This document shows positions 1-64,000 of a DNA stretch of 64,000 bases, in pieces. The stretch covers positions 42,724-106,723 of the forward strand of contig CAKUWP010000004.1 in assembly GCA_934699525.1 (NCBI GenBank). The letters are read 5' to 3'. Position 1 is the stretch's first letter; each line of letters opens with the position of its first letter. Below the pieces are notes generated by a model. The model was not told the origin of the DNA and ran no database searches. It saw nothing but the letters and a program-made list of their open reading frames with translations. The position numbers and the translations under genes are program-made. Source of the DNA: an uncultured Bacilli bacterium (GTDB lineage Bacteria > Bacillota_I > Bacilli_A > RFN20 > CAG-826).

Positions 1-57
1 CCGCCATTCCCTCCTCCAATCACAATCACATCAAAATTTTCTGCCATGATTATCTCC

Positions 58-690
58 TTATTGGTACATCTTGATTAATGATTCTACGTATAGTTCGAGC
101 CGAATTTTGTTTTCAGCAAGACGGTTATCCTCTTCGCTTAGGGCCAATTTTTGCATAAAGCCCAAAAGCCCATCATAGGTATTTAAATAGATAAGGCCGA
201 TGTTCTTATTGGGCGGGATGGATCCATCTTCGATCCCTTCCTTGATGGCCTTGGCCAAGGGATCCGTGCTTTGATAAAAATCTACCGGCGGGCGATGGCT
301 TAATAAAACAAGGCGGTCACTCCGATTTAAATAGGTCTCCGCGCAATCGCAGAAAATTAGTTCCTTTTTGGACGATTCGTATAAACTCGCGTATTGATTC
401 AGAATAAAACGAACCTTGTCGATTCCATTTAAAGCGCCCTGGAGGTTCTTCTCCATTTGTGCGCGGATGTTTGCTTGGGCGTTTTCCCAAAAATAAAGGG
501 CAGAGGCTAAAACCAAATCGCTTTTGGTGGCAAAATAACGAAACACCGTTCTTTCGGTTAACCCGGCTTGGACGGCGATATCGTTGACTTTCGAATTCTC
601 GATTCCTTGATCGCAGAAAAATTCCAAGGCGATTTGAATCACCTTCTCCTTGTTTTGAAGTTTTCTTGTGGGTTTTAAGAAATCAGTCAT
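58..690 (-). CDS. TetR/AcrR family transcriptional regulator
   Basis: 210-aa ORF with N-terminal TetR-type HTH (IALEFFCDQGIENSKVNDIAVQAGLTERTVFRYFATK). Confidence 0.8.
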   Translation of the reverse strand: MTDFLKPTRKLQNKEKVIQIALEFFCDQGIENSKVNDIAVQAGLTERTVFRYFATKSDLVLASALYFWENAQANIRAQMEKNLQGALNGIDKVRFILNQYASLYESSKKELIFCDCAETYLNRSDRLVLLSHRPPVDFYQSTDPLAKAIKEGIEDGSIPPNKNIGLIYLNTYDGLLGFMQKLALSEEDNRLAENKIRLELYVESLIKMYQ

Positions 691-1047
691 GGGATATGTC
701 AGTCCGACTGACAGTTATTTAACGTTATCGAAACGGGGATGTCAACGGTTCTTCCCATAATTGCTATTTTTTTACCGATATCCCGAATAAAGTTCATTCC
801 TAGATTATCAACTCCAAAGTTGACAACTTTATTGTTGATAATCTTTTGTTTAGGATTATTCAATGCAATCCAAGCATTATTATACGGTGTATATTCGAAA
901 ATGGGCGGGATTTAGTGAGGATATCCTCGCTCTGAATGATCCTTCCGTTCATTTGGTGAGCCTCGAAGATATGGTTCGCGCTTCCCTTTGATTCACCCAA
1001 ACAAAAAAAGAAGGGGGACGTGGATGCGTTTTCCCTTCTTTTTCAGT

Positions 1048-1878
1048 TCATTTAGTTTCGGTGTTAGGGATGGGGTTCTTGGATTCGAGCTTCTTTTGCT
1101 TCTGCTTGGCGATGAGGTAATGGACATAATAAATGGAGCCAAGATAAAGGAGGATCACGGGGGCGACGAGGTACATATGCCAATAATTGAACGGGATGAT
1201 GCTGTGGAGAAAAATCACCAAAGGATTAATCTCGTTTTCCCCACAAATGGAGAACATGTAATTGACTTGAATGAGGTCGCCTTTATAGTCACGGATATCG
1301 TTTTGGACAAAATAACGGTTGAGCCCCACGTTGCAGAAATAGACGAGGGTATAAAGAACCAAAGTGATGCCCATCGTGGTGGCGATGTATTTGGCTTTTA
1401 ATTCGATATAGCCGAAGCGGATCAAAAGAATCGGAAGGCCAAATTCGATGACGTGGGGGAAATAATACCAAAAGAATGTCCAAGAAAAGATATCAAAATT
1501 AGCGGCCCCGTTATTGACGATTAGGGCGATTAAAGCACCCAAGGACCATAGCAATAAGCAGTTCCCCAGGACCTTGTTCTTGCTTAAAACAACAAAGGGC
1601 AAAATCATCGCGTTAAAAGAACAGAGTTCAAGGGGAAGGTATTCCAAAGGACTATGCCACATCACCAAATTGAAGATGATGGCCCCGTATCCTAGTAGCG
1701 AGAATCCAAAATAGACCCATTTCCGGTACGGATCCTTAAGGAGTCTTCCTAGGCCATATAAGCCCAAGATGAGAAGCAAGCCAATGGCTAAGGTTATAAA
1801 GTGTGTAAGTGTAAAGGTTCCCCAAAGCATAGAAAACCTTAAGACCATAGGCCATCTAGCGTCAAAAGGCAAGGGCAA
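1048..1878 (-). CDS. polytopic integral membrane protein of unknown function (YwaF/TIGR02206-like)
   Basis: 276-aa ORF, 6-8 hydrophobic segments. Family assignment is a guess from memory. Confidence 0.5.
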   Translation of the reverse strand: MPLPFDARWPMVLRFSMLWGTFTLTHFITLAIGLLLILGLYGLGRLLKDPYRKWVYFGFSLLGYGAIIFNLVMWHSPLEYLPLELCSFNAMILPFVVLSKNKVLGNCLLLWSLGALIALIVNNGAANFDIFSWTFFWYYFPHVIEFGLPILLIRFGYIELKAKYIATTMGITLVLYTLVYFCNVGLNRYFVQNDIRDYKGDLIQVNYMFSICGENEINPLVIFLHSIIPFNYWHMYLVAPVILLYLGSIYYVHYLIAKQKQKKLESKNPIPNTETK

Positions 1879-1950
1879 TCGAGTCGTTTATCGATACAGC
1901 TCTCGCTTCTTTTGCCATTGGAGCGAGGCGCAGTTATTGAAGAACCACTC

Positions 1951-2538
1951 CTACAAATAAATCTTAAATGGATTTTCGTCCAACAGTTCCATGCGCCACA
2001 AACGGTAGATTCTATCGCTTGCAATATTGGAATCCCACTCCGTCAGGAAAACCTGGCCGTTGTTAAGGTAAAACGCAAAGATAATGGAGCCGGAGCCCAC
2101 CTGGATTTGGGGTTTGCCGAGAATCGAGACGACCTCCCCAATCGTCATGTCCAATTTCACTTTTTCAGTGTCTTCCGCCGATGGGAGAATCATTCGAAAG
2201 GGGTTGAACCACGTGCCTTTGTCGGAGGGATCGAACACCTTGGAGCGGCCTATCGGGTTTTGCTTCAATAGGCGCGAGGCAAAGACGTTCCACTCCTCCT
2301 CCCCGAAATTTAGCGGAGGCGCGTCGCTCACGCCGAACATAGGCGGAAAAATCGGCTTGGTGGAAGCAGGCGTCACGACAACCGGCTGAGTTTTGTCCAC
2401 CGTCTTCGTTTGCGTCAAGGATTCGTTAAGTGGCTGTCCAAGCTGCGTTTGTGCATCGATTGGATTTTGGGTTTTGCCGACCGCGCTGAAAAAATGGATG
2501 TCGCGACAATGAATGCCTTTAGTCCTAATTGTTTCACT
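1951..2538 (-). pseudogene. frameshifted secreted-protein paralog, chimeric (leader and signal peptide copied from the 788-aa gene, body from the 211-aa paralog)
   Basis: The ORF body (1951..2418, TTG start) is about 75% identical to 2667..3254. The upstream 2473..2590 duplicates 5582..5700 but carries an A6 tract at 2489..2494 where the intact gene has A7 at 5596..5602. Restoring one A fuses a GTG-initiated signal peptide (VKQLGLKAFIVATSIFF...) in frame to the body. Confidence 0.55.
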
Positions 2539-2590
2539 TAATATCCCCTTTGTAGGCTCATTTTTTCATAAAATGTAAGCTCCTTCAATC
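2473..2590. repeat. duplicated promoter/leader plus signal-peptide segment (about 90% identical to 5582..5700)
   Basis: Direct alignment by eye of the two segments. Confidence 0.8.
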
Positions 2591-2666
2591 ACTATGATTA
2601 ATTTAAAAGTCCCGCGAACCAATAAAAATTAGTGTGAGTACGAAACCGACGGAATCGTTGGGGAAA

Positions 2667-3254
2667 TTATGCCTTTGGATGCCTCCTAAATGGATTTTGG
2701 TCAAACAAATCCATATCATACAAGCGATAAATTCTATCGCCTATGAAATGCGAATCCCACCACGTCAGGAAAACCTGGCCGTCGTTGAGGTAAAACGCAT
2801 AGATAATGGCACCGGAGCCCGCCTCAATTTGAGGCTTGCCAAGTATTGAGACGACCTCCCCAATCGTCATGTCCAATTTCACTTTTTCAGTGTCTTCCAC
2901 CGACGGAAGCATCATCCGAAAAGGATCGAACCACGTGCTTTCATCTGATGGATCGAACACCTTGGAGCGGCTTATCGGGTTTTGCTTCAATAGGCGCGAG
3001 GCAAAGACGTTCCACTCCTCCTCCCCGAAATTCAGCGGAGGGACGTCGCTTACGCCGAATAGGGGCGGGAAAATCGGTTTGGTGAAGGTGGGCGTCACGA
3101 CAACCGGCACATGACTGTTATCTATATTAATTTCTGCAAAATCGTCGTTTTCACTAATTGTCGGTTTATCTCCCGTTCCCAAACCTGTCGATGCACTCAA
3201 AAAGATAAACGGAAGAGTTAAAATCAAAGGTAGAAGTTTTTTGATAAATCGCAT
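2667..3254 (-). CDS. secreted protein of unknown function, member of a tandem paralog family
   Basis: The ORF 2667..3302 has a probable true start at MRFIKKLLPLILTLPFIFLSASTG (signal peptide). It is paralogous to 1951..2418. Confidence 0.6.
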   Translation of the reverse strand: MRFIKKLLPLILTLPFIFLSASTGLGTGDKPTISENDDFAEINIDNSHVPVVVTPTFTKPIFPPLFGVSDVPPLNFGEEEWNVFASRLLKQNPISRSKVFDPSDESTWFDPFRMMLPSVEDTEKVKLDMTIGEVVSILGKPQIEAGSGAIIYAFYLNDGQVFLTWWDSHFIGDRIYRLYDMDLFDQNPFRRHPKA

Positions 3255-3277
3255 ACGCCCTCCCTTCAAATCTATTT

Positions 3278-5644
3278 TTAATCGTAGAAAAGATGGTTCC
3301 ACGGAGTCAATGCATAGAAGCCGAGAAAATTAACATACGAGCCTCTATCGCAAAGTTCTGGATCAACAATCAAATTTCCCGATTCATCCGTTCTTCGCAC
3401 TTTGTCCCGGCCCGGCTTGTGAGACCAGTGGCCATTAGAATCTTGACGATACCAGTGATAATCGCGATCGCTAACAGCCAATGCAACTTTGTATGTCCCG
3501 GAGGGTGTTGTGGCATATTTGCCGACTTCTTGGAACATCAAACTCGTTCCAAACTCTTCATTATATTTAGAAAAATCTCGCATTACCGCTTTTTCCAAAA
3601 CGGTTTTAGTGCAAGAAACATATCTTTCTCCACTGTAATCACCAGGCTGCTGCATTTTCCAAAACTCGTTCGTCCCGGGCCACATTTGGTTGTTTAATAT
3701 ATAGGCGTAGCAATTGTTGTTTTCGATATTTCCCAATCGCCACACGCTTGGGTTATATTTCAATTCGTAACCAGAAAGCGGCAAAGGGTCAATTTCATAA
3801 TACGCCAAATCCCCAATGCATATTCTCCCTAAATTGCTATCGGCATTGACAGCAGTATCGTAAATTTCGGAATAAAACCGAACTTTATACGTAGGTCTAT
3901 CCAACCATACCTGATACAGGTTGGGACGGTTTCTATCTCGCGGAAGGCCAGTGGAATCCGCCAAAAGATCCAATTGGGTTACCCATTCCCCTTTATAAAA
4001 GAATTGAATTTCCGCCTTTCCGTTGGTTTTATCCAGCTTTTCTTTTGAAAATTCGCGCCAATGGGAAAGCTGCACGTCGATTCTATTAACGGTTTTTTCA
4101 AAACTATATTCGATGAACGCATGATCAAACCCCTTTCGTCTCGGCGAAAGCACAATATATTCATTGTGGATATATCCCGCGCGATATCTTCTTGTTTTGA
4201 AAGAACCCCCATTTCTCGTTTGGTGTTCCGTAAAAGTTGTGGCCGTCGCTTCATCGCTGGGGTAAGCGTCCTCATAGCCGTATTCAGCGGGCTTAATATA
4301 CGGCGTTCTTTCGTAATCGACGGGCTTATTGAATTCCCTTCTGCACCAATAACCGTCAAATCCTAGCGTATCCGACGAAGCCTGAATTTCTAAAAACACG
4401 TTATACGTTTTTCCTTTGGTTTCGAATCTAGCTGAATCCCACAATTCTTGCGTCAGCGTATATTCCGTGGAATTAATGCCATAGGCAAAGTTTTTGCGGA
4501 CTCTATCACAATCCAAAATAGAAAGTTTGGTACGAATAAAATAGTTTGAAAACCACTTTTCATTATATAAAGACATCCAACGGAACGTAGGCAAAGCATC
4601 ATTGAAATTCCCTTGCACCAGTTCAATTTCTCTGGGGTACACATAACTGCAAGCGCATAAATTATCACCAAGAGAAGAATGATAATGAAACGCATGGGAA
4701 TGAGAAAAACTAGGCTTAATATCGAGATAAGTTATATCCAGAAGATTATTGTAAGGGAGTTTGGATAACGCAACATGGGTCAACGCAACATTCCTTGTTT
4801 CATCTCGCCAACCGGTATGAACATAGATTTCGTCAGCGTTTTCATCGTAATCATAAGCAATCATGCTATGGCAGGTATTCGTTGTGGGTTCCTTAGCCCG
4901 TAGAATGACGGGCACCCCATCCTTAATTTGTCTAACGACGGCCTCGCGCATTAATTGCTCGTCTTCATTAAAATAGGATTGAACCGTCGCTTTTTGATCT
5001 GAAATATGTGCGTAAGAATTTAAATAAGTCGAGAGCACGTTAGACAATTCCGTTCGATTTAGACCGAGCGAATCACTACTTCCGTCAAATTTGTTGTCTC
5101 CAAAAAGCGATTTGGCAATTTCGATTAATTTAAACTGGAAATACGTGTCGGAATGCAGCGAAACAACTCCGTAATAGTCCTGAATGGAAAGTCCATCAAC
5201 CAACTGCCCGGATTCAAACAACACCCCCGGAGATTCGATGGCGGAGGGGATCAAATCGAAATCCGCCAGATATTGACGGTTCGATTGAAATTCTGAACCG
5301 GCATCATATCTATTATCGATAAAAGCATCATCCCAGTAAGAATCATAAAAAGATAAGAGCATCCCCATAGAAACATAGGAACATGTGCCATGAGAATTAT
5401 TCCCAAAATTAGAATTCAGGTTATCGAAATAATAGCTAGAGTAATGATTGGTTAAGTAGATGGGGGAAGGCGACTCGGTGGACAGCGTATCAAACAAATT
5501 GTCCACATCCGTTTCACCCCTATGGGCAAAGGATAAGCTTTCTATTTTATTCGTTTTTGCAACGATGTGATTCGGCACGTTGCCAACCGCGCCGAAAAAA
5601 ATGGATGTCGCGACAATGAACGCCTTTAGCCCTAATTGCTTCAT
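3278..5644 (-). CDS. large secreted protein with putative C-terminal papain-like cysteine peptidase-like domain
   Basis: 788 aa with a signal peptide MKQLGLKAFIVATSIFFGAVG. The C-terminus has a Cys...His...Asp arrangement (NNCYAY...DYHWYRQD...D) reminiscent of NlpC/P60 or CHAP-like folds. The domain call is inference. Confidence 0.5.
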   Translation of the reverse strand: MKQLGLKAFIVATSIFFGAVGNVPNHIVAKTNKIESLSFAHRGETDVDNLFDTLSTESPSPIYLTNHYSSYYFDNLNSNFGNNSHGTCSYVSMGMLLSFYDSYWDDAFIDNRYDAGSEFQSNRQYLADFDLIPSAIESPGVLFESGQLVDGLSIQDYYGVVSLHSDTYFQFKLIEIAKSLFGDNKFDGSSDSLGLNRTELSNVLSTYLNSYAHISDQKATVQSYFNEDEQLMREAVVRQIKDGVPVILRAKEPTTNTCHSMIAYDYDENADEIYVHTGWRDETRNVALTHVALSKLPYNNLLDITYLDIKPSFSHSHAFHYHSSLGDNLCACSYVYPREIELVQGNFNDALPTFRWMSLYNEKWFSNYFIRTKLSILDCDRVRKNFAYGINSTEYTLTQELWDSARFETKGKTYNVFLEIQASSDTLGFDGYWCRREFNKPVDYERTPYIKPAEYGYEDAYPSDEATATTFTEHQTRNGGSFKTRRYRAGYIHNEYIVLSPRRKGFDHAFIEYSFEKTVNRIDVQLSHWREFSKEKLDKTNGKAEIQFFYKGEWVTQLDLLADSTGLPRDRNRPNLYQVWLDRPTYKVRFYSEIYDTAVNADSNLGRICIGDLAYYEIDPLPLSGYELKYNPSVWRLGNIENNNCYAYILNNQMWPGTNEFWKMQQPGDYSGERYVSCTKTVLEKAVMRDFSKYNEEFGTSLMFQEVGKYATTPSGTYKVALAVSDRDYHWYRQDSNGHWSHKPGRDKVRRTDESGNLIVDPELCDRGSYVNFLGFYALTPWNHLFYD

Positions 5645-5748
5645 TTAATGTCCCCTTTTATAGGCTCATTTTTACATAAAATGTAAGCGCTTTCAACTTA
5701 AGAGTGAGCCACGAATGGGCATACGAATGATACTTGTGCAGTGCGTTT

Positions 5749-7050
5749 TTAATCTTTCAACGCCGTTACAGGAATAATATACACGCCCTCAGCATTTTTA
5801 TAAGCGGCGTTACCTACCCCATAGATAACGCATTTGATAATGGGCTCTTTGCCCCCGTTAGCAACAATTTCATTGCAGACTTTCACGAGATTTTTCGACC
5901 CTTCTTCTGCTTTTGCTAGACCCAGTTTGATTTCAATGGCGCACCAATTGCCATCAACCAGTTCAATCACGGCATCGATCTCATTGTTTTTATAGTCCTG
6001 GTAATGAAACAACTTGCCTCCCATGGCTTGTGCATAAATGGATAAATCCCGTTCCACCAATGCTTCGAACATAAACCCAAACGTGTTCAAATCCCCCATC
6101 ATTTTCTTTGGGGTAAGTCCAAGCATAGCACAAGCCATTGCCGGATCCGAAAAATGCCTCTTTTCCATTTGCTTCACGCGAAGTGAGGAACGCAAGTTCG
6201 TCGAAAAGGGTTCTTGGCTGTTTAACAGGAACATCCGTTCAAAAGCATTTAGATATTTTGTAAGCGTGTTTTTGCTGACGGAAGAGGCATCGTTTTCCTC
6301 GATGTCTTTTAAAATGCTTTGATTTGAGACAGTCGTAGATTCATTTCTAGCCAAAGATTTTAGAATTAATTTTGCTTTATGTTCGTCATACTCCTGCCCA
6401 TCTCCCAACCGTTTTAAGTCATTTTTAATAACGTTTTCCATATAGCCAAGAGAAAGTTCGTTACATTCCTCCGAGCCTACGGACAAATTGCCGGGCCATC
6501 CACCCCGAGCAATAAGATAGGCAAGACACTCCAAACTCGTTTGTTCATAAATTTTTGGGGTAAATTTATTTTCACATAAATCTTTTAGGGAGATATCACC
6601 GCTAGAATCCCCCGATTCATAGAGCGACATCGTATTCATCCGAATGCTTTTAATCCTGCCAACCCCACTATGCAAAACACCTTTAAGCACAGGCGTCGAT
6701 GAGCCCGTTAGGATGATCTGCCCTTTTTTACCGCTAGAATCTACGAATGCCCGTGTCGCATCCCAAAGAGAAGGAACTTCTTGCCATTCGTCAATCAGGC
6801 GAGGCGCATCGCCCTTCAAAACGATATAGGGTTCAATTTCGGCTAAAGTGCGATTGGAGAAATTCCCACTAGGATCCCCGACAAGGAATTCGCTGTTTGC
6901 GTGATAGGAAGATGTCCATGTTTTTCCACACCATTTGGGACCTTCGATGCAAACGGCTCCAAAAATTTTTAGGTCCCTATCAATAATGGAATCCACGACT
7001 CTTGCTTTGTAGTGGAGCTTATTCACGATTTTCCCCATAGAATCCCCCAT
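5749..7050 (-). CDS. AAA+ superfamily ATPase, DUF4143/COG1373 family
   Basis: 433 aa with a Walker A-like GPKWCGKTWT. It is a clear paralog of 32765..34039 and more distantly of 31387..32652. Confidence 0.8.
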   Translation of the reverse strand: MGDSMGKIVNKLHYKARVVDSIIDRDLKIFGAVCIEGPKWCGKTWTSSYHANSEFLVGDPSGNFSNRTLAEIEPYIVLKGDAPRLIDEWQEVPSLWDATRAFVDSSGKKGQIILTGSSTPVLKGVLHSGVGRIKSIRMNTMSLYESGDSSGDISLKDLCENKFTPKIYEQTSLECLAYLIARGGWPGNLSVGSEECNELSLGYMENVIKNDLKRLGDGQEYDEHKAKLILKSLARNESTTVSNQSILKDIEENDASSVSKNTLTKYLNAFERMFLLNSQEPFSTNLRSSLRVKQMEKRHFSDPAMACAMLGLTPKKMMGDLNTFGFMFEALVERDLSIYAQAMGGKLFHYQDYKNNEIDAVIELVDGNWCAIEIKLGLAKAEEGSKNLVKVCNEIVANGGKEPIIKCVIYGVGNAAYKNAEGVYIIPVTALKD

Positions 7051-7083
7051 TTTCGGTTAATAAATTCAAGGTTAATGTAGAGC

Positions 7084-7175
7084 ATTGACCCATATTTGTC
7101 AATTCTATTGACCCATATTTTTAGTTTTCATTGACCCGTTTTTTCGGTTTTGATTGACCAAGATTTTAGATTGAG
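7084..7175. repeat. 4 tandem 23-bp direct repeats (ATTGACCCATATTT...) in the divergent promoter region
   Basis: The ATTGACC box recurs at 7084, 7107, 7130 and 7153, an exact 23-bp period. Confidence 0.85.
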
Positions 7176-7330
7176 GGGATAGAAATTATGCCTTTTAGAT
7201 GTAGGAGGAGTTGAATTTGTACACTGTGCATATAAACTCGCCTAAATTCGGTATCTTATTATTGATTTCTTTGATAGAATCCCACTAGTTTTCTCAAATC
7301 GTTGGCTGAAAACAAAAAATAAGGAGATTT

Positions 7331-8335
7331 ATGGACAACGACAAAAAACAAGCAAGAGCCGCCAGGCTCAAGAAAATGTTCGCGCCCGGTCCTGAAGCGA
7401 TGGATTATCGCGTCACGCCGCTGCTCGACACGATCTTAAAATGGTTGATGTTCACGGTGACCATTCTAGGGGTATCCGTCATAACGTCGAAATTCCAAGC
7501 GTACGGCAACATTCCGTTCAACATCCTCTGCGGCATCGTCGTCTTAATCGCGATGAAGCCCGTCTTCTTCGAAGCACTGAAACTATCCACCTTACTCGTT
7601 GGCAGAATCATTGTATTGTTCGCATGCTTCGGCTTACTCCCCGGACCCGTGTTCGTCGTCATCGTCTTGGGTCTTTACATCATCAACATCCTAGAAGCGA
7701 CCATGACGGACTTTTTCAAGAACAAGCAATATTTCAACGGCGTTTCCGGTTTATTTATTGCTATCGGCGCGAGTGCCTTCTTCCTCGGCTCCACCTGGGG
7801 AAACACTGCTACCGCCAATTCGCCCATCTATTACATCGACGGCTTCTCCAAGCTTGGTTCCCAAGTGAACTTCACTTCTTCTTACATCACCAACCAAGCC
7901 AATATCTTCAATAGCAACATCACGAGCACCACGACCGTTGGCCTTGCCATCACCGTTGCCATGATCATTGCCTACACCATCTGGAACTGGCTCTTCGTCA
8001 TCGGCGAATTCTCTTCTTCCGTTGGTTTGATGCACGTCGGGTTCTTGCTCGCCCCGATTATCGGCGTCTTTGTCGGACCCCTCGTTGGTATGGGACGCTT
8101 CGGCATGCTCCCCGACCCGGGACTTTGGTTACTCTTCCGCGCGAGCACCCTCACCTTCGGCGGAATCCTCCAAATCGGCTGCAAGAGATGGTTCGAAGAG
8201 AACTTCATGTTCGAACCCTTTGACCGTAAAGTTCAGCACATCAAAAACAGCAAACCCATTCAAATCACCTGCATGATTATCTGCTGTTCCTTGATGATCT
8301 TCGCCGTCGTCGCTGGCTTCATGCCCGCGATGTAA
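7331..8335 (+). CDS. integral membrane protein, unknown function
   Basis: 334 aa with multiple TM segments. The start lies 8 nt after an AAGGAG Shine-Dalgarno motif (7319..7324). Confidence 0.65.
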   Translation: MDNDKKQARAARLKKMFAPGPEAMDYRVTPLLDTILKWLMFTVTILGVSVITSKFQAYGNIPFNILCGIVVLIAMKPVFFEALKLSTLLVGRIIVLFACFGLLPGPVFVVIVLGLYIINILEATMTDFFKNKQYFNGVSGLFIAIGASAFFLGSTWGNTATANSPIYYIDGFSKLGSQVNFTSSYITNQANIFNSNITSTTTVGLAITVAMIIAYTIWNWLFVIGEFSSSVGLMHVGFLLAPIIGVFVGPLVGMGRFGMLPDPGLWLLFRASTLTFGGILQIGCKRWFEENFMFEPFDRKVQHIKNSKPIQITCMIICCSLMIFAVVAGFMPAM

Positions 8336-8360
8336 TTAGCAAAAACCAATGCGGAAAACT

Positions 8361-8392
8361 GCCACGGCTCAGCTCGTGGCGGTTTTTATTTT
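8361..8392 (+). terminator. rho-independent terminator
   Basis: GCCACG/CGTGGC stem with an 8-nt loop, followed by TTTTTATTTT. Confidence 0.55.
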
Positions 8393-8461
8393 AAAATGCC
8401 AGTAATCATCGATATTATTGGTTGAGCATGGAACGTTAAAAACAAAGAACGCTCAGCTGCC

Positions 8462-8576
8462 GTTACAAACATTTGTGGTGTTTTGTTGCAATGATTTGCG
8501 GCATTTCGTTGCAAACATTTGCGGTGTTTTACTTCCAACTTTTGTGGTGGTTCATTTTACGTTTTCGTGGTACTGG
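8462..8576. repeat. 5 tandem 23-bp direct repeats (GTTGCAAACATTTGCGGTGTTTT), degenerating toward the 3' side
   Basis: Units at 8462, 8485, 8508, 8531 and 8554. They lie between two convergent genes. Confidence 0.8.
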
Positions 8577-8634
8577 AAAACGAGCTGCAAAGGCACTCGC
8601 CCACTCTTCTTGGTTGCAGTTATGGAATATAACC

Positions 8635-9486
8635 TTACTTCAAAAGCCCTTTTGAAGCATTTAATTTCACGATGGGTTCGACCTTGGCTTCGTCTAAGAA
8701 GTCACGCATGATGACGTTAATGTCGGAAAAATAGTCTTGCTGAGGCAAATTCTCAATAAAGGTGTTCATATTCGCTTCGTGGCCCCTTTCGCGATGATAA
8801 GGGCCGAATACGAGCTTTGAATCCGTGAGCTGGCATTGCCAAACAAAGATGCCTTTATGCCCTTCTTCTTCCTTCTTGGCTTGGATTTTATCCATGTAAT
8901 AGCCCAAGGCTTCATTGATAAATTGTTTCGATTTCATCGCGTGATACGAAGAAATATAGCAGGAATCCAAGGCCTGGCCTTTTTGGGTGCAGGCATCGTT
9001 ATTCCTGCTGAAGATATGGGCCTCTTTAACAAACGGGGAATCATCTCCAAAGAAAACAATGCATTTTCCTCTTGTGTCTTTAAGACGAAGTTCATCGACG
9101 AAGGCCAATTCGCTTTGATCATCGTTTTGAACAACGAGACGGTCTTTTAGTTTCTTCGAGACCGTGTGATAGACGTATTCATCGCTTCCGTTTTTAAAGT
9201 GCTGAAAATCCAAAAGGAGAGTTTCGCTGGGGTTTTCTACAATAAACGAAGCGATATCATCCAATATGGGATCGAACCGAATTCCGTTGATGATTGAATG
9301 GTAAATCACATAGTCATTTTTGACGTGATTGACCCGCAAATCAAAATAACGGACTCCCAAATTCAGTTGTTCCTTCACGCTTAAATGTTGAGTCTTGCCT
9401 AGCCAGCTCATTCCATTGGTTCCGGCATCGTGGCTACCGGGCAAAACAATTTCATTTAAGCGGGCTTCATCATCGATGGTACCCAT
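8635..9486 (-). CDS. phosphatidylinositol-specific phospholipase C X-domain (PI-PLC-like) phosphodiesterase
   Basis: 283 aa with LPGSHDAGT, matching the PI-PLC X-domain signature. Confidence 0.7.
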   Translation of the reverse strand: MGTIDDEARLNEIVLPGSHDAGTNGMSWLGKTQHLSVKEQLNLGVRYFDLRVNHVKNDYVIYHSIINGIRFDPILDDIASFIVENPSETLLLDFQHFKNGSDEYVYHTVSKKLKDRLVVQNDDQSELAFVDELRLKDTRGKCIVFFGDDSPFVKEAHIFSRNNDACTQKGQALDSCYISSYHAMKSKQFINEALGYYMDKIQAKKEEEGHKGIFVWQCQLTDSKLVFGPYHRERGHEANMNTFIENLPQQDYFSDINVIMRDFLDEAKVEPIVKLNASKGLLK

Positions 9487-9510
9487 CCATTTGGTTAAGG
9501 AGGTGTTGGT

Positions 9511-9621
9511 TTATTCGTATTTCCGAAAGCAGGTCATAGAGGCGATAAAGGCGCCCGAGCCTGCTCCTAATGTGAGCAAAACTGCTCCCGCAATAATAAA
9601 ACCCTTACACCACTTTTTCAT
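9511..9621 (-). other. in-frame upstream signal-peptide segment, separated from the PI-PLC-like gene by a TAA
   Basis: It translates to MKKWCKGFIIAGAVLLTLGAGSGAFIASMTCFRKYE, then a stop (plus-strand tta at 9511..9513), then TNTSLTKW and MGTIDD. All are in one frame. Confidence 0.6.
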
Positions 9622-9721
9622 CAAGGACCCTCTTAACGCTTTCTTTTTGGATTATATCAAGAAAAGGCAGGGCATTGAATCGCCCTGCGCCTAGCGATAT
9701 TAGAAATCAGCCCGATTCGTC

Positions 9722-10192
9722 TTAGCAATTTTTGGGATCAAAATCAAAATAGACTCTTCCTGTTTCTAGGCTGGCTCCTAGCCTTTTATAAAATTCGATG
9801 GAGTGGGTATTCCAATCCAAGCAACTCCATTCGAGTTTGGTATAGCCTTCGCCTTGAATCCATTCCACCAACCGAGTGAAAAATATCCTGCCATATCCTT
9901 GGTGACGATATTCCGGACGGATATACAAATCTTCCACATGGACGTTGGCTTTGGCAGAGAACGAACCAAAAGTCGGGTAATAGATCGCGTAACCGATGTT
10001 CTGCCCCTCTTGGTTTTCTGCAAGGAGAGCGGTGGCAACCTGCTTTTCAAAAAGCCAATCTTTCAATTGCCCTTTCGTGCCTGTCATATCCTGGGGACGT
10101 TTTTCATAAGCGGCGAGTCCGTTAATTAATTCATAGACAAGATCGATATCTTCTTCCATTGCTTTTCTTAATAACAATTGTTTTGTTCCCAT
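9722..10192 (-). CDS. GNAT family N-acetyltransferase
   Basis: 156 aa with an acetyl-CoA binding motif RPEYRHQGYGRIFF. Confidence 0.8.
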   Translation of the reverse strand: MGTKQLLLRKAMEEDIDLVYELINGLAAYEKRPQDMTGTKGQLKDWLFEKQVATALLAENQEGQNIGYAIYYPTFGSFSAKANVHVEDLYIRPEYRHQGYGRIFFTRLVEWIQGEGYTKLEWSCLDWNTHSIEFYKRLGASLETGRVYFDFDPKNC

Positions 10193-10317
10193 GACCGACT
10201 CCTCCGTTTTAGGCGGGGAGATTCTATCAAGAATTTATCTTTTATTCTCGCTTCTAGATAAAGCAAACGGCCCCGTTATTTACGGAGCCGTTAGCGCTTA
10301 TAAAAACGGAAGGATAT

Positions 10318-11634
10318 TTATTTCACGACGTAAGAAATCGTAATGGAAGCGTTCTTGGAGGCAAAATTCGTTTCATCAATGAGTTTGAAGAAAGAATTTC
10401 CCGATGGAATCGGATAGGCATAAACACCATCCGTATAAGTCGGGGTGACCGCGGTGCCCGGATTGGTATCCGAAATCACCGAGGAAGAAACATAGCAGCT
10501 AAGAACACCATAATACTGGTGTTTAGAAACATCCTTTTCCGTCACCGTGATGGAGGTCAACGTGCCAAGTGAATCCACGTTATAAAGATACCCCGATCCT
10601 TTTTGGGCGTTTCTAAATTGAATGTAGCCATTCGTAAACATGATCGAATCCAATTTGAAGAGAACGTTATTCTTCGTGATTTCGGCAGCCCCGTATTTTG
10701 CAGGGAAATCAGAAGGAGAGAATTCCACGTTATTGGCTCCGGGGATAATGGGGACATATTTGGAAATTTGAATGGAGAAATAGCCTTCTCTAGCCATGTA
10801 TTCGACTTTGAGGAGGTTGGTTTCGTGAATCGCGGTTCCGTTTTTCGAATCTACGGTATACCCGGCATTGGTCAAAGCAGTTTCGTAGTTTGCAACATAG
10901 GTCGCTTCTTCGATGCTAGTATCGTAATTCCCGCCGACGGCAAAATAGGTTTCTCCGGAAGCATAACCATCATACTTCTGTCCTGCTAACAAAGGGAAAG
11001 AAGGGAGGACCGATTCATCAAGTTTTTCGAGTTTAAAGAAGGCAGCAACCGCTTCATAGGGGAAGGTTTCATAGGTAGGAGCCCCTTCTTCATACCAAGC
11101 GAAGACTTCAAAGGCACCGAAATCGAGATTATAGTCGAACTGAACGTTGATTCGATCGTTCGAATCTTCTATCGCATAGGTGTAATAATAAACATCACCA
11201 TCTTCGTCGGTTTGTTTACTATCAAAAACAAAGGAAGCAGCGGCAAGTTGTTTCCCGTAGCTTTCCGACAAATCGCCGCATTCATAATCATAGGCGATGA
11301 AGCATTCTTCGTCTTGGTCCGTTCCGCTGGCGTTGACGTAGGCGTTAGTAAAGCCTCCGGGGAAAGGCAAACAGGTATATCCATGGAGATACTTGGACAT
11401 GTCCTTCAAATCGGATTCGGACCAGGCCGTCGGATTCGTTTCATCTGGTGTAGATTCGGTGGTATTTCCCGAAGTCGTGGAGGATTCCCCAACGTTTTCC
11501 GACGTCGTGGAGGAGGCGCTGTTTCCGTTATTGGAAGCATTTCCCGTATTGCTGGAAGCTCCGCCTTGGGAGCCACAGGAAACTAGACCCATGCACATCG
11601 ATGCAAGGGCTAAAGCAATCCATTTTTTAGTCAT
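10318..11634 (-). CDS. lipoprotein with a Ser/Thr/Asn-rich linker, unknown function
   Basis: 438 aa with a lipobox LVSCGS and a low-complexity S/T/N-rich region. Confidence 0.7.
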   Translation of the reverse strand: MTKKWIALALASMCMGLVSCGSQGGASSNTGNASNNGNSASSTTSENVGESSTTSGNTTESTPDETNPTAWSESDLKDMSKYLHGYTCLPFPGGFTNAYVNASGTDQDEECFIAYDYECGDLSESYGKQLAAASFVFDSKQTDEDGDVYYYTYAIEDSNDRINVQFDYNLDFGAFEVFAWYEEGAPTYETFPYEAVAAFFKLEKLDESVLPSFPLLAGQKYDGYASGETYFAVGGNYDTSIEEATYVANYETALTNAGYTVDSKNGTAIHETNLLKVEYMAREGYFSIQISKYVPIIPGANNVEFSPSDFPAKYGAAEITKNNVLFKLDSIMFTNGYIQFRNAQKGSGYLYNVDSLGTLTSITVTEKDVSKHQYYGVLSCYVSSSVISDTNPGTAVTPTYTDGVYAYPIPSGNSFFKLIDETNFASKNASITISYVVK

Positions 11635-11847
11635 TTTTTAACCTCTAAAATACTGGGTTATTCTAAAACAATTCCTAAAAGGAATAAATTTCTTTTTAAA
11701 GCCGCCGCAAGAGAACAGGGATCGAATTTATGACTACAAAGCCGAAATGGCCGCATGTTCGTTTTAATCAGGGGCAACATTATCGGCAATAAATCGAAAA
11801 CTTATATAAACTATTGCGTTTTTTGCCGATAGATAGATAATACCGTT

Positions 11848-12744
11848 ATGAGTGAATTCATAAGCGTCAAAGAAGCGTCCATTCAATGGAATCTATCGGA
11901 AAGAACCGTCCGGAACTATTGCTCTCTTGGGAGAGTACATGGGGCGATTTTAGTTGGCAAAACATGGAAAATTCCCGCGGGAGCAAAGAAACCGATCCGA
12001 ACCAACGAAAAAGAAGGGAAAAACTATCTTTTGGAGAGGCTGCGCTTAGAAAAGAAAAATCAAATCAAAGGCGGCATCTACCATAAACTGATGATTGACC
12101 TCACCTTCAACTCCAATCACATGGAAGGCAATGAACTCACTCACGATGAGACGAGGTACATCTTTGAAACGAAAACGATAGGAATCGAAAAGAATACCAG
12201 CAAAAAAGTAGACGATATCGTAGAAACGATGAATCATTTTGCCGCCATCGATCGCGTCATTGATTTTGCTAACTATCCATTAAGCGAAACTTTTATCAAA
12301 GAATTACACAAAATACTTAAATCGAATACTAGCGATTCTAGGCTCCCTTATTTCGCCGTTGGCGATTATAAGAAGATGCCCAATGAAGTTGGCGGTTTGG
12401 AAACGACTCACCCAAGGCTTGTGGGGTCCGAAATGAAGAAACTTCTTAGCCAATATAACAAAAAGGAAAGCCATTCTTTGGAAGAAATCGTGGAATTTCA
12501 TGTCCAATTTGAAAGGATTCACCCCTTTCAAGACGGAAACGGAAGGGTGGGCCGCTTAATCGCATTCAAAGAATGCCTAAAGAACAACCTGGTTCCCTTT
12601 ATTATTTTCGACGATAAGAAGGTTTTCTATTATCGGGGCTTAAAGAATTGGGATCAAGAACACGGTTGGCTTATGGACACCTGTTTGGAGGGACAAGATA
12701 TCGTTAAGACGTATTTGGATTATTTCAATATTGCCTATCGATAA
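11848..12744 (+). CDS. Fic family protein (HTH plus Fic domain)
   Basis: 298 aa with the canonical Fic motif HPFQDGNGRVGR and an N-terminal HTH. Confidence 0.85.
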   Translation: MSEFISVKEASIQWNLSERTVRNYCSLGRVHGAILVGKTWKIPAGAKKPIRTNEKEGKNYLLERLRLEKKNQIKGGIYHKLMIDLTFNSNHMEGNELTHDETRYIFETKTIGIEKNTSKKVDDIVETMNHFAAIDRVIDFANYPLSETFIKELHKILKSNTSDSRLPYFAVGDYKKMPNEVGGLETTHPRLVGSEMKKLLSQYNKKESHSLEEIVEFHVQFERIHPFQDGNGRVGRLIAFKECLKNNLVPFIIFDDKKVFYYRGLKNWDQEHGWLMDTCLEGQDIVKTYLDYFNIAYR

Positions 12745-12802
12745 AATCAAAGCCCATAAAAGAAAAAAGTACTGACTTTGGCATCAATACTTTCGTTTTT
12801 AT

Positions 12803-12835
12803 TGGCGCCGGGACGGATTCGAATCGGCGAGGCAC
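12803..12835 (-). repeat. degenerate partial copy of the tRNA-Arg 3' end (T-arm and acceptor), a candidate attachment-site direct repeat
   Basis: tggcgccgggacggattcgaatcggcgagg versus the tRNA 3' end tggcgcgccgggacggattcgaaccggcgacc at 14983. The copy has A in place of the G53:C61 T-stem pair of the tRNA. Confidence 0.6.
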
Positions 12836-13391
12836 GTATCGCGATGGGGACAATTCCCATTCGCTTTCGGTATCGGAGTTCGACTTGGAAAGCGAGAGGC
12901 CGCCTCCAGCGAGCATGGGAACAGGCGAAAGAGCAGGGGCGGGGAACGCAAAAAGAAAGGCTGAAAGCCCCTCGTGGAAGCTGGGGCGAAACCACCCATG
13001 AAAAAATGGTGATTTCAAACAAGAAATACCACGGGAAACAAATAACGTCATAGCGACGCGTAGAATGGTACGAAAACAAGGTTCCATGGATACCTAATTA
13101 CCGCCCAACGAAATGAACCAAAGACGACAAACAGTGAAGCTTGAATAGCAGCTACGGCCAAAACCTCTGCGATAACGAGATCATTTAATTCTTTTTAAAT
13201 GATTGTATCCAAGCGATGCCGAATTTTTGATATTGCGCCATGGGTGCCATGGTTTGTTCTTTCACGCCTTCGCCTATCGTTCATTATTCATTGGTTTCGC
13301 GCGGAGGGTTTGGATGCCAAATGTCATGGAAAGCATTCCCACCAATGTGACAATGAAATAATCCAGTCAAAACTACAGCATAAGTTCGGTA

Positions 13392-14726
13392 TTATTTTAG
13401 AACCTCCCAATGGCCGCCTTTATCGGGGCCAACACGTTTTATCAGTCCTTCTTCCTGCAATTTATTTAGATGATGTCTAACGCTACCCTCGGTCACATTT
13501 AGCAATAACATCAAATCCTTTCTAGAGAGCATTCCATTACTACTTAATAATTCCATAATCGATTCTCTAATTTTTTCTGGCAGTTTTCTGTCACTGGTTC
13601 TGGTTGTTTTATTAAATCCTTGTCTATTGAACGGTATTACAACATCAATGTAAAAATCTGTGAAAATATACGCATCATCCCCATAAGCCTTCACCACCGA
13701 CGGAACTCCATGTCCGCTTTCTTCCGCAAAATTGCACGCTCTAAAGATATCAAATAGCTGTTTGTTTACCGGCTCGCTTTTCCCTTTTAGAAATTGTTCT
13801 TTGGTTAAAGCCCTAGGAATACCTCCAAACGACTCTATTTCTAATCTGTCATTGAAAACATAAATACCCGGATGATTGCTCTCGCTCCATTTATTGTGGA
13901 CGCAGGCATTGATCCAGGCTTGTTCAAAAGCCTCGGTATCAAACATTTTAAGTTCTTTTCTCGGCGTCGTATCTAAATTAACAAAAGTCTGATTAATGGA
14001 ATTGATATAATTTTTGGCCTGTTCCATAGCAAGCAAAAGGCATTTGCCACCAAATTCTTCTCTTTTAAGATACTCCGTTTTATCGGAGGATGAGAAAGTT
14101 GCCACATTAATTACAATGTCATTGGTGTCAGCTAAAATTTCCGCCAAATAATTATATTCGCCGTCTTTCGTAAGCAAATGATAATTATCTAAAAATGTCT
14201 CATCGGAAATATGGTTGTTATTTGATAGCAAATAATTCTTAAGGATTTTAAATGTGAGATGTTTTTTTCTAGAAGGGATATCAATGATGTTGATATCTTT
14301 AATGGTCAAAGATTTGATGAAACGATCCTGTATTTCTTCAGGCAACAAGCTTCTGCATGAAGACCCTATTCTGATATAGCATCCATTCTCAGACAAACCA
14401 TATTTTTTAATGTAAAATAGTTGGTTCCCCTTCTTTATATCAATTCTAATAATGCTTTTTCCTTCTATAGTCTTTCTTTTAGGCGTAACAAAAGAAACAC
14501 ACCTAGGCGAAATTTGATCCGTTACTATATCCGATATCGCTCTGAGAGAATCGTCAATATTTTTAACGCCAATAACATTTCTATTTTTATCTATCCCAAT
14601 ATAAACGGATCCCCCCTCGGTATTCAAAAAGGCAACGATTTCTTTGGGCAATGTATTATTAACAATTTCTTTCAATTCAACCTTATTGTCTTCGTCATCA
14701 AACATAACAATATTCTCTCCAGACAA
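13392..14726 (-). CDS. AlbA_2/Schlafen-like domain ATP-binding protein (COG2865-type putative regulator)
   Basis: 444 aa. The N-terminus (FLNTEGGSVYIGIDKNRNVIGV) is typical of AlbA_2 and the C-terminus has a wHTH. Confidence 0.65.
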   Translation of the reverse strand: MSGENIVMFDDEDNKVELKEIVNNTLPKEIVAFLNTEGGSVYIGIDKNRNVIGVKNIDDSLRAISDIVTDQISPRCVSFVTPKRKTIEGKSIIRIDIKKGNQLFYIKKYGLSENGCYIRIGSSCRSLLPEEIQDRFIKSLTIKDINIIDIPSRKKHLTFKILKNYLLSNNNHISDETFLDNYHLLTKDGEYNYLAEILADTNDIVINVATFSSSDKTEYLKREEFGGKCLLLAMEQAKNYINSINQTFVNLDTTPRKELKMFDTEAFEQAWINACVHNKWSESNHPGIYVFNDRLEIESFGGIPRALTKEQFLKGKSEPVNKQLFDIFRACNFAEESGHGVPSVVKAYGDDAYIFTDFYIDVVIPFNRQGFNKTTRTSDRKLPEKIRESIMELLSSNGMLSRKDLMLLLNVTEGSVRHHLNKLQEEGLIKRVGPDKGGHWEVLK

Positions 14727-14738
14727 TTATATAATATC

Positions 14739-14779
14739 AAAAACAACCAGAAACAACCAGAAAACAACCAGAAAACAAG
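14739..14779. repeat. short tandem repeat (AAACAACCAG x about 3.5)
   Basis: Seen directly in sequence, upstream of the 13392..14726 start. Confidence 0.8.
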
Positions 14780-14982
14780 CAATAAAAATGCAATAACGTT
14801 CATAATAAGCCATACCATGCGTCGAATCGTGTCGACGGATGATTCCGTTTTTAAGACACTCGGCGAAAAATGAACTTCGTCACACTTCTTCCTTTCCAAA
14901 TCCCCCTTAGGGCAAAGCAAGGAAAAAAGACGATAAAACCAAAAAAACTCCGATATTTTACATATCGAAGTCTTTTTTCATT

Positions 14983-15059
14983 TGGCGCGCCGGGACGGAT
15001 TCGAACCGGCGACCGCGAGTTTCGAAGACTCGTGCTCTGTCCAGCTGAGCTACCGGCGC
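14983..15059 (-). tRNA. tRNA-Arg (anticodon TCG)
   Basis: Folded by hand into a 77-nt cloverleaf with a 7-bp acceptor stem GCGCCGG/CCGGCGC. It has an anticodon loop CTTCGAA, a TTCGAAT T-loop and an encoded CCA. Confidence 0.85.
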
Positions 15060-15110
15060 ACTCCAAGGATTATATCTCTATCATCCCGTTCTTGTCGAAT
15101 GAATCAGTCT

Positions 15111-16526
15111 TTATTGAGCGGTCTTTTCTTGGGGGATAGCATCGAATTTCTTGGTCTTTTTCTTGAAAACGATGACGGTGAAAATCAAAGCGTAGGCGGT
15201 TCCTGCGGCTTCGGAAAGGTAACTTGCCCACCAAATGCCATCGATGCCAAAGAAATAGCCAAATACGAAACCAAAGAGGAATAATCCCGCCAGCAAGCGG
15301 ATGATCGTGGCAATCATCGGATGGACGCCATTGCCAAGTCCTTGGAGGACGCCATTAGAAATGATGCAAAAAGAAGCAATGAGGAAGGTGGGGGGCACGA
15401 TGCACATAAGCTGGACTCCACAATCGATCCATTGTTCATCCAAGTTGAAGGCAAGAAGCAAGGGCTTAGGAATCGCTTCGAAGACGATAACGCCGATTCC
15501 TGCGATAATCAGGCCATAAATATAACCCCACTTCGCCGCGATGAAGGCACGCTCCTTGTTCTTGTTGCCATAATTGAAGGCCACAATCGGAAGCATCGCA
15601 TTCACTAACCCATAAAGTGCCATGAAGACGAAGTTCTGCAGTTTAAAGAAGACGCCATAAACGCCAACGAGCATATCTTGGGTCGGGCCCGCGCCTAACA
15701 AAACCATGAAAAGCAATTGATAGACGAGGGGCTGGAGGCTTTGAAGGGCCTGCAAAGCGATGCTAGGAAGACCAACGCGAAGGATTTTGCCCATCATGGG
15801 GAAATCAAAACGGATGTGTTCTTTCTCAATCCGGATTTCTTTGTTGACGAAGGCCACAAGCAAGAAACCAACAACCATGGATACCATTTGGCCGATGATC
15901 GTGGCGATCGCCGCTCCTTCTACTCCCATTCCCCACACGAGGATGAAAAGGGGATCCAGGGCGATATTCACGACGGCACCCGATAACTGCATGACCATGG
16001 CTAGATTGGTTTTGCCGGTCGCGGCAAGGGAACGTTCGCTAACGAGTTGCAGCAATTGGCCAAAGGAGAAAATGAAGCATAAACCCAAATATTTCGAGCC
16101 CATCTCGATGATGGTTTCATCGCTTGTCACGGAGCTAAAATAGAATTTGCCATAGAAAATCGCTAAGCCAAACGCCAAGAAGGCCACGAAGAAAAATAGC
16201 ATTAACGCATAGCCGTTGATGCAAGCTTTCGCAGCCTTGTCGTTTTTGCCTTGGCCCAAAGCTTTCGACAAAACGGCATTGACTCCAATTCCCGTGCCGA
16301 TTGCCACCGCAACAAGCAAAGTCTGAAGGGGGAAGGCATAGCCCAAAGCCACGATGGCTTGGCTATTGGAAGGGGCGGGCATCATGCCGATGAAGATGCT
16401 ATCGACGATGTTATAGAGGGCGCTCACGACCATCGAAAACATCATGGGGAGAGCCGTTTTCAGCAATAAAGAAGGGATGCGGTCGCTGCTCATGCGTTCG
16501 GCCGAGCTTTTTTTGATTTTCTTCAT
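15111..16526 (-). CDS. MATE family efflux transporter
   Basis: 471 aa with 12 TM segments and typical MATE composition. Confidence 0.85.
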   Translation of the reverse strand: MKKIKKSSAERMSSDRIPSLLLKTALPMMFSMVVSALYNIVDSIFIGMMPAPSNSQAIVALGYAFPLQTLLVAVAIGTGIGVNAVLSKALGQGKNDKAAKACINGYALMLFFFVAFLAFGLAIFYGKFYFSSVTSDETIIEMGSKYLGLCFIFSFGQLLQLVSERSLAATGKTNLAMVMQLSGAVVNIALDPLFILVWGMGVEGAAIATIIGQMVSMVVGFLLVAFVNKEIRIEKEHIRFDFPMMGKILRVGLPSIALQALQSLQPLVYQLLFMVLLGAGPTQDMLVGVYGVFFKLQNFVFMALYGLVNAMLPIVAFNYGNKNKERAFIAAKWGYIYGLIIAGIGVIVFEAIPKPLLLAFNLDEQWIDCGVQLMCIVPPTFLIASFCIISNGVLQGLGNGVHPMIATIIRLLAGLFLFGFVFGYFFGIDGIWWASYLSEAAGTAYALIFTVIVFKKKTKKFDAIPQEKTAQ

Positions 16527-16639
16527 AAAAAAATACCTCGTGGAATGTTCGTTTCACGGGGCGAAAAGTAAGCTATGCTTAGGAAAAGATCCACCGCTAT
16601 TTTCGGCCCTATTTTACGGGGCGAAATGGAAAAATGCAA

Positions 16640-16960
16640 CTAACGATTTTTGGGATGGAATGAAGGCAAATGGTTAGGATGAGTTTTGATTTTTGCCACT
16701 ACTTCTTCGAGTTTTTCTCGGGCTTTTCTTAAATCGATATCCGCTTGAAGGAAGAGGAAATAAGAATCGGAAACTCCAAAATAGGCGCCGAGGCGAATGG
16801 AGGTATCCGCGGTGATCCCGATATGGTTATCGAGGATTCCTCGAATTCGAGAATAGGGGACATCGATATCCTGGGCTAGGCGAAAGGCGGAGACGCCAAA
16901 AGGAACCATAAATTCTCGAAGGAGGATTTCCCCTATCTTTGGCGTCTGAATTTTACCCAT
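16640..16960 (-). CDS. HigA-family XRE-type antitoxin-like HTH protein (orphan)
   Basis: 106 aa with an XRE HTH. No HigB-like partner is visible nearby. Confidence 0.65.
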   Translation of the reverse strand: MGKIQTPKIGEILLREFMVPFGVSAFRLAQDIDVPYSRIRGILDNHIGITADTSIRLGAYFGVSDSYFLFLQADIDLRKAREKLEEVVAKIKTHPNHLPSFHPKNR

Positions 16961-17043
16961 TCCTTTTTTGCCTCCTAAGGCATTTTAGTCTTCTTTATAT
17001 AATAAGGAAAAAGGATTCCAGTACTCCCAGAATCCCTTTTTCG

Positions 17044-17229
17044 TTATTTTTGTTTTTTATAGGTGTCGTGATACATTTCAACCAAGCGATTGCCCTTCTT
17101 CTTTTTGGAAGAGGAGCAGGAACAGCTTTCTAGGCTTTCTCCCCGCTTGATTTTCCTTCCTAGATAAACGCCCATAAATAGAAGGAAGGAAACGATGAAG
17201 ATGATCGTAACGATTTCGGTCCAATGCAT
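17044..17229 (-). CDS. FeoB-associated Cys-rich membrane protein
   Basis: 61 aa with one TM segment and a CSCSSS motif, immediately downstream of feoB. Confidence 0.65.
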   Translation of the reverse strand: MHWTEIVTIIFIVSFLLFMGVYLGRKIKRGESLESCSCSSSKKKKGNRLVEMYHDTYKKQK

Positions 17230-17251
17230 AAGGTTTCCTCCTTTTTAAGAA

Positions 17252-19519
17252 TTAAGCCGCAGCCGCTTCTTTTTTCTTTTTGGCTTTGTCATAGAAATAA
17301 AGCCCAACGAATCCTCCAGCAAGGACCGGGAGAGTGATCGCCAAGGTCCAAACGTATTGGAGGGTGACGTAAGTCAAGCAGCCCATCGCATAGCTAAGGA
17401 TCAGCCAGAAGAGGACGGTGCCGACATAGGCTTTGCCTTTGCCAAGTTCTCCTTTTGCCGCGGCAACCGAAGCAAAGCAAGGAATCGTAAGCATGTTGAA
17501 GACGGCGAAGGCAGCTAGAGCAGCGGGGCTGATACCCATCGAGGCCACAAGGCCTTCGAAGCCGTCTTGGCCAAGGATTTCGGCCAAAGAGGCAACAACC
17601 GAGGTGACGTTTTCTTTGGCGACGATACCTTCTATGGATGCTACCGCCAAAGTCCAGCCATTGGCTCCGGCTTGAGTGCCGAATCCCATCGGGGTGAATA
17701 GGGGTTGGATGAGCATGCCGAGGCTTTGCAGGATCGACCCTTGTCCATCCGCTTCGACCATTTGCCAGTTCCAGGAGAAATTAGCGAGGAACCAGACGAC
17801 GATTGTCGAGGCAAGAATGATCGTGAAGGCTTTTTGGATGAAGTGTTTGCCTTTATCCCAAACGTGGAGAGAAAGGGCGCGGAATTGCGGGGCGTGATAG
17901 GCGGGAAGCTCCATGATGAAGGGAGGGACTTTCTCGCGTTGGGTCGTCTTGTTCATGACGATGACGGAGAAGATGGCAATCACAACGCCAAGGAGGTAGA
18001 GCAAGAAGGTGAATAGCCCAGCATCGAATCCTGCCGAAGCAGCCACGGCAGCGGCGATAACCGCCAAGAATTCGGCTTTGGCTCCGCAGGTGAAGAAGGG
18101 GATGACGCGAAGCGTTTTCACGCGTTCTTTGTCGCTAGCAAGGGTGCGGGTGTTGATCATCGCAGGGACGGCGCAACCAAATCCCATGATCATCGGGATG
18201 AAGGCGCGTCCCGAGACGCCGAAGCGGCGGAACAAACGGTCCAACATGAAGGCCACGCGAGCCATGTAGCCCGAATCCTCCATGAAGGCGAAGAAAGCGA
18301 ATAGCAACATGATTTGGGGAACGAATCCGAGGACGGCCGTAACGCCGGTGATGACACCGTCATAGAAGAATCCCATGACCCAATCCGGGGCGTTGCAGAC
18401 ATACATCAGTTGTTTGAATCCCAAGGCGATGCAGCCGAGGATTCCCGTTTCTTGGTCTCCGGCGAGACGGTGGAGGAATTCTCCGATCGAGACGATGCCC
18501 GCATCGTCATAGAAGAGCCCTTCGAAGGGGTGCACTTCTTCTCCAGCAATCATGAAGGAGATAAATCCGGGATAGGTGTCGAGCTTGAGCCCCATCGCAT
18601 TCATATAGAAGAGGTCACCCGCGAAGGTGAAATGGAACACTAAGAAGAGGAGAGCGACCATGATGAGGGGTCCAAAGACGCGGTGGGTGAGGACCCGGTC
18701 GATCTTATCCGACTTGGATAATTTGTCTTTCTCTTTCTTTTCCTTGCCCGAGACGATTTTCTCGCAGGCGGGGGTAAGAGCTTGGTAACGGAGATCGGCG
18801 ATATCCGCTTCATAGTCTTTTTCTTTGGCTTCGGGAAGCTCTTGGACTTTTTGGTAGCAGTCTTTGTTCTCGATTGCTTCGTGCTCATCCTTTTCAAAGG
18901 CTTTGATCGCGCGGAAGAGGGAATGAGAGATTTCACCCGCTTCATAAATGGCTTTGGCTTTCTCAATCGAGGCATCTTGAATCAAGGTGATTCCTTGTCG
19001 CGAATGCTCGCTTGCTTTTTTCGCTTCGACCATCAAGTCTTCTAGACCCGAATTGCGGAGAGCCGAAATCGGGCAGACAGGGATGCCAAGAAGGTCGCGG
19101 AGGGCTTTGTAATCAATGGAAACCCCATTTTCTTTCAAAGCATCGACCATGTTGACCGCGGCAACGACGGGGACATCCATCTCAAGAATTTGAGTGGTGA
19201 GGTAGAGGTTTCTCTCCAAGTTCGTTCCGTCGATGACGTTAATGATGACATCGGGCTTTTCTTTGAGGATATAGTCCCGAGAAATCACTTCTTCGGGGGT
19301 ATAGGGGGACAAAGAGTAAATGCCCGGAAGGTCGACGATTTCTACGCCTTCCTTCTTCTTTTTGTCTCCTTTGAAATAGAAGGTTCCGCTGCGCTTCTCC
19401 ACCGTGACTCCCGGCCAGTTTCCGACATAAGCCGTCGATCCGGTCAGCGAGTTGAACAACGTGGTTTTGCCGCAGTTAGGGTTGCCGGCTAAGGCAACGC
19501 GAAGGTGCTTATTTTCCAT
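17252..19519 (-). CDS. feoB: ferrous iron transporter FeoB
   Basis: 755 aa with an N-terminal G domain (GNPNCGKTTLFN) and a C-terminal permease. Confidence 0.95.
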   Translation of the reverse strand: MENKHLRVALAGNPNCGKTTLFNSLTGSTAYVGNWPGVTVEKRSGTFYFKGDKKKKEGVEIVDLPGIYSLSPYTPEEVISRDYILKEKPDVIINVIDGTNLERNLYLTTQILEMDVPVVAAVNMVDALKENGVSIDYKALRDLLGIPVCPISALRNSGLEDLMVEAKKASEHSRQGITLIQDASIEKAKAIYEAGEISHSLFRAIKAFEKDEHEAIENKDCYQKVQELPEAKEKDYEADIADLRYQALTPACEKIVSGKEKKEKDKLSKSDKIDRVLTHRVFGPLIMVALLFLVFHFTFAGDLFYMNAMGLKLDTYPGFISFMIAGEEVHPFEGLFYDDAGIVSIGEFLHRLAGDQETGILGCIALGFKQLMYVCNAPDWVMGFFYDGVITGVTAVLGFVPQIMLLFAFFAFMEDSGYMARVAFMLDRLFRRFGVSGRAFIPMIMGFGCAVPAMINTRTLASDKERVKTLRVIPFFTCGAKAEFLAVIAAAVAASAGFDAGLFTFLLYLLGVVIAIFSVIVMNKTTQREKVPPFIMELPAYHAPQFRALSLHVWDKGKHFIQKAFTIILASTIVVWFLANFSWNWQMVEADGQGSILQSLGMLIQPLFTPMGFGTQAGANGWTLAVASIEGIVAKENVTSVVASLAEILGQDGFEGLVASMGISPAALAAFAVFNMLTIPCFASVAAAKGELGKGKAYVGTVLFWLILSYAMGCLTYVTLQYVWTLAITLPVLAGGFVGLYFYDKAKKKKEAAAA

Positions 19520-19820
19520 CTGTTGCTCCTTTCTTTGGCAAATCGGTGATGATGATTTGCACGAATTCCGCTTCCGCGTGGCGAACAGTCAGTTCATAGC
19601 CACGCAAGGTGAGCTCAATGGGGTCTCCTAAAGGCGCCCGTTTGCGAACGAAGAGCTCCGCTCCGGGGGTAAGTCCCATGTCGAAGAGCCGACGACGGAT
19701 TCTTCCTTCTCCTTGGACCGCTTTGATCGTGCCGGAGGTGCCGACATCGACTTGGGCTAGGCTCACGATTTGTCCGACTTGGTAATTCACCACTTCGGAC
19801 CCGTTAAATTCCTTTTCCAT
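19509..19820 (-). CDS. feoA: FeoA family protein
   Basis: 103 aa with an SH3-like FeoA fold signature. Confidence 0.8.
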   Translation of the reverse strand: MEKEFNGSEVVNYQVGQIVSLAQVDVGTSGTIKAVQGEGRIRRRLFDMGLTPGAELFVRKRAPLGDPIELTLRGYELTVRHAEAEFVQIIITDLPKKGATDGK

Positions 19821-19855
19821 GCTTTTCCTTTCTTGTTGATGAATGAGGTGGGGGA

Positions 19856-20092
19856 TTAGGCAACGAGAATATGCCTGGCAACCTCGCGGTTCAAAGCAAG
19901 GCGCGATTCCTTCACAAGAATCACGGTTCCGCTATTTTCTTGGCTAAGAACCATGATTTTGGAATCGCTCACAATTCCAAGGCTTGCAAGGTGACGGGCG
20001 ATCGAAGATTCGCCGCCAACTTTCAGGACCTTGAGTTCTTTCCCACTGGGCGCAAAGCATAATGGCATAGGCAATCCCTCCTTTAACGGCAA
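19856..20092 (-). CDS. feoA: FeoA family protein (second copy)
   Basis: 78 aa, FeoA-like. Confidence 0.75.
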   Translation of the reverse strand: MPLKEGLPMPLCFAPSGKELKVLKVGGESSIARHLASLGIVSDSKIMVLSQENSGTVILVKESRLALNREVARHILVA

Positions 20093-20204
20093 TATGTTAA
20101 TCTACAATAACCTTTGAATACAAGAAAATTGTTAAGATTATTTAACTGAAAGCCTTTTCCTAAGAAAAGATGTCCTTTCTAGGAGGATTTGCTAGAATGG
20201 TTTC

Positions 20205-20618
20205 ATGGAAAAAATCTTACAAATCGCTTCTTTAGCCTCACAAAGCAAGCAGTCGGAAATCGTTTGCCGCATCTTAACCAAACACGGGTATCGCTTGCTT
20301 CCCGTCCATCAAGAAATGGATCCAAATCTAGTAACCTTGGTCTTCTTGACCCCGGGAGTCACTTTGGGCGAACTCTTCGATGCCTTCCCTTGGTTGAAGC
20401 AAGAACACGAACGTTCTTCTTCCCCTTACCTTCGTTTGTTCCCCTTCATTCCCTATCACCCTTCCAGGGAAGATATCGATGACCTTTTCGAAGAGGGGCT
20501 AGGAGAAGTTTACGAAGAACTCTTCTCCGGCGAATTCAAACCCTATGGCTGGGATTTGGATGATGAAAACACCATCCAAGAATTCGAACGGGTCTTGGAA
20601 GAAAATTATTCTTGTTAA
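20205..20618 (+). CDS. hypothetical protein
   Basis: 137-aa ORF with AGGAGG upstream. No recognisable motif. Confidence 0.5.
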   Translation: MEKILQIASLASQSKQSEIVCRILTKHGYRLLPVHQEMDPNLVTLVFLTPGVTLGELFDAFPWLKQEHERSSSPYLRLFPFIPYHPSREDIDDLFEEGLGEVYEELFSGEFKPYGWDLDDENTIQEFERVLEENYSC

Positions 20619-20619
20619 A

Positions 20620-20657
20620 GAAAAAGCGTTCCCTCAAGACGGAAGGAACGCTTTTTT
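20620..20657. terminator. bidirectional rho-independent terminator between convergent genes
   Basis: AGCGTTCC/GGAACGCT stem flanked by an A-run and a T-run. Confidence 0.7.
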
Positions 20658-20662
20658 CATGC

Positions 20663-21007
20663 TTATTTCCCGTGAATTTCGGTGATTTCGAATTCGTACC
20701 CGGTTTCGAAGTCGAAGTCTTCACAGCCGCATTTGGGGCAGCGGTTCTTGCTTTTTAAAATCGGGAATTCCGCTTCGCAATGATGGCAGCGGCCCATCGC
20801 TTCGACGGTGCGGACCTCCAACTCGCAATCTTTAAGACGGGGTTCGTCTTCGATCACGGCCGGCCAGCATTCGTACATGAAGCGCGGAACAATGCCCGTT
20901 GCTTCTCCAGCGGAGAGCACCACCTTGGAAATCATGGAGAGATGGTTCTCATCCATGAAATCCTGAAGGGTAGAGACTAATTCGCTGGCGTAGCCTAATT
21001 CGTGCAT
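20663..21007 (-). CDS. hypA: HypA-like zinc-finger nickel metallochaperone
   Basis: 114 aa starting MHE, with two CxxC pairs (CHHC...CPKC) as in HypA. Confidence 0.6.
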   Translation of the reverse strand: MHELGYASELVSTLQDFMDENHLSMISKVVLSAGEATGIVPRFMYECWPAVIEDEPRLKDCELEVRTVEAMGRCHHCEAEFPILKSKNRCPKCGCEDFDFETGYEFEITEIHGK

Positions 21008-21010
21008 CGA

Positions 21011-23758
21011 TTAATCCTTTTTGAAGGCGTTGGCCGCGATCTTAAGACCGCGTTTGAGGGTGTGGCCCATCGCCTTCGGCAAGAGGGTTTCGAACTTCGT
21101 CGCGTAGATGTTGGTCTTCTTGACGAGGTGGGCAGCGTCGAATTCGCATTGGAAGACGCATTGTCCGCAACCGATGCAGAGGTTCGGGTCGACGACGGCC
21201 TTGCCGCAGCTAAGGCAACGGGCGGCTTCTTTCTTGACCTGCTCTTCGGTGAAGGTGCCGCGCGGGTCCTTGTACGACTTGGTGTCAACAGGTCCAACGG
21301 CCGGGATTTGACGCGGAGCGCGGTCGAATCCTTCGAGGACGATGTTATCGACGTCGATTTGATGATATTCACGGCGGTCACGGCCAGCATCGAGGGTTTG
21401 GCCCGGCTGGACGTAACGATGGAGCGAGATTGCGGCTTGTTTGCCCGCGGCAATTGCATTGATGCAGAAATAAGGTCCGGTGACCACGTCGCCGCCGGCA
21501 AAGATGTCGGGGTCGTTGGTTTGATAGGTAAGCGGATCGGCAAGGATCGTGCCACGACGAGTGAGCTTGACCTGGGTGCCTTCGAGGAGTTTACCAAAAT
21601 CGAATCCTTGGCCGATGGCTTTTAAAACCTTGGTGCATTCGACGGTTTCGGTTTGGTCTTCATCATAGACCGGGGCGAAGTGTCCTGCCTCGTCTTTGAC
21701 GCGCAAGCACTTCTTGAAGGTGATGGAAGCGAATTTGCCATCCGTGACATTGATCGACTTCGGACCGAAGCCATTGTGGATGACGATGCCTTCTTCTTCC
21801 GCTTCAGCAAGTTCGTCTTTGGCGGCTGGCATTTCTTCGCGAGATTCCAAGCAATAGAGGTCGACTTTGGAAGCGCCTTGGCGGAGGGCCGTGCGGGCGA
21901 CGTCCATTGCGACGTTGCCACCGCCGACAACCACGACATTGCCGTTAAGTTCTAGTCCTTTGCCAAGGTTGACTTGACGGAGGAAGTCGATACCGCCGAC
22001 CACGTCGATGTTATCTTCGTTTTCTAAGCCGAGGTTACGGGAGAGTTGGGCACCGATTGCGATATAGAACCCGTTGAAGCCTTGCTCCTTGAGTTCGGCA
22101 ATCGTGACGTCTTTGCCGACTTCCACGCCGGTTTTGAACTTGACGCCAGGTTTTTCGATGATATCGATTTCAGCTTGGACCACGTCTTTTTGGAGGCGGA
22201 AGGCCGGGATGCCGAGGGTCATCATACCACCGAGTTTTTCTTCTTTTTCAAAGACGGTGACATCATATCCATCTTGAGCAAGGTAATAGGCGCAGCTTAA
22301 TCCAGCGGGGCCACCGCCGATGATGGCGATTTTCTTATCGTGGTAGTCATAACGCTTCCAAGGCAAGAATTGTCCTTCCGGAGTAAGTTCTTGTTCCGCG
22401 ATGAATTTCTTGATGTCATCGATCGCGACGGCTTGGTCAATGGAACCGCGGGTGCAGTGTTCTTCGCAAGCGTGGTTGCAGATACGTCCGCAGACCGCGG
22501 GGAAGGGGTTCTCATGCTTGATGAGGGCAAGGGCTTCTTTATAGCGTCCTTCCGAGGCCATCTTGATGTAGCCTTGGATACCGATATGAGCCGGGCACCA
22601 GGTTTTGCAAGGAGCCGTTCCGGTTTCGGGGACGACGTCTTCGCGATGGAAACGGTAATCCGGATCCACGACCGCTTTCTTGACGGTGTTGGAGGTAAGC
22701 GGAGCTTGGAAATGCACCTTGACGGGGCATTTTTCTTCGAGTTTCACGCCAAGGCGAATCGCGTTAACGGGGCAATTTTCGACGCATTTGCCGCAAGCGA
22801 CGCAATTGGCAGCCGTAACTTCGCAACGATAGTTCGAAGCGGCAGCTTCGCTGATTTTGAATTCTTGGACGGGGCGGAGGCCAAAGCAAGCGCAGCCACA
22901 GCAATTGCAGATGGCCGATGTTTTGCCATCTTCAATGCCTTCGATATTCGGGACCGAGTGCATGAGGCCTTGCTTTTCGCAACGGTGGATGATTTCCTCG
23001 GCTTCTTCGCGGGTGATTTTACGATCTTTGCCCGTGCGGACGAAGTATTCGGCGGCTTTGCCAAGCTTCACGCAACGATCGTCAGGCATGTGGCCGCAGC
23101 CTTCGCCCATTTCGGTGCGGCAAACGCGGCAAGAGCAGCGTCCGACGGAGAAATAATCGTATTTATCAAGATAATAGGAAATCGTATCTCGAGGATCGGG
23201 AGTCTCTCCCTTAGGAAGGGCGCTTTCGATAGGGATGACGCGCATCAAGCCATAGCCGTTGGGGAGCATCGGGCCCATGGTCTGCATGCGGTCGTGGGTA
23301 TAAGCATTGAAGGCGCGGCGGATTTCCGGATGGTGCTCGGCATTGGGCGAGACGACCATGATTTCAAGAAGTCCGGGAGCGAAAATCGGAAGGATGTATT
23401 CTTCGCGATCTTCATAGATATCGACGCGAATGATGCCTAAATAATCACCGAGGTGGTCGGCAACATTATGGACGCGTTCTTCCGTCCACTTGAGTTTCTT
23501 CGCCATTTCGTGATTCGTGCGAAGCTTGCGAAGGCCCATGGCGAGCAAGAAGTCGCATTCTTCGTCGGAAACCGAACCGGCGAGGGAATAATATTCCGGC
23601 GCGTTGGCGTCGATTTTATTCACGATGCCCGAGGGGCCGCCGATCATTTTGGCAACTTTGACGACTTTGGCGCGAAGGGGCTTCGTGCCGTCGGCAACGG
23701 GTTTGCCTTCCCACGTAATCTCTTGATCGAGTTCGAGTTGAATTGGTTGTTCTGCCAT
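21011..23758 (-). CDS. Fe-S flavoprotein oxidoreductase, a GltD-like pyridine nucleotide-disulfide oxidoreductase fused to 4Fe-4S ferredoxin domains
   Basis: 915 aa with multiple CxxCxxCxxxCP motifs. It has a GGGPAG FAD motif and a second Rossmann motif VVVVGGGNVAMD. Confidence 0.85.
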   Translation of the reverse strand: MAEQPIQLELDQEITWEGKPVADGTKPLRAKVVKVAKMIGGPSGIVNKIDANAPEYYSLAGSVSDEECDFLLAMGLRKLRTNHEMAKKLKWTEERVHNVADHLGDYLGIIRVDIYEDREEYILPIFAPGLLEIMVVSPNAEHHPEIRRAFNAYTHDRMQTMGPMLPNGYGLMRVIPIESALPKGETPDPRDTISYYLDKYDYFSVGRCSCRVCRTEMGEGCGHMPDDRCVKLGKAAEYFVRTGKDRKITREEAEEIIHRCEKQGLMHSVPNIEGIEDGKTSAICNCCGCACFGLRPVQEFKISEAAASNYRCEVTAANCVACGKCVENCPVNAIRLGVKLEEKCPVKVHFQAPLTSNTVKKAVVDPDYRFHREDVVPETGTAPCKTWCPAHIGIQGYIKMASEGRYKEALALIKHENPFPAVCGRICNHACEEHCTRGSIDQAVAIDDIKKFIAEQELTPEGQFLPWKRYDYHDKKIAIIGGGPAGLSCAYYLAQDGYDVTVFEKEEKLGGMMTLGIPAFRLQKDVVQAEIDIIEKPGVKFKTGVEVGKDVTIAELKEQGFNGFYIAIGAQLSRNLGLENEDNIDVVGGIDFLRQVNLGKGLELNGNVVVVGGGNVAMDVARTALRQGASKVDLYCLESREEMPAAKDELAEAEEEGIVIHNGFGPKSINVTDGKFASITFKKCLRVKDEAGHFAPVYDEDQTETVECTKVLKAIGQGFDFGKLLEGTQVKLTRRGTILADPLTYQTNDPDIFAGGDVVTGPYFCINAIAAGKQAAISLHRYVQPGQTLDAGRDRREYHQIDVDNIVLEGFDRAPRQIPAVGPVDTKSYKDPRGTFTEEQVKKEAARCLSCGKAVVDPNLCIGCGQCVFQCEFDAAHLVKKTNIYATKFETLLPKAMGHTLKRGLKIAANAFKKD

Positions 23759-23770
23759 TGTTGATATCCT

Positions 23771-24052
23771 TTACTTCTTTACGGGGGCGAGGTTGATTTT
23801 CGTCCCGGACATTTGGCAGGTGGCCACAATGTCTTTCTTGCTGTTTGTGAAAAGCACATTCGAGCGATAACGCTTTCCATCCACTCCTTTGATTTCAATC
23901 TGGATGGCGTTCTCGCCCTTGGTGATTTCGCTGCGGAAGCTTTCTTGATCCGCTTTCCATTCTCCCAGGGTTTTGGCGTTGCTGATGACGATGGCGTCAA
24001 CCGGGTCGCCAAGAGTACCGGGAAGACGTGTTAAAGATAATATTCTTGCCAT
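23771..24052 (-). CDS. hypothetical protein, probably cotranscribed with the oxidoreductase
   Basis: 93-aa ORF, 12 bp upstream of the next gene. Confidence 0.45.
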   Translation of the reverse strand: MARILSLTRLPGTLGDPVDAIVISNAKTLGEWKADQESFRSEITKGENAIQIEIKGVDGKRYRSNVLFTNSKKDIVATCQMSGTKINLAPVKK

Positions 24053-24057
24053 AGTAC

Positions 24058-24075
24058 TTACATTTATAAATGTAA
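24058..24075. promoter_or_regulatory. perfect 18-bp palindrome TTACATTTATAAATGTAA, a candidate operator
   Basis: Seen directly, immediately upstream of the 23771..24052 start. Confidence 0.4.
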
Positions 24076-24451
24076 TGGGGGGTCAATGCAAGAGGGGATG
24101 AAAGCGTTTTCTTCGGTATATCGGTAAATCGTTATCAATAGACGTTAATTCTTTGGAGACACCGCATTTTCCGATGGGCGAAATGGCGTGCTCTTCAAGA
24201 CGAGAAAACCAAATTATTTCCGAACCCTCCAACGACTGTCTTCGTTATTTCCGACCCGAGTAAAGTTTGATTCGCACATAGAAATTTTCGTCAATTCTAT
24301 ATCCTCTTTTGATAAAGGATTCGCGAAGAAATGAAAAGGGCAAGGAAGGAAGCAATAAAACTTCCGACGAAATCTAGCCTTCTCAAAAAATGAAGCAATA
24401 AACGAAACAATAAAAAAGCCCCGAGTTTGGGGCAATCGACATGGTGGGGAA

Positions 24452-25021
24452 TTATCGGGCGATTCCGTGCAATAACGTTTGGGCTAACGACTTCATCGCT
24501 TCATCGTAACCCATATTGTCTTGGTCCAAAATCGGGGTTTGGAGGAGATAAAGGATGGCGGAACGGAGGCAGCCAATCGTAAGGTCGACGTGAATAGAAG
24601 AGAGGAAGGCTCCTTCTTCGATTCCTTTTTCAAGTTCTTTCTTGATGTCGGAGCAAGCCGCGTCAACGATGGCGATCGCTTCTTCGAAAACAATTGGAGA
24701 ATCCAAGGCGAGTAAATGGGCTTTCTTGAAATCCAAACGTTCTTCCCATTGGGTTTTCGCCGTTAAGATGCCTTCGATTTTTTCGCCGCAAGAGAGCTGA
24801 TGGTTGGACAAGATCGCTTCTCTTTTGCCGGCGAATTCTTCTTTCATATCCGCGAGGATGAAGGAATAAATATCATCCTTGGAACGGAAAAAACGGTAAA
24901 TGGTCTTCTTGGAAATGTGGATGCGAGCACTCACGCTGTCTAAAGTTAATTTGGGTCCGTGAAGGTTATATTCCTCCACGAAGGAATCCACGATTTCAGG
25001 TCTCATGTCTTTGCGGTACAT
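24452..25021 (-). CDS. TetR/AcrR family transcriptional regulator
   Basis: 189 aa with a TetR HTH (SVSARIHISKKTIYRFF). Confidence 0.8.
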   Translation of the reverse strand: MYRKDMRPEIVDSFVEEYNLHGPKLTLDSVSARIHISKKTIYRFFRSKDDIYSFILADMKEEFAGKREAILSNHQLSCGEKIEGILTAKTQWEERLDFKKAHLLALDSPIVFEEAIAIVDAACSDIKKELEKGIEEGAFLSSIHVDLTIGCLRSAILYLLQTPILDQDNMGYDEAMKSLAQTLLHGIAR

Positions 25022-25127
25022 AACTAAAATCCTCTTTTCGCGGATTGACTATAGAAGAAGGAAAGGGAAAGTGCAATTCTTTTCTAAATGTTTTTGCGGG
25101 TTTCTATTTTTCTTTTGCCGTATCGGC

Positions 25128-25751
25128 TTATTTATTCTCTTCGCTTTCGTAGAGTTTTCGCGACTTGGCTAGGATTTTGCTTTTTAAAATAAGACGGCAA
25201 AGGAAGCCGGAAAATAAGCCCGTGGCCAGGGAGATTAAGGCCATGAATGGGAGATAATAAAGCACGGCGGTCGAGCCTAAATAAAGGATGCCGATTGCAA
25301 TTTGTCCAACATCGTGAAGCAAAGCCCCAAGGATGGAAACAAAAAACGGGGTCAGTTTTCGTTTGGAGGCCAAAACGCATAAAGCCATGCCTAAATAACT
25401 AAGAACCATGCCAGCAAACGACATCCACCCTCCCATGGAAAAAAGGGTGCCACGCAATAAGCTCACGGCGATAACACGCAATATATCGACCATCAAGGCT
25501 TCGCTCCAAGAGAATTCATAGAGCATGATCAAGATGATGACGTTAGCTAAGCCAAGTTTCATCCCCGGGACGAAAAGGTCGGGGAGCATGCTTTCGACCA
25601 TCCCGACGACAATCGCCATCGCGGTGAAAACCCCAATCATCGTGATTTTGCGGGTTCCCCACTTCTTGTGGTCGCTTGTGGCATAGCCAATTAAAAATAA
25701 ACCCAAAATCAAAAGGGGAACGACGATCTTAAACCGCAAATCAAAACGCAT
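25128..25751 (-). CDS. Gx transporter family membrane protein (heptaprenyl diphosphate synthase component I-like)
   Basis: 207 aa, polytopic. It sits adjacent to a NusG_II-like partner gene. Confidence 0.55.
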   Translation of the reverse strand: MRFDLRFKIVVPLLILGLFLIGYATSDHKKWGTRKITMIGVFTAMAIVVGMVESMLPDLFVPGMKLGLANVIILIMLYEFSWSEALMVDILRVIAVSLLRGTLFSMGGWMSFAGMVLSYLGMALCVLASKRKLTPFFVSILGALLHDVGQIAIGILYLGSTAVLYYLPFMALISLATGLFSGFLCRLILKSKILAKSRKLYESEENK

Positions 25752-26152
25752 TAGATTTCAATCTCCCCGGAAGATTCGCCCGAAAGCAAAATCGTGACTT
25801 GGTTATAAGCACAGACAATGGGCGTAGACGGGCTAGAAACGTAATGGAGGTTTACGCAATATTGACTCGGGCAGCCGCTTTTGGCGACGCAAATCGCATT
25901 ATGTTTCACTCTTATTGTCATCGGGGTTTTGACTCCTTCGATTTCAATATCGCGTTCCTTGGTTTCCTTGCTTAAATCCAAACGCAGAATCACTTCATTG
26001 GAGCGGGAAACGGTCGCGGAGAGGTTTTCCGGCGCCTTCTTTAACGTAAAATAGAGGATGCAGGAAAGGGACACGCAGAAAACAAGGCCGATAAGAACGA
26101 TTTCCGGCCAGTGTTTATGGAAGAATCCTGTCTTTTTCTTTTCCGTGCCCAT
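25751..26152 (-). CDS. NusG domain II-containing membrane-anchored protein
   Basis: 133 aa with an N-terminal TM segment. Its stop overlaps the start of the downstream gene. Confidence 0.5.
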   Translation of the reverse strand: MGTEKKKTGFFHKHWPEIVLIGLVFCVSLSCILYFTLKKAPENLSATVSRSNEVILRLDLSKETKERDIEIEGVKTPMTIRVKHNAICVAKSGCPSQYCVNLHYVSSPSTPIVCAYNQVTILLSGESSGEIEI

Positions 26153-26351
26153 AAAGCGTCGATATTCTAGTCAAATTGTTTCTAAAAGAAAAGCAAGCGC
26201 GCCTACCAATCCGAGGAATTCTCATTCGGCAAGAAATCGAGCAAGCTGACTCGCAGGAAGCCTTCTTCCGCGTAAAAGGGTTTGCCTTGCTCGCAACGCG
26301 TTTTAAAAGAGGCATGGTTTACCCTCCTGCACATGCCCCTTCTTCCATTGT

Positions 26352-28703
26352 CTATGCTTTGCTCAATCGTATGGTAATGGTGCAATCGGCCTCAATCGCT
26401 GATTTATCTATTTTTACCCATCGTTCATCGAAACAATCAATCGCCTTTCCGTCCATATCCGCGCTTGCGATTTCAGAGCCGTAGCCGACGTATTTTATCG
26501 TCATTTTATGCCCGTTAAACGGCGTTTGTATTTCGGCGTTTTCGTATTCTTTCGGAACGCATGGCGTAATTGCCAAGTCCTCAAGCGTGAAGTTTATGCC
26601 GAACATCCACGAATAAATGGCGCGCTCTATCATCGCGACGCTTCCCGTTAAAAACGAAAATCCCGCTCTGCCGTAAAACGACGGCACCAAATGATAGCAA
26701 TTTGTTATGGCATACGGCGCGGCGCAAACTTTTTCGGGCGAATGCTTATCCGCATAAAAGGGCATTGCATAGCCCAAAACGTCGAAAATCTCCTCGTATC
26801 TTCCCGCTTTTGCGAGCGCGCGAATCAAAAAGCACTGCGAACCGTGGTTATAAACGCTTGCGTTTTCGGCAAAATACGGCTGAAAATCTCCCGTACCCAT
26901 TTTGCCGATGCCGTCTATAAAGCTTCCGCCGAGCGGCTCGGAGAAAAGTTGGTATCCGTTCGTCGTTTTGAGTTTTTCTATTTCATCAAAAATCAAATTT
27001 TCTTTTCCTTTGGCGACTCCACTTATAACCGCATACGCGTTCGTCGGAACGTAAACGCGCTTTTTGCCGTCCTCATCCTTCTCCGAGAACAACCAATTGC
27101 CGTTATCCGTATAGACGGCATTATAGAATTTACCGTTGAAAGAGGCTTCGTTGATCGCTTTTTTAAGTTTTTCGGCGGCCGTCGTATACTTTTCGATTTC
27201 TTCGCACGAAACGAGTTTTTCAAGGATTTGCGTTAAATAATCGAGGCACATGACGAGTTGGCACGAAACCATGACGCTTTCGCCCTTGCCTTTTTTGCCC
27301 ACTCCGCTTAAACAGTCCAGCCAATCGCCGCCTCGCATCTTAACAAGCCCGTGAACGCCGAGCGAATCTTTCGCGATAAGGTAATCCATGCCCTTTTTAA
27401 GGTGCATCAATCCCGTTTCGGCGGTTTCGTCGTCATAATAAGGATATTTCTTTTCAAGGATAGAATAATCGCCCGCGTAGGCAAGGTAATCGTAAACGTA
27501 TTCGGTAAAGAAACACGCCGAATCGACGAATTCTCTCAAATCGAATTTCGTGCCGCTTCCAAATGGAACTTGGCGAGGATACCAGCCGTCGCTGCGCTGC
27601 TTTGAGAAAATGTTTTCGATAACGCCTTTGCACATTTCTTCGTCATAGCAAAGCATACCCTCGAAGTCGTTCGCGGCGTCGCGCACTCCGCGCATCCCCG
27701 TCGGCCAGCCTCTGTCGAGCGAGGAAACCCAATGCATTTCAAGCGGCAAAAATCCGTTTACGAATCGATCGAAATCGGCATTCCCCGTTTTTACCGTCCT
27801 CACCGAGAAGAGTTCGTTATATTTCTTTTCGAGTTTTTCAAGCTCGTCTTTTTGTGCTTTGCCGTCGAAATATTTCTTCGCCGCCGCTATATCCTCCGAA
27901 ACATCCTTTTCGTCGTCGGTTATGGAAAACACTTGCGTAAAAGAATAACTTTCGCCGCTTCTCACCGCAATTTCGGATAACCCCGAAACGCATTGCTTGA
28001 ACGCGTATAAAACGTCCTCGGTGTTTTTGCCTATAACTCTCGGAAGGACGGTAAAATTCTTAGTTGACGTGGCAAGTCTTTCGAGGCTTAATTCGCGATA
28101 TTTCGGCTCGTCGCTGTCCACTACTGTTAAATATCTTCTCTCTTCCTTTTTGCCCGCGACCGAAAATTTAGTCGTCAAAAAGGCGTTTTCGCCTTTTAAA
28201 TATTCCGTTCTCGTGTACCATTCGGGCTTATCCCACGGAGCCATCAAAAGTTCGTTAAGATACGGGAACGCACACTTTAAAATCCGATACTTTTTATCTT
28301 CCTTCCCATTGTTCGCTATCGTAACGTTTACAATCAATCTCTTGCCCTTTTCGGGAACCAGAACCTCGGTTTTGACGAGAGTTTCGCCGAAAGTGAGGCG
28401 ATAAGTCGATAAACTCGGCAAAAAGTCTATCGTCAACTTGTCCGCGGATAAAACGCCGAAGTTCTCATAAACCTTTTCTCCGTCCGATATTAGCACTTTT
28501 ACGGGCGAACCCATTTCTCTTTCTTCGCGCTTGAAAACGGCTTCGCCGACGGGCGGATTTATCTGCGCCGTCATGATTCCGTACTGATCGAGTTTTATAA
28601 GGATCTCGTCGTTTTTTAAGATATATTCGTAATTTCCCGCGTCAGGCAACTTGGTTATGGTATACCCGCCGAGTTCTTCTTTGAAATTTCCGCACTCTTC
28701 CAT
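26352..28703 (-). CDS. GH94-like glycoside phosphorylase/hydrolase ((alpha/alpha)6 barrel)
   Basis: 783 aa. GGDWLDCL resembles the catalytic RADWNDCLN region of cellobiose phosphorylase. Confidence 0.55.
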   Translation of the reverse strand: MEECGNFKEELGGYTITKLPDAGNYEYILKNDEILIKLDQYGIMTAQINPPVGEAVFKREEREMGSPVKVLISDGEKVYENFGVLSADKLTIDFLPSLSTYRLTFGETLVKTEVLVPEKGKRLIVNVTIANNGKEDKKYRILKCAFPYLNELLMAPWDKPEWYTRTEYLKGENAFLTTKFSVAGKKEERRYLTVVDSDEPKYRELSLERLATSTKNFTVLPRVIGKNTEDVLYAFKQCVSGLSEIAVRSGESYSFTQVFSITDDEKDVSEDIAAAKKYFDGKAQKDELEKLEKKYNELFSVRTVKTGNADFDRFVNGFLPLEMHWVSSLDRGWPTGMRGVRDAANDFEGMLCYDEEMCKGVIENIFSKQRSDGWYPRQVPFGSGTKFDLREFVDSACFFTEYVYDYLAYAGDYSILEKKYPYYDDETAETGLMHLKKGMDYLIAKDSLGVHGLVKMRGGDWLDCLSGVGKKGKGESVMVSCQLVMCLDYLTQILEKLVSCEEIEKYTTAAEKLKKAINEASFNGKFYNAVYTDNGNWLFSEKDEDGKKRVYVPTNAYAVISGVAKGKENLIFDEIEKLKTTNGYQLFSEPLGGSFIDGIGKMGTGDFQPYFAENASVYNHGSQCFLIRALAKAGRYEEIFDVLGYAMPFYADKHSPEKVCAAPYAITNCYHLVPSFYGRAGFSFLTGSVAMIERAIYSWMFGINFTLEDLAITPCVPKEYENAEIQTPFNGHKMTIKYVGYGSEIASADMDGKAIDCFDERWVKIDKSAIEADCTITIRLSKA

Positions 28704-28764
28704 CTTTTTAAAGTTCCTCTCCGTTGGATTCGATTATTTTTTATACCAATACGCGCTATTCGTT

Positions 28765-29079
28765 CTAACGCATCATCATCGACGTATGCAAGCCTGAATC
28801 GCTTGGAATATCGAGAGACCACTCGAAATTATCCATAAACGACCAGTAAAAATACCCTTTTATATGGCGTGCTTCTACAATTTCTTTCCTGTTTGCAATA
28901 TGGCGTTTCCTATAACCTATCCGCATATCGCCGGGGAATTTGCCCTTTATGAGCGCGTCCGTAAAAAAGCAGCAGTCGCAAAAATCTCCGCAAACATAGC
29001 ACCCTTCATTTCTCTCCATACTGAGGCTTTTTTCGAGGCTGATGGAAGAGATAAAAACCCCGAGGATTAGTCGGGGCAT
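28765..29079 (-). pseudogene. remnant of a GH1 beta-glucosidase (C-terminal fragment)
   Basis: KGYFYWSFMDNFEW is the conserved GH1 C-terminal motif. Only about 60 aa of homology remain. Confidence 0.55.
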
Positions 29080-29088
29080 GGAATAGGG

Positions 29089-29511
29089 CTATTTCACCAC
29101 GCCTTTTTTCAGGATGATGTTCGCGTAGATCGCCGTTTCACCGCTTTGGATGATGCAATAGGCTTTCCTGGCCCGTTCATAGAAAGCGAAGCGTTCAATC
29201 ATCCCTTTGCGGGTATTGGGTTCTTTTTTAGATGCGATTGCATCGTAACGAGCCCAGATTTCAGGAGTGGAGTCGCCGTTAGTGGTTTCCATCAAGAAGA
29301 AATTCTCGGGGCTATAGGTATCCAAAGGGAGAAGGGTCAAGATGGCATCGAGGAGCTCTTCTCCTCCGATTCCATCCGCGCGGATGACTTTGGGGCCGAG
29401 GCTTGAGCCGGGGAAATTCCCGTCTCCGATGACGATTTCATCCCCGTGGCCCATTTCATCGAGGGCCTTTAATAATTCAGGGCTGAGGCAAGGCGGAATA
29501 TTTTTTAGCAT
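29089..29511 (-). CDS. RbsD/FucU family sugar mutarotase
   Basis: 140 aa matching FucU (ISPELLKALDEMGHGDEIV...FAFYERA). Confidence 0.8.
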   Translation of the reverse strand: MLKNIPPCLSPELLKALDEMGHGDEIVIGDGNFPGSSLGPKVIRADGIGGEELLDAILTLLPLDTYSPENFFLMETTNGDSTPEIWARYDAIASKKEPNTRKGMIERFAFYERARKAYCIIQSGETAIYANIILKKGVVK

Positions 29512-29588
29512 GGTGTTGCTCCTACTAGTATCTATATTCTATATCTTAAACGTTCTCTCTTTTTGCGGTGTTTTTATTATCAAGGGCT

Positions 29589-30554
29589 TTAACGTTTCAG
29601 CTCCTGGCGATTTTTATCACATTTCCAAAGGGCCATGGGGTGATGCGCGATGCGAGAAAGAATCGATTCGTCTTGGAAGAGCAATTCAGGATGATAATTC
29701 TTGTGATTAAATTCCGACCAGAACATCAATTCCTGATCATCGGGCTTCATCGTCTCTTTCAAATAATTCAAAACATATTCGCAAGCATTTTCCGCGTCAA
29801 ATTGCACTCCATGGCGCAATACAGGAACCAAATCTGTCTTTATCCTACGCTGAGATATCAATTTGAGGGCGTCAAAGCAAAACGTCTCAGGCGCATTTTG
29901 CGAGCCGATGGCAAAATAGAACATTACGCACTTCTTGAGCATCGTCTTTTGCGAATCCGTAAATAGCCCCTGATGAACCATGGTTTCTACGTCAAAAAGA
30001 TCCCGTGGTGCCGCTCGATTGAGCAACGCCACAATTTTAGATGCGTAGATTTCTAAAGGATCAACAATCAATACGCTCAATTGCTGATTCGGCCACGGCA
30101 AAACGACATCTTTTCTAACGGGGCTCAAAACATGACATCGAAGCATGTAGTTAATTTCGATCTTTAAATTGTCTTTTACCCCACCGGCGTTCGTATATTC
30201 ATAAACAAAAGAGTCAAGCGCATGATACATTTTCGATTTTGGGCTCAACCGATAGGAAAGTGTCTCCATCTGCTTTTGGATTCGCTTTGTGATTTCTTGT
30301 CTACTTATTAGCATCTCATCCCGTGCGACATCTTCACAAAAATCCATGTCAATATCGACGGATAAACGAGGCAAATCAAAAATCGTTAAATTGATGGCAG
30401 TGCCGCCTTTCAAAGCCAGGCGTCCCGCCAAAAAGGAGTCATTTTGAATAAATTCCAAAACCTCAGAAAGACGAAACACCTTTTCGAAGGTATCACGAAC
30501 AAACCCCAAATCTTTCGCCATTCGGCTAAAGGTAGCCTTATCCCATTGCATCAT
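29589..30554 (-). CDS. AbiEii/AbiGii-family nucleotidyltransferase toxin (type IV TA)
   Basis: 321 aa with KGGTAINL...DIDMD nucleotidyltransferase motifs. It overlaps its upstream partner by 17 bp. Confidence 0.75.
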   Translation of the reverse strand: MMQWDKATFSRMAKDLGFVRDTFEKVFRLSEVLEFIQNDSFLAGRLALKGGTAINLTIFDLPRLSVDIDMDFCEDVARDEMLISRQEITKRIQKQMETLSYRLSPKSKMYHALDSFVYEYTNAGGVKDNLKIEINYMLRCHVLSPVRKDVVLPWPNQQLSVLIVDPLEIYASKIVALLNRAAPRDLFDVETMVHQGLFTDSQKTMLKKCVMFYFAIGSQNAPETFCFDALKLISQRRIKTDLVPVLRHGVQFDAENACEYVLNYLKETMKPDDQELMFWSEFNHKNYHPELLFQDESILSRIAHHPMALWKCDKNRQELKR

Positions 30555-31302
30555 AGTCCAAGACCCCCTTATTGACTATTTCCATCAAATCGAACGGAGC
30601 ATAAAGTCTCCATTCCTTGTTCCAAACTAATTTTAACCCTTTTTTAATTAAATAGGGTTTAGCCTGAGGAAGATGAGAACGGCAAAAGGAGAAAAAGCTT
30701 TGCGATAAACCAAGTTCTTTGGAAAAGAAGGATAGAATGTACCCTGTCTTTTGATACAAATAGCCGTTTTGGTATTCTTCGAGAATTTCTACCAATTTCT
30801 TTTCGTCTAAAGAGGGGACTAAAGCAAGGCATCGCAACAGTTCTTCTAATCCGCCTACTTTTTCATAAAGATGAATGCAATCGATCACCGTGCGTTCCAG
30901 GGTCGTTACGCGTACCCCATTCATTTCCATAACGCCCCCATGCACACAGGGGTTCATCCGTCGATAATAAATATCGCCATATTCAAAGTCGCGAAAGCGA
31001 GTTTTGCTGGTAACCTGAACTTCATAAAAAACTTGGTTAGCAATTCCGTGAAACTCGAAGGCGCTGTGATAAGAAACAACGGCATCCTCGCAAATACGAG
31101 TAGCAATGGCGTAGCGATTCAAAACAGGCTGACGGGATTCCAAACTAATCGCGACATATAAGTCTTTTTTTACACGCTCTATCAAGCCGTCTTTCAAATA
31201 TTTAGCGACAACCCAATCGGCTAGAGGCGAACTGCCCGTTATATGGATTAAGTCTTTTTTGCTAAAAGAGCCTAGCTCCAATAGTTTTCCGTAGTACTTC
31301 AT
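30538..31302 (-). CDS. AbiEi-family antitoxin/transcriptional regulator
   Basis: 254 aa with an N-terminal wHTH, sitting directly upstream of the AbiEii gene. Confidence 0.65.
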   Translation of the reverse strand: MKYYGKLLELGSFSKKDLIHITGSSPLADWVVAKYLKDGLIERVKKDLYVAISLESRQPVLNRYAIATRICEDAVVSYHSAFEFHGIANQVFYEVQVTSKTRFRDFEYGDIYYRRMNPCVHGGVMEMNGVRVTTLERTVIDCIHLYEKVGGLEELLRCLALVPSLDEKKLVEILEEYQNGYLYQKTGYILSFFSKELGLSQSFFSFCRSHLPQAKPYLIKKGLKLVWNKEWRLYAPFDLMEIVNKGVLDYDAMG

Positions 31303-31386
31303 CCTTTGCCCCTTTCCGTATTAAATTTAACACATAAACATAGTTTTTACTATGGTTTCGTGTAATTTTTAATACAACTCAAGACA

Positions 31387-32652
31387 TTAGATATATTCGA
31401 TGGGCAGGGAATACAAATTATCCCTTAGTTGGATTTTTTCCTTGCCGGTGCAAAGGATGACCCCAACACCGCGTTTCTTGTCGACGGCTTTATCCAAGAC
31501 GGGGAAAGCTTCCGCGTCCATGGCCGTGGGATTCCCCCGCTTTTTGATTTCAATGGGATAAAGCACGCCATTTTGCTCGATCACCAAATCAATTTCTCTT
31601 TCTAAGGACACTTCTTCTCCACCTTGTTTTCTTTTGACTTTATCTTTGCCACGATAATAGAAAAGGTATTTGGAGAAATCCTTTCCAGCATTGGCATACG
31701 ACTTGGCGATTTCATTAACAACAAACGTTTCAAAAAACGCGCCGGAAACCGCTCCGCGTTCTAAAGCCTCTTTGCTAAGCCATGACGTTAAATAAGCGGC
31801 AAGGCCCGTATCTCTAAAATAGATTTTAGGGGTGCGTATCGCCCGAGACAAATGGGAGGAGGCATAGGGATATAAAAGGAAAGCGATATCCGTTTTCACC
31901 AAAACACCCACCCAGGATTTAACGGTATCGTTGGATACGCCGACTTCGCTAGCAATACTGACGTAATCGAGCATATTGCCCGTTCTAGCGGCTACCGCCA
32001 CTAAGAAACGATAAAACGTCATATAGTCCCGAACACGGGTAATCCGATAAACATCCCGTTCGATATAGGTTTTAACGTAGTCCCCATAAAATTCTTCCCA
32101 ATCTTTCTCGGGATTTTGGGTTAATTCGGGATAGGAACCCCGATGAATCACCGACCAAATATCTTCATAGGGAACAAGGGCTTTTTCGCGTTGCTTGATA
32201 TACTCTTCGCTAGGCAAAAAAGGCGCCGTAAAAGGGACGTTATAAATTTCACGTAAGGACAGTCCAGGCAACTCCAAGATGCCAACCATCCCCGACAAGG
32301 AATCCGATAGTCCTTCCATAACCGCCCATTTTTGGGACCCGGAAAAAAGATAATTTCCGTTATCTTCCTTTTCATCGAGAATGACTTTGGCACTATTAAG
32401 TAACGCGGGGCATTCCTGAACTTCATCGACGAACAGGGGAGTTCCGAATCCCCCTAAAAAAGAATCGGGATCGCTTTGAGCGGTTTCTAATAAAGTGGGC
32501 GACTTCAAATTGATGCGTTTCACTTTGGGAAACGTGTGCTTGATTAAAGTGGATTTGCCAACTTGCCTTGCTCCTGTGATCGCGACGCATTTATAGGAGG
32601 CGTACTTACGCTTCAGCAGTTCTTCCATTGCTCTTGGGATGTAGGCCATCAT
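31387..32652 (-). CDS. AAA+ superfamily ATPase, DUF4143/COG1373 family
   Basis: 421 aa with Walker A GARQVGKST. Confidence 0.8.
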   Translation of the reverse strand: MMAYIPRAMEELLKRKYASYKCVAITGARQVGKSTLIKHTFPKVKRINLKSPTLLETAQSDPDSFLGGFGTPLFVDEVQECPALLNSAKVILDEKEDNGNYLFSGSQKWAVMEGLSDSLSGMVGILELPGLSLREIYNVPFTAPFLPSEEYIKQREKALVPYEDIWSVIHRGSYPELTQNPEKDWEEFYGDYVKTYIERDVYRITRVRDYMTFYRFLVAVAARTGNMLDYVSIASEVGVSNDTVKSWVGVLVKTDIAFLLYPYASSHLSRAIRTPKIYFRDTGLAAYLTSWLSKEALERGAVSGAFFETFVVNEIAKSYANAGKDFSKYLFYYRGKDKVKRKQGGEEVSLEREIDLVIEQNGVLYPIEIKKRGNPTAMDAEAFPVLDKAVDKKRGVGVILCTGKEKIQLRDNLYSLPIEYI

Positions 32653-32660
32653 TTTCCTCC

Positions 32661-32762
32661 GTTGCGACTATTTTCTAATCGAATTAGATTTTAGCCAACA
32701 TTCCGAAGAATGGCAATGGACGTTATGCGACTATTTTCTAACTGAATTAGAATTTAGCCACA
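32661..32762. repeat. two 40-bp direct repeats (GCGACTATTTTCTAA.GAATTAGA.TTTAGCCA) with a 62-bp period
   Basis: Seen directly, between the two ATPase genes. Confidence 0.8.
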
Positions 32763-32764
32763 CT

Positions 32765-34039
32765 TTAGTTTTTCAAAGCCGTGGCGGGGACGACGTAGAC
32801 GCCGTCAGGGCGCCGATAAGCCGCATTCGTCAAGCCACATATCACGCATAGAGCCTGGGCCGTTTTCCCGTCGGACGCCTTGATGGCATCTTGAATGCGA
32901 AGCAAGTTTTCCGCCGCTTCATCGATTTTATTCGCGCCAAGTTTAATCTCCACGCCGCACCAAGCGCCGTCCGGCAACTCAATTACCGCATCCATTTCGT
33001 TGTTTTTATAATCCTGATAATGGAATAGTTTCGCCCCGAAGGATTCGGTGTAAGTCCATAGGTCTCGTTCTACCATCGATTCAAAAAGGAATCCGAGCAA
33101 TTCTAAATCGCCGAGCAATTTCCTTTCCGTTAACCCGAGCAAAGCGCAAGGCAAAGACGGATCAACAAAATGGCGTTTTTCGCTTTGTTTGACTCGGATT
33201 CCAGAACGGAATTTGCTTGAATAAGGCGGAATATTTTCAATTAAATGCAAGCTTTTCAGCAAATCCATGTAATTGGCAAGCGTGTCGACGTTGACGTCGT
33301 CGAAGTCCTTGTCCTTGATGTCTTTAACTAGAATAGCATTGCTTGCCGTAGTGGCTTCGTTACGAGCCAGGGAACGGAGCAACAATTCCACTTTATGGGA
33401 ATCTCTCTCTACGTCATCTATTTTATAGATATCCTCGTTTAAAACGGACTTCACATATTCTTTGGCGATAAGGGTACCTTTTTCGATGCTCGAATCCGTG
33501 ACCAAAGGCCAGCCGCCAAGCAAAATATATCGAATCAAGTCCTTTAATTGCACTTCGCCGGTCATGACGTTAGGGGCGGTGTTATTACAAATGTCCTTCA
33601 AAGAAACAAGGCCGCTGGAATAGCCGCTTTCATAAAGAGACATCGTCCTCATTTTTAGTCGAGCGATTCGACCGGTTCCCGTATGGATATACCGATGCTT
33701 ATTGATTGTGGCGGAGCCCGTTAACAAAAACTGGGCAGAGGCAGGATGGGTATCTACCCATCCCCTTACGGCATCCCAGAGGGCGGGCACTTCTTGCCAT
33801 TCGTCGATTAAACGGGGCGTTGCGCCTTCTAGGACGAAACTAGGATCCATCAAGGCAAGACGTTTGTTGTTGAAGTTGCCTTTAGGGTCAGCGAGGAGGA
33901 ATTCGCTATTAGAATGTTTCTTAGCCGTCCAGGTTTTTCCACACCACTTGGGGCCTTCAATCAACACAGCGCCAAAAGTATCAAGATAAGTATCTACTTG
34001 CTCATCGATGATCCGTTTTTTGTAATTTAGTAGATCCAT
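32765..34039 (-). CDS. AAA+ superfamily ATPase, DUF4143/COG1373 family
   Basis: 424 aa with GPKWCGKTWT. It is a close paralog of 5749..7050. Confidence 0.8.
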   Translation of the reverse strand: MDLLNYKKRIIDEQVDTYLDTFGAVLIEGPKWCGKTWTAKKHSNSEFLLADPKGNFNNKRLALMDPSFVLEGATPRLIDEWQEVPALWDAVRGWVDTHPASAQFLLTGSATINKHRYIHTGTGRIARLKMRTMSLYESGYSSGLVSLKDICNNTAPNVMTGEVQLKDLIRYILLGGWPLVTDSSIEKGTLIAKEYVKSVLNEDIYKIDDVERDSHKVELLLRSLARNEATTASNAILVKDIKDKDFDDVNVDTLANYMDLLKSLHLIENIPPYSSKFRSGIRVKQSEKRHFVDPSLPCALLGLTERKLLGDLELLGFLFESMVERDLWTYTESFGAKLFHYQDYKNNEMDAVIELPDGAWCGVEIKLGANKIDEAAENLLRIQDAIKASDGKTAQALCVICGLTNAAYRRPDGVYVVPATALKN

Positions 34040-34071
34040 AGGAATGCCCCCGATGGCTCAATCATATATTA

Positions 34072-34163
34072 TTCCGTTATATTTTCAAGTTTTGTTCCGT
34101 GATATTTTCAGTTTTCATTCCGTGACTTTTTCTATTTTCATTCCGTGATATTTTCGGTTTTAA
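34072..34163. repeat. 4 tandem 23-bp direct repeats (TTCCGTGATATTTTCAGTTTTCA)
   Basis: The TTCCGT box recurs at 34072, 34095, 34118 and 34141, immediately upstream of the 32765..34039 start. Confidence 0.85.
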
Positions 34164-34229
34164 GGCCAGCCGCTTCATTTATATATTTAAATTGAGGCGG
34201 GTAGGTCTAAGCGGTAATTCTTACCGCAT

Positions 34230-35528
34230 TCATCGTTTTTCATTCGCCTTCGATTCTACTTCCGGCTCGGAATATTCCAAACAAGGAGTAATGGAATAAG
34301 AGGCGCGAATCCGTTGGACATCGCTATAAAGAAGGGTTTCCTTCTTATTGAGCTCATCCGCCAAAGCAAGGACGAAGTCGCGGTTTTTGATCAGGATATC
34401 GCGGCACAAATAGAGGTAACGTTCTAGTTCACAGGCAACAACGGTTTCTACCCGCGCTTTAAGGGATTCAGAGGTTTCATCTTTTGCCTTCGGTGACAAT
34501 ACCCCAACCCCATTGATGGCATTATCTTCCGCGCCACTTTGAAGAAGGGAGAAAGCCTTGTATAAATCGGATTGGCATCCGCTAGCGACGCGTCCCGATT
34601 CATAAAGCTCACACGCTACCTTCCCACCAAGGGAAAGTAAAACGCATTGACCGCGACGGGTAAAAGGAGTATCTAGTTGGGTGAATCCTTCATCCGCATG
34701 AATGGAAACTAATCCCACCACTCCTTTCCGAAGCACCTCGGCAACCGCGCAATGCCCCGCTTCGTGGATGGAAACCATCCTTTGGTTTTCGGGGGTACGT
34801 TTCTTGCAACCGTAATCACGATAATGATCTTTTAGATATGCCTCCACGACATCTTCGGTTCCTACGACTTTCTTTCGTTTCCTGGCGGCGATGACGGCGC
34901 TTTCGTTAATGATCTTATCCAAATTCGCGCAGGAAGAATAACTGACCATCTTCGTGATATCCTCATAATTCGCATTAGGATCTACCTTCCGCTTACGAAG
35001 GTAATATTCCACGATCGCCGCGGCGTCTTCTTTCTCTGGAATTTCGATTGGGAATTGATGGTCTAAACGGCCGCTGCGAAGCAAAGAATTCGGCAATTTG
35101 CTCCTTTTATTGGCCGTAGCAACAACAAGGACCCCTTTGTCTTTACAAGCATCCATATTCGATTGGATAGTCACAAAGCAAGGGGCATCGGCATCTTTTC
35201 GATCTTCCGAGCAAAGTTTATCGATGTCATCAAAGAAAACGATGGCCTGTTTGTTTTTCACCACTTCTTCGAAGGCGGCGTTGATGTCTTTCATAATGCC
35301 TTGATCGTCTTTATTTTTCGTAATGGTATAAACGGGCAACCTCGAGGCTTCGATAAACGAAGTGGCAAGAAGCGTTTTGCCCATGCCGGGTTCGCCATAA
35401 AAGAGGATGCCGTGAGGGAGATTAGCCCCCATTTCTTCGTAAATGGTGGGGTTTTGAATCATGTCGAGGATTTGGTTTAATTCGTCTTTTACTTTTTGGT
35501 ATCCAATGACTTTGTCGAAAGGTTTCAT
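34230..35528 (-). CDS. soluble FtsH-like AAA+ ATPase fused to an M41 zinc metallopeptidase (no TM segment)
   Basis: 432 aa with Walker A GEPGMGKT. Walker B reads VFFDDID (DD, not DE). It has an SRH with an Arg finger (RSGRLD) and a HEAGH zinc motif. Confidence 0.7.
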   Translation of the reverse strand: MKPFDKVIGYQKVKDELNQILDMIQNPTIYEEMGANLPHGILFYGEPGMGKTLLATSFIEASRLPVYTITKNKDDQGIMKDINAAFEEVVKNKQAIVFFDDIDKLCSEDRKDADAPCFVTIQSNMDACKDKGVLVVATANKRSKLPNSLLRSGRLDHQFPIEIPEKEDAAAIVEYYLRKRKVDPNANYEDITKMVSYSSCANLDKIINESAVIAARKRKKVVGTEDVVEAYLKDHYRDYGCKKRTPENQRMVSIHEAGHCAVAEVLRKGVVGLVSIHADEGFTQLDTPFTRRGQCVLLSLGGKVACELYESGRVASGCQSDLYKAFSLLQSGAEDNAINGVGVLSPKAKDETSESLKARVETVVACELERYLYLCRDILIKNRDFVLALADELNKKETLLYSDVQRIRASYSITPCLEYSEPEVESKANEKR

Positions 35529-35706
35529 GTTAATTTTCTCCTTTTTGTTATGTTTTAAATGGAAAGAATAGGAAAGTGCCGGGCGGTAATGAAAATACCG
35601 ATTGGGATAATCGTTTGTCGTTTGAAAGGCTCGGGTCGCCTTAACGGCTAAATCACCACAAGCTAAAAAACACTAAAATGGCCGGAAAACAGCTTTTTGG
35701 GTTTCT

Positions 35707-36432
35707 TTATTTTTGGGTATACCAAATCACTTGATCGAGTTCTGCTCTAGTAAGAGTATAGCCGTGAAAATTTTGAACTCCCTTTTGCAGCTCGCCTAAG
35801 CAATCGTTGTAATGCGTATAAAAATCCCAAAAATTAGCGAACTTTTTGTGACGCTTGTCGGTAAACCACGTTTTGTAATACCTTTTGCCGCTAGGAAGTA
35901 TGTCATAAACGTCTATGTACTTCGCTAAACACGCCGCAACCTTCGAATCGTATTTCGAATAATGAACGTGTGCATTGCATGGGTAGCCAAGTTTGTTAAG
36001 CTCATCCGATAGGTAAAAAATCACCTTGGAAGCAAACGATACGGCAGCATTACCAACGCTTTTAACAATTCCTTCAAACAGGCTCTTAGTACCTGCGACA
36101 CTTCCGTCCAACGCCGAAACGAGAGAGTTAAGATCGGGCCATTTTTTTGGCATAACTATATCTTTGGCAACTTGATTCATCGCTTTGGCGGAAAGTCTTG
36201 TGCTATTTACCCTATTTATCTCTTTGATAGCAGCTAGAATCGTGGTGTAGTTGTAATTAGCCACCATGTCTTTAACAAAATTTGTGATGGTATTTTTATA
36301 GTTTGAGTCTATGCGAATACAGCCTTCGATAAAGTCCCTGTTCTTCTTCGTCACGGGGACAAGGTCTTTAAACGCCTTAGTGTCAAACTCGTCCAGATAA
36401 TAAGTTTCTTTTGTAGTAATTGTTGATTTCAT
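35707..36432 (-). CDS. hypothetical protein
   Basis: 241 aa with no recognisable motif, 21 bp downstream of a P-loop protein gene. Confidence 0.5.
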   Translation of the reverse strand: MKSTITTKETYYLDEFDTKAFKDLVPVTKKNRDFIEGCIRIDSNYKNTITNFVKDMVANYNYTTILAAIKEINRVNSTRLSAKAMNQVAKDIVMPKKWPDLNSLVSALDGSVAGTKSLFEGIVKSVGNAAVSFASKVIFYLSDELNKLGYPCNAHVHYSKYDSKVAACLAKYIDVYDILPSGKRYYKTWFTDKRHKKFANFWDFYTHYNDCLGELQKGVQNFHGYTLTRAELDQVIWYTQK

Positions 36433-36452
36433 ATTTTTTCTCCATTCGTTTC

Positions 36453-36908
36453 CTATTCAATTGTTTTTATAGCGCAAACAAATGCCATTCCTGGGATTTG
36501 CCTGTAATGGCCCTCTTCCCTTTCGTCCACGACATACCCGTCGCACAGAAGCAAGAAATGATATTTTTGGTACTGATTCAGTTTCTGATAATTATCAACG
36601 ACAACAACGATGTTTTTCGATGCGAGCAATTTGTCGATAAAATCCGACGTAAAGAATTGCCCCTTTAGGACCAAATCTCCTCTAAACCGGATTTCTCCGT
36701 TGCATTTTGGTTGGACTGCACCATCGAGAAATATTCCGTGGATATCCTCTTTGTGATGGTTCATCCATTGCCTAACCATTGCCGTCTTTCCAGTTCCGGA
36801 GTATCCATCAAAACGGACGCTTTGACGCATTTCTAGTGCGTAATCCAGTTCTTTGGATACCTGACAATTCGGATCGTAATATTCTTCCATTATCGTTCCC
36901 CTATTCAT
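36453..36908 (-). CDS. small P-loop NTPase
   Basis: 151 aa with Walker A GYSGTGKT and a hydrophobic strand-Asp VVVVD. Its start overlaps the upstream gene by 4 bp. Confidence 0.55.
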   Translation of the reverse strand: MNRGTIMEEYYDPNCQVSKELDYALEMRQSVRFDGYSGTGKTAMVRQWMNHHKEDIHGIFLDGAVQPKCNGEIRFRGDLVLKGQFFTSDFIDKLLASKNIVVVVDNYQKLNQYQKYHFLLLCDGYVVDEREEGHYRQIPGMAFVCAIKTIE

Positions 36909-38377
36909 TCCTTTTCATCTTTGCTTAATTTTCCAAACCCCATCCTGCCGTCATAGATTTCAGTTCCGCAGTGAGAACATACGCAGGCTTTATTCCCGTC
37001 ATCAACAGGCTCTTCCCCGTCGCATTTAGGACAACGGACAAAGAGATCAAGGGGTTCGTCTTCGGGGCATAAATTGGAAACTCGTTTCCGCACCTCTACT
37101 TGATCGAGAACCAAATTGACATCGAATAGATGATCCTTTTGCCGTGGGGTTAGATAGTTATAGTAAGCGGATAGCCTCGTTAGATAGTAATTCGCGAATT
37201 CGACGTTAATGCTCGCGGGTTTCATCACTTCTACGTAATCGGCGATGCAGGATTCCCCGTTGCCGATAGGGTCGGATAGTAACCAGGATTTAAAAAAGCC
37301 GATGTCCGCGAAATAATTGACGAGTCTTTGATTCAAAGGGCGATTCTTCCCGGCAACGCGAACAATCTTAAACGTATCTAAGTCATAGCCTCGTCCAGTA
37401 AATAGATTTGTGCAGTCCTTCATGTTATCAACGTTTTGCCAATGGAGTTTTTCGTGAAAAAAGGATTCAAAGGATTTGGAAATCATCTTCTCATCTTTGT
37501 CCTTGAAATAGAACGAAATAATGCAGGACCTCCCCCCAAGCGGAGCAATCGTCTTTTGCATCATGCGGTCCAAATGACCGTACCTTTTGGCCAATTTGGG
37601 GTTCGACAGGCGGAACATCTCGTTGTTATCCGCGAATTCTTTCTTTCGTTTCTCATCTTGTAAGAATAATTTCGTTAGGCACAGGGTGGGGAACACGATA
37701 TTTTCGATTTTTTCGAAAAGGTAATGGTCTTTGCCATCTTGGTTAAGCAACGTGCAAGCCGGCAAAAGGAAAGCATAGGGGTCATGATTGACCTCTTTTA
37801 GGTAGCAAACCTTGGTCCATTGGGGGCTAGATTCTCCGGGCCACTGGATTTGAATGGGGCAGTTTTCACGGTACGCTTTTTCTAGAATCTGAATTTTTTG
37901 GATGACTTCTTGCGACTGTTTGGTTCCTCCTTGAAGATAGCGGGAACTTAGTTCTTGAATGGATTTTTTTGAATTTTCGGTAGTGGCAAAGGCATCGAGA
38001 ATCCGCTCTTCGTAAAATTCCGTGTCGCTTTTCCCGATATACGGATCATTGTGGATAGCAGCCAAAACGCGGGCAGTTTGCTCCTCGTTCAGACCATTTC
38101 TTTGTTCGATGTAAAATTTACTGCCTTTCTTACATTCCAAAACAAAAGGAAATTCATACTTATCCGATAACTCTTTTAGATATTTCAGACAATCCGAAAT
38201 CCGTTGACGCTTAATCTGATTTCCTGACACCCCTTCTCCTTGATAGGTGATGCCGTATTCTTCATCCGCGTAACGACAAATGTCCGCTTGTTTAACGGGA
38301 TGGTCTTTATCGGTATGATGCAAAAGATAATTCAAAGTAATTAGGATTTCTCGCTGATGGATGCGTGTGTCTTTCAT
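36905..38377 (-). CDS. HTH-containing protein with a C-terminal zinc ribbon
   Basis: 490 aa with an N-terminal DeoR/wHTH-like segment and a C-terminal CPKC...CSHC. Confidence 0.5.
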   Translation of the reverse strand: MKDTRIHQREILITLNYLLHHTDKDHPVKQADICRYADEEYGITYQGEGVSGNQIKRQRISDCLKYLKELSDKYEFPFVLECKKGSKFYIEQRNGLNEEQTARVLAAIHNDPYIGKSDTEFYEERILDAFATTENSKKSIQELSSRYLQGGTKQSQEVIQKIQILEKAYRENCPIQIQWPGESSPQWTKVCYLKEVNHDPYAFLLPACTLLNQDGKDHYLFEKIENIVFPTLCLTKLFLQDEKRKKEFADNNEMFRLSNPKLAKRYGHLDRMMQKTIAPLGGRSCIISFYFKDKDEKMISKSFESFFHEKLHWQNVDNMKDCTNLFTGRGYDLDTFKIVRVAGKNRPLNQRLVNYFADIGFFKSWLLSDPIGNGESCIADYVEVMKPASINVEFANYYLTRLSAYYNYLTPRQKDHLFDVNLVLDQVEVRKRVSNLCPEDEPLDLFVRCPKCDGEEPVDDGNKACVCSHCGTEIYDGRMGFGKLSKDEKE

Positions 38378-38706
38378 GTTTCCCCTCCTTCATCCGCGAA
38401 AAGAATAACGTCAAAATTTCAGTATGCAGAACAAAATGAAAAAATGGACGCATATAGGGACAAAAATATTTCCGCTTATCCTCATCTGCGCACCCCCCGT
38501 GCATTTTGGATATCGATAGGGAGCCGAATAGGCACCCTTTCCAATCGTTATCCCAACTATGCCACGAATAAGGACGGGTTACCATGATTTTTCGAAGATA
38601 TTTTTATTCCCTCCCAAAATGTGCCTACATCGGCCCAAATCTATGTTTGGCCTTTTTCTTTCGCTATTTGCCGATAAAATAAAAGGCATAAACGGGGGTT
38701 TAATCT

Positions 38707-39354
38707 ATGGACGAAAATTACAAAAAGAATGTCGTATTAGTCGGAAAAGAATTTAACGGCATCGAACTAGGGAAAGATTTTTACTTGGATTTCAACCAAG
38801 TCAAAAATCTGTTGGTCTCTGGGATTACAGCCGCCGGAAAATCTATTTTCCTTCATGTTTTGTACGATCAAATCAGCGAGCAAAACAAGGAAGCGGAGTT
38901 CTATTTGTTTGATCCCAAAAGAATCGAATTTTGGAAAGAATCCAAAAAGGATAACGCCACTGGGGTCCGCACTCCCGAGGAGGTGGAGAAAGCCTTTGCG
39001 GAATTAAAGGTAAAACTGGATTCCTTAGATCACGATCTTTATCTCATCGTTGATGAATTGTTCTGTTATAGGGGTGAACTGGACGAAGAGTTCATAGGGC
39101 TCATCCAAAGAAAGAACCCCTTCTTCCATTTCATCGCTTCTTGTCAAGCTGCTTCGTGGCGGAAGCTACAAGGGCTCTTCCCTTATATTCCTAATCGTAT
39201 GGCGTTTGTCGAATCGTCCGTCGCTGATAGCAAGGTCATCATTGGACGAAGCGGATGCGAACTTCTAAAAGGGTGTGGCGATGGTCTTGCCATCATCAAC
39301 GGGGAAACCAAGCGCGTACAGATCATTTGGAAACACTTGAAAGGGCGAAAATAA
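38707..39354 (+). CDS. mini FtsK/SpoIIIE-family ATPase
   Basis: 215 aa. LLVSGITAAGKS, DPK, LIVDEL and SSVADSKVIIGRSGCELLKGCGDGL map onto the FtsK motor Walker A, Walker B and C-terminal motifs. Confidence 0.6.
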   Translation: MDENYKKNVVLVGKEFNGIELGKDFYLDFNQVKNLLVSGITAAGKSIFLHVLYDQISEQNKEAEFYLFDPKRIEFWKESKKDNATGVRTPEEVEKAFAELKVKLDSLDHDLYLIVDELFCYRGELDEEFIGLIQRKNPFFHFIASCQAASWRKLQGLFPYIPNRMAFVESSVADSKVIIGRSGCELLKGCGDGLAIINGETKRVQIIWKHLKGRK

Positions 39355-39385
39355 ACGCCAAGAAGGGTGATTTTGAAACGCGGGG

Positions 39386-40138
39386 CTATATTCTATCCAA
39401 GCCCACTTTGATTTTTTCGTAGCCCCACAAAATATGATCCATTTCCGTCCTACTGAGCCCTGGGCTCTTTGCCTTTAATTCATCCAATGATTTGCAGAGA
39501 TTCTCGTACCATTGCGCGGTTACTTTGACGTCGATTGTTGTTTTCACGGTCCTCTTAAGACCATAGTACTTTCTATAATCATTCAATTTACCAACAACAT
39601 TATTGTCGTAAATGTAGTAAGAATCGCCGTCAAACAAATATTCCTGAAGATATTTGCACACCTTGCTGCACCAACTACATTCGTGTCTTGATTTTAGCGA
39701 AACAAATTTCTCCATTTCCTCCACCAAGGTCCACTCGCCATCTTTTAATCTCCTATAAAACGTAGCGTCTTGATTCAATATGAAATCAGTAATCGCATCT
39801 TTGGATTGTTTGGATTTGCCTTGAATACGATTTGAAATCGCTACCTGCCATACAAATTTTTCAAGGTTGGCTCTTGTAAGGGCCTTTTGTATATTTTGAA
39901 CACTGCTTCTATTTTGGAAAACACCCAATACCTTCAAAATTTTAACCTGAGAATTTAGTTGGTTCTGGGTTTCCTTTTCGATTATTTGTGCGTCGCTCTT
40001 CGTCAAAGGGCAAATGTAATGCCGTAATTCATCTCGAATATCCCTTATAGAAAATTTGGCACTCAGATGACCGTCAATCATTCCCAACAATGATGTTTTA
40101 TTCACGTGATGCCCCTCCACCAATTTGGCATTTACCAA
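39386..40138 (-). CDS. hypothetical protein
   Basis: 250-aa ORF, 9 bp downstream of 40148..40711. Confidence 0.45.
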   Translation of the reverse strand: MVNAKLVEGHHVNKTSLLGMIDGHLSAKFSIRDIRDELRHYICPLTKSDAQIIEKETQNQLNSQVKILKVLGVFQNRSSVQNIQKALTRANLEKFVWQVAISNRIQGKSKQSKDAITDFILNQDATFYRRLKDGEWTLVEEMEKFVSLKSRHECSWCSKVCKYLQEYLFDGDSYYIYDNNVVGKLNDYRKYYGLKRTVKTTIDVKVTAQWYENLCKSLDELKAKSPGLSRTEMDHILWGYEKIKVGLDRI

Positions 40139-40147
40139 AAATGTTAA

Positions 40148-40711
40148 TCAAATTTTAACGCCCTTCTCTTGCTTGGCAAATTGATTCAAATACGTCATTA
40201 GCGATGTTCCAAATTTTGCTATATCATCAATATTGTCGACAATGATTAGCATACTCGTTTCAGACGGCCACGCTTTTTTAATACTTTTTGACGAACCCTT
40301 CCCGGCATAAGCCGCGAAAAAAATAAATTTCCCTTGGTAGAACACTATATTTTTATGCGCAACGGAATTTCGTATCGCTTCATAAAATTTCAATACCGTC
40401 ATACCGTCAGGGATAACAAAACAATTGCTCGAGATAAGGCTTTTATAATCCGTTTCCGAATCGCCAACTATATATGGCAAAGCCGTTTGTTCACTGAGCC
40501 ACGTAAAGTATTTTTTGCAATCAGTTGAGTTCCTGAAGCATTTGCTAATGCATATAGGATTTCCCAACGCTTCTTTTGAAACTCCGTATACAATTAGCGT
40601 GTTTAAAACATTTACATCGCTAAAAGGCACATTATTAACAATACAGTCCTCGGGAATGCCCAATAAACCCATGGATACATCTAACGTTTTTTCGTTTTTA
40701 TCATTTGGCAT
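40148..40711 (-). CDS. hypothetical protein with a possible HEPN motif
   Basis: 187 aa. RNSVAH fits the HEPN Rx4-6H signature. This is inference only. Confidence 0.4.
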   Translation of the reverse strand: MPNDKNEKTLDVSMGLLGIPEDCIVNNVPFSDVNVLNTLIVYGVSKEALGNPICISKCFRNSTDCKKYFTWLSEQTALPYIVGDSETDYKSLISSNCFVIPDGMTVLKFYEAIRNSVAHKNIVFYQGKFIFFAAYAGKGSSKSIKKAWPSETSMLIIVDNIDDIAKFGTSLMTYLNQFAKQEKGVKI

Positions 40712-40869
40712 CGCTTATCCTCCACACAAACTCCTTAAATGGCGTCCTTCTTCCCTTCCGTTTCCGTCCTGAATTTCAAATATATATCGATATAACGGAA
40801 TATAACTAAAAACCTCATCTTGTCTTTATCGTCAAGAACGTGCTCCACTAACTTATACTACAGCACTCC

Positions 40870-43800
40870 CTAGAAATCGAAATCCTCATCGGGATAAACA
40901 ACACCCTCATCCCCGGACAAGCAAAGAATAATGCAAGGAATGATATCGTTTATCACGTCGAACTTCCCACTTTGGAATTGATTGCCGTGCGGATTGGCTT
41001 CCCCCATATAGCAAATATTATAGCCCGTCGAAGCGTCCACATCAGGCGACCGAAGAAGAGAGCGACCCGACTGAGTGTCGGTCCAGCCTTTGGCCTTCGC
41101 TACCCGAAGAAAATAATCCGAATAATAATCCGATGAGGTGAGGCCGCATGCATCCTCATACAAATGCCCCTCCAATTTATAGGGGTCAAGTAATACATCC
41201 GAGGCATTCAAACCTAAAGATGGGCTCAGTACTTGATCCACGAATTCATTCACCTTTTCAACCCAAGGTCCCCCCTTTCCAAGAATGTATTCTTTGCCCT
41301 GTGAAGCTCCTGGCTTGAAGAAAGATTCGTTTCCAATAGGTGTTTTCATAGCCGCGCGATACGACAATAAAAACACTTTATCTTCCGTATCGTCGGAATA
41401 AAATGCGGTTGCCTCATCAGAAGTTGAACTCGCGGAATTGTCAAGATGAGCGGTGCAAATAACCCTTTGTTCGTTTTCGTTAAACACAAAGGGGTAGAAC
41501 TCATCCGTCAGCCACTTTCGAATATCCGAATATTTATACATCCAAACTGGATGAAACCCACCCTTGGTTACGAATTGTACCTGCCCATTCTCATTTGTCA
41601 CCTGAACAACATTTCCCGGATTCATCGGCCCTTTTGCTTCCAAAACATCCCTTGATGTCATCAAATAGAAGCAAGTTCCATTGCGGTGGGAAAACTTAAC
41701 AAATTTCCAAAAAAGCGGTTCGATAAAATAAAAATCATTTTCAACCTTGAAGAATTCGAGCCCCTTTAAATGGTACACGTTCTTTTCGTCCGGTTTTGTT
41801 TCATTCAATTCATCAATAAGTTTTGGAGTCATCACCTTGCTTTGTGGGTATTTCCCCAATTTAAAACGTAGTATTTTGTGTCCACAATAGTCATATTCCC
41901 CACTGACATTATTGGGGTTCCACAAACGGGTCAATGAAAGTGTCTCTTTCTTGTCGATTCTTACAATTGCGAGTTCTTCGCGAGCCGAAACCAGTTCCTC
42001 ATCTATCGTTTTAATTTCGCTCGAAGTGGCAATAATTTCTTGTATCTTCTTTTCATAAGAGGAAATAGTTTCTTTGCAAAGTTTCTTGTTTTCTTCCGTT
42101 TCTCTATCCAAACGATTCCTTAAATCATTAATTCTATTTCTATTTTCCCTTTTTTGATTTGAAATCTGATTTTCCAAAAGGCTTATTTGTTCCCGAAGCG
42201 CCTTCTTTTCTCCGATTGCAAAAATGCCACATTTCGAAAGTCGGCTAACCGCTTCATTATATTTTGATCGAAGGTCTTTGGATTTCTCTTCCAGAAGCAA
42301 CTCTTCCTTTTCAAATTCCGAATTAGATTTTTGGATTTCTTCTTCGAGTTTTTCTTTTAGACCACAGACGAAATCTTTAATTTCGATAATTTCCGTATTG
42401 CAGGATATCAGCGTTTGCTTCTTTTCTTCCAAATCACGAATGTTCTTCTCTAATTTCGCAGGGTCCTTTTCCTCAAATGAACGAATATAATCGTCGACAT
42501 TTTTATAGCCAGCAATCTCTTGAAATCCCTTAAATATTTCCTCTTTTTCCGCCTTGGTATTGAATCTAGAAATTCTAGCAATTAACTTCTCGTAAATAAG
42601 TTCCGTTAACGAGCCATTGAGAATCGAGTCCGCTTTGGTTTGATAAAATTTTGCTTGTCTTTTAGAGTCTTTAAAATCTCCAAGTTCTCGGAACATTTGC
42701 GATAATTCTATAAATTCTTTCGGCTTTGACGCTTCCTTTTTAAACGCAAAGGCTTCTTCGTATTTCTGAAGTTTTTCTAGATATTCTTTGTGTGGGGCAT
42801 ACTGTTTCAAAAAATTCTGAATTTCTCGGCATAATTCAGGTTCGTTTTTTTTAAGTTTTTGGAAATCGATATCCTCAATGTCCCACATGTCGTCAAATGC
42901 TTTTTCAGGGGTAGAATATTGGAAACTCGGCAATTTATTAACGTACAGAAAATTGCAAGAGGACGCCAATGGCGAATGTTTGGGATCGTAATCCTCTATG
43001 CTAGATGGATCTTCTAAAGCAAAAAGGACGCTCCATTTATCGTCGAATTCTTTTTCATCAAAATGACTAGGGTCTTTGACAAAAAGCAGCATGTGTCTTA
43101 GTTCTTTAAACGTGGAATGAATTAAATCATCCTCATTTTTCTGTTCCCGTTTGTCAGTTTGCTTGCGGGTTGTTTTTTCGAAAAGCTTATCAATTCCCTT
43201 TGTTAAATCTTGCAAATAGCCTAACTTGCCGACATCTTGTGCTTGAAGATTCGTAAACTCGTCTGGCATATCATAAGGGGAAATTCCTTTATAACAAGGA
43301 ATCAAATATTTGTTTTTTGCGCCACTACTTAGTTTCAAAAAACGAGCCCACTCATTCTTGACCCAAGGTGCATCAAAATATTCTTTTTTCGTGCCTATAA
43401 CAAGCATAATTTTAGAACTTGTCAAAGCAGAGAAAATATAAGGTTCATATTCTTGACCAATCTTATCCTCAAGAGATATTTTTGAGAAAAATACCTTATA
43501 GCCTCTATCGACCAAAGCATCGTAAATTTCCTCAGCCAAGACACTATCTGCAGTGCGCTGCCCCATTTCATCTGTTTCTTTATAACAAATGAAAATATCA
43601 TAAGGCGATTCGGAATTCGAAATTTCCAAGATTTTCTTTTGAACATTATCGATATATTGAGCTTCCGCTTCATAGATTTTTTTGGAAACGGAGTCCGCGT
43701 TTTCCAGCGCTTTTAAATAATCGGAGTCGTTCAAGATGGAGTCAACAACAGTTCGATGACAAGTCGGTATTTTCTTCCCCGTTTTGGGGTCATCAACGTA

Positions 43801-44097
43801 TTCCACGCCATACTTACACAAGCATAAGCCCCAATATGCCTCCGCCTGTCTTTCTTGGTCTAAAATAATCCGCTCGTAAATACAGCTCGCTCTATCGTAT
43901 TCATTTTTGGATAGCAGGTATGTTGCCCTATTATAAAGTTGCACGGTTTTTTCTTCATCCGTATTCGGTAACGTTTGTTTCGTACCGCAAAACGGACACG
44001 TTGCCGTTTTTTCTTGTCCGGAGATTTCTAAATCTCCACCGCACATTTTGCATTTATAAAACATACCCCATCCTTTCGGAATGCACCGTAACTCCAA
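40870..44097 (-). CDS. zinc-ribbon / TIR domain / coiled-coil protein with an unknown C-terminal domain
   Basis: 1075 aa with an N-terminal CKMCGG...CPFCG zinc ribbon. The TIR core is YDIFICYKETDE...KVFF...SKIMLVIGTKKEYFDAPWVKNEW. A long E/K-rich coiled coil follows. The likely true start is the MFYKCK Met at 44064. Confidence 0.75.
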   Translation of the reverse strand: MELRCIPKGWGMFYKCKMCGGDLEISGQEKTATCPFCGTKQTLPNTDEEKTVQLYNRATYLLSKNEYDRASCIYERIILDQERQAEAYWGLCLCKYGVEYVDDPKTGKKIPTCHRTVVDSILNDSDYLKALENADSVSKKIYEAEAQYIDNVQKKILEISNSESPYDIFICYKETDEMGQRTADSVLAEEIYDALVDRGYKVFFSKISLEDKIGQEYEPYIFSALTSSKIMLVIGTKKEYFDAPWVKNEWARFLKLSSGAKNKYLIPCYKGISPYDMPDEFTNLQAQDVGKLGYLQDLTKGIDKLFEKTTRKQTDKREQKNEDDLIHSTFKELRHMLLFVKDPSHFDEKEFDDKWSVLFALEDPSSIEDYDPKHSPLASSCNFLYVNKLPSFQYSTPEKAFDDMWDIEDIDFQKLKKNEPELCREIQNFLKQYAPHKEYLEKLQKYEEAFAFKKEASKPKEFIELSQMFRELGDFKDSKRQAKFYQTKADSILNGSLTELIYEKLIARISRFNTKAEKEEIFKGFQEIAGYKNVDDYIRSFEEKDPAKLEKNIRDLEEKKQTLISCNTEIIEIKDFVCGLKEKLEEEIQKSNSEFEKEELLLEEKSKDLRSKYNEAVSRLSKCGIFAIGEKKALREQISLLENQISNQKRENRNRINDLRNRLDRETEENKKLCKETISSYEKKIQEIIATSSEIKTIDEELVSAREELAIVRIDKKETLSLTRLWNPNNVSGEYDYCGHKILRFKLGKYPQSKVMTPKLIDELNETKPDEKNVYHLKGLEFFKVENDFYFIEPLFWKFVKFSHRNGTCFYLMTSRDVLEAKGPMNPGNVVQVTNENGQVQFVTKGGFHPVWMYKYSDIRKWLTDEFYPFVFNENEQRVICTAHLDNSASSTSDEATAFYSDDTEDKVFLLSYRAAMKTPIGNESFFKPGASQGKEYILGKGGPWVEKVNEFVDQVLSPSLGLNASDVLLDPYKLEGHLYEDACGLTSSDYYSDYFLRVAKAKGWTDTQSGRSLLRSPDVDASTGYNICYMGEANPHGNQFQSGKFDVINDIIPCIILCLSGDEGVVYPDEDFDF

Positions 44098-44182
44098 CTA
44101 TTTCGCTGCACGTCCTCGATTATGCGATTGTTTCGCATTTTCATTTATCATTACAGAGAAACGAAAACACGGTGAAAGTTAG

Positions 44183-45421
44183 TTAGGGCCTGTCGGCCTT
44201 GAATTCGCTATCGATTTTTTCAATTCGTGTTTGAACGGAGTCGATTTCCGTTTGAATTTCTTTTTTGATTTTTTCTACCCGTTCTTTTTGCAGATAAATC
44301 TCCCTAGTAAGCTGTTCAATTTGTTGTTTTTTTGCCTTCTTTTCTTTCATGGCGAAAAATCCAAGCGATGACAACGTCATATTGGCGATCTGGATTTCTT
44401 CTTTTAAATCCGCAATTTCTTTATCCGCGTTGGTTTTATCTTTTTTTGCTTCTAATTCGCTTACCCGAGATAAAAGTTCCTCTTTTTCTGAAAGTAGCGA
44501 CTTCTTAAGTTCTTGATTATTTTCCCAATATTTTTGGATTCTAACCCTCTTTTCCGCCTCTAGCCGAGCCTCCTCTTCTTTTCGGTGTCTTTCTTCCAGT
44601 TCGTTTTTTCTATTTTCAAATGCCTGCAGTTTTCTTTTGTGCTCTTCCAATTCTTTTTTCCATATTTCTTTAGCCTCATAGGACAAGCCTATGTTTTGCG
44701 TAGCCAAACGATCGTAAAGATCCCAATAACGATGCGGATAAGTCAAATTGAGGCCCGTTTTGTCCATTTCTATTAGTTGTTGGTAGGCCGAATCCAAGCA
44801 AACGTCCCCATACTCATCAAGCGAGTCAAGAATCGTTCGGCAATTAATCAAAGCCGCGATGTATTCGTGCCAGCCTGAGCTGTCATCTTCATGATCGTAT
44901 TTCTTCCATTTATCGGAGATTTCATTAATGGCCTGCATAACTATTGACGTTATATAGTTGCCGAAATACCCCATAAGCCATCTATAACTTATAAACGATT
45001 CATTCTTCTTAGACACGGAATAAAATGCGTCTCGGCACTTTACTACAACATCCGCAAAGCCAACCGCAACATTCGTTTCTTCAGGATAACTAATAAAACT
45101 TTCCTTGACCTCGTCAACGCGATACATGCCCCAGCAGCCAAGAATCATTTCAACCTCATAGCCTATATAAAATTTCTCATCCTCGTCACATGAAGAATAT
45201 GGTTCTAAATAATTCGAAACTGCCGTCGAGGCTTCGCCCGTCTTGTTATCGTCAAGCAACTTTCGAACCTCGTGAAAGCACCGGGTGACGAAATCACCAC
45301 GCTCCTTGTACGATTCAGCATAGTCGGATTCATATTCTTTTCCGCAGGTCCTGCAAGCATATTTTAGCGGGCCCTTTTTAAATATAACTCCGCCACATTC
45401 CTTGCATTTTTGTAAAACCAT
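44183..45421 (-). CDS. zinc-ribbon coiled-coil protein
   Basis: 412 aa with an N-terminal CKECGG...CRTCGK. Its C-terminal coiled coil shares the motif GFFAMKEKKAKKQQI with the TIR protein (GIFAIGEKKALREQI). Confidence 0.6.
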   Translation of the reverse strand: MVLQKCKECGGVIFKKGPLKYACRTCGKEYESDYAESYKERGDFVTRCFHEVRKLLDDNKTGEASTAVSNYLEPYSSCDEDEKFYIGYEVEMILGCWGMYRVDEVKESFISYPEETNVAVGFADVVVKCRDAFYSVSKKNESFISYRWLMGYFGNYITSIVMQAINEISDKWKKYDHEDDSSGWHEYIAALINCRTILDSLDEYGDVCLDSAYQQLIEMDKTGLNLTYPHRYWDLYDRLATQNIGLSYEAKEIWKKELEEHKRKLQAFENRKNELEERHRKEEEARLEAEKRVRIQKYWENNQELKKSLLSEKEELLSRVSELEAKKDKTNADKEIADLKEEIQIANMTLSSLGFFAMKEKKAKKQQIEQLTREIYLQKERVEKIKKEIQTEIDSVQTRIEKIDSEFKADRP

Positions 45422-45433
45422 ATCAAACCTCCA

Positions 45434-45724
45434 TTAATATTGGGACTTTGTCCCATCTGCATAGCATATTAAAAATGAAACAACATCAGTTAACGTGCCG
45501 AGAACGCCTGTAGAAGTCGCGCCTCCACCCAACTTGCAGGGAATCCACAAGCCGTTCCTGCGAACGTTGACTTCCCCAAATAACGCTTTATATCCACTCG
45601 CCCCTTCGTGGTATGTCGTGTTTCTTACCGTCGGAAACGCGAACAAAGCAAAACAGAGTACCAAAAAAGCAAGAAGTATACCGCAACCTACGGCATCCTT
45701 TTTCACGATCTCTTCCTTCCGCAA
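45434..45724 (-). CDS. small single-pass membrane protein
   Basis: 96 aa with one hydrophobic helix. Its start overlaps the end of the SPFH gene by 22 bp. Confidence 0.5.
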   Translation of the reverse strand: MRKEEIVKKDAVGCGILLAFLVLCFALFAFPTVRNTTYHEGASGYKALFGEVNVRRNGLWIPCKLGGGATSTGVLGTLTDVVSFLICYADGTKSQY

Positions 45725-47349
45725 TTGGGGCAGAAATTGGTCGTTATACCCGTTGTACCGCAGTTAGGGCAATCCCAATCTTCAGCAGGCTTTTTTTGTC
45801 CACAATTTGGGCAAAAATTGGAAGAGATTCCCGAGGTTTTGCAATTAGGGCAGTTCCAAAGAACGGGGGTTTTATTTTCGACCACAGGGGCACCATTCAT
45901 CGCGCCAACCACTTCTTTTGAGAGTTCCTTGCCGACCTCTTTGACAATGGAAATCTTAACAGCATCCGTGGCCAAACCGGTGATTCCATCGGCGCTTGAC
46001 CCTACACCATCGATATGTTGAACAGCGCCAGTCGCAACCTGCCTCGTCGTTTCGTCACGGTACGAATAGCCTTTCATCCTCATTTCATCCGCTTCCGCAC
46101 TAGCTTTGGCCCTATAAGCATCGGCGCTTCCTTCAGCTTTTATCCTTTCGACTTCCGCCGCAGCCTTCGCACGCGCAATTTCAACGCTGGATTCTGTTTC
46201 GACTTCTGTCATTAGTCTATCGTGAGCGGCTTGTGCAATCGTTTGCTTAATTCTCTCGTCTTGAACTCTCAGATACTTCTCCGCGTATTGCTCTTTCATT
46301 TTTCTAAAATTCGGGTCGTCATCGGGAGTGAGAATATTGGATATGATAAAGTCGGTCAATTCGATACCGAATTTAGCAATCTGTTTATTGATTTCGGCCA
46401 GCATCGCTTCGCTTATTTCTTGAATGTGCAAATCCACTTCCAGTATGTTGACGTCATTTTCTTTAATGATCTTCCCCAGGAAGTTTTTGACGACACTTAC
46501 AACATTGGGTCTGAATTTCAATGAAATCTCGTCCGATTTCACCCCTTCTTCTAACGATGTTCCGAGTCCAACAACATAGAATAGGAATTTCTCATAATCA
46601 CAAATACGATAGTTATATGTCCCGCATGCGCCTAGTTCAACGTGGAGCCCGGAGAGCGGATCGAACATTCTGATTTTGCTGTCAGTTCCCCAACGCTGAT
46701 TCGTTTGAAACGTCTTCGAAACAAAGAACAATTGTGAATGGAATGAAACGTTTTCTTCATCAAAATTGTCTTTTGAAAGAAGCAAATTACCCAAAGTGAC
46801 AGAATGACGGCCAGCTTCAAACTTACCCGCCAATTTCCCATCCCTTATGAAAATCGCAACCTGAGATTCATTCACTACGATTTGCGATCCGAAGGCAAAA
46901 TCTTCAGATGGGTGTTTCCAAACACAAACATCGTCTTTCTTTTCGCATTTCAAAAGAGTCGGCTGAACTTTTTCCAGATAATCTTGTTCGACGAGTCTTT
47001 CCTGAACATTGATGTGCGTATCGCAGAGTGGGCATACCGCTATTTGAGCGTCCTTCTCTGTCGTAATATGGCAAAAGCACTCCGGACAAATAACATCAAC
47101 GTACTTATATTCATCTTTTGGCTGTATTAAATGTTCTTTGCAAACCGGGCAAATGGGATCATCAGTTTTGCCCCTATTGTAAACAATCAAATTGCCACAA
47201 TGCGGACATTGTTTCGTCCTCATTTTTTCGGTTTTTACCGCCATAACATACCCGCATTGGCACGTAATCTTCCGTTTTGCAAAGAAAGATGTGGACGCTT
47301 CATTGATTCGTCCGCAAACCGGGCATTCAATCAAAAATTTTCTTGCCAT
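45703..47349 (-). CDS. SPFH/Band 7 domain protein with N-terminal (x4) and C-terminal (x2) zinc ribbons (YdjI-like)
   Basis: 548 aa with repeated CPxCG motifs, an SPFH-like core and an A/E/R-rich flotillin-type coiled coil. Confidence 0.65.
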   Translation of the reverse strand: MARKFLIECPVCGRINEASTSFFAKRKITCQCGYVMAVKTEKMRTKQCPHCGNLIVYNRGKTDDPICPVCKEHLIQPKDEYKYVDVICPECFCHITTEKDAQIAVCPLCDTHINVQERLVEQDYLEKVQPTLLKCEKKDDVCVWKHPSEDFAFGSQIVVNESQVAIFIRDGKLAGKFEAGRHSVTLGNLLLSKDNFDEENVSFHSQLFFVSKTFQTNQRWGTDSKIRMFDPLSGLHVELGACGTYNYRICDYEKFLFYVVGLGTSLEEGVKSDEISLKFRPNVVSVVKNFLGKIIKENDVNILEVDLHIQEISEAMLAEINKQIAKFGIELTDFIISNILTPDDDPNFRKMKEQYAEKYLRVQDERIKQTIAQAAHDRLMTEVETESSVEIARAKAAAEVERIKAEGSADAYRAKASAEADEMRMKGYSYRDETTRQVATGAVQHIDGVGSSADGITGLATDAVKISIVKEVGKELSKEVVGAMNGAPVVENKTPVLWNCPNCKTSGISSNFCPNCGQKKPAEDWDCPNCGTTGITTNFCPNCGRKRS

Positions 47350-47810
47350 TCTTGCTTACCCCCTTTTACAATCGCCCAGATTAAGCGTGGCTTTTGGCCT
47401 AATGGCTCCCCATTTTCGCCTTTTTTATAGCGAAAATGTCAATGCCACATAGAAAGCCTCAAGTACGTCACCGCTAAAACCTGGGAGATGTTTAATCGCA
47501 ATGATTAGACATATCTTTTCTAGCATTTCCGAAAATATTTTGCAACTTGGATTCCATGATTTTTTCGGTATTTTGTCTTAATGGTACTCAAATTTCCGAA
47601 AAAGACCAACGCGCCTTTGTCCAATTCGGAATAATTGGCATCACGTATCGATCAGGATCCCCCACTTCCTTGGCCATAGAACCCCATTATTTGCGTTGCC
47701 CAAGCAAAATATAGAAGCCTTGGTTTTTTCTTACATTTCATTTTTCAAACAAACCTGTTGTCTCTCGCGTTATTTACAAAAACTATGCACGTATTAAAAT
47801 CATTGAAGAC

Positions 47811-48116
47811 ATGCAATCATGCATCTCGATAGAATGCCCCGATAATGAACTTGGAGCGCAAAATAGAATGGCGCATTTGAAGACGGAATTCGTTAGATTT
47901 ATCGGCAAGGCGGTATTGAGTGCCGCCACTCTTTTAAGGCTTGTATTTTCCAATGTTTCAATGCAGGATTTTTCAGCTAAATCTAGTATCGGCTGGAGCA
48001 GGTTTGCAAGTGCAGCCGATAAGCAACTATATGCTAAATATGGCTTGCCCGATAAAGGAACTTGCTTGATCGAAAATACGATAAACCAATGGATGAATTT
48101 GGAGGCAGTGGCATGA
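47811..48116 (+). CDS. small ORF translationally coupled (ATGA overlap) to the downstream gene
   Basis: 101 aa. Its stop overlaps the ATG at 48113. Confidence 0.3.
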   Translation: MQSCISIECPDNELGAQNRMAHLKTEFVRFIGKAVLSAATLLRLVFSNVSMQDFSAKSSIGWSRFASAADKQLYAKYGLPDKGTCLIENTINQWMNLEAVA

Positions 48117-49915
48117 ATATAGTACACGATTTGCTCCCTGCTCAAAAAACAAGAAAACGCAATCTTAAAGTAACGATTGATTTATATCCAATTACCACAG
48201 AACTCTATAATGAATTGGAGCGAATTGGAATTATTGATCGTATAAAAGATATTCCTCAACTTGGTCTAATAAAGGTAAAGAAAGAACTCAAAAAATCTAG
48301 GTATGATTACGCAATGCTTCAACTTTACTTTCACCAGTTGATAAGGCAGAAAATTCAGCCCAATTTAAGACTATCTTACGGTAACCATATAAAAAATGCG
48401 CCTATTGCAAATAAGGAAACTAATGAATATGCAGACTTTGGCATAGATGTCGGAATTATCAATAAGAGTTTCGCACCATCAATAGCAGACGCGATGCAAA
48501 CGCTATCGATTGTCTATAACATAGGGCATTTCTATAATACATTTACTTCATCTAGAGCCGTAGTTTTGCTTGCTGCAGAAGATATAAAATTTAGAAATCT
48601 GCTATTGGAGGCTTCTCGTGAGCCTAGATATAAAGAAACGGTTACTAAGCTACTTGAAGCAAAAAATTATCAGAAATTCCATTTAGTTAATTCATTGTTA
48701 ATATTGGAACACTGCAACCAAAGATTGCCATCTGTACTATTTGCAAAAGAACTTCTGTATGCATATATAAACGAACAGAATCTCCCGGAAAACAGCAAGC
48801 TAAAATACGTATTTGATGTCTTTAGAAAGGTCAGAACGTTATCGTATATGGCCTATGACCTTCAAATCGCCAAAACACCGTTCACCATTGATATTGCAAA
48901 TGGAGAAGCTCTACTTATTTTGATGACGGAATGGTTGTCTGAATACAATAATACGATGTCGCCCAATCATCTTGTTAATTCAATGAGCAAATTGTTAGAC
49001 GATACTGTTTACAATGAAAACTCAAACGCAATTTGTTACTACAGAATTTCAAAAAGAATTGTCGGTAAGCTGAAAGAATCGCCATCGCATAACGCCACTA
49101 GTTATTACAACGATTTGTTCTTAAATAAAGAAAGTGTTTTAAATGTCGCTTATTCGCAGAGTAGAAACTATATAGAAAAACAAATTCTCAAATTAACGTT
49201 TTCTAAGGATGATAGAAATTTGTCATTTGGTTTAATTGGTGATCTTGAAAGTTTAAATAATACTCGTGTTGGATATTATGATAGGCGTACCGGCGAGCAA
49301 ACAATAGTCGCGTCGATAAAGTCATCGTGCAATTATGAAAAAAAGACGTTAGCGGCATTAAAGATAATTAGAAAGGCTATCTCCGCATTGAGAAAAATAG
49401 GCGATATTTCAACTTCGGACACGAGATATATACTTTGCGTAAAATTTTTCTTATTTTACTTATTTAGAGAAAATCCAGCCGTTATTGTTCCAACTATTAG
49501 CAAAGAAAAATGTGTTTTTTGCACGAGGGGCAAAAAGAGCAGAATCAACGAAGTTAAGCGGTTATTGAATGACAATAATGGTTCCGAAGACCAAGCACAT
49601 GAATGCAAATTTTTAGTTAGCGTTCTTAATGAGGATAAAACGAATGATACAACATTAACCGTCCCGGCAAGCATTCAAGTATATGATAAAAATACACCCG
49701 GGAAAAAATTGTGCGAATTCGATGGAATAATCATTCACCCATTGAGAGAAAGGGATCAAGTTATCTTTTTAGAAGCCAAAAATATATCCCACACTCCTTC
49801 GGAAGGAAAGAACTGCCTATTAGATAAATTTAAAAAATTATCGATCCCGTATAGTGAAGAGGACATCAAAATTAGAAATTATGACGCATTTATGAAATAT
49901 TGCATAAGAAGGTGA
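48113..49915 (+). CDS. large AT-rich protein with a possible C-terminal PD-(D/E)xK nuclease motif
   Basis: A GGAGG Shine-Dalgarno motif lies 7 nt before the ATG. The C-terminus reads EFDGIIIHP...VIFLEAKN (D...ExK). Confidence 0.55.
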   Translation: MNIVHDLLPAQKTRKRNLKVTIDLYPITTELYNELERIGIIDRIKDIPQLGLIKVKKELKKSRYDYAMLQLYFHQLIRQKIQPNLRLSYGNHIKNAPIANKETNEYADFGIDVGIINKSFAPSIADAMQTLSIVYNIGHFYNTFTSSRAVVLLAAEDIKFRNLLLEASREPRYKETVTKLLEAKNYQKFHLVNSLLILEHCNQRLPSVLFAKELLYAYINEQNLPENSKLKYVFDVFRKVRTLSYMAYDLQIAKTPFTIDIANGEALLILMTEWLSEYNNTMSPNHLVNSMSKLLDDTVYNENSNAICYYRISKRIVGKLKESPSHNATSYYNDLFLNKESVLNVAYSQSRNYIEKQILKLTFSKDDRNLSFGLIGDLESLNNTRVGYYDRRTGEQTIVASIKSSCNYEKKTLAALKIIRKAISALRKIGDISTSDTRYILCVKFFLFYLFRENPAVIVPTISKEKCVFCTRGKKSRINEVKRLLNDNNGSEDQAHECKFLVSVLNEDKTNDTTLTVPASIQVYDKNTPGKKLCEFDGIIIHPLRERDQVIFLEAKNISHTPSEGKNCLLDKFKKLSIPYSEEDIKIRNYDAFMKYCIRR

Positions 49916-50004
49916 CCACGCTGGAACAATCCGTACTCTAGTGTGTTCACTTTAATTCGTTTCAAAACCTTATTTGCAAACAAAGGATGAATAGATTCGA
50001 AAGA

Positions 50005-50390
50005 CCTCATTTGCAAACGAGGGATGAATAAATCCGATTATTTCTCGATTTTCCCGAATCTATCGCGGTATTTTATGCGGATTTGCTTCGAAAACCCTCT
50101 CTTCATGAACCGTTTCGCCTTGTTCATTTTGCTCCTTGGACCACTGTCAGCGACTAAAGCAAACCGATCAAATCTTGAGCGCCGAGCGACGTGGCCAAAA
50201 TGCGGGCGCACGATTTTCCCCCTCCTGTCGTAGGGAGTCATTTATCTCGACCAGATCGGCTTTTCCGCGGCGATATATTGTAAGACTGCTGCTTCAAATC
50301 TGCGGTGTCGCCACGGAGAGGCATTGATTGCGGATGCGACCACGTCAATTATAACGCCTCAGAAAATCATCCCTCGTTTGCAAATGAGGT
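50005..50390. mobile_element. MITE-like element with perfect 23-bp terminal inverted repeats CCTCATTTGCAAACGAGGGATGA
   Basis: Left TIR 50005..50027, right TIR 50368..50390 as an exact reverse complement. A second copy of the left end sits at 51014. Confidence 0.7.
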
Positions 50391-50486
50391 TTTAATTCTT
50401 TTAGATCTTTGCGCGAAGAATTTTATGGCATTCTCTCATTCGTTGACATAAAGCGCGCTTCACCCAAACGAGAAGAGGTAAAAGGA

Positions 50487-50918
50487 TTATTTTGAGTTAT
50501 CCGTAAAGAAATCTAAGGTCTTTTGGCACATTTCTCCACCGAAAAATTTCTCCAGTGCATTCTTATATTTATTGTTCGTCGTAGCCAAATATGCCATCGT
50601 AAGAGAGGACTGCAACTTTAAGGCGTCTACTACGCCGAATATTTCAAACGCAGTGAATGATTGGCTCATAATGGCTTCTACGCATTCATCATAACGATTG
50701 CGTAAAATGGGATTAGCCATGTATGCCTTTGCTTCTTCGGTGCTTTTTATGGCAAAAAACTCACTTGTTTCGCTTCTGCCAAGTCCTGAAGCTTGAGGAA
50801 AGACATACCACATCCAATGGGTTACCTTTCTCCCGTTTTTGAGTTCTTTTATAGCGTCCAGGTAGTTGGATTTCTGCGCATCCAAGAATCTTTTAAGATT
50901 GTATTTATCTTCGTTCAT
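50487..50918 (-). CDS. DUF1810 family protein
   Basis: GRKVTHWMWYVFPQ is the DUF1810 signature. The annotated ORF N-terminus (to 51122) runs into the repeat element, so the start is more likely the MNEDKY Met. Confidence 0.65.
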   Translation of the reverse strand: MNEDKYNLKRFLDAQKSNYLDAIKELKNGRKVTHWMWYVFPQASGLGRSETSEFFAIKSTEEAKAYMANPILRNRYDECVEAIMSQSFTAFEIFGVVDALKLQSSLTMAYLATTNNKYKNALEKFFGGEMCQKTLDFFTDNSK

Positions 50919-51013
50919 TTTGTCATTCCCTAATAACTTTATGCGTTTCCAATCGATGTGGTAAACATTTTCTACACTAACAAGTTTTCTATCAGAGACT
51001 ATCGTGATTAAAA

Positions 51014-51480
51014 CCTCATTTGCAAACGAGGGATGAATAAATCCGATTATTTCTCGATTTTCCCGAATCTGTCGTGGTATTTTATTCGGATTATCTTGGA
51101 AAACGCCATCTCCAGAAACCATTTCACCTTATCCATTTTGTCGTGGAGGTCGTATATCTCATCCAAAGGATTGTCTTCGTCCTTCATTCCGTGGGTTTCG
51201 GCGCTTGTGTGGATCTCGCTTTTGATGGCGAGCGCGTCGATGACGGCGTTGTGGCCCTTTTCACCGTCGTGGACCAACGTCGAGCATTCGGCGATTCGCT
51301 TTCCGTATGCCTTGAGCATGGCTTTGTCACCCGGCTTGTTTTTGCCGGTGACGACGTAGAAACTCCATTCGCCGTCGGTCCCGCACGCGACGTAGTATTG
51401 GCAGCCCCTGGTCAAGCCGCCTTTGGCGTGGGGGCGGAGGAAAAAGCAGGGGCTGGAAGACCGACGGTGAGACCGTGAAA
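51014..51480 (-). mobile_element. truncated second copy of the TIR element carrying a degenerate transposase remnant (possibly IS1595-like)
   Basis: A 31-bp match to the right TIR at 51006..51036. A GC-rich block (51150..51480) encodes YYVACGTDGEWSFYVV...ECSTLVHDGEKGH, weakly like the ISXO2 domain, with a frameshift. No right end was found. Confidence 0.35.
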
Positions 51481-51616
51481 AGGGTAATCGAGTTCTATTC
51501 TGGAAAATACGCCGAGTTCAACCTCGCGCGTTTCGACGAGAAGCCAAGCAAGGGTGTGAGGCGCGATTAACCTCGAAGTCTCACTTTTAGTTAGTGTCCA
51601 ATGCCTCGGCCGAATT

Positions 51617-52339
51617 TCAATAGAAGATCCTTTTGTAAGGGTACATCCAATGGTAGCTTGGATGGTAGCCTTCAAAGAAATCGATACCTGATTTTCTTAA
51701 TTCTTCGTTTACCATGAAATGGAGACCTTTTCTTCCAAAAGTGCAAAGATTAACAATGTGGCATTCTTTAGAAGAGTGAATAAGGGCGTTTAACCTGTTC
51801 GACAAATCGTCTTGGAACCCAGCACTCCAGAAATTAATCCAGTTTTCATCTCTCGCATTCACGTCAATTGGGCTTTGCCCCTGGCTTGCCTGGTATTGAA
51901 CAGCATTAACCAAAACCAATTTGTAGGAATTTTGATGCAAAGTATTGATAAAAAGCGGGGATTGTAAGAAAACATCATTCAAGTACTTCAAAATATTGTT
52001 ACCAGCGCCACCGCTATTAAAATCGTTAGCTGGGCCAATGGGATCCCCGTTTTGATCATACTCACAGCAGTGCGGACTTTCCAAAATTAACACGATGTAA
52101 CTGCCTGAAGGCACTTTCGAATAATCGACGCAATAACCAGGAGCATTGTTCGAAATCGATTGTCTCCCTCTAAAATTCACACTTTGAAATCGAAATTGTT
52201 GTCCGCAGCCTCCGATAACGTTCCCAACAATTTGATCAGGGCACAGCTGAGTGGAAAAATTAATGGCTCCTTGACCAGGTTTAGTTAAATTATTAGGTAT
52301 GTTGGCAGCTAAATTTACCGTAATGTTGAATCTTTGCAT
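51617..52339 (-). CDS. unknown-function protein (ILESPH-motif family), last gene of the toxin/ABC operon
   Basis: Probable start at MQRFNITV. Paralogous to 59429..60091 (shared IxILESPH...E(Y/F)...G.P.GPAN...QYQ.S). Confidence 0.55.
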   Translation of the reverse strand: MQRFNITVNLAANIPNNLTKPGQGAINFSTQLCPDQIVGNVIGGCGQQFRFQSVNFRGRQSISNNAPGYCVDYSKVPSGSYIVLILESPHCCEYDQNGDPIGPANDFNSGGAGNNILKYLNDVFLQSPLFINTLHQNSYKLVLVNAVQYQASQGQSPIDVNARDENWINFWSAGFQDDLSNRLNALIHSSKECHIVNLCTFGRKGLHFMVNEELRKSGIDFFEGYHPSYHWMYPYKRIFY

Positions 52340-52359
52340 ATTTTTACCTTCTTGAATGA

Positions 52360-53094
52360 TTAAAACCGATAAAAACCATTTTCGTCCACTGGCCCAAAAC
52401 AGTTGAAGCACTTATATTCGTCGACTATAGGCTCAATCTTTTTTTGTGCGATTTGATATTGTTTATTGATTCGCGGTAGGGCGTGGCAATGGGTGACAAT
52501 CAGAACGCCTGCTTTCGGGTTATTCTCGTGAATCGAATTAATCATATTCGAAATGGTCCTAACATTTTTTGCGTCAAGGTTATTCAAGGGTTCGTCAATT
52601 AAGAATAAATCGGAATTTTTTCGGCATAAAGTAGCAATAAGAGCCGCCATTTTCTTTTCCCCTCCGCTTAATTGGGGCCCGCGTTTTGAAAATAGTTTCT
52701 TATTTTTCAAATATGGAATTCCGAATTTATCGAACAAACTATTGATATAATCTTCGTCTCTTGTCCCGCAATGAAGTTCATAGGAATAACACGCTTCTTT
52801 GAAGGGCGTTTCCTCGCAAAAAGAATCTTCTTGAGGAACATAGCCAATTCGTTTTCTATAATTTTGAAGATCGAAATCACGAGAAGCAATTTCATTGCCT
52901 CGATATCGAATGTCCCCCTTGATGTTTAAACCGCTTCTTTCTCCAAAAATCGCCTTGAGCAAAGTCGATTTTCCCGAGCCGTTGTCGCCTGACAAAATCA
53001 CAGTTTGTCCTTCTTCAATCGAAAGATTAGCGTGATCCAAAATTACGTTTTCTCCAACGGAGATAGATAAGTCCACAACATCAATCAACGCCAT
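52360..53094 (-). CDS. ABC transporter ATP-binding protein
   Basis: Walker A GDNGSGKST, signature LSGGEKK, Walker B LFLIDEP. Confidence 0.85.
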   Translation of the reverse strand: MALIDVVDLSISVGENVILDHANLSIEEGQTVILSGDNGSGKSTLLKAIFGERSGLNIKGDIRYRGNEIASRDFDLQNYRKRIGYVPQEDSFCEETPFKEACYSYELHCGTRDEDYINSLFDKFGIPYLKNKKLFSKRGPQLSGGEKKMAALIATLCRKNSDLFLIDEPLNNLDAKNVRTISNMINSIHENNPKAGVLIVTHCHALPRINKQYQIAQKKIEPIVDEYKCFNCFGPVDENGFYRF

Positions 53095-53095
53095 G

Positions 53096-54049
53096 CTAAA
53101 TCCTCCTCATTTTTGCCATATAGATCAATTGCGATAGCAATATACCGAGCGCCGACAGCAAGCCAAGGCAAAGAACAGTTGCCAAGTAATGGGCACCACC
53201 CGAAATTGGAATCCACACCACATCAACAAGCAAGGTGAATATGACAAGCGAGAAAACAGGTGAGGTAATGACAAGAGTGTCTTTGCTAATCGTCTTGATG
53301 TTTTCTCCGTATTTCTTTCGGTTCTTTTCTACGCTTTGAAAATCCGAAAACAGCAATAAGAACAGAGATAAAGTCAATATTGAGAAGCCCAAAAAATACA
53401 GAATTGGCAGTCCAACTACAAAACCTAAAATACCATGTTTTGCCGACTCAATTGGATACACCTTAGTATTTATGGGTAGATTGATCTTCCCCTTTTCGGA
53501 GTCCTTTACAAAACTTAAATATTTCCGAGACGGCTGCGCCAATTGTTCGTCGTAGCCAATAACTAATAATCCTGAGGCGTTCGAATAATCAATATCGTCT
53601 AGCCCATAACATGAATCCGAAATCTCCTTAACTATAAGCGCTTTACTTTTAGAGAACACGGAAGCGGATAGATAGATATAATCGCCAACTTTAATTTTGT
53701 TTTTATCAGCAAGATTTTTGGAAACGGACGCCTCATTGGAAAGAAGTTTGGTATTCGTTTTTTGTAGCATTAGTTTTTCCGTTTTCACCATGCAATCGCA
53801 CGATTCAAATTCCCCGTGATTTTTGAGGTGAACGTTGCACAATCCTTCGACGTCGTAAAAAGAATTATCGTCAATCTTTTCGGACGTTTCATAAATATTT
53901 TGAACTTCGTTATAAAAATGGAATTGTTCCAATCTCATATTGGCCTGTCGGCATATGGCAACAGAACTAAAAACGCCAACAAAGAAAATTGCCAGCATCG
54001 AAAGTAAAATCCTTTTATCCGAATATGTTCTCTTAAAAATTTCTTTCAT
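53096..54049 (-). CDS. FtsX-like ABC transporter permease
   Basis: N-terminal TM segment, extracytoplasmic domain and a C-terminal TM cluster. Start taken at MKEIFK. Confidence 0.55.
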   Translation of the reverse strand: MKEIFKRTYSDKRILLSMLAIFFVGVFSSVAICRQANMRLEQFHFYNEVQNIYETSEKIDDNSFYDVEGLCNVHLKNHGEFESCDCMVKTEKLMLQKTNTKLLSNEASVSKNLADKNKIKVGDYIYLSASVFSKSKALIVKEISDSCYGLDDIDYSNASGLLVIGYDEQLAQPSRKYLSFVKDSEKGKINLPINTKVYPIESAKHGILGFVVGLPILYFLGFSILTLSLFLLLFSDFQSVEKNRKKYGENIKTISKDTLVITSPVFSLVIFTLLVDVVWIPISGGAHYLATVLCLGLLSALGILLSQLIYMAKMRRI

Positions 54050-54057
54050 GACTTCTT

Positions 54058-55221
54058 CTACCGTTTTTTGCCAAAAAAGGAATTGGCTTTTTTCAGGGAA
54101 AGAAGAATGTTGACACCGAAACACAGCAAAACTACCGCAGCCTCAATTGTAACCAAGGCTGCAAAAGGAAATGTCCTTATGTACGACGAGGAACAAAGCC
54201 TGTTTGCAACTATTATCCCTGAGGAAACCGCCAAACTTAGTCCAAAAGAAACAACGTGTGGAACAGCGTAGTATTTGACAATGAACTTTTTATCCTCGCC
54301 ATTTTTAACAAATTGTTTCACCTTGGCCGATTCATTTTTCCGCGCGTCCATTATTAACGTAGCGACAATGGAAAAAAGGAAGGGAATCACATATCCGATG
54401 ATGGCCATGGTATAACCATTTTTACGCAGACTATCCGATTTCAAATAATGATCGGCTGAATCTAAATGAGCCGTGACGATTTCGCTGGAATAGTCTGTAT
54501 TGTTAAAACCAGCAAGATAAATGTTGTAGGCTTCATCGCTATCAAATTCACTCCGTTCTCTCAAAAGGCCCATGGGCTTGTAATTTGCGTACAAGTAATT
54601 TTTGCATTCCTCCTTGTTTGGAGAGGATAAATAAGCTCCGCTATAAGGCAGGGCCTTTGTCCTATTTTTCATAACGGCATTCTCTACCGTCTTGTTATAT
54701 TGGACGGCAATGGCACCACCGTCAAAAAGCGTATTTTCTTCAAAAATACCAGCGATAACGAATTTCAATGTTTGCCCATTAAGAGCCAGCGTCGCTTCAT
54801 CGCCGAGTTTGCACTTCGTCTGCGCAAAAAAGGCATAGTCAACATACACGGAATGCTCGTCAAACGCGCTAGAATCGATGCATCGCTTTTCGTTATAAGG
54901 CGACAACCCCATGTTGGAAAATGTATCGAAAAAGAGAATGTTGTTGGTTTGTTCTTTCTCGTTACAAGTCGCATTAGCCTTCGTGTAATAATATGGAAGA
55001 ATGCTTGAAACAAACGGCTCATTTTTAAAATTTTCAACCTGCTCCTTTGAGGGGCTAGGAATCATAAAATCAATCTGAGTATTTTCGTAAACGCTTGTTT
55101 CATTGTAGGCATCGCGAAAATTCGAAATCCCCACGCACAACAAAGAAGAAGACAATGAACTTAGCAAAATAGAGACTATAGATAGTGGCAATACCCTGTG
55201 CTTAAATAACCCCATTTTCAT
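54058..55221 (-). CDS. FtsX-like ABC transporter permease
   Basis: 387 aa with the same architecture. Confidence 0.6.
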   Translation of the reverse strand: MKMGLFKHRVLPLSIVSILLSSLSSSLLCVGISNFRDAYNETSVYENTQIDFMIPSPSKEQVENFKNEPFVSSILPYYYTKANATCNEKEQTNNILFFDTFSNMGLSPYNEKRCIDSSAFDEHSVYVDYAFFAQTKCKLGDEATLALNGQTLKFVIAGIFEENTLFDGGAIAVQYNKTVENAVMKNRTKALPYSGAYLSSPNKEECKNYLYANYKPMGLLRERSEFDSDEAYNIYLAGFNNTDYSSEIVTAHLDSADHYLKSDSLRKNGYTMAIIGYVIPFLFSIVATLIMDARKNESAKVKQFVKNGEDKKFIVKYYAVPHVVSFGLSLAVSSGIIVANRLCSSSYIRTFPFAALVTIEAAVVLLCFGVNILLSLKKANSFFGKKR

Positions 55222-55224
55222 TCA

Positions 55225-55776
55225 CTACTCTCCAGAAGGCGTAACAAATGAGATGGTGCTTTCGAAATTAAAACTGCTCTTGATGGGTGCATCAAACATA
55301 AACGTCACTTTGATTGTTCCAACATCGTTGGGCAAATACTGGAAAACACAACCAAATTCGGGCTTATCCGAAATATCTTTGTAAGCGACTGCAGTCATTT
55401 TATACGTCGTGACATTATGAATTTCATCATGTTCAGGCAAAACCGGTTGTCCATCAAATTTCGTCGCCTGCACGCTGGTAATTTTTGGAATGGAAACCAT
55501 CAAGCCTATTTCCTTTCCGTTTCCCTTCATGTTGCTGGAGCGGATGGCCAATTTGTATTTCATGAAGCACGGTTCGCCGACATTAAATTCTTTTCGATTT
55601 TGTGCATACGCCCAATCCGCATCCACGCCAGCGCTATAAAGAACGCTAAGCGATGGATAATACTCCGGTTCGGCCAGATACTCTTTAGAAAGTTTGACCC
55701 CAAAATATGCAGTTGTGGCAATCAACGCCAATCCAGCTGCGCATCCGGCAATGATGCCGATTGTTTTACCGCCCAT
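55225..55776 (-). CDS. membrane-anchored protein, unknown function
   Basis: 183 aa with one N-terminal TM segment. Confidence 0.5.
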   Translation of the reverse strand: MGGKTIGIIAGCAAGLALIATTAYFGVKLSKEYLAEPEYYPSLSVLYSAGVDADWAYAQNRKEFNVGEPCFMKYKLAIRSSNMKGNGKEIGLMVSIPKITSVQATKFDGQPVLPEHDEIHNVTTYKMTAVAYKDISDKPEFGCVFQYLPNDVGTIKVTFMFDAPIKSSFNFESTISFVTPSGE

Positions 55777-55793
55777 AATGATTAACCCCTTTT

Positions 55794-56435
55794 CTATTCG
55801 ATGTATGTTTTATTTCTGATCATAGCAGGCTTTCGAATATCAAAATCTATTTTATACCCATTCGAGTCGTATTTGCCATTTAATTTTCGAATGCAACAAT
55901 GGAGCATTTCCTCAATGGAGTCCCATCGTTTAACTACTTCTATTTCGTTGTTTGTCACAATTGCCGAAAAACAGTTTTCTTTTGATGCTTTCGCGTCTAA
56001 GAGAAGCAAGGCGTTTGTACTCGAATTCTTTGAATAATATCCAAAAGTAATCCAATTTGGCATCACGTGCTTCGGCAACAAAGTGTTGTTTTTTCCAATG
56101 GAATTCGGCTCACTAAGGTAGCGATAATCCACTTTGTCCGTTACCCCGTATAAAATTAAAGAATTACTAAACAATTGCATTCCATTATGCATTTTTAAAA
56201 TGGCGAATAGTTCATCAATGGCCTTTGACGATGATACTCCCGCCTTGTTTAACAATAGACTTTTGGCGTTTAACAACTCTTGGGGATCGGCTTTATGAAA
56301 TAAGGTAAACAGCCAAAATTGTTCACCGAGTCTTGCCAAGTGTTTATAAAAGCATGTGCCTTTACCCAATTCGTCCGTTTTGAAATCCCCTTTATCAACG
56401 ATTGAGGACAAGCCCAATTCTTTTTCCAAATCCAT
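55794..56435 (-). CDS. SMI1/KNR4 (SUKH-1) family immunity protein
   Basis: 213 aa. ELFAILKMHNGMQLFSNSLILYG and NWITFG...LLLLD resemble SUKH-1 motifs. It sits directly downstream of the toxin gene. Confidence 0.55.
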   Translation of the reverse strand: MDLEKELGLSSIVDKGDFKTDELGKGTCFYKHLARLGEQFWLFTLFHKADPQELLNAKSLLLNKAGVSSSKAIDELFAILKMHNGMQLFSNSLILYGVTDKVDYRYLSEPNSIGKNNTLLPKHVMPNWITFGYYSKNSSTNALLLLDAKASKENCFSAIVTNNEIEVVKRWDSIEEMLHCCIRKLNGKYDSNGYKIDFDIRKPAMIRNKTYIE

Positions 56436-56438
56436 CTA

Positions 56439-58067
56439 TCACAAACCTCCAAATATTGACGTGAAAACTTCGGTTAGGTTTTTCAATTCTCCCGATGTTG
56501 GGCGACTCCATTTTCCACCGTGCGCAGCCAAATGACCGGCGAAAGAATAAAACTGAATATTGTCTGGATTATTCGCAATCCAAGGGAAATTTGCGACATT
56601 ATTAATATGATGACCTTGGAACCCATCCGGAAATTTGCCATATTGTTGCACGTAAACGATAACATCGTCTGTGAAAGAAGGCCCGTAATCGTAAGGAATG
56701 TCATTTTGAATCATCCGAATAATCATTTCCTTGTTTGTTTTCACCCCTTGGTTAGCAAGGTTTGCGACAACTTTGTTCCATCCCGTTTGAATGTTTAACG
56801 CATCGTCCAGCATTCCAGCAATCTTATTGGAGGCATCCATTAAATAATAATTCGTGCCATCAAACACCACGCTTATATTTTTCCCGTCATTCAATACATA
56901 AGACCCAAACGTTTGGGCGCCGCCAATTAGCGTCGGCGGGTCGGTCGACGGGACAAACGTGTTGGTAATATTGCCATAACAATCTAATTTCAGTCCGCTA
57001 TTAATCGCCCTCATATAATTTGCCGTCGATTTTCCATTCGCGTCGATGCTGCATAACAACATACCCCTGTATTCATTTACGCCGATAACATCGCCGACCT
57101 CGTTTAATTCTCCAACCAGTTTTCCGCCTTTATACACCTTATTGCCTTGAACTGTAAAATCTCCGCCAGAATAGCGACCTTGGGGCGCTCGGATGGTCGA
57201 TAAATTCGATGGGTACGACTCAACAATATGCGTGGAAAGGCCGTTTTCTCCAAACATGTATGTGACCTTCCCGTGTGAGTCGACGACATAAGTATTGCCG
57301 TTCGTTCCGATTTTAGCCTTGCCCAGCAATTTGCCCTTGGAATCATAAAAATTTCCGGACGCGTCCGTTTTGCCCAACAGTTGAGTGCCATCAGCACTGA
57401 AATAGTTGTTTGGATCGCTTACGACTTTGGCGCCTTTGACTAAACCCGTTACCGTGCCAGAGATGGCCCCCCACATGAAACCATCCGCAAGACCTTCCAC
57501 AAAATACTTTTTGGCAGCCTGCGAGTTAAATTCGCCCGCCTGAATAGATTTAACTGCAACGTTGATGATTCCGCCAATTGTGCCACCAATCAGCGCTTGT
57601 TTAACCCCTTCCGTGAATGCAGTGGCAAAAATATATGCCACAGGCGTATTAAGCGTTGCAATTGTCGCAATTCCCGTAAAAACAATCACGGCTGCTCCGA
57701 TATCGAATCTAGTCAACACTCCTTCCCAATCAATGTCATAGTTTTCGAATCCTTCAGGAAGCGTAGCGTAAAAACTTTCCGAAAAATCTTCGGTGAGAAC
57801 TTCTTCGCTTACGAAAAATTCGTGTTCGACCAAATCGTCGATCGTTTTCTCCGCACCCACCATTTGCTCTTCGAGATTGTCATAAAACAAAACTTCATCC
57901 TCGAATTTTTCAAAATAGAAGTGTTCATATTCATATACTTCGGACTCGACAGCATCCGGGTCATATAAATTAATGCTTTTTGGTTTTTCCGACGAACACG
58001 CCGAAACGCTTATAGCTATAAACGGCAACAAAATACGTTGAAACAAGCGTTTAAAATTATTTTTCAT
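56439..58067 (-). CDS. lipoprotein polymorphic toxin with a C-terminal GHH-signature HNH/EndoVII nuclease domain
   Basis: 542 aa with a lipobox ISVSACSS. The C-terminus reads GFQGHHINNVANFPW...HLAAHGGKW. Confidence 0.55.
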   Translation of the reverse strand: MKNNFKRLFQRILLPFIAISVSACSSEKPKSINLYDPDAVESEVYEYEHFYFEKFEDEVLFYDNLEEQMVGAEKTIDDLVEHEFFVSEEVLTEDFSESFYATLPEGFENYDIDWEGVLTRFDIGAAVIVFTGIATIATLNTPVAYIFATAFTEGVKQALIGGTIGGIINVAVKSIQAGEFNSQAAKKYFVEGLADGFMWGAISGTVTGLVKGAKVVSDPNNYFSADGTQLLGKTDASGNFYDSKGKLLGKAKIGTNGNTYVVDSHGKVTYMFGENGLSTHIVESYPSNLSTIRAPQGRYSGGDFTVQGNKVYKGGKLVGELNEVGDVIGVNEYRGMLLCSIDANGKSTANYMRAINSGLKLDCYGNITNTFVPSTDPPTLIGGAQTFGSYVLNDGKNISVVFDGTNYYLMDASNKIAGMLDDALNIQTGWNKVVANLANQGVKTNKEMIIRMIQNDIPYDYGPSFTDDVIVYVQQYGKFPDGFQGHHINNVANFPWIANNPDNIQFYSFAGHLAAHGGKWSRPTSGELKNLTEVFTSIFGGL

Positions 58068-59041
58068 TTTTGATACTTCTCGACAAGTTTCTTCCCTTGC
58101 TCCGCTAAATCATCTTTCAGCCATTGCGGTTCTAGCACCGTTGCATTCTCGCCAAAGCCAAGAATAAACACCCGTATGCTCTCCTTATTTTGCATATCAA
58201 CGGAGACCTTGGTGCTTTTATCGTCTATGGGTTCCACCACTTGATTCTTGCCATAGGTTCTTTCTTTGACAAGACTTGCATAATTGCCGTGGGCAATGAA
58301 TTCGACATGGAACCATTCCCCATTCTTTTTGAATCCATATTCGTCTACAAAATCATTCTTGTTATAAAGGGAATAAACGCAGAACTTTTGGTCAGTCATT
58401 TCAATGTTTTGGATACGATTTAATTTGTACGGGAATATACCACTATGATCACCGGAATGTAGCCACCCGATGACGAACCATGCATTGTTATACATGATTA
58501 AATCGTAAGGGTCGAATATTCTTTCTTTCGTAACGTTCTTCTGGGTCAAATACGTGAACTTGACCGTCTTTTTGCGGCAGATGGCCGCCTTTAGCATGTC
58601 ATAGCGGAATTGAATTTCTTCTTGGGACATCGCAAGAGGGAACCGGTTAATCACGGAGGCATCTTCTTCCTGTTTGATTTCATTCATAACCAAAGTGGAG
58701 AACACTTTTCCCATTGCTAGTTGGAAGTCCTTCTTCCGCATGAAATCGTTTCTCGAGGATAAATATCGATCCGCTTCTATTAACGCCTCTTTTTCGGATT
58801 CGCTAAACCGTAACGGTGGGATAACGGCGTTGCCGTTTAACCGGTAACCGCCATATCGGCCAGAGGTTGCTTCCACCAAAAAGTCGCAATTGCTTTCATA
58901 GGCCACTTCGTCCAGCTCTTTTTTGTATTCAAGGATGTTTCTTTCCTTAGTCCCCAAAAGATCTGCTAATTCAGATTTACTATAAATTCGCCCCGTGCTC
59001 AGAACCTGAAGCATCCGGATGCACATTGCTGCTTTCCCCAT
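58064..59041 (-). CDS. HTH-WYL domain transcriptional regulator (BrxR/CapW-like architecture)
   Basis: 325 aa with an N-terminal HTH and a WYL motif DPYDLIMYNNAWFVIGW. It overlaps the toxin gene by 4 bp. Confidence 0.7.
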   Translation of the reverse strand: MGKAAMCIRMLQVLSTGRIYSKSELADLLGTKERNILEYKKELDEVAYESNCDFLVEATSGRYGGYRLNGNAVIPPLRFSESEKEALIEADRYLSSRNDFMRKKDFQLAMGKVFSTLVMNEIKQEEDASVINRFPLAMSQEEIQFRYDMLKAAICRKKTVKFTYLTQKNVTKERIFDPYDLIMYNNAWFVIGWLHSGDHSGIFPYKLNRIQNIEMTDQKFCVYSLYNKNDFVDEYGFKKNGEWFHVEFIAHGNYASLVKERTYGKNQVVEPIDDKSTKVSVDMQNKESIRVFILGFGENATVLEPQWLKDDLAEQGKKLVEKYQK

Positions 59042-59428
59042 GATTATTGCCTCATATAATGTTATATTAAAAGCGTATTAATGGCACGAGCCTTTCAAGC
59101 GGCAAAGCCTCTTGACATCGATATTGAAATCTTGCTTAAAACGCAAATAGTATCGGAGATGGGTGTATGACATTAAGAGAAGTAAAACAACGATGCTTGA
59201 AAATTTACAGCGACCCCCTCTTGTCTCCCAAAGACAAGCAAATGGAATTAATCGGTTTCCTTTTGGAACCAGAACGCAACTTCAAACGTCGTAGCATCAA
59301 TAAGTTGCTTAATAGCCTTGTTGCTTCAGGCATACCAGTGGACGATCTCGCCGGCATTCAATTAATTGCCGAGACAAAACACTAACGCAGGATTTCCGCA
59401 ATTGCTCTTTTTGTTCCCCCGCATATGA

Positions 59429-60091
59429 TTATCGCCACGCACTTGGATGAGGGTGTAAATCATTTGAATTGATAACTAATTCCACGAGCGACCGCAAACT
59501 GCCTTTGGCATTCCCTCCCGTTACACAATTCATCATAACGGATGGGTGGATTAGATTAATTCTTTTTTTCAAATCTTGTTGAAGGCCGAGTTCACCATGG
59601 TTCCAAAGCGCTTTAAAGACATAATTTCGAATGGTGTGCCAGTTCGTGTGATAATCGTGGTAATTATGTAAGGCTTGATAACATGACGTTTGATACTGAA
59701 TCGAGTTAATCAAGTATACCTTATATATTCTTGCTTTATTCATTTTCTTTGGCTGGCGTTTGCTCATTTCCTTAACTAATAAAAGATTTATTTTGTATCC
59801 CGTAATTCCATTTGCGGGTCTAAGCGGTATGCCCGTTGAAGAGAATTCATCTTTATGCGGTGATTCCAAAATTATAGCCATGTTTTCAGTCTTTTTAGGC
59901 ACGATTTGGGATAAGCCATAAAATACCCATTGGCCATTAACGCATTTCAGAAAGCCTCTCGGCTCATCCATCACTTTATCGTTGCCGGAAAAACTCACAG
60001 TGGCATTTTGAATTCCTGATTTAGATTTGAAAATATTTGTTTTTGAAGAAAACGTAATCTGAATATTTTGATTATCGATATGTATATTCAT
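59429..60091 (-). CDS. unknown-function protein (ILESPH-motif family), paralog of 51617..52339
   Basis: 220 aa, adjacent to the restriction-modification genes. Confidence 0.55.
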   Translation of the reverse strand: MNIHIDNQNIQITFSSKTNIFKSKSGIQNATVSFSGNDKVMDEPRGFLKCVNGQWVFYGLSQIVPKKTENMAIILESPHKDEFSSTGIPLRPANGITGYKINLLLVKEMSKRQPKKMNKARIYKVYLINSIQYQTSCYQALHNYHDYHTNWHTIRNYVFKALWNHGELGLQQDLKKRINLIHPSVMMNCVTGGNAKGSLRSLVELVINSNDLHPHPSAWR

Positions 60092-60207
60092 TTATTTTTT
60101 CCTGAAAAAATAGTGGAGACCCCCGAACTTTTTAGCCATCACACAAAAATGTGTTAATCCTCCCTCTTCACCGCCAATTATGCTTTCGCAATCGAGAACA
60201 TGGGAGG

Positions 60208-61464
60208 TCAGTCCTCTTGTTCTACCAAATTTTCGATGTTTTTGGCTATTGTTTTAATGAGTCCACAGACTAACGCGTTGCCCATCATAAAATAACGTCT
60301 TTTTTCTGGCATTCCAGTATTTGTCCAGTTATCAGGAAATTCATCAATTCTTTCACATTCAACTGGAGTCAAAATTCGATATTTGTTAGTAATCGGATCA
60401 AGAATAATGTGGGACGAACGATTGACCGTGCCTTCACTCGTTAGCATAGTTCTAGCTGGGACGTCTAATTTATCCGGGAATGGTATTGGCCCTTCCGAGT
60501 ATATGTATTTGTGCCCATTAGCGGCTATTCTTTCAATTTTTTTCGAGCCTTTTAAGTATTCGAATTTCTTAACGTTCGTTTTATAACAAAATTCGGGAAC
60601 GTTATGGCAATCTAAGCAATCCCTAAGAGTTTTACTTGTTCCGTCATAAACTGCATTGAGTTTTGCAGTTATTATCTTGTAATTCAGCATAAAGCCAGCG
60701 TTATTAAAATCGAATTTAAACTTATCTGAAACCTCAACAACCGTTTTAAATTTTTTCTTCGATATATCGGTTATTTTATTTTCCTCCGAACAAACTAGCG
60801 ACGCCGGGAAACAAGAAAAAAGCATTTCTTTTTGAACGTCCTTCTGAGAGAAGTCGCTATTATTTTCGAACTTCTGATAGTATTTAGTGGTGTTGTGGAA
60901 CGCGAAAATAAAAGTTCTTCTTCTTTTTTGCGGATGTCCATAATCCGCGGCGTTAATAACTCTCCATTGAACGCCGTAGCCTAAATCAGCAAAACAGCGA
61001 AGAATAATCCCAAATGCTTGGCCCCTTTGCTTGGCTGGCGCTTTTAATAGTCTGTCTACATTTTCTAATAAAACGAATGGCGGTTTCTTCGCTTTTAAAA
61101 TGTCGTTAATATCCCACCAAAGAACACCTTTTTTGCCTTCAATTCCTTTTTCGCCTTTCAACGAATGGGCAACGGAATAATCTTGGCAGGGGAATCCGCC
61201 GCATAACACTGAGTGAGCAGGAATAGCGGTTCTGTCAACTTTTGAAATATTGATATTAGAATTTTTTTCTGCATCTGGAAATCTAGTATTGTAGCAATCG
61301 AAAGCATGCTGGGTTTTCGTCGATGGTTCCCATTGATTCGCCCACACGAAATCCCATGGTCCGTTTTCAATGGCTTTTCCATTTTTATCAAATCCTTCGA
61401 TATCGTTAAATCCCACACGGAATCCTCCAACACCTGCAAATAATTCAACAACTGTCTTGTCCAT
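60208..61464 (-). CDS. DNA (cytosine-5)-methyltransferase
   Basis: Motif I FAGVGGF, motif IV GFPCQDYS, motif VI ENV, motif VIII QRRRTF. Confidence 0.9.
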   Translation of the reverse strand: MDKTVVELFAGVGGFRVGFNDIEGFDKNGKAIENGPWDFVWANQWEPSTKTQHAFDCYNTRFPDAEKNSNINISKVDRTAIPAHSVLCGGFPCQDYSVAHSLKGEKGIEGKKGVLWWDINDILKAKKPPFVLLENVDRLLKAPAKQRGQAFGIILRCFADLGYGVQWRVINAADYGHPQKRRRTFIFAFHNTTKYYQKFENNSDFSQKDVQKEMLFSCFPASLVCSEENKITDISKKKFKTVVEVSDKFKFDFNNAGFMLNYKIITAKLNAVYDGTSKTLRDCLDCHNVPEFCYKTNVKKFEYLKGSKKIERIAANGHKYIYSEGPIPFPDKLDVPARTMLTSEGTVNRSSHIILDPITNKYRILTPVECERIDEFPDNWTNTGMPEKRRYFMMGNALVCGLIKTIAKNIENLVEQED

Positions 61465-61795
61465 ATTAACACTCTTTCATTTTCCTAATCGGCAAAGCAT
61501 ATGCCGTTCTTTTGTGGTTCTTTCTCGTAACACCACCTCTCACCACCTAGAACGCGGTGTTATCTTTCGGTTTCTAAGCAATTGAGATATTCCAGGATTT
61601 CTTGATTTAGGACGTCTAGCAAAGTTCCTTGCCTTTTTATCGCACTGTTATTCGCAATCCCGAATTATTTTACTTGGCCTATTTGAAAATGTAAAGATCG
61701 TTTTCCGCCCTAATAAATATCTTAAGATAATTTATTTGAATTGACTCTCCAAACAATATCTTGCCATCGAATTTCATTTTTGATAAAAAAGGGAC

Positions 61796-63268
61796 ATGGG
61801 AAAAGATAGGAAATTTACCAGTCGTGAGCTTTATGAATTATTAGACTCAGCCATGGGAAAAACCTTGGGCGAAGTTGACATCAACCATGTTTTTAAGAAA
61901 ACAAATGAGCACCCTAAAGTAACCGGAATTGCTGGCGATGTAGTAGAACAATCCGTTTTAGGATTCCCCGCAGACAACAAAGCCGAACCCGATATTGATG
62001 TTGACGGGCAATTAATTGAGGTTAAAACAACCGGTATTCGCGTATCAAAAACAAAAAAAGGCGAATTTGAAGCAAAGGAACCGGTTTCAGTTACGGGTGT
62101 TTCGCCAGAAACAATCGTTAACGAAACGTTTTACGATTCAAAATTTTGGCACAAACTCAAAAAGATTTTGTTTGTATATTACGAATATTCATCCGACAAA
62201 CCGGTAACCGCCGCCGAATATGCCAAATTCCTTTTAAGAGGCTATGATTTTTATAAGTTCAGCAACCGAGATGAAAAAATTCTTAAGAATGACTGGCAAT
62301 TGGTCAGGGATTTCATAGATGATTTGCATTCTCAGCCAGGTTTTAACGACGAAGAATATGCAAGGCTATCTCACGAATTAAGAGACAAATTGATGTACAT
62401 CGATACCGCTCCAAAGTGGCCCAATTCCCCAAGATTTAGATTGAAGCGTTCCCTGGTAACAACTATTGTTCAGGAACATTTTAGCAAAAAGCGGCTCGAA
62501 CAAGACGTTGAGGAAATTTGTAACATTTCAGAGCTTAATGCAACGTGCCACGAACTAACATCAAAATACAAAGGAAAAACAGTTAAATATTTAGCCAAGG
62601 AATTTAAGATTCCTCCTACCAGCAAAAATGGAACGGTAAACAAATCCATCGTCGAAAAGGTGATAGTAAGAATGTTTGGTGGCAAATCGGCGACAATTAA
62701 TTCTTTAGATGTTTTTAGAAAATCGGGAATTTATGGCAAAACGATCATTCTTTCAAACAAAGATGGTAGAACCGAGGATACAAAATTATTCACAATTAAT
62801 TTCGATGAGTGGCTGGACAAAGAGGTTTCATTTGAGGAGTCCCAAATTTTTGAATATTTTTCCAACAACAAACTTCTATGTATCCAATTCAAAGAAACTA
62901 AACCAGGAGATTTGCTGGAAAGCGAATTTGTCGGATTTAAACTTTTAAGTTTCGACGATAAATTCATCAACGAATACGCGCAAAAATATATTTGGGATAC
63001 GGTTCGAAAGACAATCTTTAATGGCGAACTTAAAGAAAGCTTTTGTAATGGGAAAGATGGGCAACCAATCATTAATCCTTGTGGCACAAAGAAAACGGAA
63101 ATTAATTTCCCTAAATCCAGAGACAATAAAAAGCTCTTCCTAAGAGGCACCGGCCAAGATTCAAAGCACAAGACATTACAGTTATGTGGAATTCAAATGT
63201 ATCAGCAGCAGGTATGGATTAAAGGCAAAGATATTGTAGAGTTGCTAAAAGAAAAGGAATATTTATAA
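61796..63268 (+). CDS. Sau3AI-family (MutH-like) type II restriction endonuclease
   Basis: 490 aa. PDIDVDGQLIEVKTT...FVYYEY aligns with the Sau3AI PDMAEAGVELKATP...LAFYEY region (recalled from memory). Sau3AI is 489 aa. Confidence 0.7.
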   Translation: MGKDRKFTSRELYELLDSAMGKTLGEVDINHVFKKTNEHPKVTGIAGDVVEQSVLGFPADNKAEPDIDVDGQLIEVKTTGIRVSKTKKGEFEAKEPVSVTGVSPETIVNETFYDSKFWHKLKKILFVYYEYSSDKPVTAAEYAKFLLRGYDFYKFSNRDEKILKNDWQLVRDFIDDLHSQPGFNDEEYARLSHELRDKLMYIDTAPKWPNSPRFRLKRSLVTTIVQEHFSKKRLEQDVEEICNISELNATCHELTSKYKGKTVKYLAKEFKIPPTSKNGTVNKSIVEKVIVRMFGGKSATINSLDVFRKSGIYGKTIILSNKDGRTEDTKLFTINFDEWLDKEVSFEESQIFEYFSNNKLLCIQFKETKPGDLLESEFVGFKLLSFDDKFINEYAQKYIWDTVRKTIFNGELKESFCNGKDGQPIINPCGTKKTEINFPKSRDNKKLFLRGTGQDSKHKTLQLCGIQMYQQQVWIKGKDIVELLKEKEYL

Positions 63269-63339
63269 GCTCATCGGCGAACAAGATTTTTTCTCAGCTT
63301 TCAAGCAAATGGAACGGGATAAAACATTTTTCCTTTTGG

Positions 63340-64000
63340 TCAATTCACCCTCACATTCCCCGACATCACGGATATCCCGCCTCTCATCGTGTATTCGCCA
63401 TATCCAGAGCAAATGGAGGAACCCCCGTTCATCACGGCGCAGGCAATCGATGCACGGGCATTATGTAACTTAATATTCACGTCCCCTTTCATCGTACTGA
63501 TATTCATCGCCCCATCTTGTTCTGGGGTTAATTCCAAATTTACGTTTCCGGATTGAGAAGCGATATTGATGTTATCCGCTGGAGCAATGGCCTCGATATT
63601 CCCGGATTGGGTTGTAATGTCAATTCTAGAGGAAGACGTATTGAGGGATACGTTCCCCTTTGAAGAGGAAACAGAAATTTCATCTACATAGCAATCCACG
63701 GAGGTGTTCCCTTTGGTTACATAGACCTTCATGCGGTTCAAAGGCTTGCTCGGCACAAAAACATGGATCTCTTTTGCCGGTTCATCAAAACGAAACTGAC
63801 ACGTTTTCCCTGTCTCTTGGTGTTGAGCCAAACTGACAGAATGCGTCTTGAAACTGACGATCCCATACCCAAAGCTACCAGCATCGGAATTTTGAATATC
63901 GACATTAGCATCCCTTACCACAATTGCACTGCTAATCTCTAAGTAGACAACCGCCTGCCAAAAAGTGTACAAAGAGGGCGGTTGCCGAAAGGAGATTTTT
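63340..64000 (-). CDS. DUF4097-like beta-strand repeat protein (putative adhesin), 5' end probably beyond the window
   Basis: Repeated SGNV/SGNI beta-strand units. The annotated Met at 63972 looks implausible and the frame stays open upstream. Confidence 0.45.
   Translation of the reverse strand, partial: KISFRQPPSLYTFWQAVVYLEISSAIVVRDANVDIQNSDAGSFGYGIVSFKTHSVSLAQHQETGKTCQFRFDEPAKEIHVFVPSKPLNRMKVYVTKGNTSVDCYVDEISVSSSKGNVSLNTSSSRIDITTQSGNIEAIAPADNINIASQSGNVNLELTPEQDGAMNISTMKGDVNIKLHNARASIACAVMNGGSSICSGYGEYTMRGGISVMSGNVRVN

Follow-up and report, generated by a model that had tools for sequence, protein, structure and literature searches.

A frameshifted secreted-protein gene behind a repeated signal-peptide module in an uncultured gut bacterium: homopolymer switch or young pseudogene?

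Variable surface protein families of Mycoplasma share a conserved 5' region which holds the promoter and the signal peptide. In the vaa adhesin gene of Mycoplasma hominis, a run of 7-9 A's at the 5' end switches at 10^-3 to 10^-4; A8 is ON, and A7 or A9 is OFF (PMC524362, citing Zhang and Wise 1997). This is the shortest mycoplasma example found here (PMC524362). For phasome prediction, a cut-off of at least 10 has been used for poly-A/T tracts (PMC6321876).

The locus described here lies in a stretch of 64,000 nucleotides (the window) from an uncultured human-gut Mollicutes/Bacilli bacterium; related loci carry the labels 'uncultured Mollicutes bacterium UMGS153' and 'Bacilli bacterium HGM10921'. 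One of its genes, gene C, is split at a run of six A's, and the initial annotation saw in this run the classic configuration for slipped-strand phase variation. Gene C resembles vaa in that it codes for an exported protein and has, in its 5' part, a short run of A's, in that one base decides the frame of the body, and in the Mollicutes label of the host. It differs in that the tract is 6 nt long and is not conserved in orthologues, and in that no length variation is seen at either tract of the locus; moreover, its protein is neither a lipoprotein nor a known adhesin. As in the Mycoplasma families, a module of promoter, leader and signal peptide is common to unrelated bodies (a 788-aa peptidase and a 195-aa protein), and N-termini are modular, with four signal-peptide types on one body. 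However, there are only two module copies in 64 kb; they are direct repeats, so inversion cannot exchange them, and there is neither a lipobox cysteine nor a long promoter tract.

A third point of comparison is the ordinary frameshift pseudogene of a redundant tandem paralogue. Gene C shares with it a one-base deletion in a short mononucleotide run, a lesion which is the same in every covering assembly, an intact paralogue next door, independently disabled orthologues, and hybrid and deletion alleles in sister strains. It departs from the ordinary case in that the body has no secondary lesions and a plausible promoter, ribosome-binding site and start are kept; this suggests that the event is young.

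Layout of the locus and the repeated module

Every gene of the locus is on the minus strand, in the order AAA_14/DUF4143, A, B, C, TMEM164. The features are as follows.

5749..7050, minus strand: AAA_14/DUF4143 ATPase gene, upstream; the left flank of the locus, kept in all lineages.
5580..5696, minus strand: intact expression module of gene A; a promoter-like site and the leader come first, then the ribosome-binding site, the ATG start at 5644-5642 and the signal-peptide n- and h-regions.
5595..5601, minus strand: A7 run (T7 on the coding strand) in the gene A module; the intact counterpart of the A6 run.
3278..5644, minus strand: gene A, encoding a 788-aa secreted putative cysteine peptidase (open reading frame and subthreshold profile matches).
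2667..3254, minus strand: gene B, intact 195-aa secreted paralogue of gene C, with its own signal peptide MRFIKKLLPLILTLPFIFLSAS.
2474..2588, minus strand: diverged module copy ahead of gene C, with TTGAAG (2588-2583), AAAAAT (2565-2560), AAAGGGGA (2551-2544) and GTG (2537-2535).
1951..2537, minus strand: gene C, split, with the 5' open reading frame and the body in different frames.
2415..2537, minus strand: 5' open reading frame of gene C, 40 aa; signal-peptide core, then an out-of-frame tail and a stop.
2489..2494, no strand assigned: A6 run, read as T6 on the coding strand; here the frame breaks, the tract being one base under the in-frame length.
1951..2418, minus strand: gene C body in the shifted frame, 155 codons and no internal stops; linker and conserved body, with a putative BamE/BLIP-like C-terminal domain.
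1048..1878, minus strand: TMEM164-family membrane protein gene, downstream; the right flank of the locus, kept in all lineages.

Gene B starts 23 nt past the stop of gene A. Gene C starts at the GTG at 2537 and meets a stop at 2415, 40 codons later; gene callers give it as a 129-aa product which starts at an internal ATG. The bodies of B and C have 427 nt in common at 86% DNA identity, in keeping with the tandem paralogue of the initial annotation, and the N-termini of the proteins are of the secreted type, as had also been proposed. No ATG, GTG or TTG lies upstream of the TTG at 2418 in the body frame, and a start further upstream in this frame, with a different signal peptide, was rejected for that reason.

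The module was described earlier as a repeat of leader and signal peptide with about 90% identity over 118 bp. It is real: in a local alignment of 2474-2588 with 5580-5696, 104 of the 117 columns are identical (88.9%), with two single-base gaps, and the gene C copy measures 115 nt. One gap falls in the leader; the other is the A6/A7 difference. The A6 run had been placed exactly; the A7 run exists, but its coordinates had been set one base off (5596-5602). In the gene A module, the promoter-like site, whose -35 hexamer opens the repeat, consists of TTGAAA, a spacer of 17 nt and TG-n-AAAAAT, followed by the ribosome-binding site AAAGGGGA. The TTGAAG version ahead of gene C scores just under the threshold of the promoter scan, and the start codon there is GTG, where every other module has ATG. 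Even so, the gene C module still looks expressible from its sequence, its promoter-like site, ribosome-binding site and GTG start all being present.

The tract is located in codons 16-17 of gene C, within the signal peptide; on the coding strand, the gene-C-specific sequence 3' of it is CAGCGCGGTCGGCAAAACC. Addition of one A yields a 195-aa protein beginning MKQLGLKAFIVATSIFFSAVGKTQNPIDAQTQ (the start is also given as MKQLGLKAFIVATSIFFSAVGKTQNPIDAQTQLGQPLNESLTQTKTVDKTQPVVVTP), so the earlier statement that A6 versus A7 separates signal peptide from body holds. Intact 195-aa homologues with the same signal peptide and linker match the repaired protein from end to end (100% of its length, 86% identity), which indicates that the restored frame is the true ancestral frame. 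Relative to these homologues the frame of gene C is disrupted, its open reading frame ending at 40 aa.

Several other features lie close to the locus. Two arrays with a period of 23 nt could be operator-like or iteron-like sites: one (7083-7167; 3.7 copies, with ATTGACC in each) is located between the AAA_14 gene and a divergent gene for a 334-aa membrane protein, and the other (8461-8552; about 3-4 copies of CGTTGCAAACATTTGCGG) is just 3' of that membrane protein gene. Genes for a PI-PLC X-domain phospholipase-like protein and a Fic-domain protein (8635-9486 and 11848-12744) neighbour the secreted peptidase locus; functions of both kinds are frequently linked with host interaction. Between the TMEM164 and TetR genes, an ATPase_2/DUF234 gene of about 1.4-1.5 kb is found in L005 (9546-10943) and L018 (5625-7145) and is absent from the window (842-903).

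The same locus in related strains

The MKQLGLKAF signal peptide encoded by the module is an oddity among peptidases. Of 117 clusters of homologues of the 788-aa protein, only the window's own 99% cluster begins in this way; the other 116 have unrelated signal peptides. C-type genes carry the module at their 5' end in every lineage, and the intact 195-aa proteins P0001-P0003, P0037 and P0041-P0043 combine the MKQLGLKAF signal peptide with the same linker and body. Across the B/C family, four signal-peptide types occur on one conserved body. Since the module is present in all C-type genes and in a single cluster of 788-aa homologues, it appears to be native to the locus and to C-type genes, and the peptidase gene most likely captured it. 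The initial annotation had the 5' region of the 788-aa gene duplicated onto the paralogue body; that direction is probably the reverse of what took place.

The gene C module has diverged further than its relatives. In a comparison with eight other modules over 118 columns, it has 10 unique states versus 0-2 in the others and none in the gene A module; the unique changes include ATG to GTG, and the -35 element and leader are also altered. Its nearest relative is the gene A module of its own genome (11 substitutions and 2 gaps), while C-type modules elsewhere differ at 17-21 positions. Within-lineage duplication or gene conversion, followed by drift of the C copy, fits these distances; an unsampled donor lineage fits them equally well.

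Outside the lineage of the window, all C-type genes read CCATGTTTTTC (Met-Phe-Phe) at the position of the tract, so that a T5 is interrupted by a G. The homopolymer thus appears to be a lineage-specific accident of a G-to-T change and not a conserved device. These genes have been damaged in other ways. In an alignment with the intact C-type gene of L005, a 1-nt deletion at GCGA-GT is common to L009 (UMGS153), L012 and L014-16; L010 has a separate 1-nt deletion at GGCGT-AGCG, L013 has an inserted T, L014-16 have two more indels, and in L012 a TGG has become TAG. In all, L009-L016 have no fewer than four indels of independent origin and a nonsense codon; most of these lesions are irreversible and sit at sites outside repeats. 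Two 75-aa products, P0034 and P0035, are cut off in the same region and are recorded on five contigs each. Intact alleles coexist with the broken ones, in L005-L007 and in the P0001 cluster (12 members).

Between the same two flanking genes, four arrangements are found.

Arrangement 1: the 788-aa gene, gene B and frameshifted gene C (the window).
Arrangement 2: the 788-aa gene and a single in-frame B-C hybrid (L017 and L018, 98% identical to the window).
Arrangement 3: the 788-aa gene and one B-like gene (L008).
Arrangement 4: a C-type gene alone (the L005 and L009 groups; the L005 copy is intact).

Gene C is thus missing as a separate unit from L008, L017 and L018. The hybrid (L017 6001-6582; L018 4086-4667) joins the signal peptide and N-terminal part of gene B to the body of gene C; the crossover falls between ...NPIS and SDKG..., and the gene C module is absent. 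Judged by their structure, both single-gene forms would be the expected products of homologous deletion between the repeats of the window; the lineages are too diverged for the forms to be placed in order.

A history of the following kind may be proposed. The locus between the AAA_14 and TMEM164 genes would natively consist of a C-type gene behind the promoter, leader and MKQLGLKAF module. In the lineage of the window, a two-gene cassette (the 788-aa cysteine peptidase and its partner B) would have come to lie behind one copy of the module, and a second copy would have stayed ahead of gene C. The presence of gene B may then have made gene C redundant; its module would have drifted, with ATG becoming GTG and with changes in the -35 element and leader, and one T may have been lost from the T7 by replication slippage, which would have cut the signal peptide off from the body. 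Deletion of the G from an ancestral ATGTTTTTC is an equally parsimonious route to the same sequence.

Error, recoding, switch or pseudogene

Single-base homopolymer indels are a common class of sequencing error, and the true sequence could be supposed to be A7. The initial annotation had kept this alternative in reserve; it is refuted by three further metagenome assemblies from other samples and studies (L002, L003 and L004), which were found through an exact-sequence lookup of gene B. Although produced by different assemblers, they agree with the window base for base, with 100% identity over 341 nt round the tract and over 3.6-9 kb of flank, including the module and the T6. The broken 129-aa product (P0014) is recorded on 6 contigs, and a run of 6 is short for an error of short-read sequencing. 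An artefact is accordingly next to inconceivable. The four assemblies that cover the gene C tract are essentially one clone; they test for error and not for evolutionary stability. An apparent 120-nt in-frame deletion in the peptidase of L002, called at 748 aa (L002 5636-5671; window 3584-3739), is a scaffold gap of Ns and not an allele. If the A6 is real, the full-length protein might still be made from it if ribosomes slipped by -1, or RNA polymerase slipped, on the T6/A6 run. A P-site tRNA-Phe paired with TTT could slip to T TTT in the -1 frame and so give the same protein as A7. However, the zero frame reads ATT TTT TCA and lacks an X XXY YYZ heptamer, and the 89 nt downstream fold less stably than shuffled sequences (z = +1.81). 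Transcriptional slippage usually needs longer runs, of about 9 or more, and intact orthologues encode the protein in a single frame. Recoding is thus highly improbable.

Slipped-strand phase variation, with gene C now OFF and returning to ON at a useful frequency through the gain of one A, has more in its favour. The tract lies between signal peptide and body in the 5' coding region of a secreted-protein gene, a change of one unit toggles the frame, a single inserted base restores a full-length protein typical of the family, and the body is undamaged; related loci bear Mollicutes or Bacilli labels, and vaa of M. hominis is switched by tracts of A7, A8 and A9 (PMC524362). What speaks against it is that no ON allele has come to light. 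An exact look-up among about 15 billion proteins does not find the repaired 195-aa protein, nor is it in the 21 clusters of the homologue search, in which the best full-length match is 86% identical; at the level of consensus sequences, an A7 allele of gene C is found in no assembly and not in the protein collection, including the 6 contigs with the broken product. An exact-pattern scan of JGI metagenome contigs for either tract, with its length left free, gave no match at all, and it was only by a protein-based scan that the organism was found there. The paralogous T7 of gene A is the same in six assemblies (the window, L001, L002, L008, L017 and L018; 92-100% identical to the window, consensus level). 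The tracts, at 6 and 7 nt, fall below the poly-A/T cut-off of at least 10 (PMC6321876); the repeat is not kept in orthologues, where the T5 is interrupted by G, and these have been lost through indels outside repeats and a nonsense codon. Nor does the run stand out in the window (G+C 43%), which has about 130 A/T runs of 6 or more: 108 of 6, 21 of 7 and one of 8, with none reaching 9. A scan in which one base was added or removed at 176 listed homopolymer runs flagged no other split gene, only neighbouring, overlapping genes of operons; the scan is crude and missed gene C too, the body frame staying open across the tract. Phase variation is therefore unlikely, although consensus assemblies would hide minority A7 subpopulations. 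A related idea is that gene C is a silent reserve, which deletion between the direct-repeat modules or between the B and C bodies would revive by joining its body to an intact module or to the signal peptide of gene B. Both predicted products have counterparts: the L005-type loci run AAA_14, module plus C, TMEM164, and the in-frame B-C hybrid is found in strains 98% identical to the window (L017 and L018). Yet direct repeats yield irreversible deletions only, and repair of the frame needs a crossover in about 15 nt of homology 3' of the tract. The L005-type loci, at 93-95% identity, belong to a different lineage and are no recent derivative, and the same patterns are equally expected of ordinary turnover in a gene family. 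This makes a reserve function quite improbable. The same low expectation applies to its more general form, a portable expression-site module in which secreted bodies (the peptidase and its partner, or the BamE/BLIP-like protein) are swapped by recombination and the A6 copy is a silent reserve, revived by a one-base slip or a repeat deletion.

Gene C is probably a fixed pseudogene, inactivated not long ago, of a redundant paralogue. It belongs to a small family of secreted proteins with a putative BamE/BLIP-like C-terminal domain, in which genes recombine and copies are gained and lost. Its frame is disrupted, independent samples have the same lesion, and relatives have disabling lesions or have lost the gene. 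The initial annotation had held that a fixed A6 with no variation would point to a plain pseudogene, and the consensus-level evidence does point that way. The intact gene B next to it suggests that gene C is redundant, which is the simplest reason for its loss. The body has no second lesion and its dN/dS against intact relatives is 0.14-0.36, of the purifying type, so the inactivation is either very recent or not permanent.

The peptidase cassette and the meaning of the locus

Gene A is a putative secreted cysteine peptidase of the papain-like kind, to judge from two profile matches under their cut-offs: Pfam Peptidase_C39_2 (E 1.7e-4, 22.6 bits versus a cut-off of 24) and NCBIfam NF045837 'Mplas_Cys_pep' (E 4e-10, 40 bits versus a 45-bit cut-off). 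A sequence search of the PDB gave no relative of the 788-aa protein. Another lineage, L021, has a peptidase 62% identical to that of gene A, and 19 nt past its gene begins one of 224 aa whose product is a homologue of B and C (hhalign, 98.8% probability, E 5.8e-17). The peptidase and B-like gene thus appear to form a conserved cassette, with B as the native partner of the 788-aa gene. L021 has two peptidase cassettes in tandem (1948-8051), of 787 aa plus 137 aa and then 785 aa plus 224 aa; of the two partners only the 224-aa one is homologous to B and C. The cassettes adjoin genes that match ThsA_Macro and DUF4365 and, faintly, Anti-Pycsar, and the neighbourhood may be a variable or defence island.

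Genes B and C have no direct Pfam or NCBIfam match, save one to Pfam DUF7738 at E 0.19. A profile search with the B/C family gave 106 representatives, most of which match a C-terminal domain of about 70 aa. At least one match to BamE (PF04355), BLIP (PF07467) or DUF3862 (PF12978), the Pfam families compared, was found in seven of ten scanned representatives, some above and some below cut-off. The C-terminal domain of B and C may thus be called BamE/BLIP-like, an indirect assignment through profile relatives. A PDB sequence search with the B/C profile gave nothing, and an AlphaFold2 model of gene B, built from an 18-sequence alignment, had a mean pLDDT of 38, too poor for a test of the fold.

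Staphopains and staphostatins are a known case of a cysteine protease with an adjacent gene for a small inhibitor. As with that pair, a large papain-like secreted peptidase is here followed by a small gene, 19-23 nt on; the pairing is kept across 62%-diverged lineages, and relatives of the small protein match BamE, BLIP or DUF3862, BLIP being a protein inhibitor made of BamE/BLIP-like domains. Unlike the staphostatin type, gene B has its own signal peptide. That gene B is a partner or inhibitor of the peptidase is a conjecture.

The direct result is a negative one: a plausible homopolymer switch reads, on comparative evidence, as an ordinary young pseudogene. Runs of A or T of 6-7 nt in AT-rich genomes are poor grounds for calling phase variation. 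The comparison brings out an uncharacterised two-gene cassette, made up of a secreted cysteine peptidase of about 785 aa and a small secreted protein with BamE/BLIP-like relatives, which has been kept between distant lineages. If the portable module were real, an uncultured, Mollicutes-like gut lineage would have a system for varying its secreted proteins. In the locus itself, strains of this gut bacterium, for which metagenomes are the only source, have swapped signal peptides, formed hybrid genes and lost genes more than once.

Follow-up and report, generated by a model that had tools for sequence, protein, structure and literature searches.

The 23-bp tandem repeat arrays upstream of two paralogous ATPase genes in the window (the whole stretch of 64,000 nucleotides analyzed here) probably are operators, through which each paralog would negatively regulate its own gene by cooperative occupancy of a cognate set of sites; we infer binding, repression and cooperativity alike from comparison of sequences. 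A first-pass annotation of this DNA had suggested paralog-specific regulation, possibly autoregulation by the ATPases, and this suggestion is strongly supported by the conservation of the arrays upstream of orthologs, their overlap with predicted promoters, and covariation between the repeated box and the predicted recognition helix of the downstream protein.

The genes belong to a family that is discussed as phage defense. PDC-S01 is a single-gene defense candidate proposed from its embedding in known systems (Payne et al., bioRxiv 10.1101/2024.01.29.577857). Among prokaryotic "defense" loci, this AAA_14+DUF4143 combination is reported to rank fourth in abundance, and in rumen genomes to be the single locus that occurs most often (PMC12988326, PMC13356809); it has also been called unvalidated (PMC12988326). 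A tested representative did not protect against T4, T5, or T7 (bioRxiv 10.1101/2024.09.26.614923), and DUF4143 was listed as "unknown" in a 2012 survey of PD-(D/E)XK nucleases (PMC3424549). The literature on DUF4143, COG1373, and PDC-S01, as far as it was covered, which was incompletely, contained no description of upstream repeats, DNA specificity, or regulation, and a literature search on AAA_14/PF13173 returned only noise.

Arrays in the window

Array 1 (positions 7084–7175, minus strand) consists of four 23-bp units at approximately 7084–7106, 7107–7129, 7130–7152, and 7153–7175, which read AAAAnnnAAAATATGGGTCAATG in gene orientation and share the core GGTCA. Array 2 (34072–34163, minus strand) likewise has four 23-bp units, reading AAAACnGAAAATATCACGGAATG in gene orientation with the core ACGGA. 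Motif scans located the boxes on the minus strand at 7085, 7108, 7131, and 7154 in array 1 and at 34072, 34095, 34118, and 34141 in array 2, with a spacing of exactly 23 bp in both. TRF reported a period of 23 for each array, with 3.7 copies, 76% matches, and 4% indels at 7083–7167 and 4.1 copies, 77% matches, and 6% indels at 34069–34162. The earlier description of "exact" repeats thus applies to the period, kept over four units in each array, and not to the copies themselves, which are about 76–77% alike by TRF. The boxes described at the same time, ATTGACCC for array 1 and TTCCGTG for array 2, and the T-rich half common to both were found on the plus strand. Arrays 1 and 2 end 21–35 bp upstream of the start codon of an AAA_14+DUF4143 gene.

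In the whole 64-kb window, TRF detected three period-23 arrays only. The third, orphan array 3 (8461–8552, minus strand), has four 23-bp units, reading AAAACACCGCAAATGTTTGCAACG in gene orientation, and is oriented like array 1; it had been overlooked in the first-pass annotation, as had a third DUF4143 gene (31387–32649). Further clusters of the array 1 or array 2 boxes were not found in the window, where lone 8-mer boxes occur at chance frequency. An Rfam search over the window matched a tRNA solely, and the arrays match no known RNA family. A CRISPR-like array was rejected, as the units of arrays 1 and 2 abut without spacers.

Genes 1 and 2 and their products

Gene 1 (5749–7038, minus strand) encodes a 429-aa protein with an AAA_14 domain, a winged helix, and a DUF4143 domain of PD-(D/E)xK type, assigned to PDC-S01 by PADLOC, in which the recognition helix starts with S-K256-N257-T. 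The gene had been given as 5749–7050; translation most likely begins at the second ATG, position 7038, since the homologs have 429 aa and a GGGGGA ribosome-binding site precedes this codon, the start at 7050 being the less likely possibility. Gene 2 (32765–34039, minus strand) encodes a 424-aa paralog with a recognition helix starting N-V-D-T. Both products are AAA_14+DUF4143 proteins and 50% identical, which bears out the earlier statement that the arrays lie directly upstream of two paralogous DUF4143 genes. Together with the product of gene 3 (described below), they match Pfam PF13173 (AAA_14) with 45–73 bits (cut-off 27) and PF13635 (DUF4143) with 102–121 bits (cut-off 28), and the PDC-S01 HMM matched the three window genes with E values of 7e-54, 3e-60, and 2e-91. 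The Walker A (GxxxxGKT) and Walker B (hhhhDE) motifs are intact, and the PD-(D/E)xK catalytic residues E353, D355, E369, and K371 are invariant in an alignment of 36 sequences. No NCBIfam model matched the three window ATPases, and neither Pfam nor NCBIfam (e.g., TIGR02928) gave a match to Rep, Orc, or Cdc6 families.

An AlphaFold2 model of the gene 1 protein, calculated from the alignment of 36 sequences (pLDDT 86.9, pTM 0.88), shows an AAA+ domain, a winged helix, and a C-terminal PD-(D/E)xK domain, in this order. The predicted winged helix comprises helices 219–231, 239–250, and 256–268 and a beta wing, helix 256–268 being the third. The closest Foldseek matches, all weak (E about 1e-5, TM 0.2–0.5), were the uncharacterised archaeal AAA+ ATPases SSO1545 (2fna) and PABY2304 (2qen), STAND NTPases, and Orc1/Cdc6 bound to origin DNA (2qby). 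A sequence search of the PDB with the gene 1 protein gave nothing significant (top entry 3gaa, E 0.014), and megablast of window positions 5000–9000 against plasmids gave no match.

Conservation of the arrays upstream of homologous genes

The ortholog set comprised 80 loci, one genome per species, with proteins 53–96% identical to gene 1; the loci, mostly MAGs, come from Bacillota, Bacteroidota, and Fibrobacterota and from a few MAGs labeled as other phyla. Inspection of these upstream regions, proposed with the first-pass annotation as a check, showed that the array is kept: TRF detected a period-23 array within 400 bp upstream in 59 of the 80 orthologs (31 kb in total), and by eye it is present in nearly all, since nearly all TRF-negative loci have at least 2–3 units, whose boxes lie exactly 23 bp apart. 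The remaining 476 kb of the same loci contain about 10 period-23 arrays, several of which precede further DUF4143 paralogs, which corresponds to a roughly 90-fold enrichment per kb upstream of the orthologs over the rest of the loci. Most loci have 3–4 units in register (range 1–7). The arrays usually end 0–75 bp from the start codon according to TRF, and their orientation relative to the gene is constant among the orthologs. The ortholog locus L001 has the same array 1.

Arrays of 23-bp units also precede more distant homologs with 36–42% identity, including plasmid genes of Collinsella and Bacteroides isolates. On plasmid pCaero1 of Collinsella aerofaciens ATCC 25986 (locus L162), an array of AAATCTGGTTAA units lies at 1077–1170, and on a Bacteroides ovatus plasmid (L163), three near-exact AAGCCAAACTGCCGAATAATATT units lie at 1078–1146; these two plasmid genes encode homologs with 38–40% identity. 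Both plasmids are public isolate records, pCaero1 being a type-strain collection entry, and offer convenient experimental material; suitable proteins are WP_040360137.1 of C. aerofaciens ATCC 25986 and WP_032845912.1 of B. ovatus. Among the orthologs, five loci with 73–75% identity to gene 1 (L008, L010, L011, L023, L037) have an alike GGTCA-type array, and orthologs of this type occur in MAGs assigned to Bacteroidota, Fibrobacterota, and Bacillota. The occurrence of the GGTCA-type gene with its array across phyla points to recent joint horizontal transfer or to mis-binned contigs. The conservation of the 23-bp architecture over several phyla appears to be new.

Unit structure and predicted promoters

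The sequence of a unit in gene orientation is AAAT-nn-N-[5-nt core]-(A/T)T(G/A) and then an A-rich stretch that varies. The A-tract portion is common to all arrays and the 5-nt core varies among lineages, with GGTCA for gene 1, ACGGA for gene 2, and GCTCA, ACCGA, GCCGA, ACTGA, GCTGA, or TCGGA/G elsewhere. In the promoter-proximal unit alone, the A-rich half is altered to a -35-like TTG(A/T/C)nA, and a -10 element, often TGnTATAAT, follows 1–3 nt after the box of this unit. For gene 1, the predicted sigma-70 promoter (7074–7102, minus strand) has the -35 element TTGACA at 7102–7097, a 17-nt spacer containing the GGTCA box, and the -10 element TACATT at 7079–7074. For gene 2, the predicted promoter (34061–34088, minus strand) has TTGAAA at 34088–34083, a 16-nt spacer with the box AACGGAAT, and TATGAT at 34066–34061. 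An independent promoter scan gave TTGACA-17-TACATT and TTGAAA-16-TATGAT as best matches, exactly over the proximal units. All promoter calls are consensus matches, that is, predicted promoters with predicted transcription starts.

Among 79 loci, the core lies inside the spacer of a strict sigma-70 match in 46, with an identical offset in 38 of these 46. The other 33 loci failed the strict rule, and most of them have either a degenerate proximal box or an extended -10 element, TGnTAT(A/G)nT, directly behind the last box. The proximal box is located at about -24 to -16 relative to the predicted start. Bacteroidota have a promoter consensus that differs from the sigma-70 type, so that homologs in this phylum must use another type of promoter; the plasmid gene of B. 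ovatus has a TAnnTTTG-like element after its array, which we take to be a Bacteroidota-type promoter.

As in an operator, the sites overlap the core promoter of the presumed regulator's own gene, judged by consensus-predicted promoters. The array precedes the predicted transcription start, and its last unit is within the core promoter; an operator fits this arrangement. The second possibility named in the first-pass annotation, a set of repeated promoter elements, does not, because a TTGnnA -35-like hexamer followed by a -10 element occurs in the promoter-proximal unit only.

Covariation of recognition helix residues with the box

In the ortholog alignment, the columns most strongly associated with box class cluster at residues 191–220 and 240–261, with residue 256 at the top. 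Of 424 alignment columns, residue 257 was the one most strongly associated with core position 3, and for core position 1 the highest mutual information was that of residue 256; these two residues are the first two of the predicted recognition helix of the winged helix. Of the 36 loci with T at core position 3, 34 have N at residue 257; D occurs there in 20 of the 22 loci with C, and E or D in 17 of the 19 with G. At core position 1, G is accompanied by K, R, or Y at residue 256 (30/30 loci) and A mostly by small residues, and the core TCGG is found with V or I at 256. This pattern appears chemically sensible. The relation of D to CCGA extends to homologs with 36–38% identity (B. ovatus plasmid, L011b). 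Exceptions are L039 (RN with GCCGA/GCGGA) and L072 (ST).

The covariation statistics, calculated without formal phylogenetic correction, are partly confounded with phylogeny, in that core positions 2 and 4 track clades. The residue-core pattern is nevertheless not simply phylogeny, because proteins that are 84–88% identical outside the winged helix differ in core and residue 257 (ACTGA with N257 versus ACCGA with D/E257), core position 3 changed about 14 times on a distance tree, albeit a crude UPGMA tree, and L009 departs from its relatives in core and helix together (GGTTA with KS, the relatives having GGTCA with KN). The site sequence is thus coupled to residues that would read DNA in the regulator (256/257 with core positions 1 and 3), as in an operator. 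This speaks strongly, if indirectly, for recognition of each array by the ATPase encoded next to it. A two-residue specificity code of this kind, in which residues 256/257 would determine the core, appears to be new.

Paralogs, palindromes, orphan and duplicated arrays

Paralogs that share a genome or locus have differing boxes, as seen in the window, in L008, and in L002/L051, which are from one MAG. Gene 3 (31387–32649, minus strand), directly downstream of gene 2, encodes a distant DUF4143 paralog of 420 aa with 21% identity to gene 1. Upstream of it, two imperfect 33-bp palindromes lie 63 bp apart at 32664–32696 and 32727–32759 (minus strand), and the -10 element of the predicted gene 3 promoter, TTGCCA-17-TAAAAT (32716–32688, minus strand), is inside the proximal palindrome. 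These palindromes are the inverted-repeat counterpart of the arrays. In a set of 78 gene 3 relatives from metagenomes, with palindromes scored by consensus and shuffled sequences as control, TRF detected no 23-bp arrays; a palindrome CGACTATAATAAA-N-TTTAGATTAGTCG whose left arm includes TATAAT is present in 70 of the 78 loci and in none of the 78 shuffled controls, and 30 of the relatives have a second palindrome upstream. In a strict inverted-repeat test requiring 9/10 matches, the proximal palindrome escaped detection owing to the change of its left arm to TATAAT. Other distant paralogs, encountered by chance in the loci analyzed, have direct repeats of their own, with 23-bp or longer period, or inverted repeats upstream. 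Taken together, the gene 3 clade, the distant paralogs, and the plasmid genes suggest that a private repeat operator embedded in the promoter is family-wide, the 23-bp array being one widespread form of it.

Array 3 has the motif CC[GA]CAAA[TA] on the minus strand with exact 23-bp spacing and sits between the 3′ ends of two convergent genes, one at 7331–8335 (plus strand, with its own terminator) and a PI-PLC-like gene at 8635–9486 (minus strand). A tblastn search found no DUF4143 gene or pseudogene beside it. The array is conserved in L001, and similar units occur in L032 and upstream of the paralog L011b; judged from these sequences, it could be the relic of a lost paralog or a site bound in trans. 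In L032, the second 23-bp array with similarity to array 3 (TACCGCAAATGTGTCAAGTAAAA, 2803–2878) abuts the proximal array and faces a divergent gene of the sigma-70 family (2152–2718, minus strand), with TTGACA on the opposite strand of each unit.

In L008, a Hallerella MAG, three DUF4143 paralogs lie within 7 kb, each with a different 23-bp array. A GGGTCA array of about 90 bp occurs twice, at 1043–1135, where it is an orphan without a gene, and at 2880–2970. The two copies flank a segment with another DUF4143 gene and its own 23-bp array, and the third paralog follows 1.3 kb downstream. The segment also contains what we take, from its translation, to be an N-terminal fragment of a putative transposase. 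The duplication of the array around this segment suggests array-mediated recombination or cassette insertion.

Genomic neighborhood

By gene content, the context in the window looks like a defense island. Island-like stretches extend over 11848–15059 and 29589–36432. The former contains genes for Fic (11848–12744) and for a Schlafen/AlbA_2-HATPase_c_4-wHTH protein (13392–14726, minus strand) and the tRNA found by Rfam (14986–15059, minus strand). The latter contains AbiEii (29589–30554), AbiEi (30538–31302), and an FtsH/IetA-like AAA+ gene (34230–35528), truncated FtsH-like and matching IetA, which is followed by unannotated ORFs. TRF found further tandem repeats at 49967–50037 (37-bp unit, 1.9 copies) and at 14740–14778 (11-bp unit AAAACAACCAG, 3.6 copies), the latter just upstream of the 13392–14726 gene and about 200 bp from the tRNA. 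The G+C content is 0.48–0.53 at 16000–24000 and about 0.35–0.47 in the rest of the window; this stretch of higher G+C might delimit the island from the core genome.

Proposed mechanism and alternative explanations

In the mechanism that we propose, the array would be a head-to-tail series of binding sites for the winged-helix domain of the AAA+ ATPase/PD-(D/E)xK nuclease encoded next downstream. Each unit would consist of an A-tract and a short box; the residues at the beginning of the recognition helix would read the 5-nt core of the box, and as each paralog would have its own core, cross-talk among paralogs in one cell would be avoided. The proximal unit would form part of a sigma-70-type promoter, its A-rich half providing the -35 element and its box lying in the spacer, and beyond it two to seven more units would be spaced by exactly 23 bp, which corresponds to about 2.2 turns of the helix. 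Protomers on the array, probably several that bind cooperatively, would block RNA polymerase and thereby keep a potentially toxic nuclease at a low level. With regard to the sign of the autoregulation, repression is probable rather than activation.

Autoregulation alone leaves over the orphan arrays (8461–8552 in the window, 1043–1135 in L008) and the duplicated array of L008; simple repression would also need fewer than four to nine sites and does not account for the rigid 23-bp period. These features would be explained if the arrays were loading or assembly platforms for a helical AAA+ oligomer that controls the nuclease, as a self-anchored sensor or effector, or recombination or homing sites for DUF4143 cassettes, in which case autoregulation would be a by-product. 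The clustering of paralogs side by side, the conserved catalytic residues of the nuclease, and the resemblance of the fold to the oligomerising Orc1/Cdc6 and STAND ATPases are consistent with this idea as well. We consider it rather improbable: outside the arrays, the box 8-mers show neither enrichment nor avoidance in the window, and regulation fully explains why the last unit sits so precisely in the predicted promoter. A broader reading, likewise rather improbable, would combine both functions and regard DUF4143/PDC-S01 as a very large, mutually orthogonal set of programmable DNA-binding ATPase-nucleases, whose private 23-bp "address" arrays would serve as operator and assembly platform under the two-residue code. 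Successive sites would then spiral round the helix at 23 bp, or about 2.2 turns, assembly of protomers would gate the nuclease, and orphan or duplicated arrays would be extra loading or recombination sites, so that the family might be a self-anchored sensor or a selfish cassette, not a conventional defense gene.

Negative autoregulation through cognate arrays also has to be weighed against functions unrelated to control of the downstream gene by its own product. Arrays acting as origin iterons, with the ATPase initiating replication of an integrated element or plasmid in the manner of Orc1/Cdc6, would agree with tandem direct repeats adjoining the gene for an AAA+ protein with a winged helix, with the Foldseek match to Orc1/Cdc6 on origin DNA (2qby), and with the plasmid location of some homologs. 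Such a role is very unlikely in view of the three paralogs in 64 kb here and three in 7 kb in L008, all on chromosomal contigs, the lack of any Rep/Orc/Cdc6 family match, the extra PD-(D/E)xK domain, the position of the arrays inside predicted promoters, and the palindromes that replace them in the gene 3 clade. "Iteron-like", as the arrays had first been called, holds for the architecture, in that the four-unit arrays are regularly spaced tandem direct repeats within the range of about 17–23 bp known from iterons and overlap the predicted promoter of the putative binder's own gene; it does not hold for the neighboring gene, which encodes an AAA_14+DUF4143 protein and not a Rep-family initiator, and the setting of paralogs with arrays side by side in chromosomal contigs argues against the origin of an autonomous replicon. 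The A-tract part common to all arrays might indicate that an unlinked transcription factor or nucleoid protein binds the boxes, the ATPase gene being a regulated gene only. The boxes differ, however, between paralogs of one genome, and among proteins that are otherwise nearly identical they change together with two residues in the recognition helix of the ATPase itself; a separate co-evolution would be needed for each paralog, and we assign little credence to this explanation. Chance low-complexity sequence or a dispersed repeat of MITE or REP type without a link to the gene, to which the A/T-richness and the one window array without a neighboring gene could point, is almost certainly not what the arrays represent. 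Three period-23 arrays in 64 kb, with box 8-mers elsewhere at chance frequency, settled the concern about random low-complexity sequence raised at first, and a MITE or REP repeat was ruled out by the roughly 90-fold enrichment upstream of orthologs and the fixed orientation and distance to the start codon.

Novelty and significance

By analogy with the systems discussed below, tandem direct-repeat operators over the binder's own promoter are of a known kind, and the association of such arrays with the AAA_14+DUF4143 ATPase-nuclease family appears to be new. Cognate arrays embedded in promoters, private specificities of paralogs, and two helix residues that predict the box make the family experimentally tractable and offer a first point of experimental access to an uncharacterised candidate phage-defense family that is among the most abundant. 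In defense screens that express the gene from a heterologous promoter, this conserved control element is bypassed. A set of orthogonal operator-repressor pairs could be a further use of the apparent recognition code.

Comparison with known systems

In plasmid P1, the repA promoter lies within the incC iterons, and repA is subject to iteron-mediated autorepression. The arrays described here resemble the P1 RepA iterons as tandem direct repeats of about 20 bp over the promoter of a winged-helix binder's gene, with a specificity private to the element. They differ in that the protein is an AAA+ ATPase fused to a PD-(D/E)xK nuclease and not a Rep initiator, in the period of 23 bp, and in the chromosomal setting with several paralogs side by side. 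Short direct-repeat arrays that are operator and protein-assembly site at the same time are known for ParR/parC of R1 and the omega repressor of pSM19035, both of which bind cooperatively as multiple protomers. Common to the parC repeats, the omega heptads, and the present arrays are in-phase direct repeats across the promoter of the binder's operon; ParR and omega, however, are small ribbon-helix-helix proteins that work with a partner motor in segregation, whereas the putative binder here is an ATPase-nuclease without a partner gene. Archaeal Orc1/Cdc6 binds repeated ORB boxes adjoining its own gene and shares with 2fna, 2qen, and the proteins studied here, as their best Foldseek matches, the succession of an AAA+ module and a winged helix. 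Here, an additional C-terminal nuclease domain is present, a sequence-family match is lacking, and the repeats are tandem, direct, and embedded in a promoter instead of being origin boxes that flank an unwinding element.

With PDC-S01, the likeness is one of membership, as all three window genes match its models and lie amid AbiEi/AbiEii, the IetA-like ATPase, Fic, and Schlafen/AlbA_2; this system has been defined by the protein alone, without a cis-element. The AbiEi antitoxin binds cooperatively to two inverted repeats in the abiE promoter and exerts negative autoregulation. AbiEi belongs to a different protein family and uses inverted, not tandem direct, repeats, but as a winged-helix protein of a defense or toxin module with repeated sites in its own promoter it is comparable to the proteins of the window, and its layout resembles that of the gene 3 clade.

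Follow-up and report, generated by a model that had tools for sequence, protein, structure and literature searches.

A probable relic of site-specific integration at the 3' end of tRNA-Arg(TCG) in an uncultured gut Bacilli bacterium

We analysed a 64-kb stretch of DNA from an uncultured gut Bacilli bacterium (referred to below as the window, meaning the whole stretch) and found that 2.15 kb of it is inserted between an intact tRNA-Arg(TCG) gene and a displaced copy of that gene's own 3' end. The same locus lacks the insert in two related genomes. This islet is likely the relic of a site-specific integration of the tyrosine-integrase type into the 3' end of the tRNA gene, and would now be an integrase-less, decayed, CIME-like remnant. 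The features of the locus are listed below from the tRNA gene to the native terminator.

14983..15059, minus strand: tRNA-Arg(TCG), with a promoter-like TCGACA-18-TATAAT at 15098-15069 (promoter scan)
14983..15012, minus strand: attL core, TCGCCGGTTCGAATCCGTCCCGGCGCGCCA, which makes up the terminal 30 nt of the tRNA, T-arm through CCA (repeat finder and att alignment)
14937..14982, minus strand: tRNA-proximal end of the islet, 46 bp, with a strong terminator hairpin (fold -17.3 kcal/mol, z -7.1; blastn)
14706..14936, minus strand: AT-rich leader and cargo promoter, with three tandem TTTTCTGGTTG units, a TATAAT and the ribosome-binding site GGAGAG
13392..14705, minus strand: cargo gene, 437 aa, with SLFN_AlbA_2, HATPase_c_4 and a C-terminal winged HTH (Pfam)
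13060..13381, minus strand: pseudogene of a 142-aa membrane protein, with stop codons and frameshifts (tblastn, E = 7e-11; tblastx)
12897..13059, no strand: G+C-rich stretch of 163 bp, whose minus strand has two terminator-like hairpins
12831..12896, minus strand: distal end of the islet, 66 bp, unique in the window and 89% identical to the distal end of a second insert (L002/L025, described below)
12803..12830, minus strand: attR core, the displaced tRNA 3' end, with 27/28 identities and 2 nt deleted
12752..12802, minus strand: native terminator of the tRNA, facing the 3' end of the Fic gene (fold -13.4 kcal/mol, z -4.0)

The tRNA-Arg(TCG) gene at 14983-15059 (minus strand) was found intact by ARAGORN, scored 62.1 bits against Rfam RF00005 and is the sole tRNA gene of the 64-kb window. 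A preliminary description of this DNA had reported the gene together with a partial copy of its 3' end 2.2 kb away, and ARAGORN, Rfam and the repeat finder agreed on this. The copy had been placed at 12803..12835 and called degenerate; it is indeed present, ends at 12830 and is less degenerate than had been described: a single substitution and a 2-nt deletion separate it from the tRNA. In the sense of the tRNA, the block TCGCCGGTTCGAATCCGTCCCGGCGCGCCA begins with the 5' strand of the T-stem and extends through the CCA end; attR has an A in place of one G of the T-stem and lacks a GC of the acceptor strand. The repeat finder recovered the pair as an ungapped 26-nt direct repeat with 25/26 identities (12805-12830 versus 14987-15012). 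When a 20-mer of the block was searched with up to 3 mismatches, only two sites were matched in the 64 kb, attL and attR, and two matches were obtained in 0 of 100 shuffled controls. Beyond the CCA, a weaker similarity between attL and attR extends for about 10 nt (AAT(G)AAAAA(A)GA); at the T-stem the similarity of the copies ends sharply, leaving the 5' half of the tRNA unmatched. An insert on the 3' side of an intact tRNA, followed by a like-oriented fragment of the tRNA 3' end, is the arrangement of a tDNA island, and this is what the locus shows. To the right of the tRNA gene lie the MatE gene (15111-16526, minus strand) and FeoB (17252-19519, minus strand), and the Fic gene (11848-12744, plus strand) lies just outside the islet, where it had been noted before (all by Pfam).

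Relatives were collected by scanning species-representative genomes with the MatE protein, which yielded contigs of uncultured gut Bacilli/Mollicutes MAGs, and the same tRNA-Arg adjoins MatE in three of these contigs. The empty site expected in related genomes is found in L003 (CAKUXV010000008) and L001 (CAAFZT010000046), where the insert is missing and the tRNA is followed directly by the native terminator. Alignments of L003 to 16978..14971 and to 12830..10030 of the window overlap on the tRNA 3' end, and the 2.15 kb in between are missing. In both L003 and L001, AAT(C/G)AAAAAAGAAAGTATTGA...TACTTTTTTC stands directly after the CCA of the tRNA; in the window this terminator stands after the distal copy. 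A six-way alignment of the two empty sites, two tRNA-side junctions and two distal junctions showed attB to be the left half of attL joined to the right half of attR. L003 also keeps the Fic gene behind the terminator, and L001 departs from the window right after the terminator. The genes that flank the islet (Fic, a 438-aa ORF, MATE and FeoB) are chromosomal, since they are also conserved in L003, where the site is empty. The islet has a patchy distribution among genomes whose flanks are about 93% identical; with four genomes compared, it may have been gained here or precisely lost in L001 and L003.

The interior of the islet (12831-14982, 2.15 kb) has a G+C content of 0.385, and that of the AlbA_2 coding sequence is 0.355, compared with a window value of 0.433 and with 0.49-0.53 in MATE/FeoB. 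The low G+C noted earlier for this interval is therefore real, and the islet is of atypical composition. It had been described as a single-gene insert. The AlbA_2 gene is there as described; the interval is not strictly single-gene, as the pseudogene at 13060-13381 also lies inside it. This pseudogene aligned by tblastx from 13381 to 13060 with the 142-aa membrane protein of L018 (E = 7e-15) in three reading frames, and in L018 the gene for the membrane protein follows the AlbA_2 homologue. No homologue was found for the 163-bp stretch at 12897-13059. At the tRNA-proximal end, the predicted terminator of the 46-bp segment takes the place of the native terminator of the tRNA. The short tandem repeat reported earlier was recovered in three copies, and these TTTTCTGGTTG units (14740-14774, plus strand) lie directly upstream of the TATAAT. 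Rfam gave no RNA family besides tRNA at the gathering score and nothing credible at E values up to 10 over 12600-15200. The possibility that the G+C-rich 12831-13391 and the tRNA-like end form a tmRNA or another structured RNA was rejected: Rfam was empty there and the stretch is mostly pseudogene.

Recombinase genes were searched for in the whole window. Pfam on all ORFs of at least 90 aa in the 64 kb gave no Phage_integrase, Resolvase/Recombinase or transposase domain, and a tblastn search of the window with XerD was likewise negative, as were scans for the motifs of tyrosine and serine recombinases. The islet itself contains the AlbA_2 gene and the membrane-protein pseudogene and no integrase gene; these searches also gave no integrase fragment and no excisionase. 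The preliminary description had left two options, an integrated element that had lost its integrase or one whose integrase lies beyond the islet. The att repeats, the empty sites and the absence of a recombinase domain from the window agree with an integrated element that lacks its integrase. The second option was not borne out within this window, since the flanks are conserved in the empty-site genome and no recombinase is encoded by the window ORFs of at least 90 aa.

The search was extended to a possible parent element. No attP (distal end, core and proximal end, ...CCCCATCGCGATAYGTGMC-TCGCCGGTTCGAATCCGTCCCGGCGCGCCA-NNNNAAAAAAGACTTCGATA...) was found in viral contigs, in phage and plasmid records or in one metagenome scan. 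The IMG/VR viral contigs contained neither the ends of the islet nor the distal end with the core nor the 30-nt and 23-nt cores, and the islet matched only tRNAs when phage and plasmid records were searched with blastn. A remnant of a prophage or phage satellite was rejected on these grounds, with phage blastn matching the tRNA only and PHROG matching the AlbA_2 family alone. An insertion sequence or MITE was also rejected: no inverted repeat joins the ends, the repeat that flanks the insert is a 28-30-nt piece of tRNA and no short target-site duplication, and there is no transposase domain.

The ends of a tDNA island are marked by the regenerated tDNA and by its displaced fragment, and no recombinases other than tyrosine integrases are known to use tDNAs as targets (PMC4383910). 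Three features of the present locus point to a tyrosine integrase: identity that extends from the T-arm to the 3' end, its sharp loss at the T-stem, and a displaced fragment downstream in the same orientation. Since the searches gave neither an integrase nor a fragment of one, nor an excisionase, we infer the recombinase from architecture alone. The integrase would have acted at the 3' part of the tRNA gene, within the block that runs from the T-arm to the CCA. The incoming DNA would have brought a replacement for the last 30 nt of the tRNA and a new terminator, so that the copy now on the attL side was probably supplied by the element, and the original 3' end with its native terminator would have been pushed 2.15 kb away to the attR side. 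There, the unused attR copy would have started to decay. The element is now without an integrase, presumably through loss, and has one intact passenger gene and one dead gene; the pseudogene and the degenerate attR point to such decay. The islet is most likely fixed and immobile in this lineage, and would be movable only if the cognate integrase were supplied in trans.

A second insert occupies the same position in L002 (UMGS153) and L025, which are 98.6% identical to each other. It is 0.69 kb long and is flanked by a perfect 30-nt repeat (30/30). Its cargo, a 125-aa zinc-ribbon/coiled-coil ORF, is unrelated to that of the window, and blastn showed that the two inserts have in common only 46 bp on the tRNA-proximal side (14982 to 14937) and 66 bp on the distal side (12896 to 12831). 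The 66-bp distal end is 89% identical between the window and L002/L025, compared with 88-93% for the flanking chromosome. Two cargo variants between these ends are therefore known among the genomes compared, and the one metagenome scan returned two loci, both of the L002 type. A homologue of the L002 cargo gene sits in a tmRNA-associated island, L030, around which neither an integrase nor the shared ends were found. We favour the view that the shared 46-bp and 66-bp ends would be the remnants of one larger ancestral island that underwent a different internal deletion in each lineage, because the ends are about as diverged as the flanking chromosome, attR is damaged and a gene is dead, and no third cargo or helper was found. 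Under this model the 46- and 66-bp lengths of the ends would be mere deletion endpoints.

The shared ends could also be read as a functional unit. The ends and the 30-nt core would then form a reusable att module, and single-gene units (the AlbA_2 Schlafen-like gene here and the zinc-ribbon/coiled-coil gene in UMGS153) would be swapped at tRNA-Arg by a trans-acting integrase; in the version with a still-active family of miniature elements, conserved 46/66-bp att ends would enclose one variable cargo, and insertion and excision would depend on an integrase whose gene lies at another genomic locus or on a helper element. Two unrelated cargos between the same ends and core, the perfect repeat of L002, the patchy presence among genomes so similar in their flanks, and a predicted hairpin of the distal end, ATGGG(G)...CCCCAT, which is retained in both inserts despite indels, are all consistent with such exchange. 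However, only two cargo variants were seen, and the 89% identity of the ends against 88-93% in the flanks fits one old, vertically inherited insertion. An ancestral island with lineage-specific internal deletions explains the ends equally well, the attR of the window is damaged and one of its cargo genes is dead, and no attP junction or helper was found in the viral contigs, the phage and plasmid records or the one metagenome scan. We therefore consider exchange of cargo at a reusable module unlikely; if true, it would mean that gut Bacilli with reduced genomes possess a cassette-exchange system at a tRNA gene.

The remaining explanations dispense with an integrating element, or with a recombinase. 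The absence of a recombinase from the window, and the general variability of the region 3' of the tRNA, where L001 diverges right past the terminator, would fit illegitimate or homologous recombination at a tRNA hot spot, for instance the import of a fragment of a foreign tRNA-Arg locus, with the repeat as a by-product. We regard this origin as very unlikely, since two different cargos share the same precise junctions, the repeat is exactly the T-arm-to-3'-end block typical of integrase targets, and the element carries its own terminator, as integrating elements do (PMC4383910). The distal copy might instead be what is left of a second, decayed tRNA-Arg gene in tandem, with ordinary chromosomal DNA in between, and the copy does have the orientation of the tRNA and is followed by a terminator. 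This explanation has almost no chance of being correct. The 5' two-thirds of the tRNA are unmatched upstream of the copy in the window and L002 alike, and the copy in L002 is perfect for 30 nt and then ends abruptly; relatives have a single tRNA abutting the terminator, and the DNA between the copies differs in the two lineages.

An integrase-mediated insertion that has since decayed, which remains our preferred reading, can be compared with known systems. The islet is like Islander-type tDNA islands in its tRNA 3' target, the regenerated tRNA, the displaced fragment in the same orientation, the empty sites and the atypical composition, and unlike them in having no integrase, a length of only 2.15 kb, one intact gene and a slightly damaged displaced fragment (PMC4383910). 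Because it is without an integrase it would fail the filter of Islander, and integrase-requiring finders of this kind would miss it. The CIMEs defined in work on streptococcal ICEs and IMEs have lost their integration and transfer genes and retained attL and attR (PMC5704250). The islet similarly keeps attL and attR, has no integration or transfer genes and sits at a tRNA 3' end; no conjugation or relaxase remnants that would tie it to an ICE or IME were seen, and its host is one of the uncultured RF39-like gut Bacilli and not a streptococcus. It fits the definition of a CIME in the descriptive sense only (PMC5704250). Tycheposon remnants in Prochlorococcus islands comprise partial tRNAs and decayed elements with defence or niche cargo (bioRxiv 10.1101/2020.12.28.424599). 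The islet resembles them in combining a partial tRNA with a decayed element beside a tRNA in a small genome, and differs from them in the lack of an integrase or replication module, in having a single tRNA fragment in 64 kb and no array of partial tRNAs, and in its unrelated host.

The islet is thus a real but ordinary member of a well-known class and adds no new mechanism. It provides base-precise attB, attL and attR for a decayed tRNA islet in poorly studied uncultured gut Bacilli (RF39-like), and an example of single defence-like genes left stranded in small genomes. Its main practical value lies in the annotated att site and in the pointer to the AlbA_2-HATPase_c_4-wHTH family with its conserved operator repeats.

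The cargo gene had been recognised from the DNA as an AlbA_2/Schlafen-like ATP-binding gene, and Pfam gave the same answer, with SLFN_AlbA_2 (PF04326, E = 1.8e-19) and HATPase_c_4. Its start is the ATG at 14705 behind GGAGAG; the TTG start chosen by the ORF program gives 13392-14726. Several human-gut assemblies contain the exact 437-aa protein with the same neighbouring genes; samples that harbour the islet include ERZ28615670 and ERZ4567219, and a 99%-identical AlbA_2 protein is encoded in an NCBI assembly. Compared with SLFN11 chains, the AlbA_2 domain gave a weak alignment (E = 1e-5), and the HATPase_c_4 part aligned with the uncharacterised PDB 3LMM. PHROG 12156 matched the cargo family over its full length (E = 4.7e-64) and was the sole PHROG match, and PADLOC assigned no defined defence system to the protein. 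Bacterial proteins with AlbA_2 (Schlafen-like) domains occur with defence islands (PMC12680541). Compared with these, the cargo combines AlbA_2 with HATPase_c_4 and has homologues in defence-rich or mobile neighbourhoods, whereas it is itself no Avs9/STAND protein and matches no PADLOC system. The domain architecture of AlbA_2, HATPase_c_4 and winged HTH suggests an uncharacterised putative regulator. The gene is probably autoregulated through the three 11-nt repeats of its promoter. The layout of repeat and promoter ahead of the AlbA_2 gene was the same in 9/9 homologue loci, and the conserved putative repeat operator of the family has inverted copies within the coding region. We would class the cargo as a typical island passenger, with a role that is possibly defence-related or regulatory.

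Homologues of the AlbA_2 protein number in the hundreds. At 74-81% identity they come from other, more AT-rich Bacilli MAGs, where they lie in unrelated neighbourhoods, and viral contigs contain no close relatives. In 5 of the 8 distinct contexts the gene is directly preceded by a tRNA or tmRNA gene on its own strand, as follows.

Window: tRNA-Arg(TCG) upstream of the AlbA_2 gene
L018: tRNA-Pro(TGG) upstream of the AlbA_2 homologue
L020/L023: tRNA-Val(CAC) upstream of the AlbA_2 homologue
L029: tRNA-Glu(CTC) upstream of the AlbA_2 homologue
L038/L039: tmRNA upstream of the AlbA_2 homologue

No tRNA-fragment repeats were found within 8-10 kb of the loci L018, L020, L023, L029, L030, L038 and L039, which was weighed against the integration reading. 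The G+C content of the cargo, which is below that of its surroundings, and the occurrence of its homologues in unrelated contexts, often beside tRNA or tmRNA genes, were counted in favour of insertion. The remaining contexts are defence-type islands: the homologue adjoins a DpnII R-M system, ThsA and AAA_13 in L027 and a superfamily-1 helicase in L017, and homologues occur in arrays of paralogues in L037.

The repeats at the AlbA_2 gene, the cargo of the islet in the tRNA-Arg(TCG) 3' end, were compared with those of its homologues in other Bacilli MAGs (L017, L018, L020, L026, L027, L029, L037 and L038). In all nine AlbA_2 homologues examined, the -10 box is immediately preceded by three TTTTCTGGTTG units repeated in tandem every 11 nt, and seven of the nine also contained one to three inverted copies, ACAACCAGAA, within the coding region. 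The window positions are:

14740-14774, AlbA_2 repeats, tandem, upstream of the gene
13595-13610, AlbA_2 repeat

Inverted copies lie at +1098 and +1121 of the coding region, just 5' of the part encoding the winged HTH. Their spacing of 23 nt places them in different reading frames, which points to constraint on the intragenic copies at the DNA level. Judged from sequence, the repeats could be putative operators acting in autoregulation or looping, or could serve something else.

The homologues also share a genomic setting. A tRNA or tmRNA gene (tRNA-Pro, tRNA-Val, tRNA-Glu or tmRNA) was repeatedly found upstream on the same strand, with the AlbA_2 homologue as the first or an early gene after it. 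The loci are:

L018, 7545-9314
L020, 7478-9320
L029, 9213-11326
L038, 2151-11338
L039, 4000-7752

No tRNA-fragment repeat was found at these tRNA/tmRNA-associated loci in the available 8-10 kb. The related contigs L038 and L039 differ in the content of the stretch that separates the tmRNA gene from the AlbA_2 gene:

L038, 2151-9692, HTH gene, Dcm methylase, MutH-like endonuclease, 163-aa ORF, large serine recombinase and a 432-aa AlbA_2 paralogue
L039, 4000-6415, a lone ORF of 440 aa, for which no Pfam hit is recorded

Just outside the islet, the window Fic gene and an uncharacterised ORF of 438 aa form a pair (10318-12744). The Fic gene matched the PADLOC candidate family PDC-S04 (E 2e-104), and its protein has an HTH/excisionase-like segment at the N-terminus. 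A tmRNA-associated island in L030 (11056-13585) shows a similar gene order, with an ORF of 435 aa that lacks a Pfam match coming after a Fic gene. The pair may itself be variable, since the sequence past the native tRNA terminator in the empty-site relative L001 (2210-2349) is unrelated to the window.

Further along, window 29589-63268 is a long stretch of genes of defence or mobile type, many of the intervening ORFs having no Pfam match. Among its members are:

AbiEii/AbiEi
two further AAA_14-DUF4143 ATPases, a third lying at 5749-7050
FtsH-like AAA+M41 protein
FtsK-like fragment
TIR-DUF6273 protein, 1075 aa
SPFH protein with zinc ribbons
at its end, WYL-WCX regulator and Dcm methylase with MutH/Sau3AI-like endonuclease

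Elsewhere in the window, the sole match of the 104-aa ORF at 28765-29079 is to the C-terminal end of the Glyco_hydro_1 profile (positions 366-416 of 453), and the ORF is probably a gene remnant adjoining a GH94-like gene. The ORFs at 1951-2418 and 2667-3302, neither with a Pfam match, are nearly identical over their C-terminal ~150 aa (…VVVTP.(F/S)TKPIFPP(L/M)FGVSD…), and look as if a gene for a secreted or lipoprotein-like product had recently been duplicated in tandem. Contig L004 (CAVGNR010000017.1) is titled 'Escherichia coli isolate ... cleanbin', yet it encodes a MatE protein that shares 75% identity with the one in this Bacilli lineage; a labelling or binning error in the public record is the probable explanation.

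Follow-up and report, generated by a model that had tools for sequence, protein, structure and literature searches.

An SPFH–TIR gene cassette from an uncultured Bacilli bacterium: a candidate membrane-associated conflict system

A cassette of what are probably five genes, linked far beyond chance, sits in the genome of an uncultured gut bacterium of the Bacilli, and we lean towards reading it as a membrane-associated, anti-phage conflict system of the abortive-infection type. It lies within a 64,000-nucleotide stretch of contig CAKUWP010000004.1, the whole of which we call the window, and encodes a soluble SPFH protein, a small membrane protein, a zinc-ribbon coiled-coil protein, a TIR protein and a HEPN-like protein. 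It is a rare, elaborated version of a far larger SPFH–TM4–TIR family.

Four of the genes run in the same direction on the minus strand, spanning 40870–47349. A preliminary description had placed four co-oriented reading frames here and all are present at its coordinates; with the longest frame taken for each gene, its spacings (a 22-bp overlap, a 12-bp gap and an 85-bp gap) are also reproduced. Two of the genes are better started further in. Ribosome-binding sites and conservation favor GTG 45706 for the small gene, whose 90-aa frame then overlaps the SPFH stop codon by 4 bp, and ATG 44064 for the TIR gene, which leaves a 1064-aa protein and a 118-bp gap. In a relative 93% identical in DNA, the first 11 codons of the longer TIR reading frame are not conserved, and an identical public contig is annotated with both shorter starts. 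The probable fifth gene lies at 40148–40711. Upstream of the SPFH gene, from a reading of the sequence, is the presumed promoter or regulatory region (47350–47800, minus strand). A promoter scan upstream of the cassette gave no signal above shuffled expectation, and a terminator scan was likewise uninformative. A 62–69-aa ribbon-helix-helix (RHH) gene precedes the SPFH gene in several relatives (such genes were found in L002, L007 and L010); there is none in the 47350–47800 region.

At the head of the cassette is the 548-aa SPFH scaffold gene (45703–47349, minus strand), its ATG at 47349 preceded by a good ribosome-binding site, AAAGGGGGT. The product begins with three zinc ribbons, continues with a Band_7_1 domain at residues 149–344 (E=3.8e-29, 102.3 bits, cut-off 24) and an Ala/Glu-rich helical region, and ends in two further ribbons of the form CPNC..CPNC; Pfam Zn_ribbon_3/DZR also match the protein. 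The SPFH assignment made at the outset stands on the Band_7_1 match, though the CxxC...CxxC zinc ribbons number five by cysteine-motif count and not six. Hydropathy analysis found no TM segment in the protein (maximum hydropathy 0.99). It has the marks of a YdjI-like protein: it lacks a membrane anchor, carries a zinc ribbon at its C terminus and is encoded next door to a TM protein. That neighbor encodes a small integral membrane protein (45434–45706, minus strand, with ribosome-binding site GGAAGGAAG before the GTG), 90 aa long from GTG 45706 or 96 aa, the length first given, from TTG 45724. Hydropathy places a strong TM helix at residues 6–24 and a weaker hydrophobic segment at the C terminus; no other protein of the cassette has a clear TM helix. 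The protein has no Pfam match. In L007, L009 and L010 the coiled-coil gene is preceded by the gene for a 175-aa, four-TM protein, to which the small protein is homologous, minus the two middle TM segments.

The third gene (44183–45421, minus strand) encodes the 412-aa zinc-ribbon coiled-coil protein of the preliminary description. The protein (AlphaFold2 model at pLDDT 88) runs from an N-terminal CxxC..CxxC ribbon through a helical bundle (44–224) and a beta hairpin to a long coiled-coil hairpin, the apex of which reads LGFFA and then KEKKAKK. Cysteines and apex motif are invariant in alignments A1 and A3. The protein has neither signal peptide nor TM segment, and it is rare: 11 clusters among 5.8 billion proteins, and eight loci among 185,579 species genomes. 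No Pfam or PADLOC family covers it (matches in PADLOC-DB v2.0.0 are weak and of coiled-coil type: LmuB 0.0017, JetC 0.0079), and nothing but generic helical hairpins came out of a fold search. It shares with the TIR protein both the type of N-terminal ribbon and an apex motif, G-hydrophobic-F-A then KEKK, which may contact the membrane or the scaffold.

The TIR gene (40870–44064, minus strand) is the largest of the set, and we take its product to be the putative sensor and effector. In the 1064-aa form, a zinc ribbon (1–31) and a helical region with a CxC..CH knuckle (39–151) lead into the TIR domain (155–296); a helical, TPR-like region (302–530) and a coiled-coil hairpin with apex CGIFAI-GEKKA (535–715) follow, and a beta-rich domain (720–1064) completes the protein. 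The combination of zinc ribbon, TIR domain and coiled coil is as originally described, in a protein 1064 aa long from the favored start rather than 1075. Neither signal peptide nor TM segment is found in it. The TIR domain was called bona fide at the outset, with a profile search named as its test, and Pfam TIR_2 matches above its gathering threshold (E=8.6e-12, 46.0 bits, cut-off 28, residues 168–290 of the 1075-aa frame). In Foldseek searches, residues 155–296 of the AlphaFold2 model (pLDDT 78 for the whole protein) match the flavodoxin-like TIR domains of AbTir (7uxu; TM 0.68, prob 1.0), SPARTA TIR-APAZ and MyD88. The domain (43177–43602, minus strand) contains a W-x-x-N-E-W motif in which W234, N237, E238 and W239 are invariant across 18 full-length homologues and nine diverse N-modules (alignments A4 and A5; the full-length homologues of the protein are P0001–P0017). 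TIR NADases of plants and bacteria show the pattern WxxxE. Because the motif fits this pattern (a match of motif, not of superposed structures), E238, at codon 43351–43353, is probably the catalytic-type glutamate.

The C-terminal domain of this protein, first described as unknown, contains a match to DUF6273 (39.1 bits, cut-off 23.5). The HEPN-like fifth gene and the larger SPFH–TM4–TIR family had also been missed. Variation in the TIR protein is concentrated in this C-terminal domain and peaks at residues ~909–989 (41098–41340, minus strand), where the closest relative, L013, is 68–78% identical against ~96% over most of the protein, and where pLDDT is low. The DUF6273 fold has been reported as lectin-like (PMC10743442); our own fold searches did not confirm a lectin-like fold.

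The fifth gene (40148–40711, minus strand, 187 aa) has a strong ribosome-binding site and encodes a small, soluble protein with the motif IRNSVAH (R114...H119). Its reading frame, alone in the window, matched a profile of the small proteins whose genes separate SPFH from TIR genes in relatives; the profile was built without the window sequence, and the match is short and confined to the motif region (E=3e-4). R114 and H119 are the sole invariant internal columns of the eight-member alignment, an Rx4H motif within the Rx4-6H pattern of HEPN proteins. Pfam PF18736 (HEPN pEK499_p136) is matched by three of the eight family members (best E=3.2e-7), and not by the window protein even at E<=5. We base the HEPN assignment on the short motif, position and family transitivity, and on these sequence features the product is probably an RNase co-effector. 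In L013 no such gene follows the TIR gene. That absence, the indirect route to the HEPN call and the generic fold matches of the coiled-coil protein all count against a defence reading.

The cassette recurs in related loci. SPFH, coiled-coil and one or two TIR–DUF6273 genes come together, in permuted order, in L001, L002/3, L004, L006, L007 and L009-12, with the HEPN-like gene in all but L006; SPFH orthologues adjoin the TIR genes in L001, L002, L004, L006, L007 and L009-12. In every related locus with enough flanking sequence the families occur together and co-oriented, which is why we regard their linkage as far beyond chance. Co-occurrence in other genomes had been proposed as a test of the idea, and the neighborhood survey bears it out despite the shuffled order. 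The wider family is defined by the N-terminal 300 aa of the TIR protein (zinc ribbon, helical region and TIR domain). This N-module is ~60% identical across some 4000 clusters (at 50% identity), which differ in their swappable C-terminal domains; TPR, RCC1, LRR-like and ankyrin modules take the C-terminal position in paralogues. Such identity is unusually high for an arms-race gene and speaks against defence. Of 80 sampled metagenome loci with the N-module, 67 carry an SPFH and/or four-TM partner gene in the same orientation (median gap 112 bp); among these are 11 of the 13 loci that extend at least 3 kb to either side. Gut and rumen bacteria hold most of the family, and its TIR clusters include tandem arrays of paralogues with swapped sensor domains.

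The neighborhood of the cassette is a defence island. The window island holds AbiE, two copies of PDC-S01, an IetA-like gene, a WYL regulator and a Dcm methylase with a MutH-like restriction enzyme; sister clusters are interleaved with HNH_2, DUF2971 and weak SIR2_2/AbiH-like genes, and HEPN genes too are interleaved in TIR clusters. The label of defence-type operon that the genes were first given is supported by circumstantial but consistent evidence: defence-island setting, interleaved HEPN and HNH genes, and the invariant TIR glutamate. The suggested PADLOC run (PADLOC-DB v2.0.0) matched none of the five proteins to a system model, a PHROG search gave no matches, and we found no paper that links a TIR domain to SPFH or Band-7 and no published description of this gene-cluster family. 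As far as the PADLOC and literature searches reach, then, the combination is undescribed, as had been supposed. L002 and L022 lie among housekeeping genes, which, like the lack of a PADLOC model, weighs against a defence role.

How might such a system work? In Bacillus subtilis, YdjI, a soluble protein with a zinc finger at its C terminus, requires the membrane proteins YdjG and YdjH (PMC8581546; PMC11237479). On this model, the zinc-ribbon-rich SPFH protein would oligomerize as a ring or cage under the membrane, anchored by the small TM protein, and the platform would hold the coiled-coil adaptor and the TIR protein, zinc-ribbon proteins both, in an inactive state. The DUF6273 domain, cast as the sensor because it is variable and because its position is swapped among paralogues, may recognize an invader-derived ligand. 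Binding would cluster the TIR domains and lead to cleavage of NAD+ or an NAD-derived signal; the HEPN-like protein would add RNA cleavage, and the infected cell would stop growing or die.

We hold more tentatively to a broader possibility, which would make the cassette one representative of a very large class of immune systems in gut and rumen Bacillota. Here an SPFH cage and its membrane partner would organize arrays of TIR receptors, each receptor with one zinc-ribbon/TIR signaling module and a differing, swappable sensor (lectin-like, TPR, beta-propeller, LRR-like or ankyrin). Such SPFH-organized receptors would, in function, be a prokaryotic counterpart of raft-organized TIR receptor signaling. 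We found no SPFH or flotillin scaffold reported in any anti-phage system, and this would be, to our knowledge, the first defence system to depend on one. A defence role would add a membrane-platform principle to bacterial immunity, give a role to thousands of hypothetical “TIR domain-containing” and “SPFH” proteins of gut and rumen Bacillota, offer a second, testable function for the poorly understood YdjI-type SPFH proteins, and supply a natural library of sensor domains on one signaling module that would help in working out their ligands.

One alternative is a PspA–YdjGHI-type module for envelope stress or membrane maintenance, its SPFH, TM and ribbon/coiled-coil proteins organizing or repairing membrane domains and its TIR domain acting as scaffold or metabolic signal generator instead of immune effector. 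The likeness had been remarked on from the start and is apt for the architecture: an SPFH protein of Band_7_1 type that is soluble and carries a zinc ribbon at its C terminus, a small-membrane-protein gene beside it, a coiled-coil partner and proteins that start with a zinc ribbon (MIISYKCPNC in YdjG; MFYKCKMCGG and MVLQKCKECGG here). It does not extend to the defining partners, however. No pspA is nearby, PspA/IM30, the TPM domain of YdjH and the NTF2-like domain of YdjG were not detected, and we therefore do not equate the cassette with the pspA-ydjGHI operon. The cassette also differs in the three extra N-terminal ribbons of its SPFH protein, in partners that bear TIR, DUF6273 and HEPN-like modules, and in its patchy distribution and defence-island setting. 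The absent partners, the patchy distribution and defence-island neighbors, the rarity of the coiled-coil gene, the tandem paralogues with swapped sensors and the interleaved HEPN and HNH genes make envelope stress an unlikely contender. A selfish addiction cassette, or a system aimed at plasmids and conjugative elements, in which SPFH and coiled-coil proteins sequester TIR and HEPN toxins, is likewise improbable. It would suit the direct repeats of ~100–111 bp that lie on either side of the entire cassette in L001 and L022 and suggest mobility, the shuffled gene order, the 85-bp relic of a TIR 3' end in L001 and the small RHH genes before several copies, as in many toxin–antitoxin loci; yet a large, multicomponent set with sensor-like variable domains is atypical of such modules, and 72,556 plasmids and 50,697 phage genomes contained no match. 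It shares part of its mechanism with the anti-phage reading and does not exclude it.

C-terminal domains of the lectin-like, Flg_new and LRR_5 types are seen more typically in surface proteins and phage receptor-binding proteins than in cytoplasmic sensors, an observation that counts against defence. The DUF6273, Flg_new, LRR_5 and RCC1-like domains of the family are characteristic of Firmicute surface proteins and of the receptor-binding proteins of phages, and this, together with the gut and rumen distribution, would fit TIR effectors exported or packaged (in SPFH/TM-organized vesicles, for example) to act on a host or competitor outside the cell, like Tcp-type TIR virulence factors. We give that idea little weight: the TIR and coiled-coil proteins have no signal peptide or TM segment, N-terminal Cys4 ribbons speak for the cytoplasm, no secretion-system or LXG/WXG genes appear among annotated or Pfam-scanned neighbors, and HEPN/HNH partners on a defence island better fit an intracellular conflict. 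Chance juxtaposition of unrelated genes, for which there is no positive evidence, is refuted for practical purposes: on dozens of independent contigs members of these families stand together, co-oriented and usually <150 bp apart, in permuted order.

Set among known systems, the cassette has in common with Thoeris ThsB/ThsA, SPARTA TIR-APAZ and single-protein bacterial TIR NADases such as AbTir a domain of TIR_2 type that retains the catalytic-type glutamate (its predicted fold is closest to AbTir and the SPARTA TIR domains), and the output expected after oligomerization is the same, NAD+ cleavage or an NAD-derived signal. Unlike these systems, it has no ThsA-like SLOG/Macro effector, Argonaute, STING or SAVED domain, and its TIR domain is embedded in a zinc ribbon–helical–TIR module genetically tied to an SPFH scaffold. 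Thoeris itself was rejected: the NCBIfam type III ThcB4 model scores 26.2 bits where 220 are required, PADLOC gives no match, and no ThsA-like gene lies in the neighborhood. HflK/C–FtsH and stomatin–NfeD, which pair an SPFH oligomer with a dedicated membrane-partner gene and control a potentially dangerous enzyme at the membrane, offer an analogy for how the cassette may work, although here the SPFH protein lacks its own TM anchor, the partner is neither NfeD nor FtsH and the putative client is a TIR enzyme. The joining of a conserved effector/signaling module to a variable C-terminal ligand-binding module, with tandem paralogues that differ in their sensors, recalls the DGR-linked FGS-lectin systems (Kaur et al. 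2020) and NLR/Avs-like receptors, but there is no NTPase switch (STAND, MoxR or GTPase). DUF6273 is a lectin-like DGR target in gut phages, and through its profile match the cassette has the C-type-lectin-type variable domain of such targets. Unlike DGR-linked systems, the window and 10 related loci contain no TR/VR-like repeat, and no reverse transcriptase domain occurs in the window or among the annotated neighbors of related loci; one candidate repeat in L001 was set aside, its transitions running in both directions where a DGR template repeat would show adenine-specific mismatches. The diversity of the cassette seems to arise from domain swapping and ordinary substitution.

The cassette consists of four head-to-tail open reading frames at 40870-47349, all on the minus strand and at the coordinates the preliminary description had assigned to them: the SPFH gene (45703-47349, 548 aa), a small transmembrane (TM) gene (longest ORF 45434-45724, 96 aa), a coiled-coil gene (44183-45421, 412 aa) and the TIR gene (longest ORF 40870-44097, 1075 aa). 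Pfam bore out the domain calls of that description, the SPFH domain of the first protein (Band_7_1, 102 bits against a cut-off of 24) and the TIR domain of the last (TIR_2, 46 bits against 28), in the process matching zinc-ribbon models at the C terminus of the SPFH protein and DUF6273 in the TIR protein (39 bits, cut-off 23.5). The six zinc ribbons originally attributed to the SPFH protein became five when we counted Cys motifs, three N-terminal and two C-terminal. The small gene likely starts at GTG 45706, giving 90 aa and a 4-bp overlap, and the TIR gene likely at ATG 44064, giving 1064 aa, since ribosome-binding sites, the lack of conservation in the 11 codons that open the longer TIR ORF and the gene calls of L008 (a public contig with 100% identity to the window across 15.8 kb) all agree. 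The small protein alone among the five cassette proteins has a clear TM helix; none was found in the SPFH, coiled-coil, TIR or downstream 187-aa proteins. Sequence searches of the PDB returned no match for the SPFH protein, the TIR protein or the HEPN-like family described below, and scanning the cassette for promoters and terminators gave counts no higher than in shuffled sequence.

The fifth gene (40148-40711, minus strand, 187 aa) lies directly downstream of the TIR gene, has a strong ribosome-binding site and encodes the motif IRNSVAH. The LRNxxAH motif is also found in small proteins of 147-191 aa placed between the SPFH and TIR genes of relatives. An alignment of eight family members leaves R114 and H119 as the sole invariant internal columns, and three of the eight match PF18736, 'HEPN pEK499_p136', in Pfam (best E=3.2e-7); the window protein itself has no Pfam match. 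A family HMM built without the window sequence produced a single match among the 496 ORF segments of the window, to the ORF at 40148-40711 (E=3e-4), confined to the motif region. Family position, motif, PF18736 matches and HMM match together make this protein a probable HEPN-type fifth component. A caveat to this assignment is that in L013, the closest relative (93% DNA identity to the window), homology breaks off precisely where the TIR gene stops, with another gene after it. We rejected the ORF at 39386-40138 (239/250 aa) as a sixth component since it was not found near any related locus.

The linkage of these genes is conserved elsewhere. Seventeen full-length homologues of the window TIR protein (P0001-P0017), 35-92% identical to it, all carry TIR_2, and 16 of them DUF6273. 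The co-occurrence of these genes in other genomes was confirmed on the homologue contigs, where the same set appears in varying order. Re-scored with HMMs built in this analysis, L001 reads SPFH, HEPN-like, coiled-coil, TIR, TIR; L002 and L003 read coiled-coil, TIR, RHH (a small gene preceding SPFH in several relatives), SPFH, 4TM (a four-TM membrane partner gene), HEPN-like; L004 reads coiled-coil, TIR, SPFH, HEPN-like, TIR; and L006 reads SPFH, coiled-coil, TIR. L007 and L009-12 carry RHH, SPFH, HEPN-like, TIR and, further along, RHH, TM, coiled-coil, TIR. Membership retained while order is permuted is strong evidence that the genes are a functional unit; chance juxtaposition is excluded. 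The rarest marker is the coiled-coil protein, with 11 clusters in 5.8 billion proteins, its gene occurring at 8 loci in 185,579 species genomes, all of them in MAGs of Bacillota sampled from gut, rumen or comparable sources. More distant coiled-coil-like proteins adjoin LRR_5 proteins, a stand-alone DUF6273 protein, a TIR_2-Sel1 protein and an SPFH, 4TM, HNH_2 set.

Within a very large family, whose size makes it a worthwhile target, the window cassette is a rare variant. The family is defined by what we call the N-module, which spans residues 1 to ~300 of the TIR protein (numbered on the 1064-aa form): a zinc ribbon, then a helical region bearing a CxC...CH knuckle, then the TIR domain. Identity in the module is ~55-76% across thousands of proteins with differing C termini, among them TPR, RCC1-type propellers, DUF6273, Flg_new and ankyrin. 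A word-index search yielded at least 8000 scored candidates, all significant, and an exhaustive search 4010 clusters at 50% identity (E<=1e-30). We sampled 80 metagenome loci that carry the module and scored them with HMMs built in this analysis. Of the 80, 61 have an SPFH gene belonging to the same subfamily, 56 a conserved four-TM protein of ~215-243 aa directly after the SPFH gene, and 67 one or both; where at least 3 kb is available on both sides, 11 of 13 loci have scaffold genes. All scaffold genes in the sample run in the direction of the TIR genes (the sole reverse-strand match is a TIR-module fragment), the median gap is 112 bp and each locus carries one to four tandem TIR paralogues. 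The family core, as these counts define it, is SPFH, a membrane partner and n copies of a zinc-ribbon-TIR-variable domain protein. The window cassette departs from that core by its additional coiled-coil adaptor and its different, short TM protein, and its TIR-DUF6273 gene is single. Profile-profile comparison detected no relationship between the window-type small TM protein and the common 4-TM partner, and so we keep them as different families. Interleaved in N-module clusters are HNH_2, DUF2971, a weak SIR2_2/AbiH-like protein and a second small family bearing an RNxxIH motif. The latter has no Pfam match and no detectable profile-profile relationship to the pEK499-like HEPN family, from which it is therefore kept apart; at the level of its motif only, it is a HEPN candidate.

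Foldseek matched the TIR fold of the predicted model to the TIR domains of AbTir, SPARTA and MyD88 (probability 1.0, TM-score ~0.68-0.7). The Glu of W-x-x-N-E-W is invariant across the aligned TIR homologues, and, aligning by motif, we take it to be the catalytic Glu position of the WxxxE pattern in known TIR NADases. The coiled-coil protein is modelled with confidence (pLDDT 88) as a ribbon, a helical bundle and, beyond it, a long coiled-coil hairpin, with an analogous hairpin in the TIR protein model. Both tips read G-hydrophobic-F-A then (K)EKK, a likeness detectable even in the DNA (repeat D11), and many zinc-ribbon partners across the wider family share the motif; because the hydrophobic tip adjoins a basic patch, it suggests a hairpin that may touch membrane or scaffold. 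Between window and L013, substitutions are concentrated at residues ~909-989, within the C-terminal domain of the TIR protein, where identity is 68-78% against ~96% elsewhere, a pattern that fits a ligand-contact surface. DUF6273 has been described as a C-type-lectin-like domain diversified by DGRs in the receptor-binding proteins of gut phages (PMC10743442). Searched against the PDB with Foldseek, the whole TIR model found a match for its TIR domain and none for its C-terminal domain, and a BFVD search returned mostly coiled coils; neither search gave independent confirmation, for the C terminus of the window protein, of the lectin-like fold reported for DUF6273.

We rejected DGR diversification of this DUF6273, as neither a TR/VR repeat nor a reverse transcriptase was found in the window or the related loci. 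The one candidate repeat, in L001, is an 85-bp intergenic relic of a TIR-DUF6273 3' end (8637-8721, 75% identical to 16290-16374), which is evidence of past cassette shuffling; its mismatches are transitions in both directions and not adenine-specific. Direct repeats of ~100-111 bp bracket the whole SPFH-TIR cassette in two unrelated contigs, L001 (6104-6205 / 16493-16595, 92% identical) and L022 (5915-6025 / 12359-12469, 98% identical, the repeat being the 3' end of a neighbouring gene), suggesting that the cassette may insert or be exchanged as a unit. A phage or plasmid origin was rejected: tblastn with the N-module was null in 50,697 phage genomes and 72,556 plasmids. Only 2 of 2.9 million IMG/VR contigs match the module, and PHROG gave no meaningful match, the single borderline one (E=5e-4) being to a family of unknown function.

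How might such a cassette work? We favour a defence-type role, which we hold to be somewhat better than evenly supported, and propose with less assurance a specific mechanism, an SPFH-scaffolded, membrane-proximal abortive-infection system. [quoted passage not shown] The effector step is drawn by analogy with known TIR NADases and HEPN RNases, and the sensor step is suggested by a C-terminal module that varies and is swapped. The cassette could instead serve a PSP-like role in envelope maintenance; it is not itself a pspA-ydjGHI operon, a candidate we rejected since the PspA, TPM and NTF2-like domains are absent. Two further rivals are that the TIR proteins are exported effectors and that the genes form an addiction or anti-plasmid cassette.

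Returning to defence, none of the known systems compared here accommodates these genes. Thoeris was rejected, the ThcB4 score being far below cut-off with no ThsA, as was any catalogued defence system, PADLOC being null for all five cassette proteins, which fits the undescribed status first proposed for them. That status extends to the SPFH and TIR combination, for which we found no such system in open-access full text. Those full-text searches turned up no description of SPFH, Band-7, flotillin or Band_7_1 with TIR, HEPN or defence, and none of these scaffold terms appears in a recent systematic survey of TIR systems. The cassette would be a TIR-effector defence with a scaffold that, in the literature searched, is reported for no defence system.

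From ~29.5 to 63 kb the window forms a defence island, to which the cassette belongs. The island includes an AbiEii/AbiEi pair (29589-31302) followed, within 29589-34039, by two tandem AAA_14-DUF4143 genes (PADLOC candidate PDC-S01, E as low as 2e-91), whose third paralogue sits 25 kb from the tandem pair at 5749-7050. Just upstream of the AAA_14-DUF4143 gene at 32765-34039 are four tandem 23-nt units (TTCCGTGATATTTTCA-like, 34062-34153) that resemble iterons or an operator array. An IetA-like soluble AAA+ protein (34230-35528; PADLOC IetA E=1.6e-18) has a weak Peptidase_M41-like C terminus and no TM segment. The adjacent ORFs of 490 and 151 aa at 36453-38377, the former ending in a zinc ribbon, correspond to one 599-aa wHTH and P-loop protein in L013 (5130-6929); candidate explanations are a split gene, a frameshift and a programmed arrangement. 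Divergent from the cassette, in a low-GC (0.35) patch, is a 617-aa ORF (48062-49915, plus strand) for which Pfam, PADLOC and PHROGs gave no family match; by visual inspection, a PD-(D/E)xK-like D...E-x-K motif (EFDGIII...FLEAKN) lies at its C terminus. Three repeat features surround a DUF1810 gene (50487-51122) between 49964 and 51140: a 131-nt direct repeat (87%), 37-nt units at 49964, 50001 and 51010, and an inverted repeat of 30 nt without mismatches (50367-50396 / 51007-51036). The arrangement resembles recombination sites or a small mobile cassette. Most proteins of the long minus-strand operon at 51617-59041 are unknown; the operon, with an ABC/SMC_N-type ATPase (52360-53094) and, at its upstream (5') end, a WYL-WCX regulator gene (58064-59041), is probably another defence system. 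The C5 cytosine methylase (60208-61464) and the MutH/Sau3AI-like endonuclease divergent from it (61796-63268) are a type II restriction-modification pair. Relatives of the cassette adjoin McrBC and DarT/Macro, as well as PIN_8, Fic and AAA_14-DUF4143 genes.

Elsewhere in the window, a Schlafen AlbA_2, HATPase_c_4, wHTH protein (13392-14726) lies beside a tRNA-Arg (14983-15059), and the adjacent high-GC stretch at 16-24 kb, with FeoB and GltD-like oxidoreductase genes, is ordinary chromosomal sequence. Near the start are a 425-bp duplication of 85% identity (1962-2386 / 2684-3108) and a 145-bp repeat (2446-2588 / 5552-5696).
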